Shown: positions 1 to 64,000 of the stretch, piece by piece
Layout: every line of letters starts with the position of its first letter
Numbering within the stretch: the first letter of the stretch is position 1
Assembly: GCA_009783265.1 (NCBI GenBank)
Contig: WRHM01000002.1
Location: forward strand, 94,564 to 158,563
DNA length: 64,000 bases
Origin: Oscillospiraceae bacterium
Lineage (GTDB): Bacteria > Bacillota > Clostridia > Oscillospirales > WRJC01
Reading direction: 5' to 3'
Made by a program: the position numbers and the translations under genes
Notes under the pieces: model-generated
Database searches by the model: none
What the model was told of the DNA's origin: nothing
Seen by the model: the letters and a program-made list of their open reading frames with translations, nothing else

Positions 1-769
1 TATCGGAGAATATGCGTTTTCAAAATGTGAAAGTCTTATAAATATAATTATATCAGATACTGTTACGAGCATTGACGAGTATGCGTTTTGGAATTGTAAT
101 AATTTGACTGAAATAATATTGCCTCCCAGTGTTACAGAAATTAAAGATTATGCGTTTGCAGATTGCGGAAAACTTACTATTTTAGGCGAGATCGGTTCAT
201 ACGCCGAAATTTACGCGACAAATAATAGCATAAAATTTGTAGAAATTGTTATAGAACCGATGGCGAATCGAACTCCGTTGGGAAATTCAATAATTAATAA
301 TCCGGAAAAAGAAATAAAACCGGAAATATTATTTGATAATGCGATTGCAAAACCTACTTCTCAAAAAGTTTTCGTCGATGAAAAAGAAATTGCGTTTGAC
401 GCATATAATATCAACGGCTATAATTATTTTAAATTACGTGATTTGGCATTTATTTTAAGCGGCACAAAAAAGCAATTTGAAGTCGGCTGGGATTCAAAAA
501 ATAATGCGATTTTATTAATAAGTCAAAAATCATATACAAAAAACGGCGGCGAAATGGAAATAAAATCAAAAAAAGAAAATAAAACTGCTAAACTAATGAT
601 GTCAAAAATTTATCTTGACGGCAAAGAAATAAAATTAACGGCGTATAATATTGAAAATTATAATTATTTTAAATTGCGTGATATTGGCGAAGCATTTAAT
701 TTTGGCGTTGAGTGGGACGAAAAAAACAAAGCTATTAAAATATATACAAATAAGATATATACGCCATAA
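1..769 (+). CDS. Cell-surface protein fragment, 5'-truncated by the window edge. The N-terminal part carries BspA-type leucine-rich repeats and the C-terminal part carries two copper-amine-oxidase-N-terminal-like (stalk) repeats.
   Basis: The reading frame is open from position 2 with no stop. The repeated motif xAFxxCxxLxxIxLPxSVxxI is typical of BspA-type LRRs. The segments YNINGYNYFKLRDLAFIL and YNIENYNYFKLRDIGEAF are a near-duplicate, typical of Cu-amine-oxidase-N-like cell-wall repeats in Clostridia. Confidence 0.5.
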   Translation, partial: IGEYAFSKCESLINIIISDTVTSIDEYAFWNCNNLTEIILPPSVTEIKDYAFADCGKLTILGEIGSYAEIYATNNSIKFVEIVIEPMANRTPLGNSIINNPEKEIKPEILFDNAIAKPTSQKVFVDEKEIAFDAYNINGYNYFKLRDLAFILSGTKKQFEVGWDSKNNAILLISQKSYTKNGGEMEIKSKKENKTAKLMMSKIYLDGKEIKLTAYNIENYNYFKLRDIGEAFNFGVEWDEKNKAIKIYTNKIYTP

Positions 770-792
770 ATTATTTTATTATTAAATATAAC

Positions 793-812
793 GGACACGG
801 AAAACCGTGTCC
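793..812 (+). terminator. Stem-loop GGACACGG-aaaa-CCGTGTCC downstream of the surface-protein gene. The following T-run is weak.
   Basis: Perfect 8-bp GC-rich inverted repeat seen directly in the sequence. The downstream stretch is only T-rich and interrupted. Confidence 0.35.
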
Positions 813-923
813 TAATGTTTGTTGGTATCGAACAATAATGTAATTAATAAAAAATACATAAATATATGTTATTATAAAATATTATTTTTATTTTAAATAT
901 AACAGTTCAGGGAGAAAACAAAA

Positions 924-3404
924 ATGTCAAAAATGATAGAAAAAATAGAAAAATTATCTTTGCCTGTTGTCGTAACAAGGGGATTGATAGTTTTTCCGGA
1001 AATAAATATAGGTTTTGAGATGAACCGTCCAAAATCTCAGAAAGCCGTCGAATATGCGGAAAAAAACGACAGGCTTATATTTGTCGTTTCGCAAATTAAA
1101 ATCGAAACAGAAGACCCGATGCCAAATGAAATATATAAAGTCGGCACGATTGCCAAAATAAAGCAGTCAGTTAAACTTGCGGATAATAATTACAGGCTTA
1201 TAATCGAAGGTATCGCAAGAGCTGAAATCTTATCGTTTGATTACTCAAAAGATTATTTATCTTGCGAATTATTAAAAAAAGAAATATTTTTACAAAATAA
1301 CGGCGGGATAAAAGGCGAAGCCGCAATTTCAGAAACTATGAAAGTTTTCGAGGGATACAGCCGTTTTATCCCGAAACTTTCAAATGAAATAATGATGGTT
1401 TTGTATTCTATTAAAAATCCGGGAGTTTTAGCCGATTTTATCGCTTCTAATATATATTTCAGGATAGAAAAAAAACAGGACCTGCTCGAAGAATTTGACC
1501 CGTATAAAAGACTCGAAAAATTATCTGTCATACTTGAAAAAGAAATCGAAATGCTTGAAATAGAAGAGCAGATACATAAAAGAGTACGCGGACAAATGGA
1601 TAAAAATCAACGAGATTATTTTTTGCGCGAACAATTAAAGGCTTTAAAAAAAGAACTTGGCGAAGAAGAAAATAACGACGATGAAATGTCAGAATATGCA
1701 AATAAATTGGAAAATTTGAAACAGAATCTATCAGAAGAAGTATACGCAAAATTAAAAAAAGAAGTAATTAAACTTCAAAAACAACCGGCAAATTCTCCTG
1801 AAAGCACAGTAATTAAAAATTATCTTGATATATGTTTTGAAATCCCGTGGAATAAAAAAACAAAGGATTTTATAGATATAAACGCCGCTGAAAAAATATT
1901 AAACGACGACCATGATGGATTATTTAAAGTAAAAGAAAGAATACTCGAATTTATCGCGGTAAAACAAATAAAACCGGAATTAAAAGGGCAGATTTTATGT
2001 TTTGTAGGTCCTCCCGGGGTAGGAAAAACTTCGGTAGCTTCGTCGATAGCAAAAGCGATCGGCAGAAAATATGTGAGGGTTTCGCTCGGCGGAATCCGTG
2101 ATGAAGCCGATATACGGGGGCACAGAAAAACTTATATAGGTTCTATGCCGGGAAGAGTTATAAACGCAATAAAAGAAGCCGGGAGTTTAAATCCGTTATT
2201 ATTATTCGACGAAGTGGATAAACTCACGAAAGATTCACACGGAGACCCTGCCTCGGCTCTTCTGGAAGTTTTGGATTCGGAACAAAACAAATCGTTCCGG
2301 GATCATTTTATAGAATTACCTGTTGATTTATCTGACTGTATGTTTATTGCGACGGCAAATACTACGGATACTATTCCGAGAGCTTTGCTCGACAGAATGG
2401 AAATAATACATATAACGAGTTACACGAGAAACGAAAAGCATAAAATCGCTAAAAATCATCTTGTTTACAAACAAGCAAAAAAACACGGGCTAAATAAAAG
2501 CAAGTTTAAAATCACGGACAATGCTTTATATGAAATGATTGATTATTACACGAGAGAAGCCGGGGTAAGAAATCTTGAGCGTGAAATCGCGAATGTATGC
2601 AGAAAATCTGTAAAAAAGATGTTGAAAAAAAATAAAAAATCTATAACTGTTAATATGTCTGTTTTGGCTGAACTTCTCGGACACCGTAAATTCAAAGACG
2701 ATTCTTATTCAAAAGAAGAAGAAGTCGGTGTAGTAAACGGATTAGCATGGACTTCTATGGGCGGGGAAATATTGCAGGTCGAAGTTGCTATATCTGAAGG
2801 AACTGGGAAAATAGAATTGACGGGGTCGCTTGGCGACGTCATGAAAGAATCGGCAAGGACTGCCATATCTTTTATCAGGACGATAACGAAAAAATATAAT
2901 ATAAATCCTGATTTTTATAAAAACAAAGATATACATATACATTTTCCTGAGGGAGCGATACCAAAGGACGGCCCATCGGCTGGAATAACTGTTGCCACAG
3001 CGATATTTTCGCAGCTCACGGGTTATCCCGTAAAACGCGAAATAGCGATGACAGGCGAAATAACGTTACGGGGAAAAGTATTGCCAATAGGGGGATTGAA
3101 AGAAAAAACGGTCGCCGCATACAGAGCTAAAATAAAAAACGTGATAATTCCCGATGATAATATTCCGGATTTGGAAGATATAGACGATATTGTCAGGGCA
3201 AATTTGAATTTTATACCGGTAAAAAATGCAGAGCAGGTTTTTGAAAATGCGATAGTATTTCCGAAAATTGTTATAGAGTGTACGGAAATTTGCGAGAATA
3301 ATTCAAAAAAAGATTTATATTCGACTATTATGCCTCCGGTTATACCTGAAAATATAAATAATACAGATAATACAATTCTGCAGGGGGTATATAATATAAA
3401 ATGA
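924..3404 (+). CDS. lon: ATP-dependent protease La (LonA).
   Basis: N-terminal LON domain. AAA+ Walker [10 protein letters not shown], Walker B LFDEVDK. C-terminal protease domain with catalytic-Ser motif DGPSAGIT. About 826 aa including a roughly 50-aa C-terminal tail. Confidence 0.93.
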
Positions 3405-3787
3405 TAAACGAAGAATTTGAACAAGTAAAAGAATTTCATAAAATGTTTAATCACCGGGTAAAAGAAACGCCGTTTTTATTGCAGGAAGATGAAGTAAAAA
3501 ACAGGGTTGAATTCATGCGCGAGGAAATACAGGAGTTTATAGATTCAAAAAATATATATGATCAGGCTGACGCTATGATTGATTTGATATATTTCGCATT
3601 GGGAACTCTTGTTGAAATGGGCGTAAAACCGAAAGAAATTTTTGATATAGTGCATGAGGCGAACATGACAAAAATATGGAGCGACGGGAAAGTGCATTAT
3701 CGCGAGGACAACGGAAAAGTAATAAAACCGCCGGAATGGGAAGACCCGTACGTGAAAATAAAAAAAGCGATAGATAGAATGGAATAA
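3401..3787 (+). CDS. MazG-like nucleotide pyrophosphohydrolase family protein (all-alpha NTP-PPase).
   Basis: 128 aa. Contains the EExxE...ExxD-type helical acidic motif (REEIQEFID ... DQADAMIDLIYFALG). Its start overlaps the lon stop (ATGA), implying translational coupling. Confidence 0.5.
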   Translation: MINEEFEQVKEFHKMFNHRVKETPFLLQEDEVKNRVEFMREEIQEFIDSKNIYDQADAMIDLIYFALGTLVEMGVKPKEIFDIVHEANMTKIWSDGKVHYREDNGKVIKPPEWEDPYVKIKKAIDRME

Positions 3788-3791
3788 ATTT

Positions 3792-4397
3792 ATGAGCGAT
3801 AAAAAAATAAATTTTAACAATACAAAATTAATAACAAGCGCAGGATTTATAAATCAAATTTTAAAAGATAAGCCGCATATTGTTTTTTCCGGACGGTCAA
3901 ACGTCGGAAAATCAACGCTTATCAATAAGCTTGTAAATCAAAATAAACTCGCCAGAACTTCTTCTTCTCCGGGAAAAACAATAACTATAAATTTTTTCGA
4001 GACAGAAAAAATTTTTTATCTTGTTGATTTACCGGGGTACGGTTACGCTAAACGAGCCGAAACAGATAAAAAAAAATGGTCTGATTTAGTCGAGGGATAT
4101 TTTAAAGAGAACTCGAAAAATATAAATTTTAATTTTATAAAATTAATTGTACAGCTTGTTGACTTGAAAGTCAGTGCGACAATCGACGATTTGGCTATGA
4201 TTGAATACATGAATACTTTTAAAATTCCGTATATTATAGTCGCGACAAAAGCCGATAAATTAAATAAAACGCAACGGGAAATAAATTTGAATAAATTAAA
4301 AAGTGAAAATCCAGATAAAATAATAATACCGTTTTCGTCGTTATCCGGCGAAGGGATAAATGAAATAAAAAGCTGTATTTTAAATTATATAAAATAG
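3792..4397 (+). CDS. engB: Ribosome biogenesis GTP-binding protein YihA/YsxC (EngB).
   Basis: G1 motif GRSNVGKSTLIN and G3 motif DLPGYGY. About 200 aa. Conserved synteny downstream of lon, as in Bacillus lonA-ysxC. Confidence 0.85.
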   Translation: MSDKKINFNNTKLITSAGFINQILKDKPHIVFSGRSNVGKSTLINKLVNQNKLARTSSSPGKTITINFFETEKIFYLVDLPGYGYAKRAETDKKKWSDLVEGYFKENSKNINFNFIKLIVQLVDLKVSATIDDLAMIEYMNTFKIPYIIVATKADKLNKTQREINLNKLKSENPDKIIIPFSSLSGEGINEIKSCILNYIK

Positions 4398-4410
4398 GGG
4401 AGATATAAAA

Positions 4411-5712
4411 ATGATATTATACGATAATTTTCAAATAAATTCAAAAGGGCATCTTGAAATAGGCGGCTGCGACTCTGTCGAACTTGCCAAAGAATACGCC
4501 ACGCCTTTATATGTTCTGGACGAAAATCAAATCAGAAAAAATTGCAGGGCATATAAAAACGCGATCAAAAAATATCTCGGCGAAAACGGCGGAGATGTTG
4601 CTTTTGCGAGCAAAGCGTTATCGTTTAAAGGCATATATAAAATTATCGCCGAAGAAAATTTATATACGGATATTGTTTCACCGGGGGAATTAGCGACTGT
4701 GAAAGCCGCCGGATTTCCGCTGGAAAAGACTTTTTATCATGGAAATAATAAAACGGATTTTGATATAGAATACGGACTGCAAAATAATATCGGGATTTTT
4801 GTTGTTGATAATTTTGAAGAAATAGAAAAATTAGATAAATTGTGTGACAAGTATAATAAAACGCAAAAAATATTATTGAGAATCACTCCCGGTATAGACG
4901 CGCATACGCATGTTAAAGTTCAGACAGCGAAAATAGACTCGAAATTCGGCATATCAATCGGAACGGGGCAGGCGATTGAAGCTGTGGATTTGATTTTAAA
5001 AAAGAAAAATTTGGATTTTATCGGGATTCACTGTCATATCGGTTCACAGATTTTGGATATTCAGCCGTTTAAAGATACAGTTGAATGCATGATTGATTTT
5101 ACAGCTGAAATAAAAAACAAATATAATTATGAAATTTCTGTTGTAAATTTAGGTGGAGGTTTCGGTGTAAAATATTTGCCTGAACAGGAAGAATTAAATA
5201 TAGATTGCGGTATAAAAACATTAAGCGAATATATAATAAAAAAATGCCGTGAATTAAATATAAAAGTCCCGAAGATATTTTTTGAACCGGGCAGATCTAT
5301 TGTCGCAAACGCAGGAGCAACTTTATATACGGTCGGCACAAATAAAAAAATAACGGGATATAAAAATTATATCTCTGTTGATGGCAGTATGTCAGATAAT
5401 CCGAGATATGCTTTATATGAATCGCCGTACACGATTGTTGCGGCGAATAAAATGAATGAAGAATGTAAAATAATCGCGACAATCGCTGGAAGATGTTGTG
5501 AAAGCGGGGATTTGATACAGGAAAAAGTAAAACTCCCTGATTTAAACAGGGGGGATATTTTAGCTGTGCTGATAACCGGAGCGTATAATTATTCAATGGC
5601 TATGAATTATAACAGATTACCTAAACCCGCTATAATTTGGGTTAATAATGGAGAAAGCAAAATTGCGGTAAAACGCGAAACTTTTGAAGATTTGATGAAA
5701 AACGAGATATAA
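4411..5712 (+). CDS. lysA: Diaminopimelate decarboxylase (PLP-dependent, fold type III).
   Basis: Orn/DAP/Arg decarboxylase family features: FASKA with the PLP lysine context, the GGGFGV loop and a C-terminal CESGD motif. 433 aa. Confidence 0.8.
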   Translation: MILYDNFQINSKGHLEIGGCDSVELAKEYATPLYVLDENQIRKNCRAYKNAIKKYLGENGGDVAFASKALSFKGIYKIIAEENLYTDIVSPGELATVKAAGFPLEKTFYHGNNKTDFDIEYGLQNNIGIFVVDNFEEIEKLDKLCDKYNKTQKILLRITPGIDAHTHVKVQTAKIDSKFGISIGTGQAIEAVDLILKKKNLDFIGIHCHIGSQILDIQPFKDTVECMIDFTAEIKNKYNYEISVVNLGGGFGVKYLPEQEELNIDCGIKTLSEYIIKKCRELNIKVPKIFFEPGRSIVANAGATLYTVGTNKKITGYKNYISVDGSMSDNPRYALYESPYTIVAANKMNEECKIIATIAGRCCESGDLIQEKVKLPDLNRGDILAVLITGAYNYSMAMNYNRLPKPAIIWVNNGESKIAVKRETFEDLMKNEI

Positions 5713-5785
5713 AAGATATAAATTATTAATTATTTTATGATATGATTAAATAAAAATATATTATTTATTTTGGATATAAATATTT

Positions 5786-6784
5786 ATGAATGATTTGAAT
5801 GAATTAATTACTATTAATAAATTAGAACAAGCGTTATATATGTTGCATGAAGTTAAAGAGATCGATGAAATAAAACAAATTATCGACCAGTCTGAAGCTT
5901 TAAGAAATTATGCAAAAGCGCAGCAACTATCGACGGAAATTCAACAGGATATTACAGAATATAATTTATATGCCATACGTCAGATGGGTATTATTAGCAA
6001 AGGTTTGGTGAAATTCAAAAATCAATATGCTAGTCCGGAGTTTGGACAAGCAAAAACTAAAGTTTTGTCAGATGCCGGTATAGACCGCAGAAGGGCGGCA
6101 GAAGCAGAAAAATTTGCTTATATCAGTGAAAAAGAATTTAGTGATATTATAGCGGCAAAAAGAAAAAATGATATTTTATCAAAATATGAAGTGGCAAGAG
6201 AAATAAAAAATAAAATTATCAGAGAACAGCGTAATAATATAATAACGACTATTCCGGAAGAATTAACCAGTACATATAATGTAATTTTAGCCGACCCTCC
6301 GTGGCAATATGATTTTTCAGCAAGCGAAAACAGGTCACCTGAAAATTATTATCCGACAATGACGACAGAAGAATTATATAATTTATATATTCCGGCAGAA
6401 GATAACAGTATTTTGTTTTTATGGTCTCCGGCTTCGCAACTTCAAAACGCATTACAAATGATGAATTCATGGGGTTTTATTTATAAAACATCTGCAGTAT
6501 GGGACAAAGAAATAATTGGCATGGGGTATTATTTTAGAAACAGGCATGAAATAATTTTAATAGGCGTTAAAGGCGAATTTAGGCCTCCATTGCCAGAAAA
6601 CCGCCCTTCTTCTGTATATCAGGAAAAACGAACAAAATATACTAAAAAGCCTGATTATTATTATGATATAATCGAAAAAATGTACCCGAACGGCAAATAT
6701 TTAGAATTATTTGCGCGGCAGCAATATAACGATAAATGGACTGCTTGGGGCAATCAAATCGAAATAAATAAAGATAGGGATTAA
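5786..6784 (+). CDS. MT-A70 family DNA N6-adenine methyltransferase with an N-terminal extension of about 150 aa.
   Basis: Catalytic DPPW motif (ILADPPWQYDF) and the conserved LFLWSP / GFxYKTxxVWDK blocks of MT-A70/Dam-like phage-type methyltransferases. No adjacent restriction endonuclease. Confidence 0.75.
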   Translation: MNDLNELITINKLEQALYMLHEVKEIDEIKQIIDQSEALRNYAKAQQLSTEIQQDITEYNLYAIRQMGIISKGLVKFKNQYASPEFGQAKTKVLSDAGIDRRRAAEAEKFAYISEKEFSDIIAAKRKNDILSKYEVAREIKNKIIREQRNNIITTIPEELTSTYNVILADPPWQYDFSASENRSPENYYPTMTTEELYNLYIPAEDNSILFLWSPASQLQNALQMMNSWGFIYKTSAVWDKEIIGMGYYFRNRHEIILIGVKGEFRPPLPENRPSSVYQEKRTKYTKKPDYYYDIIEKMYPNGKYLELFARQQYNDKWTAWGNQIEINKDRD

Positions 6785-6799
6785 GGCAGGAAATAAATT

Positions 6800-7933
6800 A
6801 TGATAATCAAAAGAATTGAAAAAATTCAAAAATATTTGAAAGAAAAAAACGAAAATTCGGCATTTATAATAACTTCTGAATATAACAGAAGATATATGAC
6901 AAATATATCGACTTCAAGCGGGTATATTATAATAACTCCGGAAAATAAATATTTTTTTACGGATTCAAGATATATAGAATTCGCTAAAAAAAGTCTTGGC
7001 GATATATATACTGTTAATTTATATCCCAAAAAACATGAAACCGAAAATTATTATAAAGAATTATTAAAAAAAGATAAAATAAAAAATATATTGTTTGAAG
7101 AAAATTATATATTTTTTAAAACCAAAAAACATTTTGATGAATTATTTAAAAGTTTTAATCTCGTTGAAAGCGATAAGTTAATAGAAAAAATGCGAGAGAT
7201 AAAAGATTCAACAGAAATCGAAAATATTACGAAAGCGCAAAATATAACAGATAACGCGTTTACGCATATTTTAAAAATTATTAATGCTGATTTATATAAT
7301 TTAACAGAAAAAGATATTGCGCTTGAACTTGAATATTATATGAAAAAAAACGGCGCGGATAATATAGCGTTTGATATTATCGCGGTTTCGGGTAAAAAAT
7401 CTTCTTATCCTCACGGCCAGCCTGAAAATATAAAATTATCGAAAGGTTTTCTGACGATAGATTTCGGCGCGCTATATAACGGTTATTGTTCGGATATGAC
7501 AAGAACGATATGTATTGGTAAACCGGATAAAAAAATGATTGATATTTATAATCTTGTCAAATTTGCGCAAATTGCGGCTTTAGAAAAAATAAAAGCGGAT
7601 ATTGAAGGTATTGAAGTTGATAAAATTTCGAGGGATATAATCAGAAATGCGGGATATGGTGAAAATTACGGGCATGGATTAGGCCATTCAGTAGGGCTTG
7701 AAATACATGAAACGCCAAATTTCCCGATAACTGAAATTGAAAGTGAAAAAGAAAAAAATGGTAAAATCAAAGAAAAAGAAAAAATTATATTAGCTGAAAA
7801 TATGGTCATAACGGTAGAACCGGGAATATATATAGAAAATGAATTCGGAGTAAGAATAGAAGATTTAGTGGTGATAAAACAAAATGGATATATAAATTTG
7901 ACAAAAAGCAACAAAGATTTGATTATAATATAA
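6800..7933 (+). CDS. M24 family Xaa-Pro aminopeptidase/dipeptidase.
   Basis: Pita-bread fold metal-binding signature HGLGHSVGLEIHE and VITVEPGIY. N-terminal creatinase-like domain. 377 aa. Confidence 0.8.
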   Translation: MIIKRIEKIQKYLKEKNENSAFIITSEYNRRYMTNISTSSGYIIITPENKYFFTDSRYIEFAKKSLGDIYTVNLYPKKHETENYYKELLKKDKIKNILFEENYIFFKTKKHFDELFKSFNLVESDKLIEKMREIKDSTEIENITKAQNITDNAFTHILKIINADLYNLTEKDIALELEYYMKKNGADNIAFDIIAVSGKKSSYPHGQPENIKLSKGFLTIDFGALYNGYCSDMTRTICIGKPDKKMIDIYNLVKFAQIAALEKIKADIEGIEVDKISRDIIRNAGYGENYGHGLGHSVGLEIHETPNFPITEIESEKEKNGKIKEKEKIILAENMVITVEPGIYIENEFGVRIEDLVVIKQNGYINLTKSNKDLIII

Positions 7934-8060
7934 GTTTTATTTATGCCTGATATAATAAAAAAATATATTAAAACCTATTGCATTTTTATGCAATAGGATG
8001 TATAATAATACAAAACTATAGTTTTTATAATTTTATATATTTGGAGGTAATAAAAATTCT

Positions 8061-9269
8061 ATGGCTGACATAACAAAAAAAAACCAAGAATTAATTAATT
8101 TTCATGACGAATACATAATGGGAACTTACGGACGTTACCCGATTGTTTTAGTTGAAGGAAAAGGTTCGACTTTAAAAGACGCGGACGGAAAGAAATATAT
8201 TGATTTCACAAGTGGGATAGGAGTAAATTCTCTCGGTGCGTGTAATGATAACTGGATTGCTGCAATAACAGCACAGCTTAATAAAATCCAGCATATTTCA
8301 AATTATTATTATAACGACGCAAGCGCAAAATTGGCTGAAAAATTGGTTAAACTCGCTAATATGAAAAAAGTTTTTTTCGGGAATTCAGGAGCTGAAGCAA
8401 ACGAAGGCGCGATAAAACTCGCGAGAAAATATAGTTTTGACAAATACGGCGAGGGCAGGGGAGTTATATTGACCTTAAAAGATTCTTTTCACGGAAGAAC
8501 AATGGCAACTCTTGCAGCTACAGGTCAGAGTATATTTCATAATTATTTTTTCCCGTTTCCGCAGGGATTTAGATTTATTGAACGTAATAATATAGAAGAA
8601 TTAAAAATAGAAATAGCGAATAATTCTGATATATGCGCGGTTATGATTGAACCGATACAGGGTGAGAGTGGAATTAATTTAATATGCAAAGAATATATTC
8701 AGGAAGTATATAAAATTTGCAATGAAAATGATATTTTATTGATTTTTGACGAAATACAGACAGGAATATCACGAACTGGTAAAGTTTTCGCTCATGAATA
8801 TTTTGAGATTGAGCCTGATATAGCCACAGTCGCAAAAGGATTGGGCGGAGGTTTGCCGATAGGGGCGTTTTTATGTAACGAAAAATTAGAGAAAACACTT
8901 GACGCCGGAAAACACGGTTCGACATTCGGCGGTAACCCGGTTGTATGCGCAGGAGCGTTAGAAGTTTTGAACACAGTTTCGCAGCCTGAATTTTTAAGTG
9001 AAGTGAATGAAAAAGGCGGATATATCGTCGATAAAATTAAAAATTTTAATAGTTCTTCTATAATTGAAATACGGCAAAAAGGTCTTATGATCGGATTGCA
9101 GTTAAAATTAAAAAACGGTGAAGCTCCGAAAGATTACGCAAAAAAATGTCTCGAAAACGGTTTGCTTGTTTTAACTGCCGGCGAAGATGTTTTAAGATTT
9201 TTGCCGCCGCTTAATATATCGTATGATGAAATCGACGCTGGATTAAAAGTATTGGAGAAAATTTTATGA
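8061..9269 (+). CDS. argD: Acetylornithine aminotransferase (class III PLP aminotransferase).
   Basis: Class III aminotransferase motifs GNSGAEANEGAIKLAR, DEIQTG and TVAKGLGGGLPIGA. The neighbouring argF supports arginine biosynthesis. Confidence 0.75.
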   Translation: MADITKKNQELINFHDEYIMGTYGRYPIVLVEGKGSTLKDADGKKYIDFTSGIGVNSLGACNDNWIAAITAQLNKIQHISNYYYNDASAKLAEKLVKLANMKKVFFGNSGAEANEGAIKLARKYSFDKYGEGRGVILTLKDSFHGRTMATLAATGQSIFHNYFFPFPQGFRFIERNNIEELKIEIANNSDICAVMIEPIQGESGINLICKEYIQEVYKICNENDILLIFDEIQTGISRTGKVFAHEYFEIEPDIATVAKGLGGGLPIGAFLCNEKLEKTLDAGKHGSTFGGNPVVCAGALEVLNTVSQPEFLSEVNEKGGYIVDKIKNFNSSSIIEIRQKGLMIGLQLKLKNGEAPKDYAKKCLENGLLVLTAGEDVLRFLPPLNISYDEIDAGLKVLEKIL

Positions 9270-9754
9270 TTATACGAAAAGCAATAAAATCGGATATAGA
9301 AATTTTGATAAAGCTTCGGATTGATTATTTAACGGAAGACGGCGGAGAATTAACTTTTGATGAAAAATGTAAAACCGCAGAAAATTTACGCGAATATTTT
9401 TCGAAACATATAGAAAATACAAACAATAACGATTTTATCGCTGCTATAGCAGAAATTGACGGAAAAATAATAGCTACTGCATTTATGGTTATAAATGAAA
9501 GGCCTGTTAATCCGAGATATTTTATTACAGGAAAAACGGCCGTTATACTAAATGTATTGACATATTCCGAATTCAGAAGGCAGGGAATAGCCACGAAATT
9601 GTTGGAATTATTGATCGAAGAAGCGAAAAAAGCTGACGTGTCATTTATTGAACTTTCCGCAACTTCATTGGGGAAGACTGTTTATGAAAAATTGGGATTT
9701 ATTAAAAAATTGCCAAGCAGTTATACAGAAATGCGGTTAAATTTATTAAATTAA
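9266..9754 (+). CDS. GNAT family N-acetyltransferase.
   Basis: GNAT motif A (RRQGIATKLL). 162 aa. Its start overlaps the argD stop. Confidence 0.7.
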   Translation: MIIRKAIKSDIEILIKLRIDYLTEDGGELTFDEKCKTAENLREYFSKHIENTNNNDFIAAIAEIDGKIIATAFMVINERPVNPRYFITGKTAVILNVLTYSEFRRQGIATKLLELLIEEAKKADVSFIELSATSLGKTVYEKLGFIKKLPSSYTEMRLNLLN

Positions 9755-9775
9755 ATTTATAGGAGTAAACACACA

Positions 9776-10222
9776 ATGAGTACAAGAGAAGAAACAGCGA
9801 TTGAATTGTTTTCAACCGGATATAATTGCGCTCAGTCAGTATTCGGCGCGTTTTGCGAAGATTTTGGATTGGATATAAATATTGCGTTAAAAATCGCCTG
9901 CGGATTTGGCGGCGGCGGTATGCGTTATAAACAAACATGCGGCGCAGTTTCGGGAGCAATAATGGCTATTGGCTTAAAATGCGGGCAATATGAAAAAAAC
10001 GATATAGAAACCAAAAAAGCCTGTTATAAAAAAATATATGAATTTACCGATAAATTTAAAAACAAAAACGGTTCGGTAAAATGCTGCGAATTGCTCGTAG
10101 GCGATAAAGATATAGATATTGAAATGCAGAATGATCCTGTGAAAATGAAATCGCTTTTTAGTTCTGTTTGCGTTGAATTTGTGAAAAGCGCGGTACAAAT
10201 ATTGGAAAATATGGAATTTTAG
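9776..10222 (+). CDS. C_GCAxxG_C_C family Cys-rich protein.
   Basis: The characteristic CAQSVF / GCGxGGG / TCGAVSGA pattern of the C_GCAxxG_C_C family. 148 aa. RBS AGGAG. Confidence 0.65.
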   Translation: MSTREETAIELFSTGYNCAQSVFGAFCEDFGLDINIALKIACGFGGGGMRYKQTCGAVSGAIMAIGLKCGQYEKNDIETKKACYKKIYEFTDKFKNKNGSVKCCELLVGDKDIDIEMQNDPVKMKSLFSSVCVEFVKSAVQILENMEF

Positions 10223-10234
10223 GAGGAAAAATTA

Positions 10235-11152
10235 ATGAATAAGCATTTATTAAAAATGGCTGATTTGACAAAAGACGATATTTTTGAAATATTCGAAACA
10301 GCCGAAAAGTTAAAAAATTATAATAAAAATAAAATAGAACACCCGATATTAAAAAATAAAATACTGGGCATGATTTTTGTAAAATCTTCGACAAGAACAA
10401 GGGTTTCGTTTGAAGTTGGTATGCACCAGCTCGGCGGCAAAGGATTATTTTTATCGCAAAACGATTTGCAGTTGGGCAGGGGAGAGCCGATATATGATAC
10501 AGCTAAAGTTTTATCGCGTTATTTGGACGGCGTGATGATCAGGACTTACGCTCAGCAAGACGTTGAAGATTTCGCAAAATATGGCGATATTCCCGTAATA
10601 AACGGTCTCACGGATTATGCTCACCCATGTCAAGTACTCGCTGATTTGATGACTGTAAAAGAATATAAATTAAAAGAATACAAATCATTTGATAATCTTA
10701 AATTATGTTTTATCGGTGACGGATTCAATATGGCTAATTCGCTTATTGTCGGAGGATTGACTGTAGGAATGAGCATATCAGTCGCAAATCCGAAAGGTTA
10801 TGAAATAGAACAATCAATTAAAGATTACGGCGCAAAATTTAACAGCAGATTTATATTTACGAACAACGTAAAAGAAGCTGCGAAAGACGCCGATATTCTT
10901 GTTACAGACGTTTGGTACAGTATGGGGCAGGAAGATATATCAGAACGCAAAGAAGCATTTAAAGATTATAAAATAGACAATGAATTAATGAAATTTGCGA
11001 AAAAAGACGCGATTGTCTTGCATTGTTTACCGGCCCACAGGGACGAAGAAATTTCTTCGGAAGTTTTTAAACAGCATGAAAACGTAATTTTTGACGAAGC
11101 AGAAAACCGTTTACACGCGCAAAAAGCAGTTATGGTTAAATTAATGGGTTAA
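10235..11152 (+). CDS. argF: Ornithine carbamoyltransferase.
   Basis: Carbamoyl-phosphate binding motif STRTR and the HCLP motif of OTCase/ATCase-fold enzymes. 305 aa. Clustered with argD. Confidence 0.75.
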   Translation: MNKHLLKMADLTKDDIFEIFETAEKLKNYNKNKIEHPILKNKILGMIFVKSSTRTRVSFEVGMHQLGGKGLFLSQNDLQLGRGEPIYDTAKVLSRYLDGVMIRTYAQQDVEDFAKYGDIPVINGLTDYAHPCQVLADLMTVKEYKLKEYKSFDNLKLCFIGDGFNMANSLIVGGLTVGMSISVANPKGYEIEQSIKDYGAKFNSRFIFTNNVKEAAKDADILVTDVWYSMGQEDISERKEAFKDYKIDNELMKFAKKDAIVLHCLPAHRDEEISSEVFKQHENVIFDEAENRLHAQKAVMVKLMG

Positions 11153-11308
11153 TAAATTTAAAAAATAAAAAAATATATGGGAAACCAAATATGGTCACTC
11201 ATATATTTTCTTTTTGTTTTTGTTTAAAATTTAACAAAATATATATTTACAAATATAATAAAAATGATATAATAATATAAAATATATTTTTGGGAGATTA
11301 TATAAATT

Positions 11309-12295
11309 ATGGCTGAATTAAGATGGAATCCGTTGATAAATGATTGGGTTATGATAAATTCAAGCAGGCAGTCGAGACCGGTCATGCCGAAAGGATATTG
11401 CCCTTTTTGCCCCGGTTCGGAAAAAATACCTGATAATTATGACGTTTTAAAATACGATAATGATTTCCCTGCTTTGTCACAAAATCCTCCGGAGCCTGAT
11501 AATGTCGTAGGAAACAGCGAAATATATAAAATCAAACCTATGTATGGAAAGTGTGAAGTAATTCTCTTTTCACCTGAACATGAATCGTCGATTTGCGAAT
11601 TTTCGGTTGAGCATATAAAAAAAATTATAGATTTATGGACAGAAAGATTTGTTGAAATTTCTAAAAACGAAAATATAAAATATGTTTTTATATTTGAAAA
11701 CAGGGGAGAACTTGTGGGAGTCACGCAACCTCATCCGCACGGCCAGATTTACGGATATTCTGTAGTCCCGAAAAAAATCGAAATTGAAATTGATTGCTTT
11801 AAATCGCATTATAAAAAAAATAAATCATGCCTGTTTTGTGATATAAACAAAGACGAAATAAAATTTAATCAGAGAATTGTTTACGAAAACGAAGATTTTA
11901 TCGCGTATGTTCCGTTTTTCGCGGAATATGTTTATCAGGTTTATATATCGTCAAAAAAACATAAATCACATATTGCGAAATTTAACAAACGCGAAAAAAA
12001 TAATCTTGCGTTGACTTTAAAAATGATTACCGGAATGTATGATAGTTTATTTGATAAAAATTTTCCGTATATGATGTGTATGCATAACGCTCCCGTAAAT
12101 ATAAAAAGCTCAAAAAAAATAAGTAAAGCATTTCACTTTCACATAGAATTTTATACGCCTTTAAGATCAGAAAATGTTCAGCAGTTTAACGCTTCTTCTG
12201 AAACCGGGGTATGGGCTCATTGCAACCCCAGCGCACCCGAAGAAAAAGCTGAAGAGTTAAAACAAGCGTTAAAAAGATTTCAAGAAAGCTTATGA
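11309..12295 (+). CDS. galT: Galactose-1-phosphate uridylyltransferase (HIT-like type 1).
   Basis: Zinc motif CPFCPG and the catalytic HPHGQ motif. 328 aa. Adjacent to galE. Confidence 0.85.
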   Translation: MAELRWNPLINDWVMINSSRQSRPVMPKGYCPFCPGSEKIPDNYDVLKYDNDFPALSQNPPEPDNVVGNSEIYKIKPMYGKCEVILFSPEHESSICEFSVEHIKKIIDLWTERFVEISKNENIKYVFIFENRGELVGVTQPHPHGQIYGYSVVPKKIEIEIDCFKSHYKKNKSCLFCDINKDEIKFNQRIVYENEDFIAYVPFFAEYVYQVYISSKKHKSHIAKFNKREKNNLALTLKMITGMYDSLFDKNFPYMMCMHNAPVNIKSSKKISKAFHFHIEFYTPLRSENVQQFNASSETGVWAHCNPSAPEEKAEELKQALKRFQESL

Positions 12296-12334
12296 TTTAA
12301 TTATATTTTATATTGTAAAGGAGATAAAATTAAC

Positions 12335-13327
12335 ATGGCAATATTAGTTACAGGTGGCGCAGGATATATCGGAAGTCACGCAATTAAAATTTTAAATGAT
12401 AAGGGATACGAAACTATTGCGGTTGATAATTGTGTAAACGGTCATGAAAAATCGCTGGCAATAAGCAACGTAAAATTTTATAATGGCAATTTTGGCGATA
12501 AAAATTTATTAAATAAAATTTTTAGTGAAAATAAAATTGACGGGATTATGCATTTTGCTGCTTATGCCGTAATACCTGAAGGACAGAAAGATCCTTATAG
12601 ATATTATAAAAACAACGTTGTGGCAACACTTGAATTATTAAATTGCATGGTTGAAAATAACGTGAAATATATAGTGTTTAGTTCATCGGCTGCGACTTAT
12701 GGAAATCCCGTAAATATTCCCATAACTGAAGAAGATAGCCAAAATCCTATAAATACATACGGTGAAACTAAACTTGCAGTCGAAAAGATTCTTGTATGTT
12801 TTGAAAAAGCGTATGATCTAAAATATATCGCTTTACGTTATTTTAACGTCGCGGGAGCTTATAAAACCGGTGAGATCGGCGAAGATCACGAACCTGAAAC
12901 ACATATAATACCGATAATTTTACAGGTGGCAAATAATAAACGCAAAAAATTCCAACTTTGCGGTAATAATTATAATACGCCGGACGGCACAAATATCAGA
13001 GATTATATTCATATTGAAGATTTAATAGACGCTCATATTAAATCAATGGAATATTTGAAACGTGAAAATAAATCCGATTGCTTTAACTTAGGCAGTGGCG
13101 GCGGATATTCAAATCTTGAAATATTAAATGCTGCAAAAAAAGTCACGGGACATGAAATTCCGTTTGAATTTACGGAAAGGCGCGGGGGAGACCCTGATAT
13201 TTTAATAGCTTCAAGTGAAAAAGCCGAAAAGATTCTTAGCTGGAAAAGAAAATATCAAACTATTGAAAGTATTATAGAATCGGCGTGGAAATGGCATAAA
13301 AATCACCCAAACGGTTATGAAAAATAA
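12335..13327 (+). CDS. galE: UDP-glucose 4-epimerase.
   Basis: Rossmann motif VTGGAGYIGSH and the catalytic YxxxK (YGETK). 330 aa. Confidence 0.85.
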   Translation: MAILVTGGAGYIGSHAIKILNDKGYETIAVDNCVNGHEKSLAISNVKFYNGNFGDKNLLNKIFSENKIDGIMHFAAYAVIPEGQKDPYRYYKNNVVATLELLNCMVENNVKYIVFSSSAATYGNPVNIPITEEDSQNPINTYGETKLAVEKILVCFEKAYDLKYIALRYFNVAGAYKTGEIGEDHEPETHIIPIILQVANNKRKKFQLCGNNYNTPDGTNIRDYIHIEDLIDAHIKSMEYLKRENKSDCFNLGSGGGYSNLEILNAAKKVTGHEIPFEFTERRGGDPDILIASSEKAEKILSWKRKYQTIESIIESAWKWHKNHPNGYEK

Positions 13328-13374
13328 ATATAAAATTTATTTATATAAAAAAATAAAAAAGTGAGGTATTTTAT

Positions 13375-14130
13375 ATGGCAACAAAAAAAATAGGTCTCCA
13401 GATTTATTCTATCCGCGATATTTATTCTAAAAATCCTGCAGAAGCGTTTAAATTAGTCAAAGACTGCGGTTATGACGCAGTCGATATGTTCGGCAATGTT
13501 ACTATGGGGGCAGAAGAATTAAAAAAACTTTTAGACGACTTTGGACTTGAATGCTGCGGCTGGCATGCGTCATGGGATTATGTAAGCAAACCTGATATTT
13601 TAGAAATGTTTGTGGCGTATAATAAAGTCATAGGTAATAAATTTTTAATAATCCCGGGACTTCCGTGGGAATTTATGAAAAACAAAGACACATGGCTCGA
13701 AGCCGCGAAAAAAATAAACGAAATAGCTGCTCAATTAAAAAAACATGGTATGTACACAGGAATGCATTCACACGCAGGAGAATTTAAACCGGTTGACGGA
13801 TTAGATAAATTTCCATGGGATATACTCGCAGAAAATACTGTTGACGACGTTGTTTTACAGCTTGATATGGGTAATACTTATGCTACGGGAGTTGAACCTG
13901 TAGCAATTTTGAAAAAATATCCGGGAAGGGCCCATACAGTACATATAAAACCGTATTCTTTGACAAAAGGCATGGGAGTACCGATAGGCGAAGACGATAT
14001 AGACTGGGCAGAAACAGTAAAATTTTGTAATAGTCAGGGAAATACAGAATATTTTATCGTCGAATACGAAGAAGAAGACGCAAAATCCGGAATAAAAGCA
14101 TGTATTGACAATTTCAAAAAATATTTATAA
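13375..14130 (+). CDS. Sugar phosphate isomerase/epimerase (xylose-isomerase-like TIM barrel).
   Basis: 251 aa with TIM-barrel AP-endonuclease-2/xylose-isomerase-like blocks. This is one of three such paralogs in the window. Confidence 0.6.
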   Translation: MATKKIGLQIYSIRDIYSKNPAEAFKLVKDCGYDAVDMFGNVTMGAEELKKLLDDFGLECCGWHASWDYVSKPDILEMFVAYNKVIGNKFLIIPGLPWEFMKNKDTWLEAAKKINEIAAQLKKHGMYTGMHSHAGEFKPVDGLDKFPWDILAENTVDDVVLQLDMGNTYATGVEPVAILKKYPGRAHTVHIKPYSLTKGMGVPIGEDDIDWAETVKFCNSQGNTEYFIVEYEEEDAKSGIKACIDNFKKYL

Positions 14131-14163
14131 AATTTATAAAGCAATATTTTATTTATAACAGGG

Positions 14164-14200
14164 CAGGGGATTTAATATTTTAAATCCCCTGCGAATTTTT
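14164..14200. terminator. Bidirectional intrinsic terminator CAGGGGATTTAA-tatt-TTAAATCCCCTG followed by a T-run, between convergent genes.
   Basis: Perfect 12-bp inverted repeat seen in the sequence, flanked by TTTTTT on the plus side and an A/T-run on the other. Confidence 0.6.
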
Positions 14201-15285
14201 TATATAAATATTTTTTTTATTACTGATTCAATATATTTATTTCTTTCGTCTGTTTTATTAGCAAATTTATAAATATTTTCAATTGAATTATTCAGATTTT
14301 TAATTTCTAAAAAATATTTTATAACTTCATCTATTATTGAATTATAACATTTATAAATAAATCTCAATTTTTGTTTGTTTTCTTTTTTGAAATTTTTATC
14401 TATAAATCTTTCCATATTTATAAAATTATACCGGTCTTCATAAATTTTATTTAATTCTTTGTGTTTTATTATAAATAATATTTTTTGATCTTTAAGATAA
14501 ATTGCTTTTATTTTCGCAGGATTTAAAACGTCGGGGCATATTATTTTATTTATATTTTCAAATTTTTCAAATATACTTTCTGTATATTGCCAGCCTGAAA
14601 AATATTCGTTTGAAATATAAAATATTTTTATGGCTTCATTTTCAAATGTATCGAGTTCTTTTAAACCGGTTGCGGAAACAGAATTAATAAATATATATTT
14701 ATCAATACATTCGTTTTTATAATCGTTTAAATGTTTTTCATTTATATATTTATACAAAATCCTGTTTATTGATAAATTTAATTTTTCCTGATTTATATAT
14801 TTATTTGAAAGTTTTATGTTAATCTCTGATAATTCGTTCGCCGCTATTAAAAATTTATATGCTATTTTATTATATTCATTTTTCTTTTTTATTAAATCAT
14901 AAATTTCATTTTTTTGTTTTGTTAATAACATTTCGTCATAAAAATCATTCAGGTTAATTATATTTTCAAATAATACAGGATAATTTAACATTTTTATTGA
15001 TATTGAAATATATAAATCTTCGTTTATTATTGCTGTTTTAAGTTCATTTATAATTATTCCGTTTAAGCAATTTATTTCAACCGGATTTAAAAAATATTCT
15101 ATTGTATATTTTTTATCTTCGGCTTTTTTTGCAATTTTATTTAAAATATATGCTTTATCATAACCTTTTATTATATATATTTTTTCGATTTTTTTTGAAT
15201 TATATATCGTGTTAAATAAATTCACGAAACCAATGCATGTATTTGCACATGCGAAATAATAATTTTTATTATTTATATTTGTCAA
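14200..15285 (-). CDS. Hypothetical protein, 361 aa, Asn/Lys/Ile-rich, with no recognisable domain.
   Basis: Long intact ORF with no overlapping alternative. Sits at the convergent terminator. I recognise no motifs. Confidence 0.5.
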   Translation of the reverse strand: MTNINNKNYYFACANTCIGFVNLFNTIYNSKKIEKIYIIKGYDKAYILNKIAKKAEDKKYTIEYFLNPVEINCLNGIIINELKTAIINEDLYISISIKMLNYPVLFENIINLNDFYDEMLLTKQKNEIYDLIKKKNEYNKIAYKFLIAANELSEINIKLSNKYINQEKLNLSINRILYKYINEKHLNDYKNECIDKYIFINSVSATGLKELDTFENEAIKIFYISNEYFSGWQYTESIFEKFENINKIICPDVLNPAKIKAIYLKDQKILFIIKHKELNKIYEDRYNFINMERFIDKNFKKENKQKLRFIYKCYNSIIDEVIKYFLEIKNLNNSIENIYKFANKTDERNKYIESVIKKIFI

Positions 15286-15405
15286 TTTCTTTCCCTCCTA
15301 AAAATTTATCTTCAATAATATTTTATTCAAAAAATAAATTTATGTTAAAGAAATTATATATTTTTTGTCGAAAAAGAAATATTTTTATTTATTTTATTAT
15401 TAAAT

Positions 15406-16527
15406 TTATAAAGAAAAGTGATTTTTTAGAATATTTACTATTCTTTCAGAAGCGTGACCGTCGCCATAAGGATTTACGGATTTAGCCATTTTATCGTATT
15501 CCTGTTTATCTTCAAGTAATAACACGGCATTGTTATATATATTTTCTTCAGAAACACCTACAATTTTGACTGTTCCGGCTTTAACGGCTTCAGGACGTTC
15601 TGTTTCTGTTCTGCACACTAAAACAGGTTTTCCTAAAGCAGGGGCTTCTTCCTGAAGGCCTCCGGAATCTGTCAAAATAAAATAACATTTATTATATAAA
15701 TTATGGGTATCTTCGACATCTAATGGCTTAATTAAATATATATTATTTATATTATCAAGAATTTCATGAGCTTGTATAGACGCTTGATTAGGGTGTACTG
15801 CATAAATTATTTGTAAATTATTTGAATACTGCAAAGCTAATCGTTTTACAGCTGTAAAAATATTTTTCATAGGTTCACCAAAATTATCACGGCGGTGCAT
15901 TGTCATAAAAATTGTTTTTTTATCTGTAAAGTTAATGCCTTGCAATTCTTCGCTTTTGAAATTATAATTATCTTTAACCATTAAATGCAAAGCGTCAATA
16001 ACTGTATTTCCGGTGACATAAATATTATCATGTATATTTGATTTATGAAGATTATCAGCGTTTGATTTAGTAGGTGCAAATTGTAAATTTGCGATATTTC
16101 CCGTTAATATTCTCAATATTTCTTCAGGATGCGGAGAATACTTGTCACCTGAGCGAAGCCCGGCTTCTACATGACCTACCGGAATTTTATTATAAAATGC
16201 TGCTAATGCAGCACTGAAAGAAGTGGCGTTATCGCCGTGAACCAAAACAATACCAGGTTGAACTTCACCCATAACCCAATCAAGCCTGTCAATCATTTTG
16301 CTTGTCACGCTCGCAAGAGTTTGTCCCGGCTGCATTATATTTAAATCATAATCCGGAATTATATTAAAAATATTCAAAACTTGATCAAGCATTTCGCGAT
16401 GTTGCGCTGTAACACATACTATATTATCAAATATATCGGGATATTTCGCAATTTCAAGAATCAACGGAGCCATTTTTATAGCGTCTGAACGTATTCCGAA
16501 TACGCTTAATATTTTTTTCTTTGACAT
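15406..16527 (-). CDS. wecB: UDP-N-acetylglucosamine 2-epimerase (non-hydrolysing).
   Basis: N-terminal motif ILSVFGIRSDAIKMAPL and the C-terminal GT-B-like fold blocks characteristic of WecB/MnaA. 373 aa. Confidence 0.85.
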   Translation of the reverse strand: MSKKKILSVFGIRSDAIKMAPLILEIAKYPDIFDNIVCVTAQHREMLDQVLNIFNIIPDYDLNIMQPGQTLASVTSKMIDRLDWVMGEVQPGIVLVHGDNATSFSAALAAFYNKIPVGHVEAGLRSGDKYSPHPEEILRILTGNIANLQFAPTKSNADNLHKSNIHDNIYVTGNTVIDALHLMVKDNYNFKSEELQGINFTDKKTIFMTMHRRDNFGEPMKNIFTAVKRLALQYSNNLQIIYAVHPNQASIQAHEILDNINNIYLIKPLDVEDTHNLYNKCYFILTDSGGLQEEAPALGKPVLVCRTETERPEAVKAGTVKIVGVSEENIYNNAVLLLEDKQEYDKMAKSVNPYGDGHASERIVNILKNHFSL

Positions 16528-16614
16528 AAAAAATTTTCCTCACTTGTTTAAAATTTAATAAATATATTATATAATAACATATAAAATAATTTATTACAAG
16601 GAGAATATTAATTA

Positions 16615-17373
16615 ATGATAAATGATTTGAAAGTTATAATATTAGCGGCGGGGAGGGGGACACGTTTAAATTCAAAAGAAGCAAAAATACCAAAACATAT
16701 GCGGGAAGCCGCAGGAAAACCTGTGTTATATTATGTTTTGAAATCCGTTGATTTTATAAATGATAAAAAAGATATAATAATAATTGTAGGTTATATGAAA
16801 GAAATAATCATGAAAACATTCCCAGAATATACGTTCGTGGTTCAGAATATAGAAAAAGGTTACGGCACAGGTGCAGCGACGAAATGCGCTGAAGAAGCAG
16901 TCGGCGAATTTTCAGGTAATATTTTTATTCTTCAAGGTGACGCGCCGTTAATAACTTCGGAAACTCTATTAAACATGAGAAACGAGCATATTAAAAATAA
17001 AAATGATTGTACGATTTTATCGTGTGAAATAAACGAAGTTTTAAACCTCGGCAGAATTATACGCGGTAAAAACGGAAATTTTTGCGAAATCGTAGAAAAT
17101 AGAGACTGCACGGACGAACAGCGAAAAATCAAAGAATATAATGCCAGCGTTATGCTCGCCGATTCAAAAAAACTTTTCGAACAGTTGAAAAATTTAAAAA
17201 ACAACAATAAAAGCGGAGAATATTATTTAACGGACATTCCAAAATTATTTCTTGATAATAATTATAAAGTCGGAATATATAAGTCAACAAATGACGTTGA
17301 AATTTACGGTGCAGATTCAATAGAGGACTTAACCCGTATTGAAAATATATTAAAAAACAATTCCGCAAAATAA
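16615..17373 (+). CDS. Sugar-phosphate nucleotidyltransferase (NTP-transferase domain, GlmU-N/LicC-like).
   Basis: N-terminal motif ILAAGRGTRL (the G-x-G-T-R-L signature of NTP transferases). 252 aa. Divergent from wecB. Confidence 0.65.
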   Translation: MINDLKVIILAAGRGTRLNSKEAKIPKHMREAAGKPVLYYVLKSVDFINDKKDIIIIVGYMKEIIMKTFPEYTFVVQNIEKGYGTGAATKCAEEAVGEFSGNIFILQGDAPLITSETLLNMRNEHIKNKNDCTILSCEINEVLNLGRIIRGKNGNFCEIVENRDCTDEQRKIKEYNASVMLADSKKLFEQLKNLKNNNKSGEYYLTDIPKLFLDNNYKVGIYKSTNDVEIYGADSIEDLTRIENILKNNSAK

Positions 17374-17572
17374 AAATTTTGCGGAATTGAGGGCATTGAT
17401 TTTTATATTATAAATTTATAAGCGATATATTTTTACAATTTTATATTCAAATATTTTCTTTAATTGTCTGTTTATTTTAATTGATTTTTCTAATATTTTT
17501 TCTTCTTTTTGAAATAATAAAAATATAAACAAAATTAATTTTAATTTTATTTATATTCAGGAGGAAATAAAT

Positions 17573-17770
17573 ATGTCAAAATCAATGTTGAATTTTACCA
17601 AAGGAGTTGTTACAGGAGTAGTAGTCGGAACTACCGTAAGCATGGTTATGCACGGTTTGTCAAAACCGGCTCATAATTCTATAATGCATTTAAACAGTAA
17701 AAAAGGCGCGGGAAAAATGATTAAAAATATAGGTTCCGCAATAAGTCATATAAACGATATGTGGAAATAG
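17573..17770 (+). CDS. Small protein (65 aa) with a hydrophobic Gly/Val-rich N-terminal half.
   Basis: Strong RBS (AGGAGG, 8 nt before ATG) and its own downstream terminator hairpin. Confidence 0.45.
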   Translation: MSKSMLNFTKGVVTGVVVGTTVSMVMHGLSKPAHNSIMHLNSKKGAGKMIKNIGSAISHINDMWK

Positions 17771-17807
17771 TAAAATAATAAATAAAAAATTAACAAAAAA
17801 TTAAAAA

Positions 17808-17852
17808 GCAAATGAAAAGTTCGGTTTTACCTTTTTTATTTGCTTTTTTTTA
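17808..17852 (+). terminator. Intrinsic terminator: an AU-rich stem GCAAAUGAAAAG / CUUUUUUAUUUGC followed by UUUUUUUU.
   Basis: Seen in the sequence immediately after the 17573-17770 ORF. Confidence 0.5.
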
Positions 17853-18036
17853 TGGTAAATTTAATTTATAATTGTTTTTTACCTTGATTATTTTATAAAT
17901 ATATAGTACAATTATCTAATGTGCGGATTTTAAACAAATAATTATAAATTTAACAAAATATTATTTTTAATATGACATGATGTTGTCAGGTGTATTATGA
18001 TATAATTTATATTATATCAACAAATTGGAGGTCATT

Positions 18037-20433
18037 ATGGGTAAAAACAAAAAAAACACGAACAAATATTCTAAAGAGAGTAATCCCCTGATTTCAAATA
18101 GTTCAAATAAAAATTCTAAAGAATATTATTTTGTCAAGTTTCCGGATAATATAATAGATATATTTAAAACAAAAAACGTAAATTTTGACGATATTTTACT
18201 TACTTTTAAATCCGGTATAAACAGTGATAAAATTTTTTGCGATGTGTATATATGCGTAGATAAAAATAATATTTATATATTATCCGGCGCAGAATCAGTT
18301 AAAGAAATAACGAAAAGAGATATAAAAGAAAGAAACGCGAATATAGAATTTGTCGAAATAAATTATCAGGTCTTCCCTATTCAGGATTTAACGGATTTCA
18401 AATCTGAAGAAAATATAACTTATGGACGTTATATAGCTAAACTAAACGAAAATTACATAACTTTATTTAATTATACTTTTACTGACCGGACATTTATAAA
18501 TGATTTTGACAAATATCTAAAATTGATAAAAGAAAAAGGCGTTTTCGAACTTGACGAACATGATAAAAATAACCCTGATTTTATTAATCGCGAAGAAAAA
18601 AAATGCCCGAAATGCGGCAATTATTACCCATCGCCGGAAAGAAAGATTTGTCCTAACTGCATGGATAAATCCAGACTCCTTGTCAGAATGTGGGATTTTA
18701 TCAAAAATTTTAAGAAAAACTTGATTATTATGCTTATCATGCTGATTTTGTCTGCGTTAATAGGCGTCGCAATCGGATATATAAACGGCGTCGGACTATA
18801 TGACAAAGTTTTAAATCCTGAAGATCCCGTTTGGTATAAACAAATAGGCACGCTTGTTTTAATTATTCTTTCGATTGATATTATATCTTATATCATAGGA
18901 ATGGTTTACGGAATAATAATGGCGAAAGTTTCGGCTCTTGTAGCTTATGACTTAAAAAAGATAATATTTGAAGCTATACAACGGCTTTCAATGAGTTTTT
19001 TTTCCAGCCGTCAAACAGGAGGTCTTATGTCGCAATTCAGCAGAGATTCAAATTCTGTATATTTTTTTCTTATTAATGATTTAAATTATTTCTTTTTATG
19101 CATATTTAAAATTGTCGTTGCGACGGTTATTATGATTACGATTAATCCTATATTAACTCTTATTGTTTACGCTACGGTTCCTATATTTATAATAACATTT
19201 AAAAACCGCAGGGGATACTTAAGGGAATTATGGCATAAAATGTTTGCGAAAAGCCGCGATATGGGAGCTACGCTTTCAGATATTTTAACCGGAGCAAGAG
19301 TTGTAAAAGTATTTTCCAAAGAAAAAGAAGAAGTAATGAAATTCAACAGAAAAAGCGGAAATGTAAGAGATATGACGTTAATTGCTGCAAGATATGAAAA
19401 TATATTCTTCCCTGCCGTATGGTTTATACTCATGTTTGGCAGCTTTCTGATATGGCTTTTCGGCGGCTGGTTTGTAATTAAAAATTACGGCGGAATGACT
19501 TTCGGGTTATTGCAAACTTTTATATTTTATTTAGGTTATGTTCTCGACCCGCTCGGATTTTTCGTAAATTTTTTGAGAAGGGGCGTCAATACTTTAAACG
19601 CCGTACAGAGAATTTTTGAAATAATGGACGCAATGCCTGATATTATTGAAATTGAAAACCCGGTCAAAATAGAAAATTTCAAAGGATCGGTCGAATTTAA
19701 AGAAGTAGAATTTTCTTATGAAAAAAACAGGAAAATAATCGACAGCGTTTCATTTGAAATTGATCCGGGAAAAGCACTCGGTATCGTCGGGCATACAGGA
19801 GCGGGAAAAAGCACTTTAGCAAATCTTATGACGAGATTATATGACGTAAACAAAGGCGAAATTTTAATCGACGGAATAAATATAAAAAATCTTTCGTTTG
19901 AAGAATTGCACAGCATGATTTCTATTGTTTCACAAGAAACTTATTTATTTATAGGTACAATCGCCGAAAATATAAAATACGCAAAAAAAGACGCGACTCC
20001 CGACGAAATAATAAGAGCCGCAAAAGCAGCGTCAGCTCATGATTTTATAATGCAGTTGCCCGATGGTTATCAAACGAGAGTCGGTAACGGGCAAAAAGAA
20101 TTATCCGGCGGTGAAAAACAAAGATTATCTATTGCGAGAGCTGTGCTTAAAAACCCGAAAATATTAATTATGGACGAAGCGACCGCGGCAATGGATACAG
20201 AGACAGAGCGTCAGATACAACGTTCACTTTCTAATCTTACAAAAGACCGCACTACTATTTTAATAGCGCACAGGTTATCAACTTTGAGAGACGTTGATAA
20301 ATTAATCGTAATGGAAAACGGAAAAATGACAGAAAGCGGAACACATGCTGAATTAATCGCAAAAAAAGGCATATATTTTAATTTATATAAAATGCAGGCA
20401 CAGGCTTTAAAATCAATTGGAATTGAACAATAA
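18037..20433 (+). CDS. ABC transporter ATP-binding/permease fusion protein (type I exporter half-transporter). It carries an N-terminal soluble domain of about 190 aa plus a Cys4 zinc ribbon.
   Basis: Start moved to the ATG at 18037 (RBS GGAGG 5 nt upstream); the track start at 18025 is a TTG. Zinc ribbon CPKCG-x10-CPNC lies just before TM1. Six-TM exporter domain. NBD with Walker A GHTGAGKST, signature LSGGEKQR, Walker B ILIMDEAT and H-loop IAHR. Confidence 0.8.
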   Translation: MGKNKKNTNKYSKESNPLISNSSNKNSKEYYFVKFPDNIIDIFKTKNVNFDDILLTFKSGINSDKIFCDVYICVDKNNIYILSGAESVKEITKRDIKERNANIEFVEINYQVFPIQDLTDFKSEENITYGRYIAKLNENYITLFNYTFTDRTFINDFDKYLKLIKEKGVFELDEHDKNNPDFINREEKKCPKCGNYYPSPERKICPNCMDKSRLLVRMWDFIKNFKKNLIIMLIMLILSALIGVAIGYINGVGLYDKVLNPEDPVWYKQIGTLVLIILSIDIISYIIGMVYGIIMAKVSALVAYDLKKIIFEAIQRLSMSFFSSRQTGGLMSQFSRDSNSVYFFLINDLNYFFLCIFKIVVATVIMITINPILTLIVYATVPIFIITFKNRRGYLRELWHKMFAKSRDMGATLSDILTGARVVKVFSKEKEEVMKFNRKSGNVRDMTLIAARYENIFFPAVWFILMFGSFLIWLFGGWFVIKNYGGMTFGLLQTFIFYLGYVLDPLGFFVNFLRRGVNTLNAVQRIFEIMDAMPDIIEIENPVKIENFKGSVEFKEVEFSYEKNRKIIDSVSFEIDPGKALGIVGHTGAGKSTLANLMTRLYDVNKGEILIDGINIKNLSFEELHSMISIVSQETYLFIGTIAENIKYAKKDATPDEIIRAAKAASAHDFIMQLPDGYQTRVGNGQKELSGGEKQRLSIARAVLKNPKILIMDEATAAMDTETERQIQRSLSNLTKDRTTILIAHRLSTLRDVDKLIVMENGKMTESGTHAELIAKKGIYFNLYKMQAQALKSIGIEQ

Positions 20434-20455
20434 ATAATAACAAGGTGATTAACTC

Positions 20456-21328
20456 ATGATTACAAAACGAAGATATAAAATACTCGTGGATTTTGAACGT
20501 GTACATAAATTTTTAACAGAAACTTATGATATAAACTGCACTCTTTTACCGCAATATTTTGAATACGCGCATATGCACGGTTATTTTGACTATTTTAATA
20601 CTCATCATTTCGGAATCTGGGAAGATAACGGAAAAATTATAGGTATCGCGTGCTATGAAATGATTTTGGGCGAAAGCTGCCATTTGCACACGCATAAAAA
20701 TTATAAATTTCTTCTGCCGGAATTATTGGAATGGGCGGAATATAATTTATACGGAATAAAAGACGGCAAGCGCATATTGGAAATAGAAATAATGGAGAAA
20801 GAACCTGAAAAAAGAGAATTGCTTAAATCCACGGATTATTTAATTGCTTACAGCGGACCGTGCAATATATATCCGTATGATAAACCGTTCCCTGAGTGTA
20901 AATTACCGGAAGGATTTACGCTGATTGACGGCACAAACGCAGATTATGTGAAAATACACCATTGTTTTTATAAGGGATTTGACCACGGCGACGATATAAA
21001 CGACGCAGACGCAAACGGAAGAATTTTTGCATGCAATGCTCCCAATGTTGATTTATCGCTTTGGACTTATATAGTCGCGCCTGACGGCGAATACGCTTGC
21101 GGTCTCGGAATGTGGTATGATAAAACAAATAAATACGCCTATCTTGAACCACTTGCCACAATTCCGAAATACAGACGTATGGGACTTGCGACGGTTTGTT
21201 TGACAGAAGCAATGAAAAAGACAAAAGAACTCGGAGCAAAATATTGTTTTGGCGGAAGCCGTGAATTTTACACAGATATAGGTTTTGAAACTATCATGAA
21301 CTACGAAACTTGGAAAAAAGAATGGTAA
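20456..21328 (+). CDS. GNAT-like acetyltransferase-fold protein with an N-terminal extension of about 180 aa.
   Basis: C-terminal GNAT motif-A-like YRRMGLATVCL...ELGAKYCF. 22-nt gap from the upstream ABC gene. Confidence 0.5.
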   Translation: MITKRRYKILVDFERVHKFLTETYDINCTLLPQYFEYAHMHGYFDYFNTHHFGIWEDNGKIIGIACYEMILGESCHLHTHKNYKFLLPELLEWAEYNLYGIKDGKRILEIEIMEKEPEKRELLKSTDYLIAYSGPCNIYPYDKPFPECKLPEGFTLIDGTNADYVKIHHCFYKGFDHGDDINDADANGRIFACNAPNVDLSLWTYIVAPDGEYACGLGMWYDKTNKYAYLEPLATIPKYRRMGLATVCLTEAMKKTKELGAKYCFGGSREFYTDIGFETIMNYETWKKEW

Positions 21329-21371
21329 AACGGTAAGATAAAAACAGAAATTAAGAGAGGTTATTTTTTAT

Positions 21372-22148
21372 ATGGAAGCAATGCAAACAAACAAAAATAA
21401 TATAAACGATATAGTTGACATAGTATATTTAACTCCGGAAAACGCAAAATTTACAATATCTGAAAATAATTTTTTGCAGTTAAACGCAAATGTGGAATAT
21501 CCGGAAACTCTTCAGGACAGCGCAAAAAAAGAATCTGAAGATAATAAAGAAAATGAAAATCAAGCTGATAAAATCGAAGAATTCTTTTTCGAGCGTATAT
21601 TTTTACATAGAGCTTTCCCGTTTGATAATCCGTATAAATACATATCAGTCGTAGGTAATTTTCCCAAACGTGAAGAAGATAAAAAAGAAGACGAAGAAAA
21701 AAAAGATTCTTCGTCTACGCCTCCGAATGAGGAAGGCAATGAGAATAAAAATAGTAATAGTACGGAAGAAAATAAAGGTGACTCCCCTGCCCAACCTCGT
21801 GAAAATACGACTTCTCTCGGAGATTTAAAAGAAATAGGTATTATTTCGGATATTGCAATATTTGACGATATTCAACAGCAATATATAATAAACGAACTCG
21901 ACAGAAAATATTTTGTTCCGGTTATAGATTTTATATATTCTATGAAAGACAAATTCGGATTTTCATATTGGGAAGTAAAAACAAACGTAGGAAAAATAAA
22001 ATTTACGGTCAATGACGCTTACAGGAATATTTTAAAAGTTACAGACGACAGAATTATGATCAACGACGTAAATGGCAACAGATACGAAATAAAAAGCTTA
22101 GAAAATTTTGATCAGTCGAGTTACAGAAAAATCGAAATATATCTGTAA
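21372..22148 (+). CDS. DUF1854-like protein. It is bipartite, with two folded parts separated by an acidic/Ser/Asn-rich low-complexity linker.
   Basis: Low-complexity segment KREEDKKEDEEKKDSSSTPPNEEGNENKNSNSTEENKGDSP. The C-terminal part (FVPVIDFIY...RIMINDVNGNRYEI) is PH-like. The DUF1854 assignment is from memory of ABC-adjacent proteins, not from a search. Confidence 0.4.
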   Translation: MEAMQTNKNNINDIVDIVYLTPENAKFTISENNFLQLNANVEYPETLQDSAKKESEDNKENENQADKIEEFFFERIFLHRAFPFDNPYKYISVVGNFPKREEDKKEDEEKKDSSSTPPNEEGNENKNSNSTEENKGDSPAQPRENTTSLGDLKEIGIISDIAIFDDIQQQYIINELDRKYFVPVIDFIYSMKDKFGFSYWEVKTNVGKIKFTVNDAYRNILKVTDDRIMINDVNGNRYEIKSLENFDQSSYRKIEIYL

Positions 22149-22192
22149 TATCTGGAAATAATTAGTATTATAAAAAGGCGGTGAGTTAAAAT

Positions 22193-24478
22193 TTGAAAGA
22201 AAAAGCATTATCGCAAAATGTTATAAATTCTGCGAAAGAATCTGTTTTGCATACTCTCGCAAATGAAATAGATAAGACAGCAAAAGAAAAAAATGATATT
22301 AACCCCGGTAAAATTATATATAAATTTAATTATAATATAAGCAAATCAAATAATATAACTTTTGGCGGGGTTATTTTAACGGAAAATTATATATTTTCGT
22401 ATGACGAAGAATCAAAATCTTTAAAACAATATGATTTGAATAAAATAGATAATTTAAAATGCGTGATGCAGGTAGGGTGTTTATCTGTTGATTTTAAATA
22501 CGACGGAGAATTGACGGAATTATGCAGGGGAAATTTAGAATATCAGCATGTATTCCCTGATTTTACTGCTCAGTTTGATTTATTTTTGATAGACAGAGCA
22601 AAAGAAATTTCGGATAAAAGCGAAAAAAATATTTGCCCGAAATGCGGAGGATTTTTTGAACCCGGTACAGAATTTTGCGCTAATTGCGCAAGCAAATCGG
22701 GAATTATCTGGAGAATTTTAAAACTTGCTGCGGAATATAAAATGCAACTAATTATTTCAGCCGGTTTAGCTGTAGCCGCAAGTATCACGGCAATATTTAT
22801 TCCAATATTGCAAAAAAATCTAATAGATAATTATATCGCTCCGTCAGATACTCAAACATTATTAAGCGTAACTTTTATTGATATTTTACTGGTAATAATA
22901 GGAATTGTCGTTTTGAATTTAATAAGAGAATTTCTGACTGTCGTTAAAAATTTAATAGTCGCTAAAATAGGCACGAATTTATCTTATAATCTTCGCTCTA
23001 TTATATTTAAAAAAATACAGGACATGTCAATTTCAAAAATACTAAAACGCACGGCGGGCGAATTAATAAACAGAGTTCAGGGTGACACTGAAAATTTAAA
23101 TGAATTTTTATCGTTTGTCGTTCCGGATTTAGTGCACCAGTTTATTCTTACAATAATAATCTCAATAGTTATGCTTCGTTATAACTGGGTTCTCACTTTA
23201 ATTATTTTTCTCCCCTTGCCCGTTTATTTTTTGATAAACGCTTTTGCGTGGGGATTCATGGAGAGTTTATTTATCAAAGCATGGAAAACGCGTTCGGCCG
23301 CAAGTTCTGTATTATACGATATTTTTTCCGGAATAAAAGTCGTAAAATCTTACGGTACGGAAAAACAGGAAATAGAAAGATGCGGCAAAGCGTTAAAAGC
23401 GCAGGTCGATATAGAAATGAAAAGCGAAATATTTTTTAGTATATTATATCCAATCGCAAAATTTTTTCTGCATGTGGGCTCGTATTTTATAATTTTATAT
23501 GTCGGAAATAAAATAGTTACGGTCGTTGGCGGAAAACCGTTGATGACAAGGGGCGAAATGGTGCAGTTTATGTCTTATTTAAGCTTAATCTACGGACCAC
23601 TTGAATGGATAGGAAATATAGGACGCTGGCTTTCATATACGCTTACTTCAGCTTCAAAATTATTTGAAATCATAGACCAGAAAATAGAGATTAAAGTTCA
23701 GGAAAATCCGGTTCAGAAAGATATAAACGGATATATTGATATAAAAGACGTAAATTTCGGTTATAAAGATTATGAAATGGTTTTGAAAGATATAAATTTA
23801 TCTGTAAAACCCGGTGAAATGATAGGGATAGTCGGTAAATCCGGGGTAGGAAAATCTACTTTGATAAATTTATTAATGCGTTTATACGACGTTAATTCCG
23901 GTGAAATAATTATTGACGGAATTAATATAAAAGATTATGACCCTAATATTTTGCGAACGCAAACCGGAGCAGTTCTACAGGAAACATTTTTATTTTCCGG
24001 TACGATTTACGATAATATAGCTTACGCTAAAAGCGAAGCGACGAGAGATGAAATTATACGTGCGTCAAAATTAGCGAACGCTCACCAGTTTATTATGAAA
24101 CTTCCTGACGGTTATAATACAAAAGTCGGCGAACACGGACATACTTTATCAGGCGGCGAACGTCAAAGAATAGCGATTGCGCGGGCTGTTTTACATAATC
24201 CGAAAATTTTAATATTAGACGAAGCGACTTCTGCGCTTGATACAGAAACAGAAGCGCTTGTTCAAGACGCTCTGCAAAAATTAATCCAAAACCGAACAAC
24301 TTTCGCAATAGCACACAGATTATCGACATTACGTAACGCAACAAAACTTATAATAATCGATAAAGGAACTATCGCCGAAATGGGTACGCACGAAGAATTA
24401 ATGTCTAAAAAAGGCATATATTATTCGCTCGTCATGGCTCAGAGGCAAATGTCTAAAATGGCAATCATAAAAAATTAA
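22193..24478 (+). CDS. Second ABC transporter ATP-binding/permease fusion protein. It carries an N-terminal soluble domain of about 150 aa plus a Cys4 zinc ribbon.
   Basis: Probable TTG start. Zinc ribbon CPKCG-x9-CANC before TM1. Six-TM domain. Walker A GKSGVGKST, signature LSGGERQR, Walker B ILILDEAT, H-loop IAHR. Confidence 0.8.
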   Translation: MKEKALSQNVINSAKESVLHTLANEIDKTAKEKNDINPGKIIYKFNYNISKSNNITFGGVILTENYIFSYDEESKSLKQYDLNKIDNLKCVMQVGCLSVDFKYDGELTELCRGNLEYQHVFPDFTAQFDLFLIDRAKEISDKSEKNICPKCGGFFEPGTEFCANCASKSGIIWRILKLAAEYKMQLIISAGLAVAASITAIFIPILQKNLIDNYIAPSDTQTLLSVTFIDILLVIIGIVVLNLIREFLTVVKNLIVAKIGTNLSYNLRSIIFKKIQDMSISKILKRTAGELINRVQGDTENLNEFLSFVVPDLVHQFILTIIISIVMLRYNWVLTLIIFLPLPVYFLINAFAWGFMESLFIKAWKTRSAASSVLYDIFSGIKVVKSYGTEKQEIERCGKALKAQVDIEMKSEIFFSILYPIAKFFLHVGSYFIILYVGNKIVTVVGGKPLMTRGEMVQFMSYLSLIYGPLEWIGNIGRWLSYTLTSASKLFEIIDQKIEIKVQENPVQKDINGYIDIKDVNFGYKDYEMVLKDINLSVKPGEMIGIVGKSGVGKSTLINLLMRLYDVNSGEIIIDGINIKDYDPNILRTQTGAVLQETFLFSGTIYDNIAYAKSEATRDEIIRASKLANAHQFIMKLPDGYNTKVGEHGHTLSGGERQRIAIARAVLHNPKILILDEATSALDTETEALVQDALQKLIQNRTTFAIAHRLSTLRNATKLIIIDKGTIAEMGTHEELMSKKGIYYSLVMAQRQMSKMAIIKN

Positions 24479-24549
24479 TAAATAAATTAAATCTATAAGC
24501 CTCCTTGTAATTTATTTTCCAATAAACCATAACAGCAATAAATTATTGC

Positions 24550-24578
24550 TTGACAATATCGCGTATTGCTAATATAAT
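24550..24578 (+). promoter_or_regulatory. Consensus sigma-A-type promoter: TTGACA, 17-nt spacer, TATAAT.
   Basis: Exact consensus hexamers with 17-bp spacing, about 45 nt upstream of the HTH regulator start. Flanked by a 12-nt long-range inverted repeat (24497-24508 and 24608-24619). Confidence 0.5.
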
Positions 24579-24622
24579 CGTTATGGTAATTGAATAAATA
24601 AAAACACAAGGAGGCTTTTTTC

Positions 24623-25006
24623 ATGAACAATATCGGTAAAACAATTAAAAAAATCCGCGAGGAAAAAAATATCACGCAGGAGCAACTTGCCGAAAAATTA
24701 AACGTAACAAGACAAGCCGTATCAAACTGGGAAAACGGCAAAACCCAGCCGGATATTGACACAATAATAAAAATATCTGAAATATTAGAAGTTTCCGTTG
24801 AAGAAATAATTTACGGCCAGAAGAAAATCACTAACGAAATTGTAACAAATAAAAGTGTAAAAATCGGAACTCAATCCGGTATTGGATTTGGAGCGGCGCT
24901 TGCTATGATTATTTCTTATGTGAAATGGCAATCAATCGGCTGGGCTATTTTGCACGGTATTTTAAATTGGATTTATGTTATTTATTTTATAGTCAAAAAA
25001 TATTAA
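24623..25006 (+). CDS. XRE-family helix-turn-helix transcriptional regulator with a C-terminal membrane anchor.
   Basis: HTH motif QEQLAEKLNVTRQAVSNWENGKTQP. The C-terminal 50 aa are hydrophobic (two predicted TM helices). RBS AAGGAGG. Confidence 0.75.
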   Translation: MNNIGKTIKKIREEKNITQEQLAEKLNVTRQAVSNWENGKTQPDIDTIIKISEILEVSVEEIIYGQKKITNEIVTNKSVKIGTQSGIGFGAALAMIISYVKWQSIGWAILHGILNWIYVIYFIVKKY

Positions 25007-25007
25007 T

Positions 25008-25937
25008 TTACGGCAAAATATTTCCGGCGGACAAATAAATTTCATACCATTCTTTTTTAGTCAAATTAACTTCTGAAGCTTTACATATTTCCGCAACTCT
25101 CGTTTTATTTGTCGACCCGACAATCGGCTGCATTTTTGCGGGATGTCTCAAAAGCCATGCGATTGCAATCGCAGAATTTGTGACGCTATATTGTTTCGCA
25201 TATTTATCTATAACTTCGTTGAGTTTCGGGAATTTTTCGAGATTTCCTAAGAACGCGCCTTCAAAAAATCCATATTGGAACGGCGACCACGGCTGTATCG
25301 TTATTTCTTTTAAACGGCAGTATTCGAGTATATCTCCGTCGTGATTAACTGAATTGCCGTTTTTCATATTGACGTTTATACCGCTGTCAATCATGCCTGT
25401 ATGCGTAACGCTTAATTGTAATTGATTTATTATTATTTCTATGCCGACATTATTCAAATATTTTTGCAATAATTCTATTTGATACGGTTTTTGATTGCTT
25501 ACGCCGAAGAATTTAACTTTCCCGTTCTTTTTTAATATATCAAACGCTTCAGCAACTTCTTCGGGTTCCATTAAAGTATCAGGCCTGTGCAATAATAAAA
25601 CGTCTATAAAATCAGTTTTAAGGCGTTTTAAACTTCCGTCTACAGAATTTAATATATGTTCTTTGGAAAAATCAAAAAATCCACTGCGAATCCCGCATTT
25701 TGTCTGTATAATAAACTTTTTTCTGATTGACGGGTTCATGTCTATTGCATTAGCGAATACTTCTTCGCATTTTCCTCCGCCGTAAATATCGGCGTGATCG
25801 AAAAAATTTATGCCATTGTCAAGCGCAGTTTTAACAAGTTCATCGATTTCCTTTAATTGCATACCGGATATACGCATCATTCCGAGTGATATTTCCGAAG
25901 CGTTTGTTATTTTGTTTTTAATGTTTAAGTATTTCAT
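25008..25937 (-). CDS. Aldo/keto reductase family oxidoreductase.
   Basis: AKR TIM-barrel blocks (DHADIYGGG, LLHRPD, GVSNQ). 309 aa. Confidence 0.8.
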   Translation of the reverse strand: MKYLNIKNKITNASEISLGMMRISGMQLKEIDELVKTALDNGINFFDHADIYGGGKCEEVFANAIDMNPSIRKKFIIQTKCGIRSGFFDFSKEHILNSVDGSLKRLKTDFIDVLLLHRPDTLMEPEEVAEAFDILKKNGKVKFFGVSNQKPYQIELLQKYLNNVGIEIIINQLQLSVTHTGMIDSGINVNMKNGNSVNHDGDILEYCRLKEITIQPWSPFQYGFFEGAFLGNLEKFPKLNEVIDKYAKQYSVTNSAIAIAWLLRHPAKMQPIVGSTNKTRVAEICKASEVNLTKKEWYEIYLSAGNILP

Positions 25938-25970
25938 AAAAATTTTTCTCCTTTATAATTATTATATATT

Positions 25971-26993
25971 TTATTTTTCTTCAATAAAATCTTCGTTTTT
26001 TTCTGTTTCATATTCGTAATCTTCCAAATCGCCTGAGCTTTTTTCCGTTGAATAATCTATTATCGTTCCCCTGCCCTTTTGTGCGATTGAAACTACGTTG
26101 CCGTCTGATATTATAATTATATCCCTATCTAAATCCGTGCGTAAGATTTCCGCGCCGTTTGATTCAATTCTGTCCACTACTTTTAAATTAGGGTGGTTAT
26201 AACTGTTGTCAATCCCGCACATTATAACTGCGTATTTCGGATTTAAAAGTTTTATAAAATTCGTTTGACTTGAAGTTGAAGATCCGTGGTGCGCAACTTT
26301 TAAAATATCTATTGATAAATCAATATTATTATTTTTACAATATGTTATCACTTCATTTTCAGATTCTTTTTCCATATCTCCTGTAAATAAAAAATTAGTG
26401 TTTCCGTAAGTTAATTTTATAACAACGCTGTAATTATTTAAACTTTTATAGCTGTCAGAATTTGGAGCAAGTATAATAAACTCTGCTCCGCCGAATTTAA
26501 AAGTTTTGCCGGGTATCGCGGCATTAATTTCTAAATTTTTATTTTCTATTTCGGTCAAAAGTTTTTCATAGGTTTTAGTATTATGATAAACTTCCGGCAT
26601 AATAATATTTTCTATATCATAATTTTTGACGATTTTATCGGCTGAACCTATATGGTCTGAGTGCGGATGCGTAAATATTACATATTTGAATTTTGTTATA
26701 TTATAATGTTCAAGATAACTGTTTAACTTTTCGTACTGGTCTTTTTCTCCCGTATCTATTAATATAAATTCATTTTCGGGACTTTGAATTAAAATGCTGT
26801 CACCCTGTCCCACGTCAATATAATGAACGGCAAGTTTACCAGATAAATCTATATTATTATTTTCTAATATATCGCTTACAAAATCGCCGATTTCGTCTTT
26901 ATATAAATATCCAAAAATAATCAAAGCTATAATAACAATAATACTTAATATTGATTTGTTATTTATAGCGTTTTTCTTTTTCTTTCGAGCCAT
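25971..26993 (-). CDS. Membrane-anchored MBL-fold metallo-hydrolase (ComEC/Rec2 C-terminal-domain-like).
   Basis: N-terminal TM anchor. Beta-lactamase-fold motifs HYIDVGQGDSILI, THPHSDHIG and VAHHGS. 340 aa. Confidence 0.7.
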   Translation of the reverse strand: MARKKKKNAINNKSILSIIVIIALIIFGYLYKDEIGDFVSDILENNNIDLSGKLAVHYIDVGQGDSILIQSPENEFILIDTGEKDQYEKLNSYLEHYNITKFKYVIFTHPHSDHIGSADKIVKNYDIENIIMPEVYHNTKTYEKLLTEIENKNLEINAAIPGKTFKFGGAEFIILAPNSDSYKSLNNYSVVIKLTYGNTNFLFTGDMEKESENEVITYCKNNNIDLSIDILKVAHHGSSTSSQTNFIKLLNPKYAVIMCGIDNSYNHPNLKVVDRIESNGAEILRTDLDRDIIIISDGNVVSIAQKGRGTIIDYSTEKSSGDLEDYEYETEKNEDFIEEK

Positions 26994-27132
26994 AATATTT
27001 ATATTCTCCGTATTTTTTATAATGATATTTTTATTATATCAATTATACAATTTTTTTGCAATACATTTATTGTTAATATTTGAATTGTATTATATAATTA
27101 ACAAAAATCATAGCGGAGAAATATTTTTAATT

Positions 27133-28551
27133 ATGATTATCAAAAAAAATGAAATATATAAAATTAAAATAATTGATTTAAGCAGCGACGGTCAAGGTAT
27201 CGGTAAAATCGAAAATTTTATAGTTTTTACAGAAAAAACCATTCCCGGAGATTTCGTTGAAATTAAAATTTTAAAAACAAATAAAACTTATGGTTACGGT
27301 AAACTAATAAAAATAATCAGTCAGTCTTCTGACAGAATAAAATCAAAATGCGATATTGCCGATAAATGCGGAGGTTGTTCTCTCCAGTATATGAATTATA
27401 ACGCTCAATTAAATCATAAAAAGAAAATCGTCGCAAATTGTCTCGAAAGAATAGGAAAATTTAAAAATATAAATAATATAATAACAAAAATTATCGGCAT
27501 GGATAACCCGTATAATTATAGAAACAAAGCGCAATTTCCTGTAAAGGAAAAAGCTTTGCAAATACATAAAAATCCTGTTTGTTCTGTTGATAACCCTGTT
27601 GATTCTGTTGATATAGGCTTTTTTTCCAAAAGAAGCCATGATATAATTAATTTGGATAATTGTAATATCTCAAATGAAATAAATATTGCAATTATAAATA
27701 TTTTCAAAATATTTATTAATCAAAATATAAACGATTTTTCGCCGTATAACGAAATAAATCATACAGGATTAATCAGGCATATTTTTACGCGAATCGGATT
27801 TTATACCGGTGAAATTATGGTTTGCATAGTGATAAACGGCGATAATTTTTTCGAATGTAAAGAATTAATAGATAAATTGTCGCAAATAAAAGGTATGACA
27901 AGCATTATGCTTAACATTAATAAAAACAAAACAAATGTTATTCTTGGCGATAAAAACAAAATTTTATGGGGAAAAGATTATATCACAGATTATCTATGCG
28001 GTAAAAAATTCAAAATATCCGTAAATTCGTTTTATCAAATAAATCCGATTCAAACAGAAAAATTATATAATAAAATTATTGAATTTGCAAATATTGATAA
28101 AACCGCAATATGTATTGATGCTTATTGCGGTATCGGAACTATATCAATTATACTTTCGCCATATATAAAAAAAGTTTACAGTATTGAAATTATTAACCAA
28201 GCCGTAAATGACGCTAAAGAAAACGCAAAACTAAATAATATAAAAAACGCCGAATTTATAACAGGAAAATCCGAAGAAATAATCCCCGAATTAATAAATA
28301 ACGGCGAAAATATTGATTTGCTTATAGTTGATCCACCAAGAAAAGGCTGCGATATAAAATTAATTGAAAGTATTATTAAATCAAAAATAAAAAAATTGAT
28401 TTATATATCATGCGACCCCGCAACGTTAGCGCGTGATTTAAATTTATTATGTGAAACCACGTATGAATTAAAAAAAGTACAACCAATCGATATGTTTCCC
28501 CATACAATGCATGTCGAAACTGTTGTTTTACTGCATTGTAAAAATTTTTAG
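27133..28551 (+). CDS. rlmD: 23S rRNA (uracil-5-)-methyltransferase, RumA/RlmD family (TRAM domain, Fe-S cluster, SAM methyltransferase).
   Basis: Start placed at the ATG at 27133, so the product begins MIIKKNEIYKIKIIDLSSDGQGIGK (TRAM). Cys cluster CGGCS. SAM motif I DAYCGIG and the DPPR motif. The upstream in-frame extension in the ORF track overlaps the neighbouring gene and is rejected. Confidence 0.75.
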   Translation: MIIKKNEIYKIKIIDLSSDGQGIGKIENFIVFTEKTIPGDFVEIKILKTNKTYGYGKLIKIISQSSDRIKSKCDIADKCGGCSLQYMNYNAQLNHKKKIVANCLERIGKFKNINNIITKIIGMDNPYNYRNKAQFPVKEKALQIHKNPVCSVDNPVDSVDIGFFSKRSHDIINLDNCNISNEINIAIINIFKIFINQNINDFSPYNEINHTGLIRHIFTRIGFYTGEIMVCIVINGDNFFECKELIDKLSQIKGMTSIMLNINKNKTNVILGDKNKILWGKDYITDYLCGKKFKISVNSFYQINPIQTEKLYNKIIEFANIDKTAICIDAYCGIGTISIILSPYIKKVYSIEIINQAVNDAKENAKLNNIKNAEFITGKSEEIIPELINNGENIDLLIVDPPRKGCDIKLIESIIKSKIKKLIYISCDPATLARDLNLLCETTYELKKVQPIDMFPHTMHVETVVLLHCKNF

Positions 28552-28651
28552 ATTTTTTAATATAAATTTGAACCTTTTTATATTCTTTTGCGTCTTTATC
28601 AATGAAGTCGATTTCAAAGTAATTAAATAAAAATTAAATGGAGGTGAAAGA

Positions 28652-29974
28652 ATGGATAAAATTGAATTTGAAAAATTGTTTCTGTTGTGTAAATCTTCGC
28701 TTGAACGGTTTGTATATTTTAAATTACCGTCAAAATTTGACGGCGACGATATACTTCAGGAAGTCGCGATTTCGGCGTATAAAAACATAGGCGAAATTAA
28801 GAATCCCGAAAATTTTAAAGCTTGGGTTTTAAAAATCGCTAAAAATAAATGTAATGATTTTTACAGGAATCTCGCGAAAAAGCATGAAATTCCGTTAGAC
28901 GAAATGACTGACAACGTAGTTTCAATGAACCGTTATGGGATTACAGATACGCAAATTGTCCGTGAAACTTTAAGCAATCTTGCCGATAAAGATAAACAAA
29001 TTTTGTTTTTGTATTATTTCAAGAATAAACCGCAGGCTGAAATTGCGTCAATATTAAATATCCCTGTCGGGACTGTAAAAAGCAGATTACATACGGCAAA
29101 ACAAAACTTCAAAAAATCCTATCCTTTCCCTCCCCTATTAAAAGAATCTAAAAAATTAAAAGGAGAAAAAGTTATGAAAAACACAAAATTTTTACCCGAT
29201 ATTATGCCGGAATATAAAATAACGCAATCAAAAAAAACCCCGTTTGACGTAAAATGCGAGGAAGCTCCCGGTTGGTTTATAATACCGAAACTCGGTGAAA
29301 AAATAACATGGGCAATGTATGATTTTCCAGAACGCACGCGCAGCGAAGTATATGATATTAAAGTTACGGGACGCGCAATAGTTCATGGAATCGAAGGCGT
29401 CGAAATTATTTCCGAAGAACGCAACACAGGAAATTCTTCTCATAAAAATGATAACTGTACCCGTAATTTTGTCGCACAATTAACTGATACTCACAGCCGT
29501 TTTCTCGCCGAAAGTTATATGCAAAACGATATAAAAATATATCACACGTTTTTAGACGGCGATGAATTTAATATGTACTGCGGAGAAGATAATTGCGGCG
29601 ACGAAATTAATTTGTCGCCAAAAGGTATTATCAAAAGAAACGGAAATATTATAACTTCTAAAAATAACGAACCCGCAACGGATATAACCGGTCGTTATAA
29701 CGTTGAAATAAACGGTAAGATTTATGATACTGTTTGTTTTATTGATTTTGCGGTTTATAATCCGCCGGTTTTCGCAGAAAAGTATATAGACCAAAACGGC
29801 AGAACTGTTTTATGGCGCAGGTTCAACAGAAACGACTGGAAAACCGAACGTTATAACGAACATTTCAACCGCAAAGGCAACTGGAGCGAAATGTTTCCCG
29901 AAAACGAACAAGTCATTGTCAACGGCGAAATTTATGTTCACTGGTATGACTGTATTACAGATTATATATTATAA
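28652..29974 (+). CDS. Sigma-70 family (ECF-like region 2 plus region 4) RNA polymerase sigma factor fused to a soluble C-terminal domain of about 270 aa and unknown function.
   Basis: Region 2 DDILQEVAISAYKNIGEIKNPENFKAWVLKIAKNKCNDFYR. Region 4 HTH AEIASILNIPVGTVKSRLHTAKQNF. No TM segment. There is an in-frame RBS-like AAAGGAG plus ATG at about 29173. Confidence 0.7.
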   Translation: MDKIEFEKLFLLCKSSLERFVYFKLPSKFDGDDILQEVAISAYKNIGEIKNPENFKAWVLKIAKNKCNDFYRNLAKKHEIPLDEMTDNVVSMNRYGITDTQIVRETLSNLADKDKQILFLYYFKNKPQAEIASILNIPVGTVKSRLHTAKQNFKKSYPFPPLLKESKKLKGEKVMKNTKFLPDIMPEYKITQSKKTPFDVKCEEAPGWFIIPKLGEKITWAMYDFPERTRSEVYDIKVTGRAIVHGIEGVEIISEERNTGNSSHKNDNCTRNFVAQLTDTHSRFLAESYMQNDIKIYHTFLDGDEFNMYCGEDNCGDEINLSPKGIIKRNGNIITSKNNEPATDITGRYNVEINGKIYDTVCFIDFAVYNPPVFAEKYIDQNGRTVLWRRFNRNDWKTERYNEHFNRKGNWSEMFPENEQVIVNGEIYVHWYDCITDYIL

Positions 29975-29983
29975 ACCGCAAAA

Positions 29984-30025
29984 CTCCGTCAGAGTTAAAT
30001 CTGACGGGGTTTATTATATTTATTT
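29984..30025. terminator. Terminator hairpin CCGTCAG-agttaaat-CTGACGG followed by a T-rich run. It lies between the sigma gene and the tRNA.
   Basis: 7-9 bp GC-rich stem directly after the stop codon, followed by GGTTTATTATATTTATTTTTT. Confidence 0.55.
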
Positions 30026-30061
30026 TTTCTTTTGCTTACTTTTCTTTTTTGATTCAAAAAG

Positions 30062-30134
30062 AAAAATAAGCGGATTACGGGACTCGAACCCGCCACCTCA
30101 ACCTTGGGAAGGTCGCGCTCTACCGGATGAGCTA
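30062..30134 (-). tRNA. tRNA-Gly (anticodon CCC).
   Basis: The reverse complement folds as a canonical cloverleaf. Acceptor stem GCGGATT/AATCCGC, D-stem GCTC/GAGC, anticodon stem CGACC/GGTTG, anticodon loop TTCCCAA, T-loop TTCGAGT, discriminator U. CCA is not encoded. Confidence 0.9.
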
Positions 30135-30233
30135 AATCCGCATTAATACAATATATACCGGGCGACCTTATTGGGCCGCCCTTATATATTACTATAAATT
30201 TATTTTTTTGTCAATATTTTTTTATAAAAATTA

Positions 30234-31304
30234 TTAATTTGCCTTTATCCATTCAACAATATCAATCAAAACTTGTTCTTCAACATGGCTTACGATGAAA
30301 TATTCTTCTATATCCTTTGTCGTTGATTTCATAAACATATGATTTAATCCTTCGTATAATTTAAACGTAGCATTTGACCGACCCGCAAGCAATTTCTGCC
30401 ATAAACTATAATCTTTATCAACATATACTTGAAAATCGGCTGAGCCTTGCATAATTAAAAATGTGACTGTGATATTTTTTATATATTCCGAAACGGGTAT
30501 TTTTCCCAAATCCTGCATGTAATAAACAGAACAACCGCCAAGACCCGGTATTATTGTGTTTTTTGCTTCATTCTCGTCAGATATATCTAAATATTCGCTC
30601 CAGTAAGCGTTCCAATCTTCGTCAAACGTTTCCATTATAATCAACGCTTCCTCTAATTCTTCACCTTCAAGAGTTTCAATAATAGCCATATTTGCCGCAA
30701 AACTTTGGTCGCGCATTATTTCAATCAAAGAACGCGGAGAACCTGCGAATGATATTATTCCGGCAAAATCACCGCCCTCCGCATGAATACGCGGAGCAAG
30801 CATACCTCCAAGGCTATGTCCGATAATAAAAACTTTATTTTTATTTATACGCGAATCAGATTTTAATATTTCAGCCGCTAATATAGCGTCTTCTATCGTT
30901 TCCTCGTAAACTGTAAAACTTCCAGATTCGTTTATCATTTTTGTTCCGTGCGTAAATGTTCGTTTGTCATAGCGTATAACTGCGATTCCGTGAGTCGATA
31001 AATAATCTGCTATATCCAAAAACGGTTTATTGGGATAATCCGGATATACTTTAGGAACACCGTCCATATCGCTCGGACCTGAGCCGTGTACCAGCACTAC
31101 TGCCGGACACGGCTTTTCTTCCGTTGCGTTATCTGGTATAGTCAACAATCCGCCGAGTTCATATTTTGAACTTTTGCCAATTATTATATTTTCTGTAATA
31201 TATGTAGTTATTTCGTCAACTTCGGGTTCTATTTTTTTTTCAGTACAACTGAAAATATTTAAATTAATCGAAAAAATTAATAATATTATAAATAATTTTT
31301 TCAT
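30234..31304 (-). CDS. Alpha/beta-hydrolase fold lipoprotein (serine hydrolase).
   Basis: Lipoprotein signal with lipobox LNIFSC. Nucleophile elbow GHSLGG. 356 aa. 2-nt gap from the flotillin gene. Confidence 0.7.
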   Translation of the reverse strand: MKKLFIILLIFSINLNIFSCTEKKIEPEVDEITTYITENIIIGKSSKYELGGLLTIPDNATEEKPCPAVVLVHGSGPSDMDGVPKVYPDYPNKPFLDIADYLSTHGIAVIRYDKRTFTHGTKMINESGSFTVYEETIEDAILAAEILKSDSRINKNKVFIIGHSLGGMLAPRIHAEGGDFAGIISFAGSPRSLIEIMRDQSFAANMAIIETLEGEELEEALIIMETFDEDWNAYWSEYLDISDENEAKNTIIPGLGGCSVYYMQDLGKIPVSEYIKNITVTFLIMQGSADFQVYVDKDYSLWQKLLAGRSNATFKLYEGLNHMFMKSTTKDIEEYFIVSHVEEQVLIDIVEWIKAN

Positions 31305-31306
31305 AA

Positions 31307-32695
31307 TTAACCCACGCTTTCAACATTTTCGTCTGCGTTTTCTATATTACTTCCCAAATACTGCGGTATTTCCATTCCGGCCATTTTAAACATTTCATTA
31401 AGCGGCGGTACGGATTTTAACATTCCTGATAAGAAATTAGCCGTCGCAGGACTTTTTCCGTCACTGCCCATACTATCCCAAACTGTGACTTTATCGATTT
31501 TAAGACTTTTGATAGCTTCGACTTGAATTTTAACGAGTTCGTCTATTTTATCGGCAATCATTAACTGTATAGCTGACTTCACATCTCCGCCAGCAGCTTC
31601 AACTATTTTACCGAATCCTTCAGCCTGACGCAATAATATTTCCTGATTGCCTTTAGCTTCGGCAGTTAATCTTGCGAGTATAGCATCAGCTTCACCTGCC
31701 GCTTTACGGCGTACTTGTTCGGCTTCAGCTTCTGCCTGAATTTCAAGCTGTTGTTTATCTATATTTACTTTTACGATAACGTCGGCTTCCTGCCTTGCTC
31801 TCTCAAAATCAGCTCTCGCAAATTCTGCTTTTTTCTGTGATTCAAACGCTTCTTCGTCGGCTAACGCCTGCTGTACTTTTTCAGCGGCAGTTGCAAGCCT
31901 TAAAGCTTCAGCTTCGCGTTCGCGTCTTTCAGCGTTTGATTTTGCTATATTCATTTTAGCTTCGTTTTCGCCTTTAATCGCGTCAGAGTCAGCTAATGAT
32001 ACAGATACGCGCTGATCGCGTGTTGCGTCGGCTGCTCCGATTGCTCCTTCTTTATCGCGTAGCGCAACCGTGCGTTTTGCGTCGTTTATAGCTTTTGCCG
32101 CAGCTTCTTTTCCCAATGCCTGAATATATCCGGATTCATCGCTTATATCCGTGATATTTACGTTTATCAAACGCAAGCCTATTTTCTTTAGTTCAGATTC
32201 TACGTTGCTTGATACAGATTCAAGAAATTTATCTCTGTCAGAATTGATTTCTTCTATATTCATAGTAGCTATGACAAGTCTCAACTGACCCAAAATAATA
32301 TCTTTTGACAATTCCTGCACTTCGCTGAGCGGCAATCCCAATAATCTTTCCGCGGCATTTTGCATAATACCGGGTTCCGTTGATATGCCCACGGTAAATC
32401 TTGACGGAACGTCGATTCTTATATTTTGCCGGCTCAAAGTATTACGCAAATCCACGCTTATAGAAATAGGCGTAAGATCTAAATATTGATAAGACTGAAC
32501 CACGGGCATTATAAAAGTCGCGCCGCCGTGCATACATTTTGAACTTCTCGCATTTCCTTCGTTGTCTTTGCCAAGTTTGCCATAAACAACCAAAATTTTA
32601 TCAGACGGGCATTTTTTATATCTTGACAAAAATATTATAACCGTCGAAAAAAATAAAAACACGAAAATCCCTGTTAAAATCCATAAATTTGACAT
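31307..32695 (-). CDS. Flotillin-like SPFH/band-7 domain protein (FloT/YuaG-like).
   Basis: N-terminal TM. SPFH domain. Long Ala/Glu-rich coiled-coil flotillin region (EAEALRLATAAEKVQQALADEEAFESQKKAEFARADFERARQEAD). 462 aa. Confidence 0.8.
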   Translation of the reverse strand: MSNLWILTGIFVFLFFSTVIIFLSRYKKCPSDKILVVYGKLGKDNEGNARSSKCMHGGATFIMPVVQSYQYLDLTPISISVDLRNTLSRQNIRIDVPSRFTVGISTEPGIMQNAAERLLGLPLSEVQELSKDIILGQLRLVIATMNIEEINSDRDKFLESVSSNVESELKKIGLRLINVNITDISDESGYIQALGKEAAAKAINDAKRTVALRDKEGAIGAADATRDQRVSVSLADSDAIKGENEAKMNIAKSNAERREREAEALRLATAAEKVQQALADEEAFESQKKAEFARADFERARQEADVIVKVNIDKQQLEIQAEAEAEQVRRKAAGEADAILARLTAEAKGNQEILLRQAEGFGKIVEAAGGDVKSAIQLMIADKIDELVKIQVEAIKSLKIDKVTVWDSMGSDGKSPATANFLSGMLKSVPPLNEMFKMAGMEIPQYLGSNIENADENVESVG

Positions 32696-32727
32696 AATTT
32701 AATCCTCCATGAATAATTTTTATTTAA

Positions 32728-33051
32728 TTAAATTTTAAATCTGTTACATGTATTTGCGTAAAACCAAGCAAAAATAATAACTGCAAAAAATAAAATAAGC
32801 CCCGTATATAATATCCACATTATTTTTAAAATATCGCTTAAAAACCATAACGCAATACAAAAACTCAAGGCAAACATTATTTTTCCTATAAACTTGCATA
32901 ATGCAGTTTTATTATATTTTTCTTTTTCTGCTTTACTCATTGTATTATATCCCGCAATTAAAAAAGCTCCTTTTCCAAACGAGAACAATACGCCAAGTAA
33001 AATAAATAAAAATAATATACTGCTCTCTGTGATAATAAGAATAATATTCAT
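32728..33051 (-). CDS. Small polytopic membrane protein (107 aa) in the flotillin operon.
   Basis: Three or four hydrophobic helices. Sits between the bPH gene and the flotillin gene with short gaps. Confidence 0.45.
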   Translation of the reverse strand: MNIILIITESSILFLFILLGVLFSFGKGAFLIAGYNTMSKAEKEKYNKTALCKFIGKIMFALSFCIALWFLSDILKIMWILYTGLILFFAVIIFAWFYANTCNRFKI

Positions 33052-33081
33052 TAATTATAACCTCCATTTGATCTTAATAAT

Positions 33082-33594
33082 TTATAATTTATCTTTTTTC
33101 TTTTTAAACGCGCTTTCAATATTGTCTATTAAAATCACTTTTTTATCTATACGCGAAGAAAGCTCTACAATAAACTCTTTCCGGTTTTTAGGGGTGACAA
33201 TAACTGTTTTCATTCTGCCTTTATATTCCGAATATGTTATTTTAAACGCTCCCAAAGATTCTTCGTATATTTTTACTCCTGCTCCCCTGAATGTCATAAG
33301 CGTCGCATTGTCTACCGCTGTAATTGAATCGAGCAGTATTTCTAATCCCGGATATACTATACATTCGATATATAAAAATTTATCGCTTATAATATAACGG
33401 TGATGCGAGGCTTCGGAAAGAGCAAAAATATCGCAAATAATAACAATAAAAAAGAATAAATAAACTTTTATAAAATAAAATCTTATCGCCAGTATATTAA
33501 ATAATATGCCTATAACCCAAATCCACCATCGCCTTTTTATTTTGAATTCTATAGAATTTGCCGGATATTTTTGCATATTCTTCACGATTAGCAC
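33082..33594 (-). CDS. Membrane protein with a bacterial PH-like (bPH_2/YdbS-like) domain.
   Basis: Two N-terminal TM helices followed by a soluble domain of about 100 aa resembling bPH_2. 170 aa. Confidence 0.45.
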   Translation of the reverse strand: MLIVKNMQKYPANSIEFKIKRRWWIWVIGILFNILAIRFYFIKVYLFFFIVIICDIFALSEASHHRYIISDKFLYIECIVYPGLEILLDSITAVDNATLMTFRGAGVKIYEESLGAFKITYSEYKGRMKTVIVTPKNRKEFIVELSSRIDKKVILIDNIESAFKKKKDKL

Positions 33595-33623
33595 CTCCCG
33601 TTTATATATAAATTTAAATTTGT

Positions 33624-34415
33624 TTATTCTTTTTCTACTTTTTCAACTACTAATACATTCCCTGCCCTGACGTCTGTGATATATACCATTTCACCTGTTT
33701 TTATAGTTTCGCTTTTTTCTGTCACCGCTTCAAATTCGCAAAGTTTTTCCTGAACCGTTACGTTTACTTTACCTCTTCCCTTTTCTTCTCCGGGAATTCT
33801 TATGTAAACCTGCCCGATTTGCCCGAGCGTGTTTTTAACTTTTATCGTGCCGTCTTCCTGTAACCCCATTAATAACTGCATGATTTTAGCGATAAATACA
33901 AGCGCAATCATACCGCTTATAAAAGCGCAGATTGTTGCGATAACTTCAGGAACTTTGGCTCTGGAAAGTAAAAATCCAACCCAGCTCCCCATCATTAAAA
34001 ACGCCATTATTCCTCTTACGGTAAATAATCTTAATCCGTGAGTATCATATTGATGCGCATAACTTTGATCGCTTGTATTATCTGTGTCGTTAATTGAATA
34101 GTCGTGGTCAATATTTACGTCTCCTCCGGAATCTATCGAATCGATATTTGCGTCAAATTCAATATTTCCGTCCATATCTATATCTATTTCCATTGCTCCC
34201 GTATCAACGCTCATATCAACGTCAATATCTGTATCTCCGCTATCGCCGACTATATGGCTTTCCCCAAGTTCGGTATCGTTATTGTTTGCTATTCCGATTA
34301 ATGCAAGAATCGTTTGAATTATTAATATAATAGTAGAAGAAGCTGATATTACAAAAAACACCTTTTGATATGTAGTTAAATCAATTAAAAATCCGTTCAA
34401 ATTTTCCACCCCCAA
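33624..34415 (-). CDS. NfeD-family membrane protein with a C-terminal OB-fold domain and an internal poly-Asp low-complexity insert of about 80 aa.
   Basis: C-terminal NfeD OB-fold (GQVYIRIPGEEKGRGKVNVTVQEKLCEFEAVT...GEMVYITDV). TM helices. D-rich segment DTDIDVDMSVDTGAMEIDIDMDGNIEFDANIDSIDSGGDVNIDHDYSINDTDNTSD. Upstream of flotillin, as in yuaF-yuaG. The start codon is uncertain (TTG). Confidence 0.65.
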   Translation of the reverse strand: MGVENLNGFLIDLTTYQKVFFVISASSTIILIIQTILALIGIANNNDTELGESHIVGDSGDTDIDVDMSVDTGAMEIDIDMDGNIEFDANIDSIDSGGDVNIDHDYSINDTDNTSDQSYAHQYDTHGLRLFTVRGIMAFLMMGSWVGFLLSRAKVPEVIATICAFISGMIALVFIAKIMQLLMGLQEDGTIKVKNTLGQIGQVYIRIPGEEKGRGKVNVTVQEKLCEFEAVTEKSETIKTGEMVYITDVRAGNVLVVEKVEKE

Positions 34416-34512
34416 ATAAAAAATAAAAGTAAATTCTATTTACTTTTATTTTACTATATTATTTTAAAAATGTCAATAGGTTTTAGAAAATATTTTTATA
34501 AATTTATTTAGA

Positions 34513-35481
34513 TTATATTTTTTTTATCAACATAAATGCAAGTTCTTCAAAACTCGGTCGGCTTTTAGGAGTTATTCTGATTGTTTCGCCGGCTTGATCG
34601 ATTATGCCTTTTGAAACAAGATATTCAAGCAAATGCACTAAAAAATGTCCTCCCGCACGAAACTTCCTGTAAAACATAGTCAGCGTTTTTATTTCACCGT
34701 CAGCTAAAAATTCAAAAATCGGGGCAGATATATAATCAATATTCTGCATTAAATAATCGTCTGCTTCTTTTATTAAATTTTCGAGTTCTTCTCCTGATAA
34801 TTCTTTGCTCATCGGGTAATAATAAAACCGCTCAATCAATTTTGGATTTAAGACTTGCGCTCTTTGAAGTACTTCCCTGCCCGGCGCTTCTTTTGCTTTC
34901 CATATTTCCATGTTTGCCATGGCTTCAGCTATTTTTATTATATAATATCTGCAATATGTATAATCTTTTTTTACATAAAGCCATTTTTCGGCTTTTTCAA
35001 TATAGCAAACCGCGTCGCAGGCAGCGAAAAGAGCTGATCTTTGCGCGTCTTTTTCTCCGATTAGCTGATTATTTTCAACCATTTTTGTTATGCTCTCGTC
35101 TGTCGTGTACATTACTTTTGCTTTCGATAAAAAAGAATTTACAAATCCTCCGCTTTCAAGCATTCGCACAAACGAACTGCGTTCCTGCACATTCATATTT
35201 AAAACAATGCCGTCAGCGTCAAGACAAAATTCAGATACCGTTATTTTTTGATCTCGGACAACCACCGTCGCGTCAATATCACTTTTTTCCCATACAACAT
35301 CGTTTGCAAGGCTGCCCATAACTACTACCGCGATAACATTCACGTCTTTTTTTGCCGTCTCTATAAAATCATTGACCGCGTTTAAATAACGCTCAGTGAC
35401 TTCCTGTTCATTTTCTGAATATTTTAAATTTAATTCTGTATTAATTATTCTCACCCCTCGCCCATTTTTTACACCTTTCAA
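34513..35481 (-). CDS. Nucleotidyltransferase (Pol-beta superfamily) domain protein with a C-terminal helical domain.
   Basis: N-terminal G-S...D-x-D NTase motif (VVMGSLANDVVWEKSDIDATVVV). 322 aa. Confidence 0.55.
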   Translation of the reverse strand: MKGVKNGRGVRIINTELNLKYSENEQEVTERYLNAVNDFIETAKKDVNVIAVVVMGSLANDVVWEKSDIDATVVVRDQKITVSEFCLDADGIVLNMNVQERSSFVRMLESGGFVNSFLSKAKVMYTTDESITKMVENNQLIGEKDAQRSALFAACDAVCYIEKAEKWLYVKKDYTYCRYYIIKIAEAMANMEIWKAKEAPGREVLQRAQVLNPKLIERFYYYPMSKELSGEELENLIKEADDYLMQNIDYISAPIFEFLADGEIKTLTMFYRKFRAGGHFLVHLLEYLVSKGIIDQAGETIRITPKSRPSFEELAFMLIKKI

Positions 35482-35716
35482 TTCTTGCGCCGTTATCAGC
35501 GTGTTCGTCGCCGCTATAAGAATATGATTTTAATATATCACACGGGAAATCAACACATAATCCGCAATGCTCTAATTTTTTGTCTTCGCAGCAAATCTTT
35601 ATATCGCATTCGCCCCAAAAAGGTTTTTCCATTGCAACGCAACCCGGGCAATCAATATCGAAAGTTTCCTTGCATTTTAACGGTTCGCAAAAAATACCGC
35701 ATCTTGATTTAACCAT
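35441..35716 (-). CDS. DUF3795-like Cys-rich small protein.
   Basis: Cys pattern CGIFC...C...CPGC...C..KICC...CGLCVDFPC is typical of the Clostridial DUF3795 family. 91 aa. Overlaps the downstream gene by about 40 nt. Confidence 0.5.
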   Translation of the reverse strand: MVKSRCGIFCEPLKCKETFDIDCPGCVAMEKPFWGECDIKICCEDKKLEHCGLCVDFPCDILKSYSYSGDEHADNGARIERCKKWARGENN

Positions 35717-35743
35717 TTTTTATACACCTCCCTAATTTTTATT

Positions 35744-36760
35744 TTATATAATAAACATTTCTTCAGTAATCAAACAACCCCGTACTGTAAGTCCATTCAA
35801 TATATTTTCCTGTTCGTTTTTCCCCACATTATCAGGATAACACCATGCGAAATTGCATAATTGCCTGTATTTCATAAAAGACAATATACTTTTAAGCGAA
35901 TGTGTATCCAGAGTATTTGCTTTTTTATATCCCTGCATAAAACTATATATTATTTTCTCAGCTTTTGATTGATTTCCGTCGGCATTATGTAAAGCGTGCT
36001 GTAAAGCAATCCCTATATCAAGCGCAAAATACCCATAAATACTGTCATCAAAATCAAATACATGAACTTTATTGTTTTTAACAAGAAAATTGTTTTGGTG
36101 CATGTCGTTATGTATTAATCCATAAGTATCTTTTGTACGCGGCAAAGACAATAAATTTGGGATAAGATTATCTGCGTACTTTTGTATATCCGGAATTTGC
36201 GAAAAAACTTTTTCAAGAATATCGCTGCCGTCAATATCTTTACCGTCGAATACTCCGCGCATATAACGTGAATCAGATACTTGAAAATCTTTTGTTTCAA
36301 AGTGCATACACCCCATTACATATCCCCAATCTTCGATAATATATTGATTCCAAGTATTGGGATTATTTTTTTCACAATGTTTCCCTTTGGCTTTTTCAAA
36401 CGTGCAAACGGCGTGATACTTATTATCAGAAGATATAAGAGACTCAACCAACTGTCCGTTTTTCATGGGTAACGGCATAGAAACCGGGATACTGCGTTCA
36501 TGTAAAAACGCAAGCCATTCCATTTCTCCGGTAGTTTTAAAAAGATTATTTTCGCTATGTGTTGCTATGCGTAAAATATATTTTTTGTTATCTTTTGTAA
36601 ATGAATAAATATCATTCGGGGAATATTTATCGCTGTTAATTAAACGGATTGTATTGACATCAAAAGGATATAATTCAGCAACTTGGGATAATAAATGATT
36701 TGTTCTTGTTTTCATAAATTTCCTCTTATATTTATTATTCGGCGCATTTTTCGATAACAA
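35744..36760 (-). CDS. Phosphotransferase enzyme family protein (APH/choline-kinase-like).
   Basis: Brenner motif HNDMHQNN and the DFDD (DxD) motif of the APH/ePK-like kinase fold. 338 aa. Confidence 0.7.
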   Translation of the reverse strand: MLSKNAPNNKYKRKFMKTRTNHLLSQVAELYPFDVNTIRLINSDKYSPNDIYSFTKDNKKYILRIATHSENNLFKTTGEMEWLAFLHERSIPVSMPLPMKNGQLVESLISSDNKYHAVCTFEKAKGKHCEKNNPNTWNQYIIEDWGYVMGCMHFETKDFQVSDSRYMRGVFDGKDIDGSDILEKVFSQIPDIQKYADNLIPNLLSLPRTKDTYGLIHNDMHQNNFLVKNNKVHVFDFDDSIYGYFALDIGIALQHALHNADGNQSKAEKIIYSFMQGYKKANTLDTHSLKSILSFMKYRQLCNFAWCYPDNVGKNEQENILNGLTVRGCLITEEMFII

Positions 36761-36811
36761 CTGTTCATAATGTATAACTGAAGAAAATGTTTATTAGTAG
36801 ATGCGGCACTT

Positions 36812-37387
36812 TTATATCAACATATCCATGTGTATATCTTTCGGTTCGTCTTCAAAAAGTTCTTTGACCGGTGTTGTCAGGTCAAACCCTGAGCCGCAGT
36901 AAAAATCGACGGTGTTTTTCGACGACATTGCGGAAACATATAATTTTTTCGCACCTGACTGCTTCGCTTTTTCTTTCAGCATGGAGATAAGCTGTCTACC
37001 TATTCCTTTTTTCCTGTATTTGTTGCTGACCCACAGAGAAGTCAGCTGTATCATATCTTTATTTTCGCCGATTAGTTTCCCGCCTATACCACTCAAACCA
37101 ACCAGTTTCTCTCCGTCAAACGCGCCTATGAACGTCCCGCCGTCGTCGTAATCCTCAATATAATCTTCAATCACTCCGGATATGTCTGAAATGTCTATGA
37201 TTTCCCGGTATTCTTTTTCGAGAACCAATTTCCCGTTCTTGAAATAATATACTTCTTCTACAATTTCATAGCGGTCAATCTCGTTTAATTTACGGATTTC
37301 ATCGCGTTCCAAAATACGATATATTATTTTTTCTTTTACCATATTAAAACTTTCATCACCACTTCCGAAAATATAAATTTTTCGCAT
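36812..37387 (-). CDS. GNAT family N-acetyltransferase.
   Basis: Motif A QLTSLWVSNKYRKKGIGRQLI. 191 aa. Confidence 0.7.
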   Translation of the reverse strand: MRKIYIFGSGDESFNMVKEKIIYRILERDEIRKLNEIDRYEIVEEVYYFKNGKLVLEKEYREIIDISDISGVIEDYIEDYDDGGTFIGAFDGEKLVGLSGIGGKLIGENKDMIQLTSLWVSNKYRKKGIGRQLISMLKEKAKQSGAKKLYVSAMSSKNTVDFYCGSGFDLTTPVKELFEDEPKDIHMDMLI

Positions 37388-37468
37388 AAAGCAATTTTTA
37401 TAACTTTATTATATCACACATAACCTGACAACAGAACGTCATATTTAACCCGAACGCTTTTTTAATTT

Positions 37469-39691
37469 TTATTTTAAAAAATCTGTGATTTCTCCTGTAT
37501 ATAATAACGTCAGTTTATGCAATGCTCTGGTTATGCCTATATAAATCATTTGTCTGTCGATTTCGTTTTTGTAATTATTTTTATCTGCTCCGGGTAAAAT
37601 CACACAGTCGAATTCCAAGCCTTTTGCAAGATATGCCGTTGTAATAACTAATTTATTATCGAATTTTTCGCTTTTTTCTGTCAGTAAAGTTATATCAAAA
37701 TCTGGCTTTGATTTTAATATATTATATAATTCTTCGGCCTGTTTATCAGTTTTGCATATTATCCCGTTTGATTTAAATCCTCTGTTTATATATTTTTTAT
37801 TTAATTCAAATATCTTTTCGGCTTGTTCTTCGAGATTTTCGCATTTTATCAAGTCAGGTTTATCGCCGTGACGTTCTATAACCTGCATTTTATCGTTTTT
37901 TATTATCTTTTTCGCGAAATCCGTGATTTCCGCTGTTGACCTGTAGCTTTTAAGCAGCGTCATATTCGTGACTTTTGTTTTTGGGAATTTTTCGTATATA
38001 GCCGAAATCTGCTCTTGTGAAGATTCTTTATTAAACGGATTAACAAGCTGACTGACGTCGCCTAAAATAGTTTTTTTACACACAAATAATTTATTAAAAA
38101 ACGCGTAATGCACAGGTGAATAATCCTGCATTTCATCTACTAATAAATGCTTGACATACAAAAAGCTGTCAACTCCGAAAATCATGCTTTTTAAATATAA
38201 CAACGGGGCAATATCATCATACGCAATTAAATATCTTTCGACTTTTTGTACTTTTTCGCCTTTGATTGTTTTTATAGTCCTGTTTATTTTTACTTTTTTC
38301 TCGACATACATTTTTTCGGCTTTGATATATTTATACATATCACTGTATATTTTTATTATATCTTTTGAATCTTTGAACATCGAATAAATTTTATTTCTGA
38401 TCTGGATTTTTTTTATTTTAGTTTCTTTTATATCATAAAAATCCATTATTTTATCTATTATTTCCTCGATTATCATGTCAATGCGTTTCATTGCGGGAAA
38501 TCTTTTATACGCGATAAATCTGTTTTTAAGATAATATTCCGAAATTTCAAAAACTCTCGATAATTCATAACTCCCGTTTTCGTCCTGAATATATTCAAAA
38601 TTCTCAGGTATAAAATTAGTCTGTTCAACATAATCTATATATTCGTTTATTTTATTTAAAAATTCATTAGTTGATTTAAATTTTATCCGTTCTATTAAAT
38701 TTTGGTCATAATTTTCGAGAAGTTCTGAAATCTGACCGTAAAAATTTTGATATTCGCATATAGGGTCAAGTTCATGTTCGGCAATATTGTCAAAAGTCAT
38801 TTGCAGTATCTGGTCTTCGCCGAGTTCAGGTAAAACATTCGAAATATAATCCGAAAAAACTTTATTGGGTGAAATTATCATCATATCTTCAGAATATATT
38901 TTATCTTTTAATCTATATAATAAATACGCGACCCTGTGCAAAGCAATCGAAGTTTTTCCCGACCCAGCGACTCCCTGTATAATCAAAATATCAGAACTTT
39001 CGTCGCGGATTATCGCGTTTTGTTCTTTTTGGATAGTCGCGACGATATTTTTCATTTTATCGCTTGTGGCTTTGCTTAACTGTTCCTGTAATATCTCGTC
39101 GTCTATGACTAAATCGCTTTCAAACATATATTCCATTTTGCCGTCGTTTATTTTATATTGTCTTTTAAGATTTATATCTCCGGTCATGACCCCTTTAGGC
39201 GCGATATACTCTGCCCTGCCTACTTCAAAATCGTAAAACATACTCGCAATCGGCGAACGCCAGTCGTAAATAATATTTTTTATGTCTTTTATAAAAGAAT
39301 ATATGCCGATATAAATCTGGAAACTGCCGTCGTTTAAAACAATCGACCCCCGTTTTATTCCTTCGGCTGATTTCTTGTCGTCAAACAAAAAAGAAATTCT
39401 TCCAAAATAGGGAGAATTAATCATCTTTAGAAATCTTTTATTTTTAGCAACTAAACCATACGCTGAATCTACCATATTAGCGACATATTGCCTGTTGAGT
39501 TTTAGTTCTATCGGGTCCATCTCATAAACTTTATCGTGCATATAACTTTTAGTCTCCTGAATTGCCTCGCTTTGTTTTTCGATCGCCTCCTGAATTTTTT
39601 CGCTTTCTACTTTCAAATCTTCAATAATTTCAATCAGGTATTCCATTTCTTTTTCTTTAGTCTTATTAAAATTAAGCGCATCCGGTATCAT
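37469..39691 (-). CDS. helD: UvrD-like superfamily-1 helicase of the HelD (helicase IV) type.
   Basis: Walker A GVAGSGKTS. UvrD 1A/2A motifs. The N-terminal coiled-coil plus the roughly 200-aa domain preceding the ATPase is typical of Firmicutes HelD. 740 aa. Confidence 0.75.
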   Translation of the reverse strand: MIPDALNFNKTKEKEMEYLIEIIEDLKVESEKIQEAIEKQSEAIQETKSYMHDKVYEMDPIELKLNRQYVANMVDSAYGLVAKNKRFLKMINSPYFGRISFLFDDKKSAEGIKRGSIVLNDGSFQIYIGIYSFIKDIKNIIYDWRSPIASMFYDFEVGRAEYIAPKGVMTGDINLKRQYKINDGKMEYMFESDLVIDDEILQEQLSKATSDKMKNIVATIQKEQNAIIRDESSDILIIQGVAGSGKTSIALHRVAYLLYRLKDKIYSEDMMIISPNKVFSDYISNVLPELGEDQILQMTFDNIAEHELDPICEYQNFYGQISELLENYDQNLIERIKFKSTNEFLNKINEYIDYVEQTNFIPENFEYIQDENGSYELSRVFEISEYYLKNRFIAYKRFPAMKRIDMIIEEIIDKIMDFYDIKETKIKKIQIRNKIYSMFKDSKDIIKIYSDMYKYIKAEKMYVEKKVKINRTIKTIKGEKVQKVERYLIAYDDIAPLLYLKSMIFGVDSFLYVKHLLVDEMQDYSPVHYAFFNKLFVCKKTILGDVSQLVNPFNKESSQEQISAIYEKFPKTKVTNMTLLKSYRSTAEITDFAKKIIKNDKMQVIERHGDKPDLIKCENLEEQAEKIFELNKKYINRGFKSNGIICKTDKQAEELYNILKSKPDFDITLLTEKSEKFDNKLVITTAYLAKGLEFDCVILPGADKNNYKNEIDRQMIYIGITRALHKLTLLYTGEITDFLK

Positions 39692-39853
39692 AAAAACCCC
39701 CCTCGAATTTTATTATTTTTTGATATAAATTGCAAGAGATATAAATTATACCACAACATAAAAAAAAAGTCAATAACTTTTTTTGAAATTTTAGAATATT
39801 AAATTATATTATATTTTTGATTGACATAAATTAAAATATAAAGTAAAATAAAA

Positions 39854-39876
39854 GAAAACCGTATAGGTTTTCTTTT
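39854..39876 (-). terminator. Hairpin GAAAACC-gtata-GGTTTTC with flanking T-runs on both strands. It terminates the small minus-strand ORF.
   Basis: Perfect 7-bp stem 9 nt downstream of the stop of the 39885-40034 ORF, followed on the minus strand by UUUUAUUUU. Confidence 0.5.
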
Positions 39877-39884
39877 AAATACAA

Positions 39885-40034
39885 TTATTTGAATTGTTGT
39901 TTTGCCATATTATCTTTTTGATTGTTTTGTTTTTGATTTTGATTTGAATCAATTTTATTTGCCATTTCCGATGATTTATTGCTATTTTCGCCTGCGTCAT
40001 TTTTTCTGTTGTTTTTATTTTTTGATTTCGACAT
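39885..40034 (-). CDS. Unannotated small hydrophilic protein (49 aa, Asn/Lys/Gln-rich). Possibly a minor small acid-soluble spore protein-like or other small protein.
   Basis: The ORF (MSKSKNKNNRKNDAGENSNKSSEMANKIDSNQNQKQNNQKDNMAKQQFK) is absent from the 60-aa-minimum track. It has a GGAGG RBS about 12 nt upstream and its own terminator, and sits in a 490-nt intergenic region. Confidence 0.35.
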   Translation of the reverse strand: MSKSKNKNNRKNDAGENSNKSSEMANKIDSNQNQKQNNQKDNMAKQQFK

Positions 40035-40184
40035 AAAAAATATAAACCTCCAAATTTTAATTTAATTTATTATAAAACTTATGAAATCATATATATTTTT
40101 TACATAATTTTTTATATTATGCAAATTTATGCAGAATTAATAAAAATTTAATATTTATATTATAATTTAAACGGAGATAAAATC

Positions 40185-41165
40185 ATGTGTATAAAAAATT
40201 TATATCCATTGAAATTAAAGCCTGTGTTAAAAGACGCGATATGGGGCGGAAACAGGCTCGCGTCAGAATATAAAAAATCTGATAATCCAAATAAAAAAAT
40301 AGCGGAATCATGGGAATTGACAGTACATAAAAACGGAGTAAATATAATCGAAAACGGCGAATACGCGAATCAAACTATTGAAGATTTATTTAAATTAGAC
40401 AAATCAATCGTTTCACCGGATTATAAATCTGATAAATTTCCTATATTGATAAAATTTATCGACGCTGAACAAAATTTATCCGTGCAGGTTCACCCTGACG
40501 ACGAATACGCAAAAAAACACGAAAATGAATTTGGCAAAACTGAAATGTGGTATATTATAGACTGCAAACCCGGAGCGAAAATAGTTTATGGATTAAATAA
40601 TAATTATACTCGTGAAGATTTGCAAAATTTAATAGATAACAATAAATTCGAAAATTGCTTAAATTATATAGAAGTAAAACGCGGCGATGTTTATTTTATT
40701 CCGGCTGGATTAGTTCACGCAATCGGCGAAGGTATTTTAATTGCCGAAATACAACAAAACTCTGACACAACTTACAGATTTTATGATTATAGCAGAGTTG
40801 ATACAAACGGAAATCCGAGAGAATTGCATATAGATAAAGCATTGGACGTGTGTATCAAGACAAAAACGGAGTATGTAAACCCGAAAATAAAAGACGATAA
40901 AATTCCGTGGTTGGAAGTTTTATCCCAATGCGAATATTTTTTCGTTAGTCGTTTTGATTTGAAAACTTTAAAGAAAACAAATATAAACTGCCCCGGTTAT
41001 TTTTGTTCTGTTATATGTCTTGACGGTAAAGGTGAAATTATTTATAAAAATAAAAAATATAAAATTATTAAAGGAGACAGCTATTTTTTTCCGGCAGGAA
41101 TAAATAATATAAAAATAACCGGAAGTATTGAATTTATTTTAACTACTTTAAGCAATATAAAATAA
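40185..41165 (+). CDS. manA: Mannose-6-phosphate isomerase, class I.
   Basis: Cupin motifs QVHPDDEYA and EMWYI, and VHAIGEG. 326 aa. Confidence 0.8.
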   Translation: MCIKNLYPLKLKPVLKDAIWGGNRLASEYKKSDNPNKKIAESWELTVHKNGVNIIENGEYANQTIEDLFKLDKSIVSPDYKSDKFPILIKFIDAEQNLSVQVHPDDEYAKKHENEFGKTEMWYIIDCKPGAKIVYGLNNNYTREDLQNLIDNNKFENCLNYIEVKRGDVYFIPAGLVHAIGEGILIAEIQQNSDTTYRFYDYSRVDTNGNPRELHIDKALDVCIKTKTEYVNPKIKDDKIPWLEVLSQCEYFFVSRFDLKTLKKTNINCPGYFCSVICLDGKGEIIYKNKKYKIIKGDSYFFPAGINNIKITGSIEFILTTLSNIK

Positions 41166-41196
41166 TATAAATTTTAAATTTTACGGAGGTTTTATT

Positions 41197-42066
41197 ATGA
41201 GATTAATTAAAATCGGAACTCTTGTTGACGGCTCAGGCGTTTTGCAATGGATACCTAAATTAATTGAAAATAAATTCGAGTGTTTTGTCATAAATTACTG
41301 GCAGACTATCGGCGATACGGATTTTTCAGAACTTTCGCAAAAAATAAAAGACGCCATCGGAGAAAGCGGTCTTGAAGTTTCATGTTTATCTATTTTTACT
41401 AATCCGTTAAGGGACGAAGATAAAATCAAAGAATGGGAAAAATGCATAGATAACGCTTATCTTTTCGGAGCAAATATAGTCACAGGATTTACAGGCCGTC
41501 TCGACGGTAAATCGGTAGAAGAAAATATTCCAAGATTTAAAGAAGTATTTACAGAACTCGCAAAACGAGCTAATGACAAAGGCGTAAAAATTGCTTTTGA
41601 GAATTGCTACATGGGAGGAAACTGGCACGGCGGTTCGTTTAATATCGCAAACTCGCCTCTTGCTTGGGATATGATGTTTGACGCTGTGCCGTATGATAAT
41701 ATAGGTCTTGAATGGGAACCCGCGCATCATTTGGCTCAGCTTCGCGATCCATTTAAATCATTAAAAAAATACGCGAATAAAATATATCATGTACACGGTA
41801 AAGACGCAAATATCGACTGGGATTCTATAAAAGAATATGGTATAGACGGCGCAAAATGGTACACACGCGACAGAATGCCCGGTTACGGCGATACAGACTG
41901 GAAAAAAATATGCTCGGTATTATACAAAAACGGATACACCGGAACTATAGATATAGAAGGCTGGCATGATCCGTATTTTAACGGGGAATTAGAATTTACC
42001 GGACAGGTTGCCGCTTTGAAGTATTTAAAAGAATGCAGAGGCGGAGAGTTTATCGTAAATCCGTAA
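41197..42066 (+). CDS. Sugar phosphate isomerase/epimerase (xylose-isomerase-like TIM barrel).
   Basis: 289 aa with TIM-barrel metal-site blocks (FENCY, HVHGKD, IDIEGWHD). Confidence 0.65.
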   Translation: MRLIKIGTLVDGSGVLQWIPKLIENKFECFVINYWQTIGDTDFSELSQKIKDAIGESGLEVSCLSIFTNPLRDEDKIKEWEKCIDNAYLFGANIVTGFTGRLDGKSVEENIPRFKEVFTELAKRANDKGVKIAFENCYMGGNWHGGSFNIANSPLAWDMMFDAVPYDNIGLEWEPAHHLAQLRDPFKSLKKYANKIYHVHGKDANIDWDSIKEYGIDGAKWYTRDRMPGYGDTDWKKICSVLYKNGYTGTIDIEGWHDPYFNGELEFTGQVAALKYLKECRGGEFIVNP

Positions 42067-42085
42067 AAAATATTTTAATTTTATC

Positions 42086-42114
42086 TTGACATTTTTCAAT
42101 TTATGATATATAAT
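42086..42114 (+). promoter_or_regulatory. Consensus sigma-A-type promoter: TTGACA, 17 nt spacer, TATAAT.
   Basis: Exact hexamers with 17-bp spacing, located between the TIM-barrel gene stop and the ABC-2 operon. Confidence 0.5.
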
Positions 42115-42153
42115 AAAAATTCCTGAAATTCAAATATAAATTATAGAAGAATA

Positions 42154-42197
42154 ACCGCATAAATTTTTTATGCGGTCGTTCGGTTTTGTTGTTTTTA
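42154..42197 (+). terminator. Leader hairpin ACCGCATAAA-ttt-TTTATGCGGT followed by a T-rich tract. It is either the terminator for the upstream gene or an attenuator for the ABC-2 operon.
   Basis: 10-bp perfect inverted repeat followed by CGTTCGGTTTTGTTGTTTTT. It lies downstream of the consensus promoter and 30 nt upstream of the ABC ATPase start. Confidence 0.4.
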
Positions 42198-42227
42198 CAA
42201 AAAAATCCAGAAGAAACGGTGATTTTT

Positions 42228-43019
42228 ATGATTGAATTAAAAAATATCTGCAAAACATTTAAAGTTGCGAGGCGCAACGCGGGTTTTAAAGAAGCGTTCA
42301 AAGCATTTTTCAAACGCGAATACGAATATATACATGCTCTAAAAAATATTTCATTTACGATTAACGACGGCGAAATGGTCGGATATATCGGACCCAACGG
42401 AGCCGGAAAAAGCTCAACGATTAAAATTATGAGCGGAATTTTAAATCCTGACAGCGGCGAATGCATAATAAACGGCAGAATCCCATGGAAAGACAGGATC
42501 AATCATGTTAAAGAAATCGGCGTTGTATTCGGACAACGCAGTCAATTATGGTGGGATGTTCCGGTTATTGATTCGTTTGAATTAATCAAAGATATATATA
42601 AAACGCCGAACGAAATCTATAAAAATAATCTTAATGAACTTACTAAAATACTTGATTTATCCCAAATTGTGAGAACTCCGGCAAGACAATTAAGTCTCGG
42701 GCAGCGTATGAGGTGTGAACTTGCGGCTTCTCTTTTGCACAACCCCAAAATTTTATTTTTAGACGAGCCGACGATCGGGTTAGACGCTGTATCAAAAATC
42801 GCAGTCAGAAGTTTTATTAAAAAGATAAACAAAGAAAAAAATACTACTATTATTTTGACAACTCACGATATGCAGGATATAGAAGCTATAACCGAAAGAA
42901 TATTATTAATCGGCAAAGGCGAGATATTACTTGACGGTTCTTTCGCTGATTTAAAACGCGGAGACAAAAATATAGATGAAACAATCGCTGAAATGTACAA
43001 GGAGTATGAAATATTATGA
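42228..43019 (+). CDS. ABC transporter ATP-binding protein (ABC-2 type).
   Basis: Start placed at the ATG at 42228 (product begins MIELKNICKTF). Walker A GPNGAGKSST, signature LSLGQRMR, Walker B LFLDEPT. Confidence 0.8.
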   Translation: MIELKNICKTFKVARRNAGFKEAFKAFFKREYEYIHALKNISFTINDGEMVGYIGPNGAGKSSTIKIMSGILNPDSGECIINGRIPWKDRINHVKEIGVVFGQRSQLWWDVPVIDSFELIKDIYKTPNEIYKNNLNELTKILDLSQIVRTPARQLSLGQRMRCELAASLLHNPKILFLDEPTIGLDAVSKIAVRSFIKKINKEKNTTIILTTHDMQDIEAITERILLIGKGEILLDGSFADLKRGDKNIDETIAEMYKEYEIL

Positions 43020-43825
43020 GTTATATAAGTTACATAACTCTTTTTAAAATTAGATTTATCAACGGATTGCAGTATAGAATCGCAGCTTGGGCAGGAATTG
43101 CTACGCAATTTGCGTGGGGATTTATGAATATATTATTATTTCATGCGTTTTATTCGGAAAATCCGGCAAATTTTCCCATGCAATTTCAACAGTTTGCGTC
43201 TTATACATGGCTAAATCAAGCTTTGCTTGCTCTATTTGGAATTTATATGTGGGATATGAGTATATTCGACGATATAATATCGGGCAATATCGCTTATGAA
43301 CTTGTGCGTCCGGTTGATTTGTATAATATGTGGCTCGTAAAAAATATGGCGACAAGACTGTCAAAAGTTATTTTACGTTGTTTGCCTATATTAATCGTTT
43401 CGGTTTTATTACCCAAGCCGTTCGGTTTAATACCGCCGCAGGATATTATCACATTTATTTTATTTATAATATCTGTGATTTGCGCGTTTGTTCTTGTAAA
43501 TTTATATTGTTTATATTATTATATTATTTCGTTTTATACTATAAACGGATCGGGAATAAGAATGGTCGGCATGGCTATGTCTGATTTATTATCGGGATTT
43601 ATAATTCCCCTGCCCTTTTTCCCTGAAAATATTTTAAAAATCGTAAATCTTCTGCCGTTCGCGTCAATGCAAAGTATGCCGTTTTTTATATATTCAGGGT
43701 ATATAAATAAACAAGAAGCGTTATTTAAAATCGGCGTGCAAATATTCTGGATAATTGTATTTTATATTACGGGGAAATTTTTTATAAAAAAAGCGTTGAA
43801 AAAAGTTATAGTTCAAGGAGGTTAA
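43016..43825 (+). CDS. ABC-2 family transporter permease.
   Basis: Six-TM hydrophobic protein. Its start overlaps the ATPase stop (ATGA). 269 aa. Confidence 0.65.
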   Translation: MSYISYITLFKIRFINGLQYRIAAWAGIATQFAWGFMNILLFHAFYSENPANFPMQFQQFASYTWLNQALLALFGIYMWDMSIFDDIISGNIAYELVRPVDLYNMWLVKNMATRLSKVILRCLPILIVSVLLPKPFGLIPPQDIITFILFIISVICAFVLVNLYCLYYYIISFYTINGSGIRMVGMAMSDLLSGFIIPLPFFPENILKIVNLLPFASMQSMPFFIYSGYINKQEALFKIGVQIFWIIVFYITGKFFIKKALKKVIVQGG

Positions 43826-43832
43826 TTAAAAC

Positions 43833-44609
43833 ATGAAATTATATTTTAAGTTTTTTTCTATGCATTTAAAAAGCCTGATGCAATATAAAGCCTCTTTTAT
43901 TTTTCTCGTAACCGGCAGATTTTTTATAACAGCCGGTGAAATAATCATAATATTTTTTTTATTTGACAAATATAATTCAGTTCAGGGATTTACTGTTGAA
44001 GACGTTTTGATTTGCGCGGCAAATGTTATAATAGCGTTTGCGTTGGCCGAATGTTTTGCGAGAGGATTTGATACATTCCCGTCGATTGTAAGAAACAGCG
44101 AATTTGACAGAATTATGGTTCGGCCGCGAAACGAAATATTTCTTGTTTTATCAGGGAAAATAGAATTTACGCGTATAGCCGGACTAATATCGGGTATCAC
44201 TATATTGATTTACGCCGTTTGTGTTGGAAATGTTGTTTGGACTACCGGCAGGATTTTTACTTATGTCATGATGATTATATCCGGCGTTATAGTTTTTTCG
44301 TCGTTATTTTTGATATATGCGGGAATTTGTTTTTTCACTCTTGAGGGATTGGAATTTATGAATGTATTCACAGACGGCGGCAGAAATTTCGGGCAGTATC
44401 CGTTTGCGATATACGGCGAGTCTGTATTAAAATTTTTTACGTTTGTTATCCCGCACGCATTATTTCAATATTATCCGTTGATGTATGTTCTGGGAAAAAG
44501 CACAAATAAATTTTATATGTTTACGCCTTTTATCGCAATGCTGTTTATTATTCCGGCATATATGTTCTGGAAATTCGGAGTGAGAAAATATAAATCAAAC
44601 GGTTCTTGA
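43833..44609 (+). CDS. ABC-2 family transporter permease (second membrane subunit).
   Basis: Six-TM hydrophobic protein. 8-nt gap from the previous permease. 258 aa. Confidence 0.65.
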   Translation: MKLYFKFFSMHLKSLMQYKASFIFLVTGRFFITAGEIIIIFFLFDKYNSVQGFTVEDVLICAANVIIAFALAECFARGFDTFPSIVRNSEFDRIMVRPRNEIFLVLSGKIEFTRIAGLISGITILIYAVCVGNVVWTTGRIFTYVMMIISGVIVFSSLFLIYAGICFFTLEGLEFMNVFTDGGRNFGQYPFAIYGESVLKFFTFVIPHALFQYYPLMYVLGKSTNKFYMFTPFIAMLFIIPAYMFWKFGVRKYKSNGS

Positions 44610-44671
44610 ATAGATAATTTTAATATGATATAATTATAAAAAATATATTAATTTATTATAGAGGTAAAATC

Positions 44672-45565
44672 ATGTTGATTTCAACGCAAACAGCGGGGTT
44701 CGCTGAAAAATTCGGAGACCATGACTCAATAAAATTTCTCGCTAAAGTCGGATTTGACGCTTTGGACTATTCTATGTTTAATATTTTAAATTCAAATCAC
44801 CCGTTATGTAAAAATGATTATCGTGAATATGCAAAATCTCTCAAAAAAACAGCCGACGAAAATAATATAATATTTAATCAGTCACACGCGCCATTCCCGT
44901 CGTATATTCAATATCCAAACGAAAATCAAATAAAAAACGGATATAATGAAATTATTATTTCAGCTATTATAAAAGCTATGGAAATAGCATCGATACTCGG
45001 CGGCAAAATAATAATTGTTCACCCGATAACTTTGTTAAATTATAGTTATCATGAGCAAAAAAATTTTAACATAAATTTTTATAATAATCTTCTCCCCTAC
45101 TGTAAAAAATACAACGTAAAAATTGCGCTTGAAAATATGTGGAACTGGGACGATAAAGAAAAGAAAGTTACACCCGGAGTTTGTGCGGATTCCAATGAAT
45201 TTACAGATTATCTTGATTCTCTCGATAAAGATTATTTTACGGCATGCCTCGATATAGGTCACGCTGAAATGCAGGGAAGCGGCTCGCTTTCTGCCGTTGA
45301 ACTGATAAACACACTCGGGCATGACCGGCTTAAAGCCATTCATGTTCACGATAACGATAAAATAAATGATTTACACACTTTGCCATTTACGCAGCAATTA
45401 AACTGGGATGAAATTATTAACACTCTTAAAAATATAAATTACGATGGCGATTTTACTTTTGAAGCCGATAATTTTATTTCAAGATTTCCAGTCGAATTAT
45501 ATTTAAACGCTTCTTTGTTAATGCTTGATACCGGGCGTTATTTGGTTAAAAAATACGAATTATAA
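44672..45565 (+). CDS. Sugar phosphate isomerase/epimerase (xylose-isomerase-like TIM barrel).
   Basis: 297 aa. AP-endo-2/xylose-isomerase-like blocks (IVHP, LENMW, DIGHAEM, HVHDND). Confidence 0.65.
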   Translation: MLISTQTAGFAEKFGDHDSIKFLAKVGFDALDYSMFNILNSNHPLCKNDYREYAKSLKKTADENNIIFNQSHAPFPSYIQYPNENQIKNGYNEIIISAIIKAMEIASILGGKIIIVHPITLLNYSYHEQKNFNINFYNNLLPYCKKYNVKIALENMWNWDDKEKKVTPGVCADSNEFTDYLDSLDKDYFTACLDIGHAEMQGSGSLSAVELINTLGHDRLKAIHVHDNDKINDLHTLPFTQQLNWDEIINTLKNINYDGDFTFEADNFISRFPVELYLNASLLMLDTGRYLVKKYEL

Positions 45566-45568
45566 ATT

Positions 45569-46054
45569 TTATAAATCTTTGAATTTACCCTCGAATTTTA
45601 ATCCGTCGAAATTATTCTGCCGCAACGCTTCGTAAACTCCTATGGCAACGGCGTTTGACAAATTTAAACTGCGTAAATTATCTTTCATGGGAATCCTCAC
45701 GCAAAAATCAAGGTTTTGTTTTAATATATCTTCAGATATTCCCGCAGTTTCTTTGCCGAAAATCAAATAAGGATTTTCTTTATATTTTATTTCACTGTAT
45801 AATTTCGCGGCTTTTGTTGTAAAAAAATATAAATTCTTATTTTTATTTTGAATAAAAAAATCTTCTGTATTTTTATAATATGTTATATCCAAAAAATGCC
45901 AGTAATCAAGCCCTGCCCTTTTTAATTTAGCATCGTCAATTTTAAATCCCAGAGGCTCTACTAAATGCAAGTTTGCTCCAACTGCCGCGCATGTTCTTGC
46001 GATATTTCCCGTATTCTGAGGTATTTCAGGTTCTATTAAAACAACGTTTATCAT
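45569..46054 (-). CDS. trmL: tRNA (cytidine/uridine-34 2'-O)-methyltransferase, SpoU/TrmH family (TrmL-like).
   Basis: About 160-aa SPOUT protein with the N-terminal motif EPEIPQNTGNIARTCAA and the C-terminal SLNLSNAVAIGVYE. Confidence 0.75.
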   Translation of the reverse strand: MINVVLIEPEIPQNTGNIARTCAAVGANLHLVEPLGFKIDDAKLKRAGLDYWHFLDITYYKNTEDFFIQNKNKNLYFFTTKAAKLYSEIKYKENPYLIFGKETAGISEDILKQNLDFCVRIPMKDNLRSLNLSNAVAIGVYEALRQNNFDGLKFEGKFKDL

Positions 46055-46197
46055 ATTATTTCCTTTTGAATTTTATATTATATCTAAATTTTAACGCATA
46101 ATTGTAAAAAAATTTATATTATTATGGTAATTAATTTTATATTATTGTATAATAATTTAATTAACTATTTTAATAATAAAACCGAAAGAAGATAGTT

Positions 46198-47706
46198 ATG
46201 AATAAAAAAACTTTTTTATTTTTAATGTTTATAATATGCTTTATAAATTTATCTGGTTGTAATAAAACTGAAAATTATCCGGAAATAACTATAACAATCA
46301 ACAATACAAAAATAATTTATTATAAACTGCCAAATAAATGGAACGGAAATATATATGACAAACTGAGCGCGTATCAGCATGTATTTACAGAAAATCCGAC
46401 AATGGAAAATCTGGTCGAAGTAAATACAAATGATATTATTACGATAGATTTTATGGAGAATAATCCAGATAAAATAAAAATCGAATATGAATTTATAACT
46501 GTATCTTATTTTAATGACAACGATAATATATCATCAGAAGTCGAAACATTTGAAATTATGTATGAAATAAATGATAATAAATATTCTTTTATTATAGATA
46601 AATTTGATGAAAATAATTATAATAACTGGGATTCGAAATATTATGAACTATTCACTCCTATGAATTCATATATGATAAACAGCGATAAATTATGTTATAT
46701 CGCCGGGAGAGTATATAAAATAACCGCGTCGTGGGGAGAAAATGAATGCGAATATATATTTTTGATAAAAAATAAAGAGGATATTGATAAAGACGATATA
46801 ATTCCCGCGGACATGAGCCCAAATGTAAACGTTATGCTAAAAAGGCCTGATAATTGGCAAAAAATTATTGAGAACCCAGTTATATCCGAAAATGATATGT
46901 TGAGAATAATTGATGGTTCTACCGCCACAATCCCTATTACGGCAGAATTATTCAGACAATTTTATGATTATACTGATGCAAAACTAAACGAAGAATATAT
47001 CGGATATACTCACAGTACGACGCATTACGCTTATATAAATCTTATAGAACGCAGATACGGACGTTCTGATCCTAAATATTTAATTTTTGTCACACCGCCG
47101 TCTACCGGAGAAGTATATTTTGCTGAATATTTGGGAGTTGAACTTGACATTACTCCTATTGCAAAAGACGGATTTGTTTTTATCACCCATAAAGAAAACC
47201 CAATTGAAAGTCTCACCGTTGAACAAATTCAGGCGATATATACCGGAGAAATAACAAACTGGAAAGAACTTGGCGGCGAAGACATAGAAATACAGGCATA
47301 TCAGAGAGAACCTAATTCCGGGAGCCAAACTGTTATGGAAGAAATGGTTATGCAGGGCAAGCAATTAATTAAACCGATAGATACTCAGGTTATCGGCGGA
47401 ATGGGGTGGCTGGTTGACGCTATCGCCGAGTATAAAAACGGCAAGGCAAGTATAGGATACACTTATTATTATTATATTAATAATCTTTATAAAAACGAAA
47501 ATATAAAAGTCTTGAAAATAGATGGAATCGCACCGGATAATGAAAATTTAATAAATGAAACTTATCCGTTTACCGCAAATTATTTTGCCGTTATGAGAGG
47601 CGACGAACCGGTTGATTCTCCGGCGAGAAAACTGCGCGATTTCTTAATAACCGAACAAGGCCAGCAGCTTATCGAAATGGCCGGTTATTGCAGAATTTTT
47701 AATTAA
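46198..47706 (+). CDS. Lipoprotein with a C-terminal PstS-like (periplasmic phosphate-binding protein fold) domain.
   Basis: Lipoprotein signal FINLSGC. The C-terminal roughly 250 aa resemble a PBP-superfamily substrate-binding domain. The N-terminal roughly 230 aa are unassigned. Confidence 0.5.
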   Translation: MNKKTFLFLMFIICFINLSGCNKTENYPEITITINNTKIIYYKLPNKWNGNIYDKLSAYQHVFTENPTMENLVEVNTNDIITIDFMENNPDKIKIEYEFITVSYFNDNDNISSEVETFEIMYEINDNKYSFIIDKFDENNYNNWDSKYYELFTPMNSYMINSDKLCYIAGRVYKITASWGENECEYIFLIKNKEDIDKDDIIPADMSPNVNVMLKRPDNWQKIIENPVISENDMLRIIDGSTATIPITAELFRQFYDYTDAKLNEEYIGYTHSTTHYAYINLIERRYGRSDPKYLIFVTPPSTGEVYFAEYLGVELDITPIAKDGFVFITHKENPIESLTVEQIQAIYTGEITNWKELGGEDIEIQAYQREPNSGSQTVMEEMVMQGKQLIKPIDTQVIGGMGWLVDAIAEYKNGKASIGYTYYYYINNLYKNENIKVLKIDGIAPDNENLINETYPFTANYFAVMRGDEPVDSPARKLRDFLITEQGQQLIEMAGYCRIFN

Positions 47707-47734
47707 TTTAAAATCTTGGAGGTTAATATATATT

Positions 47735-50521
47735 ATGGGATTAATCAAAAGTATTTTCGGCACATATTCATCACGTCAATTAAAAAAAATCGAGCCGATT
47801 TGTCAAAAAGTTGATGCGCTTGCCGATAAATATAAAAATATGAGCGATGAAGAATTGCAAAATACTACAAATATATTAAAACAACGGTTATCAAGCGGAG
47901 AAACCCTCGACGATATTTTACCTGAAGCTTACGCCGCAGTCGTTGAAACATCGGACAGGGTTTTGCATAAACGTCTTTTCAGAGTACAGGTAATCACAGG
48001 TATTATCTTACATCAGGGTAGAATAGCCGAAATGAAAACCGGAGAGGGGAAAACTTTCGTTTCAGCCCTGCCCGGTTACTTGAACGCTTTGACAGGCGAA
48101 GGCGTGCATATCGTCACGGTCAACGATTATCTTGCCCGTGTAGGAAGCGAAGAAATAGGCAAAATATATAATTTTTTAGGAATGAGCGTAGGGCTTATAG
48201 TTCATGATTTATCAAAAAAAGAACGTCAGGCAGCATATAATGCCGATATAACTTACGGCACGAACAACGAAATGGGATTTGACTATCTCAGGGACAATTT
48301 GGCTATATATAAAGAAGAAATGGTGCAAAGAGGACACCCTTTCGCAATCGTAGACGAGGTTGACTCTATATTGATAGACGAAGCGAGAACTCCCCTTATT
48401 ATATCGGGACAAGGCGACAAATCGACAGATTTATACGAAAAGACAGATAAACTTGTAAAAAAAATGAGAATGTTTAAAATAAAAGAAATGGAAGACAAAG
48501 AATCTTATGACGACGTAAAAGAAGATTATATTGTCGATGAAAAAGCGAAAACGGCTGTTTTAACAAAACACGGCATAAAAAAAGCCGAGGAATATTTCGG
48601 AATAGAAAATTTATCAGACCCGGAAAATACTGAAATAAACCATCATGTCAGCATTGCTATAAAAGCTATGGGAGTTTACCAAAACGAAGTTGATTATGTT
48701 ATTAAAGATAATCAGGTAATAATTGTAGATTCTTTTACAGGGCGTTTAATGCCGGGCAGAAGATGGTCCGACGGCCAGCATCAGGCTATCGAAGCAAAAG
48801 AAGGTGTAAAAATTGAGAGGGAAAGTAAAACCCAAGCGACTATAACTTTCCAGAATTATTTCAGGTTATATAAAAAACTTTCGGGTATGACCGGTACTGC
48901 TTTAACGGAAGATAGCGAATTCAGGGAAATATATAATCTCGACGTTGTCGAAATTCCAACAAATAAACCGATGATAAGAATTAATCATAACGACGTAGTT
49001 TATACTTCTATAACAGGCAAATATAAAGCGATTATAGAACAAATAAAAGAATGCCACGAAAAAGGCCAGCCGGTACTTATCGGTACGGTTTCAGTCGATA
49101 AATCTGAATTTCTTTCGAATATACTCAAAAAAGTTGGAATAAAGCATAATGTTTTAAATGCCAAATATCATGAAAAAGAAGCTGAAATTGTCGCGCAAGC
49201 CGGAAGATTGGGAGCAGTTACTATTTCAACTAATATGGCAGGCAGAGGAACGGATATTAAACTCGGCGGCGATTCTGAAATGATGGCAAAACAGGAAATG
49301 CGAAAAGAAATAGATCCCGATACAAATGAAAACTTCACAGAAGACGATATAATAAACGCCGTGAGTTTCTTCCAGACAGACGATGAAAAAATACTCGCAA
49401 ACAGAAAACATGTTCAAGAGCTTATAGAAAAATTCGAAGAAATGATAGAGCCTGAAAAGAAACAAGTTATAAAAGCGGGAGGGCTATATATTCTCGGCAC
49501 AGAAAGGCACGAGAGCCGGAGAATAGATAATCAGCTGCGCGGGCGTTCAGGACGTCAGGGAGACCCCGGCGAAGCAAGATTTTTTTTATCTCTCGAAGAT
49601 GATTTGATGCGCCTTTTCGGGAGCGACAGAGTATTGGGGATAGCTTCAAAAATTGGCGAAGATGTGCCTATTGATTTAAAAATTTTATCCAATTCAATCG
49701 AAGGAGCTCAGAAAAGACTTGAGGGAAACAATTTTGAACGCCGTAAAAATGTTTTGCGTTATGACGACGTGATGAACCAGCAGAGAAAAATTATATACGC
49801 GCAAAGAAAAGAAGTTTTGGACGGCGTTGATTTAAAAAATAAAGTTTTAAGTATGATAAGCGAGACAATAAACAATGCAGTCGATGAATATTGTTCGGGC
49901 GATGAAATTTCTGACTGGAATTTTGACGGATTGCGCGCGCATTTTACAGAATATAGATTAACTGATAAAAATGATTTTATATTTAAAAATCCTGAAGAAA
50001 AAATTAACCTGACGGCTGAAAATATAAAAGAAATGCTTATAAGCCGGGCTGAAAAAAAATATGACGAAAAAGAAAATATATTTGATGAATTTTTCGGCAA
50101 ACAAGATACTATGCGTGAAATCGAACGCGTTATATTATTGCGCGTCGTTGACGAAAACTGGATGGAGCATATCGACGCAATGCAGGATATGCAGGGTTCT
50201 ATAGGGCTTCGCGCTTATGCGCAGAGAGACCCGATCATAGATTTCAGAATGGAAGGCGCGGATATGTTTGACGCTATAATTCAAAATATTAAAGAAGCGA
50301 CTGTAAGAAATATCATGAATGTAATGCCTCGAAAAGAATCAATACAAAGGGTTCAGGTAGCAAAAGGAAATATCGAATCTGTCGGAGGCGACGCCGCGTC
50401 TATGAAAAAAAAGCCCATTGTGAAAAACAAAAGCGAAAAAGTCGGTCGGAACGACCCGTGTCCGTGTGGAAGCGGCAAAAAATACAAAAAATGCTGCGGG
50501 ATGAACGCTGATTTGGCTTAG
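47735..50521 (+). CDS. secA: Preprotein translocase subunit SecA.
   Basis: DEAD-like motor. Walker A GEGKT. Preprotein cross-linking and helical scaffold domains. C-terminal zinc-binding tail CPCGSGKKYKKCCG. 928 aa. Confidence 0.95.
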   Translation: MGLIKSIFGTYSSRQLKKIEPICQKVDALADKYKNMSDEELQNTTNILKQRLSSGETLDDILPEAYAAVVETSDRVLHKRLFRVQVITGIILHQGRIAEMKTGEGKTFVSALPGYLNALTGEGVHIVTVNDYLARVGSEEIGKIYNFLGMSVGLIVHDLSKKERQAAYNADITYGTNNEMGFDYLRDNLAIYKEEMVQRGHPFAIVDEVDSILIDEARTPLIISGQGDKSTDLYEKTDKLVKKMRMFKIKEMEDKESYDDVKEDYIVDEKAKTAVLTKHGIKKAEEYFGIENLSDPENTEINHHVSIAIKAMGVYQNEVDYVIKDNQVIIVDSFTGRLMPGRRWSDGQHQAIEAKEGVKIERESKTQATITFQNYFRLYKKLSGMTGTALTEDSEFREIYNLDVVEIPTNKPMIRINHNDVVYTSITGKYKAIIEQIKECHEKGQPVLIGTVSVDKSEFLSNILKKVGIKHNVLNAKYHEKEAEIVAQAGRLGAVTISTNMAGRGTDIKLGGDSEMMAKQEMRKEIDPDTNENFTEDDIINAVSFFQTDDEKILANRKHVQELIEKFEEMIEPEKKQVIKAGGLYILGTERHESRRIDNQLRGRSGRQGDPGEARFFLSLEDDLMRLFGSDRVLGIASKIGEDVPIDLKILSNSIEGAQKRLEGNNFERRKNVLRYDDVMNQQRKIIYAQRKEVLDGVDLKNKVLSMISETINNAVDEYCSGDEISDWNFDGLRAHFTEYRLTDKNDFIFKNPEEKINLTAENIKEMLISRAEKKYDEKENIFDEFFGKQDTMREIERVILLRVVDENWMEHIDAMQDMQGSIGLRAYAQRDPIIDFRMEGADMFDAIIQNIKEATVRNIMNVMPRKESIQRVQVAKGNIESVGGDAASMKKKPIVKNKSEKVGRNDPCPCGSGKKYKKCCGMNADLA

Positions 50522-50552
50522 TTTGTAAAATAATAAATAAGGATAAAATTAT

Positions 50553-51149
50553 ATGGGATTTGGATTATTATTATTAGGTTATATTACGGTTTTAGGCGTT
50601 TTACCGGAATCTTTTATATATTACAGTTACGGGATTTATATAGCGATAACCGGCGGGATTATAATGCTTATGGGATTTTGCAAACTTGAAGAATTTAACG
50701 TTTATTTTAAATTCATGAAATATGTCACTATAATTTATATTTTAATTCTATTGGGATTTTCGCCGTTTTTGATCATTAATTTTAGTGAAGAATTTTTCAT
50801 AAAATTTATTATTGTATCAAAAATAATCAGGATAAGTTTTTTATTTGTTTTTCACTTTTATTTATTATCGGGAATATTAGCCCTTTCAAAAGAAATAAAT
50901 AATATTATAATCGAAAAAAAGGCAAAAAGAAATATTTTTATAACTTATATATTTTTCGCATCTTTTATTTTCGAGCTTTTTAATATGCCAGTAATCGCTC
51001 CGTTTATGACTATTCTGGGTTTAATTTATTTTGTTATAATTATATCGATATTATACAGTTGTTATATGCGTATAACATATAAAGGGCACGACGAGGCAAT
51101 CGAAGCAAAATATAAAATCAAAAAAGTGAATTCAAAAAAAAAGAGGTGA
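50553..51149 (+). CDS. Hypothetical polytopic membrane protein (198 aa).
   Basis: Five or six hydrophobic helices. Starts 32 nt after secA. Confidence 0.45.
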   Translation: MGFGLLLLGYITVLGVLPESFIYYSYGIYIAITGGIIMLMGFCKLEEFNVYFKFMKYVTIIYILILLGFSPFLIINFSEEFFIKFIIVSKIIRISFLFVFHFYLLSGILALSKEINNIIIEKKAKRNIFITYIFFASFIFELFNMPVIAPFMTILGLIYFVIIISILYSCYMRITYKGHDEAIEAKYKIKKVNSKKKR

Positions 51150-51158
51150 ACACAAAAT

Positions 51159-52523
51159 TTGGAACTTGATACGAAATATATATCCGGGAAAAAATTATTT
51201 GATTTTAAGTTTATCGCAATCGGATTGATATTTTTAATCGATTTTAACATAAATACAATAGATATTCTTCCCGACTTTATCGCTTTGATTTTAATATCGG
51301 CAGGATTGGGAAAATCATGGTATGCAAACGAAAATTTATCAAAAGCCAAAAACTATATAAATATTTTTTATATAGTCGCAATATCAAAATTTATCTGGAA
51401 TATAATTTATTTTGTTTTAGGGCCCAGAACTTTTGATAATAGCTTTATATTGCTTTTTACTACTTTATTTTCGATTTTAGAATTAATTTTTAGTATTTTG
51501 ATATTTACAAATATTTTTAATGGGCTTGATATTTTTTTTCAATTGAGCGATAGAATATCTCACGCGAAAAAAATCGAGCCTATGCTAAAATTTTTAAGAT
51601 TATTTATAATTTTAAAATTTATTTTAACAATAATCACTCAAATCCCGGTGTTACTTACTGAAACTACATGGGATAATTTAAGCATGATTTTCGATATGTA
51701 TTTAGATGCTGATTTTGTCAAAAATATATTAAATCCTCCATGTTTTATAATACAGACATTAATCGGATTATTTTTGTTGTCTTTTATTATACCGTTTTTT
51801 TTCGAAATTGCAAAAGATAAAAATCTTTATGATTATATTAAATCAAAAATAAATCATATACTTATAAACGATAATTTTTTTATTATTAAAAAAACTTTAA
51901 ATATTGCGTTTATATTTTTTATAATAAGCTGTATATTTTTTATTGATTTTCAAATCGATAATATAAACTTTTTACCGGATTTTATTATATGCGTATTTTT
52001 TATATTGGGAATTTTTATGATTTTAAAAATAAATCCCGAAATAAAAAACAAAAAACTTAATATTTATATATTTATAAATTTATTCATTTCAGTTTTTTCT
52101 TATATAACCGGGACAATATATAAAATCCAAGCGATTAACAGTTTTATCGGCGAAAACGTAATTTTATTAAATATTTTAAAATTTTCATATAATATTTCTT
52201 TTAATATATCCGTTATAATATTCTTTTTAATATTTATAGAATTTTATAATTTTATAAAAAATCTTCAACGCAAACATCTTGAATTTTCTATAAGATATTT
52301 GAATAAATATATCACTTTATCCGAAAAAAATTTAGATAAAAATAAAAATAATATTATAAAAATAACGTCTGTTGTATTTTGCGTTAAAATTATATCGCCT
52401 GTTTTGCCGCAATTAGGAGTTATTATATTTTTTCAGTCTTTAATTTTTGGCGTTTTTGTTTTTTTTATAATAAAAGGACTGTATTCAATAAAAGATTCTA
52501 TTTATTCGTATTATAATAAATAA
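51159..52523 (+). CDS. Hypothetical polytopic membrane protein (about 454 aa, at least 10 TM). Probable TTG start.
   Basis: Extremely hydrophobic Phe/Ile/Leu-rich ORF. 10-nt gap from the previous membrane protein. No catalytic motifs recognised. Confidence 0.45.
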   Translation: MELDTKYISGKKLFDFKFIAIGLIFLIDFNINTIDILPDFIALILISAGLGKSWYANENLSKAKNYINIFYIVAISKFIWNIIYFVLGPRTFDNSFILLFTTLFSILELIFSILIFTNIFNGLDIFFQLSDRISHAKKIEPMLKFLRLFIILKFILTIITQIPVLLTETTWDNLSMIFDMYLDADFVKNILNPPCFIIQTLIGLFLLSFIIPFFFEIAKDKNLYDYIKSKINHILINDNFFIIKKTLNIAFIFFIISCIFFIDFQIDNINFLPDFIICVFFILGIFMILKINPEIKNKKLNIYIFINLFISVFSYITGTIYKIQAINSFIGENVILLNILKFSYNISFNISVIIFFLIFIEFYNFIKNLQRKHLEFSIRYLNKYITLSEKNLDKNKNNIIKITSVVFCVKIISPVLPQLGVIIFFQSLIFGVFVFFIIKGLYSIKDSIYSYYNK

Positions 52524-52578
52524 AAATAAAACACAAGAAAATAAAAGAAATCAAAAAATTGAAAGAATTATTTTATAT

Positions 52579-53991
52579 ATGAACTTTCCCGTAAAATCAA
52601 TAAAAGTTAAAATACATAATTTTTTCGCGGACAGCGATAACAAATTAATTTTTCCTATGTTTTTCCCTATTTTAATCGAACAATTTATTTTGGTTATGAT
52701 GGGTACGGTTCATTCGCTTATGCTTGCAAGAATAAAAACGGACGCTGAATATATTATTTCGGCTGTAAGTCTTGTAGAACAAATAAATCAACTTGCCTAT
52801 GCTCTTTTAGGAAGCGTTTCTCTCGGAGCCACTGTTATTATAAGCCAATATATAGGTGCAGGAAAATTTTCATCAGCCAAAAACACGGCCGAACAAGCTG
52901 TGTTAACCGGATTTATTCTTGCTTTAGCGATTACTTTTATTTTTATATTTTGGGGAAAAGAAATTTTCATTATTTTTTTAGGAAAAGATAAAGTTGAAGA
53001 GAATCCCGGAATTGTTATTATATTTGAGTATTCTATGAAATACATGCGCTTGAATGTTATATCCTACCCTTTATTAAATATAAGTAATATTGCCGCAGGA
53101 ATAATAAGAGGCGCAGGAGACGTAAAAAGCCCGATGAGAATTTCTATAGTAATCGGTATAATTAACGTTATTGCGGCTGGGATTTGCATATATATTTTAA
53201 ATTTAAATATTATAGGCGCGGGTATCGCAAGCATTGTTTCAAGATTTTTCGGAGCGATTATCTCTGTTATACTGCTCGTAAAAAAAGGGTTTATAACTAA
53301 ATTTGAAAATTTAATTAAACCCAAACTTTTATATATAAAGAAAATAATGATAATAGGGATTTTTCAAAGCATAGAAAATTTGATATTTCAATTTGGCAGA
53401 ACTATTACATACAGGTATTTCAACGGAAATAATCACATAGCGGCAAACAGTATCGCAAATAATATATTTAGTATAATAAGCGCGCCCGGAAATAGTATGT
53501 CGATAGTATCAATGGCTCTTATAGGACGGCTTACGGGAGCGGGAGAAAAAAAGCAGTCTTATAAAATTTTACGCAATATAATATTTATATCTATGATTTT
53601 ATTATTATTGACGCATATAATATTGCTGCCTTTTTTTCCGTTTTTGGTTTCGTTTTATACAGGTAATTTCGATACAGAAAATTTAAAAGCAATAAACGGG
53701 CTTATATATAAACTTATATTTTTAAATTTTATATTTATGCCGATTTTTTGGCCTGCTTCGTTTGTGCTTTTCGCCGGAATGAAAGGAGCGGGAGATGTAC
53801 GGTTTACTACTGTTATTTCGATAATCAGTATGTGGTTTGTGCGGGTTTTATTGGCGTATATACTTGGAAATTTGTTAAAAATGGGCGTAGTGGGAGTTTG
53901 GTTCGGGATGTTTTTTGACTGGATTTTCAGAACAGTTTTTGCGGTAGTAAGATTTAAAAACAAAAAATGGCAGGAAAAATCCGCGATATAA
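52579..53991 (+). CDS. MATE family efflux transporter.
   Basis: 12-TM protein with two MatE repeats (LIEQFILVMMGTV ... GAGDVKSPM ... GAGDVRFTT). 470 aa. Confidence 0.8.
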   Translation: MNFPVKSIKVKIHNFFADSDNKLIFPMFFPILIEQFILVMMGTVHSLMLARIKTDAEYIISAVSLVEQINQLAYALLGSVSLGATVIISQYIGAGKFSSAKNTAEQAVLTGFILALAITFIFIFWGKEIFIIFLGKDKVEENPGIVIIFEYSMKYMRLNVISYPLLNISNIAAGIIRGAGDVKSPMRISIVIGIINVIAAGICIYILNLNIIGAGIASIVSRFFGAIISVILLVKKGFITKFENLIKPKLLYIKKIMIIGIFQSIENLIFQFGRTITYRYFNGNNHIAANSIANNIFSIISAPGNSMSIVSMALIGRLTGAGEKKQSYKILRNIIFISMILLLLTHIILLPFFPFLVSFYTGNFDTENLKAINGLIYKLIFLNFIFMPIFWPASFVLFAGMKGAGDVRFTTVISIISMWFVRVLLAYILGNLLKMGVVGVWFGMFFDWIFRTVFAVVRFKNKKWQEKSAI

Positions 53992-54036
53992 ATTATTTAA
54001 TAATTATATTTATATTAAAAAGAGAGGAAAAAATAT

Positions 54037-54738
54037 ATGCTTGAACTTGTTATTTTTGATATGGACGGCGTATTGGTCGATTCAGAGCCCGCGATTACGC
54101 AGGCTTCGATTGAATCGTTAAAAGAAACTTTTGGAATTACGCCAAAACATTCGGATTTCAAAGAATTCACAGGAATGGGCGACGATAAATTTATTCAGGG
54201 TGTCGCTGAAAAATACGGTAAATCATATAACGAAAATTTAAAATTAAGGGCTTATGAAATATATACGGCGAAAAAAAACAGGGTAAAAGTATTTTCGCGG
54301 GCAAAAAAATTAATACATAATTTATATAATATAAATTTAAAATGCGCCGTCGCTTCCGCTTCAGATTTAGTGAAAGTTAAAGTTAATATCAAAAAAATAA
54401 AACTCGGCAAATCAATTAAAATAATTACAACGGAAAATAATATAGAACAAAAAGTAAACCGTCCATTATATATCATAACCGGAACAGACGTGAAAAATAA
54501 AAAACCCGACCCGGAAATATTTTTAAAAGCGGCTGAAACTGCGGGAATATTTCCTGAAAATACAATTGTAATCGAGGACGCAATCAGCGGGGTTAAAGCC
54601 GCCAAAGCGGCAGGTATGACCTGTATCGCCGTAACTACGTCGTTTAATAAAAAAGTTTTGTTTGAAGCCGGAGCTGATTATGTCGTAAATAAATTGTACG
54701 ACGCGTTTGATATAGTAAGAAATATTAAAAACACATAA
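54037..54738 (+). CDS. HAD family hydrolase (beta-phosphoglucomutase/phosphatase-like).
   Basis: Motif I DMDGVL, motif II (VASASD) and the C-terminal VIEDAISGVKAAKAAGM. 233 aa. Confidence 0.75.
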   Translation: MLELVIFDMDGVLVDSEPAITQASIESLKETFGITPKHSDFKEFTGMGDDKFIQGVAEKYGKSYNENLKLRAYEIYTAKKNRVKVFSRAKKLIHNLYNINLKCAVASASDLVKVKVNIKKIKLGKSIKIITTENNIEQKVNRPLYIITGTDVKNKKPDPEIFLKAAETAGIFPENTIVIEDAISGVKAAKAAGMTCIAVTTSFNKKVLFEAGADYVVNKLYDAFDIVRNIKNT

Positions 54739-54775
54739 AAAAGCCCTCTTTAGCGCGAAAGCGCGTAAAGGGGGT
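54736..54775 (-). terminator. Composite hairpin. An outer stem CCCTCTTT/AAAGGGGG encloses a GCGC-GAAA-GCGC tetraloop hairpin, with an A-run upstream. On the minus strand this reads as an intrinsic terminator.
   Basis: Seen in the sequence. GC-rich in an AT-rich background. Confidence 0.45.
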
Positions 54776-54846
54776 GGCACGCAGTGCCGGGGGATTCCGG
54801 ATTTGATGTTGTTCGGGGGAGAATCACCCGCCGCCTGCGGACGGCA

Positions 54847-54872
54847 CCCCCTTCTGAGAAGGGGGCTTTTTT
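54847..54872 (+). terminator. Intrinsic terminator CCCCCTTC-tga-GAAGGGGG followed by TTTTTT.
   Basis: Perfect 8-bp GC stem plus a U-run on the plus strand. It lies 20 nt from the stop of the convergent minus-strand sigma gene. Confidence 0.55.
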
Positions 54873-54891
54873 GTGTAAATTTTTATATAAA

Positions 54892-56517
54892 TTATTCCGG
54901 CAACGTATCGCAAAACATTATCGTGTTGACCGAATGCTTTTGATTTTCCGTGAGTGGTTTGAGCGTGCCGTTTGCGAGGAGAATTTCAAGAACATACGCT
55001 ACCATATTTTGATCTGACAGACAATTAGTACACCATGCGCGGTATAAATCATGCATGTGCGCAGGATATTGCGATTTTTCGAGATTATATATTTCTTTGT
55101 CAAATTCTTCGCCGATTAATTTAAGTTCTTCTGTCATCCCGGGCAACAAATTCTTAAAATCATTTTCAGAATCTTTGGAAATTATCATGTTGACATATTC
55201 CGAATCGTTTTTTTGTATTAAATAGCCTTTGTCAAACAACCGCTTAAATTTGTCGGCATATTCGGGTATTTTTGTGATTTTTCCGGCGATATATTCGTAA
55301 AGATATTCGTAATCCTCGGATTTATTTTCAATATAAGTATTCGGCCTGCTGTCATAATATGAATTAAGCTGCCATGAATTATATATATGTTCGCTGCTGC
55401 CTCTTGTCATATTATTTGGAACATTATATTTTTCTTCGTTATAATTTACTTTTATATCTTTTTTTACATATCCCAAAGCAATATATTCTCCGCCGTCCTT
55501 GCGTTTTACATTATAACGCGACAATGTTCCCCAATCAAACGGCGCTCTTAACATATATCTGCAAGAATATCCGATTATTGACCACATTAAAAAATTAAAA
55601 TCGTTTTCCGGAGTGTATATTTTCATTGATTTGTAATTTTTCATCGTATCAAATAACAACGGAATATATTTTTCGCAAATGACTTTTGCGTATTTTAAAA
55701 ATAGTTTATGTATTTCTTCCATCACTTCTTTTGACGGTTCTCTTATAAAAATATTTGTCTGGTATTTTCCGCCCGCAATTTTATCCAAAAAGCTGTAATC
55801 TTCAAGATACGCGACTTCGTCCTCGATAAAAGCCGCAGGCACTCCGAGTTCCTCAGCGATTTCTGTTATAGTTTTAGGTTCGTAATATGCGGCATACACT
55901 ACGTTTTGCGAGATAAGTTTTGATAAATAATACGATGTGTTTTTATTTTCGGGGCCGGGATTTCCGCTCATTCCAAAGTCTATTTTAACCGGATTCATTC
56001 CAAGATTTATTCTTTCACTCATTTTATTAATATCCTCCAATTTGTTTTTAAGTTGATTTCTGGCGTCGTGAAGATGCCATTTTACTGTTCCAAGCGGAAT
56101 ATTTAACCGTTCTGCTATTTCATATAACTTTAATTTTTGAAAATAGTGCATGACTATAATTTCCCGCTGGATTTTACCGAGATAGGAAATCTCTTTACGC
56201 AAACGGATATAATCTTCGTTTTTCTCAAAATCAATCGTAAAATCATTTTCGCACGGTATATTCACTTCGTCAAGTGAGATATATCTGCCTTTTATTTTTT
56301 CATTTACGAATCTTGCGTAGACATTACTTGCGACCCGATATATATAACCGTTGATGTTATACACTTCGCCGGCTTTTAATAACGAAGTGTAAACGTCAAA
56401 AGTTATCCTCGAAGCGAGTTCTTCAGCTTTGTCCGTGTTTATCGTTTTTGAGAGAGCGAACCCGAATATTTTTTGCATATATCCGGCGATGATTTCATCG
56501 ACATATTTTTTATCCAT
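54892..56517 (-). CDS. Sigma-70 family (ECF-like) sigma factor with a C-terminal extension of about 350 aa and unknown function.
   Basis: Region 2 DKAEELASRITFDVYTSLLKAGEVYNINGYIYRVASNVYARFVNE. Region 4 QREIIVMHYFQKLKLYEIAERLNIPLGTVKWHLHDARNQLK. The long C-terminal domain is soluble. Confidence 0.7.
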   Translation of the reverse strand: MDKKYVDEIIAGYMQKIFGFALSKTINTDKAEELASRITFDVYTSLLKAGEVYNINGYIYRVASNVYARFVNEKIKGRYISLDEVNIPCENDFTIDFEKNEDYIRLRKEISYLGKIQREIIVMHYFQKLKLYEIAERLNIPLGTVKWHLHDARNQLKNKLEDINKMSERINLGMNPVKIDFGMSGNPGPENKNTSYYLSKLISQNVVYAAYYEPKTITEIAEELGVPAAFIEDEVAYLEDYSFLDKIAGGKYQTNIFIREPSKEVMEEIHKLFLKYAKVICEKYIPLLFDTMKNYKSMKIYTPENDFNFLMWSIIGYSCRYMLRAPFDWGTLSRYNVKRKDGGEYIALGYVKKDIKVNYNEEKYNVPNNMTRGSSEHIYNSWQLNSYYDSRPNTYIENKSEDYEYLYEYIAGKITKIPEYADKFKRLFDKGYLIQKNDSEYVNMIISKDSENDFKNLLPGMTEELKLIGEEFDKEIYNLEKSQYPAHMHDLYRAWCTNCLSDQNMVAYVLEILLANGTLKPLTENQKHSVNTIMFCDTLPE

Positions 56518-56665
56518 TTTTTTGTTTAAATTCCTTTACGGTATTTGTATATATAGTGAAAACAATAAAAAAAAGGTTGGCGAAAACAAAAAATATTTTC
56601 CGGCATATTATAATAATAGACTTGCTGCGAAATTTATTTATATTTTCGCTGAGGTATAACTATCT

Positions 56666-56908
56666 TTGGAGGTGATATGTTTGCAAAAGCATATTATAAT
56701 ATTGACTTCCATAACATACGTAAACAAAGCAAAATATTTATTATCTGAAAACAATATTAAATCATATATAGTAAAAATGCGTACAACATTTGAACGGCGC
56801 GGCTGCGGATATGGTCTCAGTGTATCAGAAAATTGTTTATCGAATGCATTTTCTATATTAGAAAAATACAGGATAAAAATAGTTGAAGTAGTTGAAGATA
56901 TAGATTAA
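56666..56908 (+). CDS. DUF3343-like small protein (putative S/Se-carrier-like).
   Basis: About 80 aa. IILTSITYVNKAKYLLSENNI...RRGCGYGLSV matches the DUF3343 pattern. It sits immediately upstream of a class-V aminotransferase. Start codon uncertain (TTG at 56666 or GTG at 56672). Confidence 0.5.
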   Translation: MEVICLQKHIIILTSITYVNKAKYLLSENNIKSYIVKMRTTFERRGCGYGLSVSENCLSNAFSILEKYRIKIVEVVEDID

Positions 56909-56946
56909 ACTTGTATTTTATATTACCGGAGGAGCTTAGTATCGAT

Positions 56947-58098
56947 ATGGTATATTTTGACAATGCCGCAACAACAATAATCAAACCTAAAAAAAGTATT
57001 AACGAAGTTATAAATTCTATAAAAAATCACGGAAACCCCGGACGCGGAGGTTATCCGTTATCTTTAAATGCGGCGCAGAAAATATTTAATTCGCGTCTTG
57101 CGACAGCTAATTTTTTTAACAGCAATTCCCCTGAGCGGGTTGTTTTTACAGCTAACGCGACAATGAGTTTAAATATAGCTATAAAATGTTTTTTTAATCA
57201 TGATTCTCATATTATTATATCATGTTTTGAACACAACAGCGTTTACAGGCCTGTGGAAAAATTAAAAAAAACATCAAATATAAAATATAATATATTTGAT
57301 GTTTCTCTTGATAATGACGAAGAAACAATTAAAAACGCCGTAAATTTAATAAACGAAAATACCGGTATGATTATTATTACGCATGTATCGAATGTATGCG
57401 GTAAAATTTTACCTGTCAGAGATATTATTAAAAAAGCGAAAGAAAAAAAACCGGATATAATCGCAATAGTTGACGCGGCGCAGAGCGCGGGAACTTTAGA
57501 TATAGATATAAACCGCGATAATATAGATATATTGTGTGTTCCAGCTCACAAAGGATTAATGGGTATTTGCGGAATTGGAATTATGATTTTCGGCGATAAT
57601 TTAAATATAGACGAAATAATGCCTACGACAATTTTAGAGGGCGGGACGGGAATCAATTCGCTTGATACAGTAATGCCGGCAGATCTTCCTGAGCATTTTG
57701 AAGCCGGAACTCCGAATACCCCGGCAATATCCGCGCTTTTAGCCTCTGTGGAATATATACGCGAACAATCTCTCGAAAAAATTTATTTTCACGAAAAAAT
57801 ATTATATGATAAAACAATAGAAATATTAAAAAGTTTTAAAAACATAGATTTATACAGTGACTTTACGTCAAATAATTATATAGGTTCAATATTGTTTAAT
57901 ATTAAAAATTATAAGTGCGAAGAAACCGCCAGAATTTTAAACAAAAATCAAATTTTTGTCCGCGACGGTTATCATTGTTCCCCGCTCGCTCACACAAAAC
58001 TCGGAACAATCGATACAGGAGGAGTCAGAATAAGTTTTAGTTATCATAATACATTAAAAGAAATCGATAAATTTTACAGAGTTATAAAAAATTTATAG
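56947..58098 (+). CDS. Aminotransferase class V fold PLP enzyme (cysteine desulfurase / selenocysteine lyase-like).
   Basis: Start at the ATG at 56947 with a GGAGGAG RBS. Motifs VYFDNAATT and the PLP-Lys context (PAHKGLMG). 383 aa. Confidence 0.75.
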   Translation: MVYFDNAATTIIKPKKSINEVINSIKNHGNPGRGGYPLSLNAAQKIFNSRLATANFFNSNSPERVVFTANATMSLNIAIKCFFNHDSHIIISCFEHNSVYRPVEKLKKTSNIKYNIFDVSLDNDEETIKNAVNLINENTGMIIITHVSNVCGKILPVRDIIKKAKEKKPDIIAIVDAAQSAGTLDIDINRDNIDILCVPAHKGLMGICGIGIMIFGDNLNIDEIMPTTILEGGTGINSLDTVMPADLPEHFEAGTPNTPAISALLASVEYIREQSLEKIYFHEKILYDKTIEILKSFKNIDLYSDFTSNNYIGSILFNIKNYKCEETARILNKNQIFVRDGYHCSPLAHTKLGTIDTGGVRISFSYHNTLKEIDKFYRVIKNL

Positions 58099-58114
58099 TT
58101 TCAGAACATATATA

Positions 58115-59251
58115 TTAATTATTGATAAGATTATTAAGAGTTTGATTTATTTCAAATTTTTTCAAAGTTTCGTCAAGTTCTTTTTGAATTTTAATTTTAT
58201 CAACTTGATTTTTATTTATTCCGGTATTATTTTTAATTGCCCTGATTAACAAATTTTTCGGAGAATGCGTAATATCCACAAATTCTATGAGCTCTGTTTT
58301 ATAATTCTTAATTTCTAAAATATTGCATCTGATCGAATTTGTAAGTAAAGCAGAAAACCGTTCTTTTATTATTCCGTATTTTAATATATTTCGCATAAGG
58401 TTTATATTGATTTGCGAATTTATTTCATGTTCGCAGCACGGCGCGGCAAAGATTATATCAGATTGCCATTTTAAGGCGTTATATAACGCATAATCCGTAA
58501 CTGTGTCGCAGCCGTGAAGAGATACTACGATATTTGGCATAAATTTCGGTTTATAATTTTTTATATCTCCTGTTTCAAACGATAAATTTTTATATCCGTA
58601 TTTTGGCGCGAGCAAATTGCAATTTTCCACGACTTTTTCTTTTAAATCTATCCCGGTTATTTTTATAAAATCTTCCGGAAATTTTTTTATGTTTATAAAA
58701 TAATAATATAAAATAAAAGTAAGATATGATTTTCCGCAACCGAAATCTATTATATTTATTTTATTATATTTTTTATATATTTCATCGAATTTTCCGGACA
58801 TATCGTTAAAAAGTTCAACAAATCTGTTTATTTGTTTGAATTTATTATACATGCTGTTTATAATTTTAAAATCTTTTGTGAATATGCCGAGTTCAATAAA
58901 AACAGGGATATTATCTCCTTCGGTTATTATATAATTTTTTCTTCGGTTATGCTCTTTTGTTTTTATATTTATAATTTTATCTTTTGTTTTATAAAATAAA
59001 ATCTCGCTGTTTTTATTAAACGCCATATAATGCGAGTTTGTTAAAAAAATATCTGCCTGTTTATATTTCAAAATATTTTCGCGAAAAAAATCATGTAAAT
59101 TTTCAAGCAATATATTTTCGTGAAACGCCTGATTATTATAAAACGATTCGAATTGAATATAATCTTTTTCTTTGATTTTTATTCTGTGTCCGGTTAATTT
59201 TGCGGACTTTGACGAAAATATAATTTTTTGTATATCATTAAAATTTATCAT
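58115..59251 (-). CDS. Class I SAM-dependent methyltransferase with a long N-terminal extension.
   Basis: Motif I IIDFGCGKSYLT. An acidic residue at the end of beta-2 (ITGIDLKEK). 378 aa. Confidence 0.5.
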   Translation of the reverse strand: MINFNDIQKIIFSSKSAKLTGHRIKIKEKDYIQFESFYNNQAFHENILLENLHDFFRENILKYKQADIFLTNSHYMAFNKNSEILFYKTKDKIINIKTKEHNRRKNYIITEGDNIPVFIELGIFTKDFKIINSMYNKFKQINRFVELFNDMSGKFDEIYKKYNKINIIDFGCGKSYLTFILYYYFINIKKFPEDFIKITGIDLKEKVVENCNLLAPKYGYKNLSFETGDIKNYKPKFMPNIVVSLHGCDTVTDYALYNALKWQSDIIFAAPCCEHEINSQININLMRNILKYGIIKERFSALLTNSIRCNILEIKNYKTELIEFVDITHSPKNLLIRAIKNNTGINKNQVDKIKIQKELDETLKKFEINQTLNNLINN

Positions 59252-59281
59252 AAAAATCTAACTTTCTTTAATTATTATTTT

Positions 59282-60139
59282 TTATATATGTTTTTCCACC
59301 CAAATATTATAACTAATTACAGCCAGTATAATTATTATGCCGCCAGTTATAGCAAATATACCGGGAACTTCACCTGTTGCCAGAGCTACCCAGACAGGAT
59401 TTAATACAGGTTCTATCGCAGTGATAAGACAAGCGAGCAGAGCCGGAGTCTTTTTTATTCCGGCAGAAAAAAATATATAAGCTAATCCTACCTGAACAAT
59501 TCCTAAAAAAATTACGGCAATCCACGCAACCGGTTCGGCTGTAACTTCAAAAAAAATAAACGGCAAACCTATTATCGAATTAATTAAAAAACCCAGCAAT
59601 AAAGCCTGTTCCGGATTTGTATCTGTTCTTTTATTACACACAAATACGCCTGCAAATGATAATCCTGAAAAAATCGCGATAATATTACCCGCTAACGCTC
59701 CGCTTTCTAATTTGTCCGCAAAAAATAAAAGCATACCCCAAACAGTAGCAGACACAGCGATTATTTCGCTGATTTTCGGTTTCTTTTTGTAAAATACCAG
59801 TTGGATCAGTATAATAAAAATCGGCGCGCTGAACTGTAATAAAATAGCTGCCGCCGCAGTAGTTAATTTATTTGCGAACACAAACAAAATTGTAGTTGAA
59901 GAAAGACATATCGCGGCGATAATATTCCCGGCTGTAAAATTTATTTTAACGCTCCTACGATATATTATAAATACTATCGCCGCAAGTAAAGCACGCAAAC
60001 CGATAATGCTCATCGCTCCCCACGTGATAAATTTAATGCAAATCCCGCCGAAACTCCAGCATATCGAAGCCGCTACCATGTATATAGGTCCTGTTCGTTT
60101 TTTTTGATTGGATTGATTAGATTTTATCATAGTTATCAA
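59282..60139 (-). CDS. DMT superfamily (EamA) transporter.
   Basis: Ten TM helices in two EamA repeats. 285 aa. Confidence 0.75.
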   Translation of the reverse strand: MITMIKSNQSNQKKRTGPIYMVAASICWSFGGICIKFITWGAMSIIGLRALLAAIVFIIYRRSVKINFTAGNIIAAICLSSTTILFVFANKLTTAAAAILLQFSAPIFIILIQLVFYKKKPKISEIIAVSATVWGMLLFFADKLESGALAGNIIAIFSGLSFAGVFVCNKRTDTNPEQALLLGFLINSIIGLPFIFFEVTAEPVAWIAVIFLGIVQVGLAYIFFSAGIKKTPALLACLITAIEPVLNPVWVALATGEVPGIFAITGGIIIILAVISYNIWVEKHI

Positions 60140-60153
60140 TAAATTCCCTTGTT

Positions 60154-61974
60154 TTATTTAAATAAATCAGAATCAGTATGCGGAAGAAACAATGCGCCTA
60201 AATATTCGTCCATATACCCGGATTCATTGCTTAAATCAATATATGTTATCCTGTCCGCGATTTCCATAACTTTTTTTCCTTTTTCTTCTGATAATAATAT
60301 CTGATACGCTCCAATTATCGAAGTGTTTCCAAGATATATAATTTTTTCCGGCGGAATATTCGGCAATAACCCTATTGTTTTTGCGTTTTCGATATTTAAA
60401 TATCGGCCGAAACCTCCGGCTATATATATTTTATCAATATCATCAAATGCCAATCCCATATTATTTAAAAGAGTTCGGCATGCTGAAAATATCGCGCCTT
60501 TCGCACGGATTAAATTATCTATATCGGCTTCGCTTATCGTTATGTTTTCTGTGATATAAAATTTATACGGTTTTTTGTCTTTTTTGATTTTATCAGGAAA
60601 TTTATCAGTAAATCTTCCTGCGGCGTCAATTATATTTTTTTCAAACATTTCGCCGACAATCGATATTATTCCAGAACCGCATATTCCAACAGGCGGCGCG
60701 TTATCTATTGTTTTAATTGTTATTTCTCCGGTTTCGCTGATATTAAAACAATCTATCGCGCCCTGTGACGCTCTCATGCCGAATTCTATCCCGCCGCCTT
60801 CAAACGCCGGACCTGCCGAACAAGCGCATCCAAGTATAAATTCGTTATTGCCGAGTAAAATTTCACCGTTTGTACCTATATCCAAAAATAATATAATTTC
60901 GTTTTTATCTTCGCATAACGGAGTACACAAAGCCCCCGCAGTTATATCGCCGCCGACATAACTTCCGACAGACGGAGCAAATTTAACCGGAGCATTTATA
61001 TTTATTTTAATTCCTGTTTCAAACGCGTTAAATACCGGAATTTTAAAAACTGCCGGAGTATATGGATCAAGCCTTATATATTCGGGAATTATTCCTAAAA
61101 ATAAATGTATCATCGTAGTATTTCCGGCTATTGACGCGTAATATATTCGATTTATATTTATTTTATTTTCATCGGATATGATTTTAATTAAATTATTTAT
61201 TGTATTTAGAATTCGGCTCTGTAATTCGTTTAAATTTTTTTGTGCGTAATTAATTCTTGTTATAATATCAAGTCCGCATTCTATTTGAGCGTTATAATCA
61301 GTTTTTCGTGATATTATTTTTCCGGTAATTAAATCAACAATCCAAACAGTAACAGTCGTAGTGCCTATATCTATGGCAATCCCGTATATATTAGTATTTT
61401 CAATATTTATTATATCAATAATATTTAAATTTTCGTTTTCAAAATAGTAAAGCATTTTAACTTTACCGTCATTTTCTCTGAGTTTTAACGGCAAAGTTTT
61501 TAATATTTCCAACGGAATTTTTATACTTTTAATTATTTCAGAAAATTTTAATTTTAATGATTTTTCTAAACGGTCAAAATCAGATAATCCGTCAAGCGGC
61601 GCAGCTTTTAAAATCTGTAAATCTATTTGCTTTACAATTGGATTTACGGTAAAATCGTTTATTTTTTTAACATCAAAAACATCGTCGAATTTTCCTTCTT
61701 CTCCGTAAAGCCCCGATAAAATTTCTATTGTGACATCTTCGTCTAATATATTCGTCTGACATATCAACACATGGTTTTCTTTTGAATTTTTATAACTGCC
61801 GGATTTTACGTCAACTTTTCCGGATATAATTTTCACTAAACATTTACGGCAAACACCTTTTCCGCCGCATGGAGTTTCAACGGAAACACCCGCAAGCCTC
61901 GCGGCTTCCAAAAGCGGCGAGGCTGTTTTTGCTTCTATTATTATATTTTGCGGCATAAAAGTTATTTTCGGCAT
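60154..61974 (-). CDS. Corrinoid activation/regeneration protein (RACo-like): an N-terminal [2Fe-2S] ferredoxin fused to an ASKHA ATPase domain (DUF4445).
   Basis: N-terminal plant-type ferredoxin motif CGGKGVCRKCLVKI...C. The central and C-terminal parts carry actin-like ATPase glycine-rich loops (DIGTTTV, DIGTNGE). 606 aa. Adjacent to acsC. Confidence 0.7.
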   Translation of the reverse strand: MPKITFMPQNIIIEAKTASPLLEAARLAGVSVETPCGGKGVCRKCLVKIISGKVDVKSGSYKNSKENHVLICQTNILDEDVTIEILSGLYGEEGKFDDVFDVKKINDFTVNPIVKQIDLQILKAAPLDGLSDFDRLEKSLKLKFSEIIKSIKIPLEILKTLPLKLRENDGKVKMLYYFENENLNIIDIINIENTNIYGIAIDIGTTTVTVWIVDLITGKIISRKTDYNAQIECGLDIITRINYAQKNLNELQSRILNTINNLIKIISDENKININRIYYASIAGNTTMIHLFLGIIPEYIRLDPYTPAVFKIPVFNAFETGIKININAPVKFAPSVGSYVGGDITAGALCTPLCEDKNEIILFLDIGTNGEILLGNNEFILGCACSAGPAFEGGGIEFGMRASQGAIDCFNISETGEITIKTIDNAPPVGICGSGIISIVGEMFEKNIIDAAGRFTDKFPDKIKKDKKPYKFYITENITISEADIDNLIRAKGAIFSACRTLLNNMGLAFDDIDKIYIAGGFGRYLNIENAKTIGLLPNIPPEKIIYLGNTSIIGAYQILLSEEKGKKVMEIADRITYIDLSNESGYMDEYLGALFLPHTDSDLFK

Positions 61975-61991
61975 AATTTTTATATTGTTTT

Positions 61992-63323
61992 TTATTTTAA
62001 TAATACACTTTTCACAAAACTTTCAATATCAGCAGCTTCACCCGGTCCGACGATAATTTTATATCCCGGCAATTCTTCTTCGAGTTCGCCGCTTATTTGC
62101 GCAACATATCCCGGAATTATTATCTCACGGGTATCCACTGAATTTGCAAGCCCGATTTCTTTGATAAAAGCGGCGATTTTTGCTCCTGAAAATTTCCCTG
62201 CCGCCCACGCTGTCAAAACGCTCATTCCTTCGCATTCGGGAATTATAAGCCATGCGTTTACGCCGCTGTTTTCAATTTCACCGGAAACAAGAAAATAAGT
62301 GAGAGAAAAATTTGTAGTGACAAATATCGGCGAATTTCTGTCAGGTTCGCCTATCGCGTATAATTTCGGTTCGACCTGTATCGGTTTTTGCGGGTCTGTG
62401 TAAATATTTTGCCGTAAAGTCATCAACGTTACAAGCTGTGCGGGGTCAAATACCGGTAAAACTATAATTCCGCCGTATTTTATTATTTCGTTTGTAGCAA
62501 TAACCATATCTTCAGTTTCGTCGCCTGTTTCTATATATTTTAACGTAGCGTATCCGAGAGATTTTTCGCTGTTTTTTAACGCGGCTTTTCTCGCGATAGA
62601 ATTTGTCTGGAAAGCTTCTGCAAGCGAATAAGTTTTAAATTCTATAAGTAAATCGTTGAACCCGTCCTTTTTTAATTTTGCCGTAATTTCGCGGATCCCG
62701 TCAATATCGTCGGCAGTTACGGCTAATATATGCCTGTTTTCTCTGGCGATTTCACGCATTTTATCGGCATTTTCACCAGTCACTCCCGAAATTATACTTA
62801 TTGAACCCGCGACGGCTTTAGCCGCCGCTTCAACAGCTTCGTCAGAACCGCGTAAAATCAACGGCAATTCTGTTATTTCATATATTTTTTTCGCAATTTC
62901 GGAATAAATATCATTATCAGAATTTTTTTGCGTAACCGCAATCGCTCCTACTGTCAAAATTTCCCCTACCCTTTCGAGTTTATATTCTTTAATTTTTTTT
63001 GCAATTTCAAAAGCGTCAGGGTTATCGGCATTTATGTTGATTGCGATAACCGTTCTGTTTACGAAAGTTTTTTCATGTCTGTAAAAAACAGTTTCTTCAC
63101 CCAGAGAACTTATATTTTTATTGCCGATCTTTACGCCTTTAACAGGAGGTTCGCTCGCTGCTCCTAATATTTGTTTCGCTTCTTCTGACGCATACGGACA
63201 TTCGTCCAAACTCGCTTTTTTCCCCGCGAGTTTCATTGCAAACGCCATGCATGTGCTGCAACCGCACTCTTTGCAGTTTGTCGCCGGCAAAAGTTTTTGT
63301 ATCTGTAATCCGGTAAGAGCCAT
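61992..63323 (-). CDS. acsC: Corrinoid iron-sulfur protein large subunit (acetyl-CoA decarbonylase/synthase gamma subunit).
   Basis: N-terminal [4Fe-4S] motif CKECGCSTCMAFAMKL...CPY, central TIM barrel and C-terminal B12-binding Rossmann domain. 443 aa. Confidence 0.8.
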   Translation of the reverse strand: MALTGLQIQKLLPATNCKECGCSTCMAFAMKLAGKKASLDECPYASEEAKQILGAASEPPVKGVKIGNKNISSLGEETVFYRHEKTFVNRTVIAININADNPDAFEIAKKIKEYKLERVGEILTVGAIAVTQKNSDNDIYSEIAKKIYEITELPLILRGSDEAVEAAAKAVAGSISIISGVTGENADKMREIARENRHILAVTADDIDGIREITAKLKKDGFNDLLIEFKTYSLAEAFQTNSIARKAALKNSEKSLGYATLKYIETGDETEDMVIATNEIIKYGGIIVLPVFDPAQLVTLMTLRQNIYTDPQKPIQVEPKLYAIGEPDRNSPIFVTTNFSLTYFLVSGEIENSGVNAWLIIPECEGMSVLTAWAAGKFSGAKIAAFIKEIGLANSVDTREIIIPGYVAQISGELEEELPGYKIIVGPGEAADIESFVKSVLLK

Positions 63324-63324
63324 A

Positions 63325-64000
63325 TTATTTCCCCTCCCTGTTATTGTAATTATCCATCAATTTATATATAGTTTCTTTTGTTGTTTTAACCGATTCGGGG
63401 TTATACATAATCAATATATCCGCTCCCGCGTAAAGTAAAGTCTGCGCCGTCGCCGTTTCCCAATATTCCGCACGTTTTTTCAAATCTCCCCAAATCGGGA
63501 AATCTTTTTCGAGTGCTTTTATTTCTTTTATTTTCATACACTCCTGCCCGACTGATACAATCATAGGATTTCTCAGCATATTATCTCCGCTCAAGCCTGT
63601 CTGTCTGATTCTTTCCATTACAGAGTATGTATATTCAATCCCGTAACCGATTGTGCTTGTCATTGGGTCTATTATAATTTTATCGGCGGAAAGTCCCATA
63701 TTTGTCAGCAATATATTTAACTGCTTGCTGATGTTTACATCAATCGGAGCTTGCGCGACAAGTGTGTGTCCGTATGCCATAACCGCTCCTGCGATAGTTT
63801 TATAGTTATCCTGCTCGACCCAGTTAAATAATAAATTTTCACCTGCGTATTCCTGAGCTATGGCTTTCATAACTTCGTTATTCTTGTCAAAATTATTATG
63901 TCCTGTGATAATCAACGGTACATTTACAGATTTTAATATATTCCCGACAAACTCAATTGCTTCTTTCGTAGATTTATTGCCTTTTTCCGGGTGAGTGCCC
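63325..64000 (-). CDS. acsD: Corrinoid iron-sulfur protein small subunit (AcsD/CdhD-like pterin-binding TIM barrel). 5'-truncated by the window edge.
   Basis: The frame stays open to the window end; the track's M at 63915 is an internal TTG. The DHPS-like barrel blocks (IIDPMTSTIGYG, ADILIMYNPE) and the position next to acsC support AcsD. Confidence 0.6.
   Translation of the reverse strand, partial: GTHPEKGNKSTKEAIEFVGNILKSVNVPLIITGHNNFDKNNEVMKAIAQEYAGENLLFNWVEQDNYKTIAGAVMAYGHTLVAQAPIDVNISKQLNILLTNMGLSADKIIIDPMTSTIGYGIEYTYSVMERIRQTGLSGDNMLRNPMIVSVGQECMKIKEIKALEKDFPIWGDLKKRAEYWETATAQTLLYAGADILIMYNPESVKTTKETIYKLMDNYNNREGK

Follow-up and report, generated by a model that had tools for sequence, protein, structure and literature searches.

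What does a pair of ABC exporter genes do when both carry an unusual soluble N-terminus and enclose a gene for a DUF1854 protein? The question is raised by positions 18037-24478 of a 64-kb stretch of DNA from an Oscillospiraceae bacterium (the whole stretch analysed, hereafter the window), where four co-directional genes lie on the + strand with intergenic spacers of 22, 43, and 44 nt (Table 1). The outer genes encode the half-transporters ABC-A and ABC-B; between them lie a gene for a GNAT-family acetyltransferase-like protein and the DUF1854 gene. Our analysis asked how much of this arrangement is conserved, to which known systems it is related, and which of several functions it most plausibly serves.

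Layout and conservation of the locus

The short spacers (22-44 nt) and the absence of internal terminators suggest that the four genes form one transcription unit, as the first-pass annotation had proposed. ABC-A is preceded by a ribosome-binding site, GGAGG at 18027-18031, ahead of its ATG at 18037, and the product of ABC-B is 100% identical to a 761-aa NCBI protein (P0122). No riboswitch or other RNA that might serve as a clue to the cargo was found in the ABC-A leader with Rfam. A 65-aa gene upstream was considered as a possible exported peptide and rejected, being kept only in loci L085-L087; its end is followed by an AT-rich hairpin-like stretch and a T-run, as judged by eye.

Table 1. 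Features of the exporter locus, with positions numbered from the first nucleotide of the window
Feature	Position	Strand	Basis or remarks
Promoter-like site, ATGACA-18-TATGAT, 5' of ABC-A	17972..18001	+	Consensus scan, 10/12 matches; pattern match only
ABC-A, half-transporter, 798 aa	18037..20433	+	ATG start; soluble N-terminal domain, Zn ribbon, 6-TM exporter domain, consensus NBD
Cys4 zinc ribbon of ABC-A, residues 190-208, CPKCG-x10-CPNC	18604..18660	+	Regular-expression match; 74/74 orthologues
GNAT-family acetyltransferase-like gene, 290 aa	20456..21328	+	Pfam Acetyltransf_1; lineage-specific insertion
DUF1854 protein, 258 aa	21372..22148	+	PF08909
First low-complexity insertion in DUF1854, residues 42-68	21495..21575	+	Missing in ~180-aa relatives; lowered pLDDT
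Second insertion in DUF1854, acidic/Lys/Ser/Asn-rich disordered linker, residues 97-150	21660..21821	+	Missing in ~180-aa relatives
ABC-B, half-transporter, 761 aa	22193..24478	+	Architecture as ABC-A; TTG start
Predicted PH-like beta-sandwich and C-terminal helix of ABC-B, residues 41-133	22313..22591	+	AlphaFold2, block pLDDT 81-88
Cys4 zinc ribbon of ABC-B, residues 148-165, CPKCG-x9-CANC	22634..22687	+	Cys invariant in alignments A2, A4, and A5

A scan of species-representative genomes gave 307 matches that encode a relative, and the 80 loci listed of these 307 are all from Clostridia MAGs. The order ABC-A, DUF1854, ABC-B is kept in all 87 related Clostridia loci (L001-L087) where the contig allows, and in every one the upstream ABC protein matches ABC-A best and the downstream one ABC-B. 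The earlier reading had been made dependent on synteny of all four genes; for the triad of ABC-A, DUF1854, and ABC-B the arrangement goes beyond chance juxtaposition, but the GNAT gene is not syntenic. In four MAGs the complete triad is present twice, as paralogues whose corresponding components are 37-45% identical. This co-duplication, together with the strict retention of DUF1854 and of the N-terminus with its ribbon across the 87 loci, points to a specialized machine rather than a generic pump.

The GNAT gene itself had been correctly recognized: Acetyltransf_1 (PF00583) matches residues 204-277, at the C-terminus, with 43.6 bits against a gathering threshold of 20.7. No specific NCBIfam family matched the protein, which has no TM-like segment, and a PDB sequence search with it returned nothing significant beyond generic zinc ribbons. 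The gene occurs only in the window and in L085 (78% identity) and is missing from the other 86 of the 87 related Clostridia loci, including L086 and L087, whose DUF1854 proteins are 66% identical to that of the window, and L002 (59%). By this distribution it is a recent entrant to the operon, lying outside the conserved core.

Around the triads we found no gene for a cargo, a synthetase, or any other conserved neighbor. Each flanking gene family is present in at most 22 of the first 84 loci (L001-L084), and these families are housekeeping; neighbor synteny extends to the clade level only, involving a MoxR AAA protein, PBP5, a GH106-like protein, and a tRNA synthetase. An amidohydrolase encoded downstream of the triad in L001 was considered as an isoaspartyl dipeptidase and rejected on its NCBIfam result; it is found in 2 loci only.

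Transporter core, N-terminal domains, and DUF1854

Pfam ABC_membrane and ABC_tran were matched in both ABC-A (residues 229-505 and 569-717, respectively) and ABC-B. The two proteins are 37% identical and, as judged from sequence, are ancient paralogues; since one is never encoded without the other, the most likely assembly is a heterodimeric exporter of type IV (ABCB/MsbA/Sav1866-like). Membership in this class is supported by the Pfam domains, by PDB profile matches, by the NBD motifs, and by the fold, for which the Foldseek matches of ABC-B were Sav1866, TM287/288, MsbA, and TmrAB, with TM-scores normalized to the target of 0.8-0.87. Walker A, Q-loop, LSGGE, DEAT, D-loop, and AHR are of consensus form in both halves, giving two consensus ATP sites and setting the pair apart from the class with one degenerate site (TM287/288 or BmrCD type). 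Five of these six motifs are consensus in 74/74 orthologues of both halves, and the signature motif is consensus in 72/74 and 71/74. Neither protein has a Pfam match to Peptidase_C39, the mark of PCAT/HlyB-type T1SS exporters, and matches to TIGR01846 and TIGR01193 cover the TMD and NBD only and fall under the cut-offs of those models.

The region ahead of TM1 is where both halves depart from this familiar pattern. The open reading frames, Pfam searches, and orthologues all agree with the original description, which placed a soluble N-terminus and then a Cys4 ribbon ahead of TM1. Every full-length orthologue has the ribbon (74/74 for ABC-A-like and 74/74 for ABC-B-like proteins), and all four Cys residues are invariant in a 48-sequence alignment. 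The motif reads CPKCGNYYPSPERKICPNC in ABC-A and CPKCGGFFEPGTEFCANC in ABC-B. That of ABC-A gives a sub-threshold match to Pfam Zn_ribbon_3, and N-terminal segments of the family match zinc-ribbon Pfam models in 40/40 cases, all of them sub-threshold. The N-terminal domains with their ribbons are homologous between ABC-A and ABC-B (hhalign 99.6%, E 9e-24) and contain no TM-like segment.

In the AlphaFold2 model of ABC-B (pLDDT 79.6), a helix at residues 8-32 precedes seven consecutive strands (41-113) and a second helix (120-133), after which come the ribbon and, from about residue 168, TM1. This predicted order of strands and helices fits a PH-like domain, the assignment made at first inspection, and weak matches to Pfam bPH_3 in 4/40 family members (best E, 0.009) agree with it. 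Solved ABC exporters lack the region, PDB matches beginning at about profile position 150, so that the contrast previously drawn with ordinary exporters was well founded. A PDB sequence search with the N-terminal domain gave nothing significant except generic zinc ribbons. A relationship between the N-terminal domain and DUF1854 was considered and rejected, with an hhalign probability of <1%. The N-terminal profile was searched against 1.84 billion representatives; a word-index search with the N-terminus of ABC-B alone retrieved a single fragment.

The protein first labeled DUF1854-like is a true DUF1854 protein, with PF08909 matching residues 151-255 at 99.2 bits (gathering threshold, 26.8), and its N-terminal part likewise aligns with full-length relatives. 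It had also been described as bipartite. Two ordered halves are indeed present in the AlphaFold2 model (overall pLDDT, 81.4), but the linker between them, with pLDDT of <50 at residues 126-148, is a lineage-specific insertion in an otherwise ordinary protein: in alignments it corresponds to the single chain of about 180 aa that is usual for DUF1854, split by two low-complexity insertions. Conserved motifs include HRAFPF and GNRYEI, and the N, R, and Y of the latter are invariant. No hydrophobic or TM-like segment was found, which indicates a soluble protein, and a PDB sequence search with the DUF1854 profile returned nothing significant except generic zinc ribbons. In the Clostridia loci the DUF1854 gene invariably lies between the two ABC genes, and in some relatives DUF1854 is fused after the NBD, as in P0356, a natural fusion of 930 aa (hhalign 99.4%, E 1.7e-21) whose single chain comprises a PH-like domain, a Zn ribbon, the ABC part, and DUF1854. 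DUF1854 is an obligate partner of the ABC pair.

Relationship to the cyanophycin-associated exporter

The first-pass annotation could assign the operon to no characterized system. The best NCBIfam matches, however, are NF052233 (cyanophycin metabolism-associated ABC transporter) and NF052234 (its DUF1854 protein), and the sister system has been linked to cphA/cphA'. Against NF052233, ABC-A scores 525.8 bits and ABC-B 517.6 bits, both under the equivalog cut-off of 880, and DUF1854 scores 57.1 bits against NF052234, under the cut-off of 150; the Ralstonia controls reach 1460 and 234.2 bits, respectively. The NF052233 match in ABC-B spans residues 38-754 and takes in the N-terminus, reaching profile position 30, and ten other representatives matching the N-terminal profile score 477-619 bits. 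Like its beta-proteobacterial counterpart, the window system combines a soluble N-terminal beta-domain, a Cys4 ribbon before TM1, a type-IV core, and an adjacent downstream DUF1854 gene, with homology detectable over all parts. The N-terminus of the Ralstonia ABC protein, which carries a CPTC...CPQC ribbon, aligns with the Clostridial N-terminal profile A5 (91%, E 9e-7), and the Ralstonia DUF1854 protein aligns over its full length (98%, E 3.7e-14).

The two systems differ in composition and surroundings. Beta-proteobacterial examples, such as KOL96_03340/03345 of Ralstonia wenshanensis p56D2 and RR42_RS04420 of Cupriavidus basilensis (the cofitness case), have one ABC gene, presumably forming a homodimer, whereas in the window two paralogues flank DUF1854; the two insertions in DUF1854 and the interposed GNAT gene are further differences of the window system. 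The canonical Ralstonia locus (L088) reads cphA, cphA, ABC, DUF1854, with the transporter system divergently adjoining the two cphA genes, but there is no cphA among the open reading frames of the 64-kb window and none within ≤10 kb of any of the 87 triads (1.3 Mb in total). When two Ralstonia CphA proteins served as tblastn queries, the window and the 87 loci yielded only two weak matches of ~105 aa. These comparisons place the window system in the family as its Clostridial, heterodimeric branch, sister of the beta-proteobacterial cphA-adjacent branch.

Our search of the literature on DUF1854, PF08909, and PH-like/zinc-ribbon ABC exporters yielded the Price et al. preprint only. In Acidovorax and Cupriavidus, cofitness ties both DUF1854 and the ABC transporter to cphA/cphA', and on the strength of such fitness data, export of an amino-acid polymer was proposed for the beta-proteobacterial branch (bioRxiv 10.1101/072470). 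About 179 Firmicutes genomes encode CphA1, and cyanophycinase accompanies cphA1 in all Firmicutes that carry it, in keeping with storage inside the cell (PMC10206079).

Function of the triad

Taken together, these observations make it probable that ABC-A, ABC-B, and DUF1854 are the three subunits of one ABC export machine, and the best reading is that the pump exports a polymer or peptide made in the cytoplasm. In each half, a PH-like beta-sandwich would be followed by the Cys4 ribbon, linking it to the helix that enters TM1. Because type-IV exporters have an N-in topology, the N-terminal domains are expected to be cytoplasmic, and DUF1854 would be a stoichiometric cytoplasmic subunit in a physical complex with both halves. 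By analogy with the C39-like domains of HlyB/PCAT and with Wzt, the PH-like domains and DUF1854 may form a cytoplasmic module for cargo recognition or gating. Transport would be outward, and since no cphA is linked, the cargo need not be cyanophycin-like.

The two analogies differ in how closely they apply. HlyB and PCAT are, like the window proteins, type-IV exporters with a soluble cytoplasmic domain before TM1, and HlyB was among the Foldseek matches; this likeness lends support to a role of the N-terminal domain in recruiting cargo. Their N-terminus is a papain-like C39 domain, whereas that of the window proteins is a predicted PH-like beta-sandwich with a zinc ribbon, and the window contains no leader-peptide gene, membrane-fusion protein, or outer-membrane partner. 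In O-antigen ABC transporters, a C-terminal carbohydrate-binding domain of Wzt recognizes the end of the polymer. The concept is alike, in that a cytoplasmic beta-rich module placed after the NBD selects a polymer, and the DUF1854 domain of P0356 would sit in the corresponding place; Wzt/Wzm, however, is a type-V transporter, not type IV, and is not known to have any sequence or fold relation to the window system. More tentatively, the Clostridia triad may be a distinct export machine in which the pair of PH-like/zinc-ribbon domains and a DUF1854 adaptor select a non-cyanophycin polymer or peptide, with the second triads handling other cargos.

It seems unlikely that the locus encodes an ordinary heterodimeric multidrug or xenobiotic pump of the YheI/YheH, BmrCD, or TM287/288 type, whose extra domains and DUF1854 would tune stability or regulation. 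In both fold and sequence, the nearest relatives of the core are Sav1866, TM287/288, TmrAB, and MsbA, no dedicated biosynthetic gene is linked, and TM287/288, TmrAB, BmrCD, and Rv1273c/72c are likewise encoded by two adjacent half-transporter genes and share the fold, at 27-32% identity in Foldseek alignments. These four lack the PH-like domain, the ribbon, and the DUF1854 partner, however, all of which the window system has, and strict retention of these parts in 87 loci and the joint duplication of the three genes point to a specialized machine. Several of the four have one degenerate ATP site, as do many drug-pump heterodimers, whereas both sites are consensus here, and NF052233 outscores every drug-pump model.

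An MsbA/PglK-like flippase for a lipid or glycolipid envelope precursor, with PH-like domains binding head groups and DUF1854 acting as regulator, appears similarly improbable. In its favor, phospholipid binding is frequent among PH-superfold domains, NCBIfam ranks MsbA models second among the matches, and wecB and a gene for a GlmU-like uridylyltransferase lie just upstream of the triad in the window, L002, and L085. Such envelope-sugar neighbors are nonetheless confined to about 9 of the first 84 loci, and it is to cphA/cphA', rather than to lipid synthesis, that genetic evidence links the sister branch.

We give little credence to the proposal, made at first inspection, that the four genes work jointly, with the GNAT protein acylating the cargo before export: the gene does lie inside the operon, with its own ribosome-binding site and short spacers, and is kept in L085, the closest relative, but its confinement to these two loci and its want of a specific family assignment leave the idea without comparative support. 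Equally doubtful is an equivalent of the cyanophycin-associated exporter, serving an Asp/Arg polymer made by a cphA elsewhere in the genome; the shared domain architecture and partner protein and the occurrence of CphA1 in Firmicutes would suit it, but the lack of cphA in the window or within ≤10 kb of any of the 87 triads, scores far under the equivalog cut-offs, and the cyanophycinase of all cphA1 Firmicutes argue against it.

The proposed three-subunit exporter belongs to a family in which DUF1854-linked ABC transporters are common and the one pointer to function comes from transposon cofitness with cphA/cphA' in two beta-proteobacteria. The Clostridial branch shows that the module works without a linked cphA, that it can be arranged as an apparent heterodimer with the DUF1854 gene between the halves, and that the triad duplicates as a unit. 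DUF1854 and the PH-like/zinc-ribbon N-termini are the constant, defining parts of the system, which makes them the most promising targets for structural and biochemical studies. As the triad is found in hundreds of species of uncultured gut Clostridia, what it exports could be secreted or surface-exposed and widespread in the gut microbiota. If the triad is indeed a distinct machine, it would represent a new principle of cargo recognition for type-IV ABC exporters and a new class of secreted product in hundreds of gut species.

Operon layout and conservation of the triad

The four co-directional genes of the cluster are separated by gaps of 22, 43, and 44 nt, a spacing that suggests a single transcription unit. 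The ATG of ABC-A follows GGAGG by six bases, while the TTG start codon of ABC-B is supported by an NCBI protein of equal length (P0122, 100% identical). No riboswitch was found ahead of the operon; the gene that follows it, at 24623, is preceded by a perfect TTGACA-17-TATAAT of its own.

Features of the window, assembled from a metagenome (MAG) of an uncultured Oscillospiraceae bacterium
Feature	Position	Strand	Remarks
361-aa ORF	14200-15285	-	no Pfam match; weak NCBIfam match to "hypothetical protein" PRK06851 models
wecB/uridylyltransferase pair	15406-17373		UDP-GlcNAc 2-epimerase (464 bits); GlmU-N-terminal-like, 252 aa
65-aa gene	17573-17770	+	strong RBS AGGAGG; single hydrophobic stretch
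AT-rich hairpin-like stretch and T-run	~17797-17850		read by eye
Promoter-like site	17972-18001	+	sequence pattern, ahead of ABC-A
ABC-A	18037-20433	+	798 aa, ORF list
GNAT-like	20456-21328	+	290 aa, ORF list
DUF1854	21372-22148	+	258 aa, ORF list
ABC-B	22193-24478	+	761 aa, ORF list
Sigma-70 region 2/4 protein	28652-29974	+	440 aa in total
Sigma-70 region 2/4 protein	54892-56517	-	541 aa in total
Wood-Ljungdahl-type genes	60154-63323	-	RACo corrinoid activase-like protein; CdhD/AcsD (delta subunit of CODH/acetyl-CoA synthase)

A synteny scan of one genome per species returned 307 matches encoding a relative; the 80 loci listed among these all come from MAGs of uncultured Clostridia (Oscillospiraceae, Ruminococcus, Eubacteriales), and animal guts are the source of many. 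With seven more obtained by exact-protein look-up, the order ABC-A-like/DUF1854/ABC-B-like (the triad) held at every one of 87 loci where the contig permits, with ABC-A always the better match for the upstream gene and ABC-B for the downstream one. Among the first 84 loci, any other gene family appeared next to the triad in 22 at most, and the recurring neighbors were housekeeping genes in clade-level synteny. Two complete triads occur on different contigs in each of four MAGs (L054/L057, L064/L059, L037/L072, and L050/L082), with component identities of 37-45%; duplication and divergence thus involve all three genes together. One copy per pair belongs to a lower-scoring subfamily whose DUF1854 ORF tends to be longer (193-264 aa, seven members).

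The 65-aa gene, which had no match in Pfam or NCBIfam, is kept directly 5' of ABC-A (66-83% identity) in L085, L086, and L087, the loci most closely related to the window, and at no other locus. The position of wecB and the uridylyltransferase gene immediately 5' of the triad is confined to this clade (in L002, 5514-7521; in L085, 2115-4094; some 9 of the first 84 loci) and may reflect clade synteny alone or hint at a link to envelope sugars. Farther upstream, the 361-aa ORF occupies a very AT-rich region (GC 0.23, bin 14001-16000), and its counterpart in L085 may be an unannotated gene of 377 aa that occupies the corresponding position. Both sigma-70 proteins carry long C-terminal extensions. 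An amidohydrolase directly 3' of the triad in one MAG (L001, 12985-14163, + strand; Amidohydro_1, 392 aa) and present in just 2 loci was considered as an isoaspartyl dipeptidase and rejected, there being no such NCBIfam match.

Architecture of the ABC and DUF1854 proteins

The shared design that the first-pass annotation ascribed to the two half-transporters was accurate. Each combines ABC_membrane and ABC_tran (Pfam), wholly consensus NBD motifs, and a CPKCG-x9/10-C-x-N-C zinc ribbon directly ahead of TM1. Three alignments (48, 40, and 22 sequences) show all four cysteines to be invariant, and the motif occurs in 74/74 full-length ABC-A-like and 74/74 ABC-B-like orthologues. The N-terminal domains of ABC-A and ABC-B share homology (hhalign, 99.6%, E 9e-24) and showed no relationship to DUF1854 (hhalign probability <1%). 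An AlphaFold2 model of ABC-B (pLDDT 79.6) places a helix at residues 8-32, seven successive strands at 41-113, and a capping helix at 120-133, followed by the ribbon and by TM1 from about residue 168. The modeled strand order is consistent with a PH-like domain, and bPH_3 weakly matches 4 of 40 members (Pfam).

Searched against 1.84 billion proteins (E <= 1e-10), a profile of this N-terminal module matched 175 representative clusters, with the domain at the protein N-terminus and full-length proteins of 712-791 aa; a few listed matches with several stretches (e.g., P0295, P0302, and P0311) cover zinc-ribbon positions only, internally or C-terminally. No solved ABC exporter covers the region, PDB profile matches beginning near profile position 150.

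The 258-aa protein is a DUF1854 member (99 bits; Pfam cut-off, 26.8) that had been described as bipartite. Relatives, for the most part 176-190 aa long, align along the entire query. Low-complexity sequence inserted at residues 42-68 and 97-150, over most of which AlphaFold2 confidence is low, occurs in some 58 close relatives besides the window protein, so the two-part appearance is specific to this lineage, in a protein that is otherwise an ordinary family member. Strongly conserved polar residues mark its HRAFPF (H, R, A, F, and P invariant) and GNRYEI (N, R, and Y invariant) motifs.

Relationship to a cyanophycin-associated system

The system, which initially could not be placed, is homologous to one linked to cphA. 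The best NCBIfam matches are equivalog models for cyanophycin metabolism-associated proteins: NF052233 (ABC transporter) for ABC-A and ABC-B (526 and 518 bits; cut-off, 880), reaching into the N-terminal domain, and NF052234 (DUF1854 protein) for DUF1854 (57 bits; cut-off, 150). NF052233 was also the best family, below its cut-off, for all 10 full-length module-profile matches examined.

On the Ralstonia wenshanensis chromid p56D2 (CP076412.1, 768736-777106), two cphA genes diverge from one ABC gene followed by DUF1854 (1460 and 234 bits, respectively). The Ralstonia ABC N-terminus has a CPTC...CPQC ribbon and aligns to the N-terminal profile of the Clostridial proteins (91%, E 9e-7); its DUF1854 aligns full-length (98%, E 3.7e-14). 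The Clostridial triad differs in having two ABC genes and no linked cphA. About 1.2 kb past the second cphA lies a small GNAT gene (KOL96_03320), probably a coincidence and not a relative of the window GNAT.

Price et al. (bioRxiv 10.1101/072470) reported cofitness of DUF1854 and the ABC transporter with cphA/cphA' in Acidovorax and Cupriavidus, proposed that an amino-acid polymer is exported, and noted rare ABC-DUF1854 fusions; we found no other literature on the ABC/DUF1854 system. One such chain, the 930-aa metagenomic representative P0356, joins PH-like domain, ribbon, ABC, and DUF1854 (residues 764-927), so that this soluble, obligatory partner can sit fused behind the NBD. Cyanophycinase always accompanies cphA1 in Firmicutes, which fits storage, and is mostly absent from beta-proteobacteria (PMC10206079), which fits the export idea in that branch only.

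Proposed function of the triad

ABC-A and ABC-B would form a heterodimeric type-IV exporter whose N-terminal domains would face the cytoplasm, since this exporter class has N-in topology. DUF1854 may dock at the cytoplasmic face and, together with these domains, recognize or gate a polymer or peptide made in the cytoplasm; the N-terminal domains of HlyB/PCAT exporters and the C-terminal domain of Wzt would be analogous in function only. We consider this picture as a whole fairly probable, its structural and evolutionary part highly so, and cargo recognition a tentative proposal.

Foldseek aligned about 585 of the 761 residues of ABC-B with Sav1866, TM287/288, MsbA, TmrAB, and HlyB, and neither a C39 domain, nor a membrane-fusion protein, nor a gene for a leader peptide was found at the operon. 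With such a core, but also with conserved N-terminal modules and an obligatory partner, the triad is unlikely to be a plain drug pump. A flippase for a lipid or glycolipid is equally unlikely. Export of a cyanophycin-like polymer, with cphA distant in the genome, would accord with the Ralstonia homology but is improbable; no cphA was found within the window or the 87 loci (1.3 Mb). That all four genes act together and the cargo is acylated is just as improbable: the 290-aa protein has Acetyltransf_1 in its C-terminal third (Pfam), but GNAT is confined to the window and its closest relative, L085 (78% identity), and was not found in L086/L087 (DUF1854 66% identical), L002 (59%), or any other locus examined.

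A specialized exporter with an obligatory partner is thus what stands of the earlier interpretation; the role given to GNAT, the bipartite DUF1854, and the unplaceable system do not. The architecture, already captured by NCBIfam and one fitness study, cannot count as categorically new. The heterodimeric, cphA-free Clostridial triad does not reach the equivalog cut-offs, and we found no description of it in the literature; the known kind behind it is one barely characterized so far.

Follow-up and report, generated by a model that had tools for sequence, protein, structure and literature searches.

The locus examined here raises the question of what a GC-rich, highly structured island between two convergent genes represents: a small RNA, a pair of transcription terminators, or something else. 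Within the window (the whole 64,000-nt stretch of DNA analyzed), the element at 54743-54866 (54737-54872 with its A and T runs) is the top GC peak, at 0.69 against 0.32, and G+C peaks at 0.65 over 100 nt and at 0.69 over 80 nt, above every other peak. These values bear out an earlier sequence-only reading, which had marked a stretch of more than 60% G+C at 54736-54875; its background of about 28% was too low, the computed window mean being 0.324. The structures it described are present in the sequence, namely a composite hairpin with a GAAA loop (54743-54775), GGCAC-gca-GTGCC (54776-54788), CCGG-gggatt-CCGG (54787-54800) and G5/C5 tracts, and the flanking HAD hydrolase (plus strand) and sigma-70-like (minus strand) genes do converge. 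Folding agrees with a discrete, structured element (z about -5.4): the plus strand of a 145-nt stretch has a predicted energy of -71.4 kcal/mol against -51.3 kcal/mol for shuffled sequences (z -5.35; 0/200 as stable), and the minus strand one of -62.6 kcal/mol (z -5.60). An open reading frame at 54784-55017, which had been dismissed as an artefact, is a mechanical 77-aa GTG ORF only; as it starts within the element and overlaps the 3' end of the sigma gene in antisense orientation, the dismissal is reasonable. The parts of the locus are as follows.

54037-54738, plus strand: HAD hydrolase gene, left flank, with stop codon TAA at 54736-54738
54737-54742: A6 run at the left end, overlapping the HAD stop codon; U-tract of the predicted minus-strand terminator
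54743-54796, plus strand: module U1, with pyrimidine arm 54743-54752, purine arm 54767-54774 and T 54775
54753-54765, plus strand: extra GC hairpin inserted in loop 1 of U1
54776-54788, plus strand: variable hairpin (HP2) of U1, GGCAC-GCA-GTGCC
54789-54796, plus strand: mirror (third-strand) tail of U1, GGGGGATT
54797-54821, minus strand: central spacer, reading CTCCCCCGAACAACATCAAATCCGG on that strand and homologous to the oriented central loop of the family, CTCCCCGTACGCAACATCAAAT
54822-54866, minus strand: module U2, with pyrimidine arm 54866-54858, loop 54857-54855, purine arm 54854-54847 and T 54846
54845-54830, minus strand: HP2 of U2, GCCGTC-CGCA-GGCGGC
54829-54822, minus strand: tail of U2, GGGTGATT
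54847-54865, plus strand: hairpin of the predicted terminator of the HAD gene, followed by T6 at 54867-54872 (consensus scan; fold -14.3 kcal/mol)
54737-54775, minus strand: predicted terminator of the sigma-like gene, antisense U1 hairpin plus U6 (scan 54762-54743, then T6; fold -15.9 kcal/mol)
54892-56517, minus strand: gene for a sigma-70-like protein of 541 aa, right flank

The element is an inverted, tail-to-tail doublet of an approximately 50-nt module, which comprises, in order, a pyrimidine arm, a purine arm, a T, the variable hairpin HP2 and a G/T tail mirroring the purine arm. The first extra copies came to light through paralogues of the sigma gene; these lie in unrelated contexts, so that synteny through them is of no use for orthology. 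The 25-nt core GGGTGCCGTCCGCAGNCGGCGGGTG, whose pattern U2 fits, is found in more than 116 stretches among the matches listed, all from Oscillospiraceae metagenome-assembled genomes (MAGs); 59 of the core-bearing stretches listed come from one MAG, many of the stretches overall lie at contig ends, and the taxonomic range is at least 13 termite-gut Oscillospiraceae MAGs or species. An nhmmer profile of 114 modules from outside the window matches the 64 kb at two places only, which are U1 (54741-54797, plus strand, E 4e-7) and U2 (54869-54821, minus strand, E 4e-12). The window element is thus almost certainly a member of a dispersed, multi-copy repeat family. It had been allowed that the element, if unconserved, was simply two terminators; conservation is strong, but what is conserved is a dispersed repeat and not an RNA tied to this locus. 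While both ends score as terminators, the HP2 hairpins, tails and central spacer that lie between the terminator stems are homologous to more than 100 copies elsewhere, and a chance resemblance of two ordinary terminators to the family, refuted by the core and profile matches, has a negligible probability.

A census of 215 modules comprises 48 tail-to-tail pairs, five head-to-head pairs, nine tandem arrangements and 96 single modules; nested modules also occur, and modules lie in either orientation relative to genes. The 48 tail-to-tail doublets combine different HP2 types. Their spacer is 37 nt in 36 cases and 31 nt in the window copy, and the central loop, for which homology was judged against 44 tail-to-tail doublets, is the most variable part of the family. 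Only 22 modules (10%) lie inside ORFs, which occupy 79.5% of bases (p 8e-106).

In family copies, compensatory changes have preserved both hairpins as well as the mirror tail. Across the family, 98.3% of cells are paired and five pairs have changed on both sides (0/500 shuffles), with variation higher in unpaired columns (0.066 vs. 0.018, p 1e-7). Of the anchor-selected HP2 inserts, 76% fold into a hairpin, compared with 18.5% of shuffles. The HP2 sequence varies freely, and for that reason the likeness of one version (GCCGTC..GACGGC) to a Neisseria DNA-uptake sequence was set aside as coincidence. The tail follows the purine arm: 26 distinct combinations have arm GAGGG and tail GGGTG, 15 have GGGGG in both blocks, and three are discordant (Fisher p 9e-9). 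Counting G.G, A.A and T.A as allowed triplets, copies average 7.75 of 8 against 6.83 with permuted tails (0/2000); U1, which folds as two hairpins (-30.4 kcal/mol), has 8/8 and U2 6/8. Because the tail covaries with the arm as a mirror and not as a complement, RNA base pairing does not explain it, and RNA reportedly forms no purine-motif triplexes (PMC4666352). This pattern suggests that the constraint is probably exerted at the DNA level and is triplex-type. Informative variants were too few for the strand asymmetry of G.T against A.C changes to serve as an RNA-versus-DNA test.

The mirror covariation bears directly on the suggestion that the element is a separate small RNA or one derived from a 3' UTR, selected for its RNA fold. 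Such an RNA would account for the very stable folds of both strands, the compensatory changes in the hairpins and the terminator at the 3' end, and both genes likely transcribe across the element. However, it leaves the tail unexplained, and modules occur in every arrangement and in both orientations, the copy at an orthologous site (L125, below) being inverted. The G.T wobbles lie on the own sense strand of each of the two inverted modules, which cannot share one transcript, and scanning gave no promoter-like site either within the element or immediately upstream. Rfam at gathering thresholds returned nothing besides a tRNA from the whole 64-kb window; at E ≤ 10, the 301-nt region around the element matched no family, the best score being 18.3 bits against a threshold of 49.5 bits, in an alignment to the terminator only. 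The small-RNA reading is accordingly held to be very improbable.

The module resembles repeats that occur in E. coli and numerous other bacteria under the names BoxC, PIT (potential intrastrand triplex) and TMECO (Holder et al. 2015, PMC4666352). Both share the three-block layout of pyrimidine arm, purine arm and mirroring G/T block, which the arm-tail agreement given above shows to hold across the family (TMECO: CCCTCTCCC..GGGAGAGGG TTA GGGTGAGGG; module: GCCCTCTTT..AAAGAGGG T(HP2) GGGTGTTT). Both are multi-copy and intergenic, strictly so in BoxC/PIT/TMECO and with the 22 ORF-embedded exceptions here; both are associated with local genomic variability; and both frequently form inverted doublets of two sub-types (type A and type B in E. 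coli, two HP2 types here). In contrast to the 1-6 nt of loop 2 in BoxC/PIT/TMECO, loop 2 of the module consists of the T and a 13-26-nt hairpin. Published searches limited loops to 1-6 nt (ITxF) or 0-10 nt (Hoyne et al. 2000, as cited in PMC4666352) and would therefore miss the module family. Its arms are also A/T-richer, and its hosts belong to an AT-rich lineage of Clostridia. The family is of the BoxC/intrastrand-triplex kind with a hairpin added in loop 2, unlike known members. The window copy itself was missed by a strict triplex finder because of the 6/8 tail of U2 and the 13-nt hairpin in loop 1 of U1, which is 15 nt long; this copy may be a decaying relic.

Taken together, these results indicate, with a probability of roughly 0.8, that the window element is a dispersed, non-autonomous DNA repeat made up of two triplex-type modules of approximately 50 nt in inverted, tail-to-tail order. 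The orthologous HAD|sigma site in other genomes shows turnover: the doublet of L125 is inverted relative to the window copy, the palindrome that L124 has there is unrelated, and the site in L132 is empty. As ACATAAAAAA is also found at the empty site, the A6 run is part of the target and not of the repeat, and the same observation rules out the repeat as donor of the HAD stop codon. For the repeat alone, the loci compared gave no target-site duplication and no clean filled/empty pair. No BLAST match to the element came from plasmid or phage collections, and a pattern scan of viral contigs gave one match, in an 11,306-nt contig that, being identical in length to WRMA01000066, is probably the same.

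A conventional MITE, that is, an internally deleted IS derivative moved in trans by a DDE transposase, would have the terminal inverted symmetry observed, and assemblies break at module copies. In MAG Th196P3bin6, the doublet lies within longer palindromic elements with AT-rich inverted outer arms, and the inner spacer of head-to-head pairs is common to the 5' leader of a cassette encoding a DUF559 protein, as in deletion derivatives. This cassette is, however, the only one that shares module ends; clustering of ORFs of at least 110 aa from approximately 0.9 Mb around the 215 modules revealed no repeated transposase, no target-site duplication was seen, and single modules are as frequent as pairs. 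A MITE origin is thus improbable.

REP/BIME/REPIN elements are likewise short, GC-rich, intergenic palindromes that occur singly, as inverted doublets or in mosaic clusters, and a small nuclease-type gene between two inverted repeats, single-copy and co-varying with them, recalls the REP/RAYT arrangement. GTAG-headed palindromes of another family exist in the same metagenomes. REPs are defined by an unpaired GTAG or CGTC tag at the end of a 20-40-nt palindrome (PMC3733652, in excerpt), whereas the module starts with (C)CTTGCCCTC, ends with GGGTG(A/T)TTT, has its sole CGTC paired inside HP2, and comprises two hairpins and a mirror tail. The bracketed gene encodes DUF559, with a PD-(D/E)XK/Vsr fold, and not a RAYT transposase of the HUH Y1 type; a phmmer search of ORFs of at least 70 aa from the loci with an approximate IS200 TnpA query, a weak test, gave no match. 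Mobilization by a RAYT is therefore considered quite unlikely.

The dispersed repeats are accompanied by DUF559 (Pfam PF04480, E 1e-26 to 1e-30), which is the sole recurrent small ORF in all-against-all clustering of the approximately 0.9 Mb around the modules. Small DUF559 (Vsr-fold) genes are bracketed by two inverted modules in eight termite-gut loci, with partial or one-sided flanking in two more. Heads face the gene in L030, L022 and L071 and tails in L035, while in L015, where the locus is cut, a module is visible on one side. The same bracketing is seen in L203, L204, L211, L212 and L213, an independent sample picked by protein homology, and the protein of L210, which is 60% identical, is flanked by a variant module. 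Residues D50, E61, D63, H67 and D76 are invariant. The 64-kb window contains a single doublet and no DUF559 gene.

The association extends to other phyla. Among 16 DUF559 genes from Firmicutes, Deinococcota, Cyanobacteria and alpha-, beta- and gamma-Proteobacteria, 14 have triplex-motif matches within 250 nt (36 matches vs. 0.02 in shuffles), and in 50-kb contexts the DUF559 gene is flanked by 2/5, 2/3 and 2/6 of the motif sites (expectation 0.05-0.12). Deinococcus, Sphingomonas, Neisseria and others have DUF559 genes with flanking triplex-type repeats, as does E. coli, where a TMECO copy lies 170 nt downstream of ycjD and the ycjD stop codon falls within a TMECO-like hairpin. DUF559 genes are 14-fold enriched among "inversion targets" flanked by inverted repeats (PMC9881135, in excerpt). 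The TMECO study reported no mobility genes near the motifs (PMC4666352), and in excerpts of the open-access literature that mentions DUF559 no description of a link with triplex-type repeats was found.

By analogy with REP/RAYT or homing endonucleases, the DUF559 nuclease would act on folded module DNA and thereby spread or maintain the family. Position makes such a functional partnership about as probable as its absence, and the association is equally compatible with the nuclease gene homing into pre-existing repeat pairs. Still more tentatively, triplex-type repeats as a whole (BoxC/PIT/TMECO and the hairpin variant) might be the cognate DNA of small DUF559 nucleases across Bacteria. The nearest comparison is with Vsr-fold homing endonucleases of the EDxHD family such as I-Bth0305I (PMC3239194): DUF559 proteins keep the Vsr-type acidic/His catalytic residues and are likewise small and free-standing, occurring in many genomic settings that are unrelated to one another. 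In contrast to I-Bth0305I, they have only 109-123 aa and lack the N-terminal NUMOD/HTH DNA-binding region, and their genes lie outside introns and inteins, bracketed by structured repeats.

At the HAD|sigma site, the doublet set between A6 and T6 would provide the two convergent genes with crossed Rho-independent terminators, one for each. On both strands, a G+C-rich stem-loop with a U-tract lies 3' of a gene on that strand; the scan places the plus-strand terminator, previously described as canonical at 54847-54872, at 54847-54865 plus T6, and scanning of both strands upholds the crossed arrangement, with each terminator on the far side of the gene it would serve. Convergent transcripts would consequently overlap across the element. 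From these sequence features, we lean toward a local terminator role for the window doublet. Bidirectional terminators of convergent genes similarly have GC-rich stems and U-tracts on both strands, but here the two are separate, crossed, 100 nt apart, and formed by the outer hairpins of a repeat doublet, and long T runs are absent from most family copies. The A6/T6 flanks also set the window copy apart from PIT/TMECO elements of E. coli, for which no terminator or promoter activity and no stable in vivo triplex have been reported (PMC4666352).

For genome annotation, such GC-rich structured islands in AT-rich genomes are DNA repeats rather than RNA genes; they interrupt assemblies, give rise to spurious ORFs and can provide terminators. 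BoxC/PIT elements, known since the 1990s, have to our knowledge been assigned no function, origin or associated enzyme. The link with DUF559 is unusually clear in the variant family, where the repeats stand out sharply from an AT-rich background and where, in several species, two of them enclose the gene exactly; it recurs in E. coli (ycjD) and in five further lineages, so that an old question becomes directly testable in a model organism, with YcjD and TMECO DNA. If true, the partnership would assign a role to a "domain of unknown function" that is very widespread, and would form, in parallel with REP/RAYT, a second system that couples a structured repeat to its own nuclease; this nuclease would recognize the folded or mirror-symmetric module and drive the spread, maintenance or reported local instability of these motifs.

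The highest GC peak of the window (54726-54891; 0.69 over 80 nt, against a window mean of 32.4%) lies between two convergent genes, as the sequence-only reading had stated, and the hairpins listed in that reading are all found in the sequence. The 145-nt stretch has fold energies of -71.4 kcal/mol on the plus strand (z about -5.4) and -62.6 kcal/mol on the minus strand (z about -5.6), with none of 200 shuffles as stable for either strand. The element carries two canonical terminator signatures, located by consensus scan. Each sits on the far side relative to its own gene, and the earlier description of crossed terminators therefore holds. Covariance-model comparison with Rfam, also suggested in that reading, matched no family in the element's region, whether gathering thresholds or E<=10 were applied. 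At gathering threshold, Rfam matches a single feature of the window, a tRNA (30069-30141, minus strand, 62.3 bits), which is also a local GC peak. Identical copies of the element are present in three further assemblies from this organism, whose record is annotated as an Oscillospiraceae MAG.

Features of the element and its flanks
54037-54738, plus strand: gene for a HAD-family hydrolase, stop codon bordering the element on the left
54743-54796, plus strand: unit U1, comprising GCCCTCTTTA, an inserted GC hairpin, TAAAGGGGG, T, GGCACGCAGTGCC and GGGGGATT
54762-54743, then T6, minus strand: terminator
54847-54865, then T6, plus strand: terminator
54866-54822, minus strand: unit U2, comprising GCCCCCTTC, TCA, GAAGGGGG, T, GCCGTCCGCAGGCGGC and GGGTGATT
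54892-56517, minus strand: gene for a sigma-70-like 541-aa protein, stop codon bordering the element on the right

When both strands are read, U1 and U2 are inverted copies of one unit, in the order hairpin 1, T, hairpin 2 (HP2) and G-rich tail. The crossing of the terminators would thus follow from the geometry of a tail-to-tail doublet flanked by an A run on one side and a T run on the other. We infer that the doublet stops both convergent transcripts via its outer hairpins: each would pass the first module in sense and be halted by the second module's outer hairpin with its U6 tract.

The element is a member of a repeat family. The unit also occurs in loci fetched for unrelated reasons, via sigma paralogues. 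With the 25-nt U2 core as pattern, a scan across GTDB species, each represented by one genome, identified at least 116 stretches; the matches listed all belong to 13 Oscillospiraceae MAGs, one of which supplies 59 of them, and for many matches a contig end is no more than 80 nt away. From their isolate codes, we take these MAGs to be of termite-gut origin. A profile built from 114 non-window units recovers U2 (E 4e-12) and U1 (E 4e-7) as its sole matches in the 64 kb, and nothing resembling the element was found in plasmid and phage collections. A census of 215 units comprises 96 single units, 48 tail-to-tail pairs, five head-to-head pairs and nine tandem pairs; the tail-to-tail spacer is 37 nt in 36 of the 48 pairs and 31 nt in the window. 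Units avoid genes, with 22/215 falling within ORFs of at least 150 aa, which cover 79.5% of bases (p 8e-106). The family's behavior is that of a dispersed DNA repeat under structural constraint.

Three observations support the two-hairpin structure. Paired cells amount to 98.3%, with five pairs changed on both sides (0/500 shuffles equal). With no pairing imposed, a stem of at least 4 bp forms in 76% of distinct inserts between the anchors, against 18.5% of shuffles; HP2 sequences are diverse (GCCGTC/GACGGC, GGCAC/GTGCC, GTCAC/GTGAC, GGCTC/GAGCC and CAGTCGC/GCGGCTG among them). Finally, among 32 near-identical doublets of one genome, unpaired columns vary more than paired ones (0.066 vs 0.018, p 1e-7), the central loop being the foremost site of variation.

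The central 12 nt or so of the doublet (..CCCC GTACGCAACATC AAAT..; for example L008 6055-6070, window 54800-54815) are hypervariable, chiefly by transitions, while the other 120 nt are nearly identical in about 30 copies of one genome; two block variants, GTAC and TCGC, occur. In MAG Th196P3bin6, the genome of the 32 near-identical doublets, longer palindromic elements (195-235 nt) are built around the 125-nt doublet, with AT-rich inverted outer arms that fall into three classes. Two of these elements bracket the rpsB-tsf operon (L102 1610-1850 and 4050-4280), and many other WRMA01 loci have such elements. Pal332 MAGs contain single modules with tandem heptamers (GTAGAGA/GTAGGGA)n on both sides (L026 ~3380-3520, L033 ~7890-8000, L084 ~2990-3110, L099 ~5890-6010). 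At L012 1245-1385 a module lies inside a 116-nt tandem repeat, and in EPI_MAG_00258 (L114) it belongs to a longer GC-rich unit recurring about every 1.3 kb (four copies, 1.2-1.5 kb apart).

The unit tail is complementary to nothing, and mirrors the purine arm of hairpin 1 instead.

Purine arms and the tails found with them
Purine arm AAAGAGGG: tail GGGTGTTT or GGGTGATT
Purine arm AAAGGGGG: tail GGGGGATT or GGGGGTTT
Purine arm GAAGGGGG: tail GGGGGTTG
Purine arm AAGGGGGG: tail GGGGGGAT
Purine arm GAGGAGGG: tail GGGTGGAG

In 41 of 44 distinct combinations, the arm's A/G position agrees with the tail's T/G position (Fisher p 9e-9). Scored as G.G, A.A and T.A triplets, the match averages 7.75/8, compared with 6.83 for permuted tails (0/2000). 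In the window, U1 scores 8/8 and U2 6/8; by this measure U1 is a perfect candidate triplex and U2 a degraded one. A pyrimidine arm, purine arm and mirror third block are also the layout of BoxC (later PIT, TMECO), as in the TMECO example CCCTCTCCC TGT GGGAGAGGG TTA GGGTGAGGG. TMECO forms an intrastrand triplex in vitro and is associated with local genomic variability; it showed neither terminator nor promoter activity, and no mobility genes were found nearby (PMC4666352). Escherichia coli MG1655 has 23 copies, every one intergenic, and five inverted doublets that each join two sub-types (PMC4666352). Termite-gut units differ in having a 13-26-nt hairpin in loop 2 and would therefore have escaped earlier searches, which were limited to loops of 1-6 nt (PMC4666352) or 0-10 nt (its predecessor). 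The element is a new variant of a known repeat kind, with a loop-2 hairpin and an AT-rich Clostridia host. Since purine-motif triplexes reportedly do not form in RNA (PMC4666352), the mirror covariation speaks for a constraint acting on DNA, or for a protein recognizing mirror symmetry, rather than for an RNA fold. Of the sequence-only reading, the structured element and the crossing of the terminators are retained; its small-RNA interpretation is not supported.

Orthologous HAD loci from JGI metagenomes display three differing states. In L125 (HAD 78% identical), a doublet of opposite orientation and other HP2 types lies between HAD and the sigma gene; in L124 (78%), an unrelated GTAG-headed palindrome takes its place; and L132 (80%) lacks both repeat and sigma gene. 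At that locus, ACATAAAAAA|TATTTGAC comes after the HAD stop and continues into the following gene's promoter, which identifies the A6 left of the window element as part of the target. Relative to L132 3690-3800, the window has approximately 1.85 kb extra (54743 to ~56592), containing the repeat and the whole sigma gene, with a direct repeat, ACA(T)AAAAAA, at each boundary. The sigma-like gene may itself be mobile or often lost. The family of its 541-aa product is large, with unrelated contexts that include Treponema and Cloacimonetes MAGs, and no Pfam entry matches the C-terminal ~380 aa. The GTAG-headed palindromes (e.g., GTAGGGGGCGACC...GGTCGCCCC; L124 3704-3770, also L144, L012, L085, L098 and L016) form a second, unrelated GC-rich family in the same metagenomes, which looks REP-like.

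Clustering of all ORFs near units revealed no transposase and one recurrent small protein, DUF559 (PF04480; E 1e-26 to 1e-30). In L030, L022 and L071, a 114-123-aa DUF559 gene lies between two inverted units, hairpin-1 ends being ~10-45 nt from its start and stop codons. In L015, a cut locus, the downstream unit alone is visible, and in L035 the unit tails point toward the gene. The best 120 of 662 relatives are 62-100% identical, most of them on 0.5-2 kb contigs, as would be expected when repeats enclose a gene. Among seven further contexts picked by protein alone, five have canonical cassettes (L203, L204, L211, L212, L213; genomes of 43-58% GC) and L207 a degenerate one; L210, with a 60%-identical protein, has a variant flanking module, CTCCCTC..GAGGGAG, then GTCAGCGAAGCTGAC, then TGAGGGAG. 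Residues D50, E61, D63, H67, D76 and R79 are kept in twelve of these proteins. The nearest solved structure is 3HRL, deposited as an "endonuclease-like protein", and the homing endonuclease I-Bth0305I is reported to have the Vsr fold as well (PMC3239194). The inner spacer of head-to-head unit pairs is shared with the cassette leader, which is consistent with such pairs being cassette derivatives that arose by deletion or, alternatively, target sites that are not occupied. DUF559 might play either of two roles: by analogy with RAYT and REP, its protein may mobilize the modules, or it may be a homing-type selfish gene aimed at module pairs.

The association extends beyond this clade. A full TMECO/BoxC copy lies 170 nt downstream of the E. 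coli DUF559 gene ycjD, whose stop codon is inside a TMECO-like hairpin (L215 3200-3420; K-12 NC_000913.3 ~1351200-1351420). All 5426 complete E. coli genomes carry the 49-nt TMECO repeat of this locus, which occupies a median of 17 places in each. Searching plasmid records by tblastn with the termite protein identified DUF559 genes in ten other taxa, nearly all flanked, as judged by eye, by hairpin and mirror-tail units; the two Deinococcus species show an exact head-to-head geometry. A triplex-motif finder (arms of 8 nt with one mismatch tolerated, loop 2 up to 30 nt) gave 36 matches within 250 nt of 14/16 DUF559 genes, against 0.02 in shuffles.

Motif sites flanking DUF559 in 50-kb contexts, with the number expected from local density
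D. proteolyticus: 2/5, expected 0.08
D. aetherius: 2/3, expected 0.05
Sphingomonas: 2/6, expected 0.12
N. gonorrhoeae: array ending beside the gene, expected 0.35

The N. gonorrhoeae arrays (L229 23965-24661, 32088-34325) consist of triplex-type units (CCCTCTCCCTGTGGGAGAGAGCTAGAGAGAGGGC) whose spacing alternates between ~100 and ~180 nt; the DUF559 gene at the array end is presumably that of 3HRL. Both Deinococcus species have the repeat-bracketed gene at the same place within the hpa (4-hydroxyphenylacetate) catabolic cluster (L226 38454-38876, L227 24780-25207). "DUF559 domain-containing protein" is reported as 14-fold enriched among predicted inversion targets with flanking inverted repeats (PMC9881135). 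In titles, abstracts and selected passages of open-access papers naming DUF559, no link to triplex-type repeats was found.

The association with DUF559 is the unexpected result of this analysis. More tentatively than for termination, gene and repeat arrangement suggests that the nuclease may propagate or maintain the repeat family. If the association is functional, it would supply BoxC/PIT elements with a partner enzyme and identify a role for DUF559.
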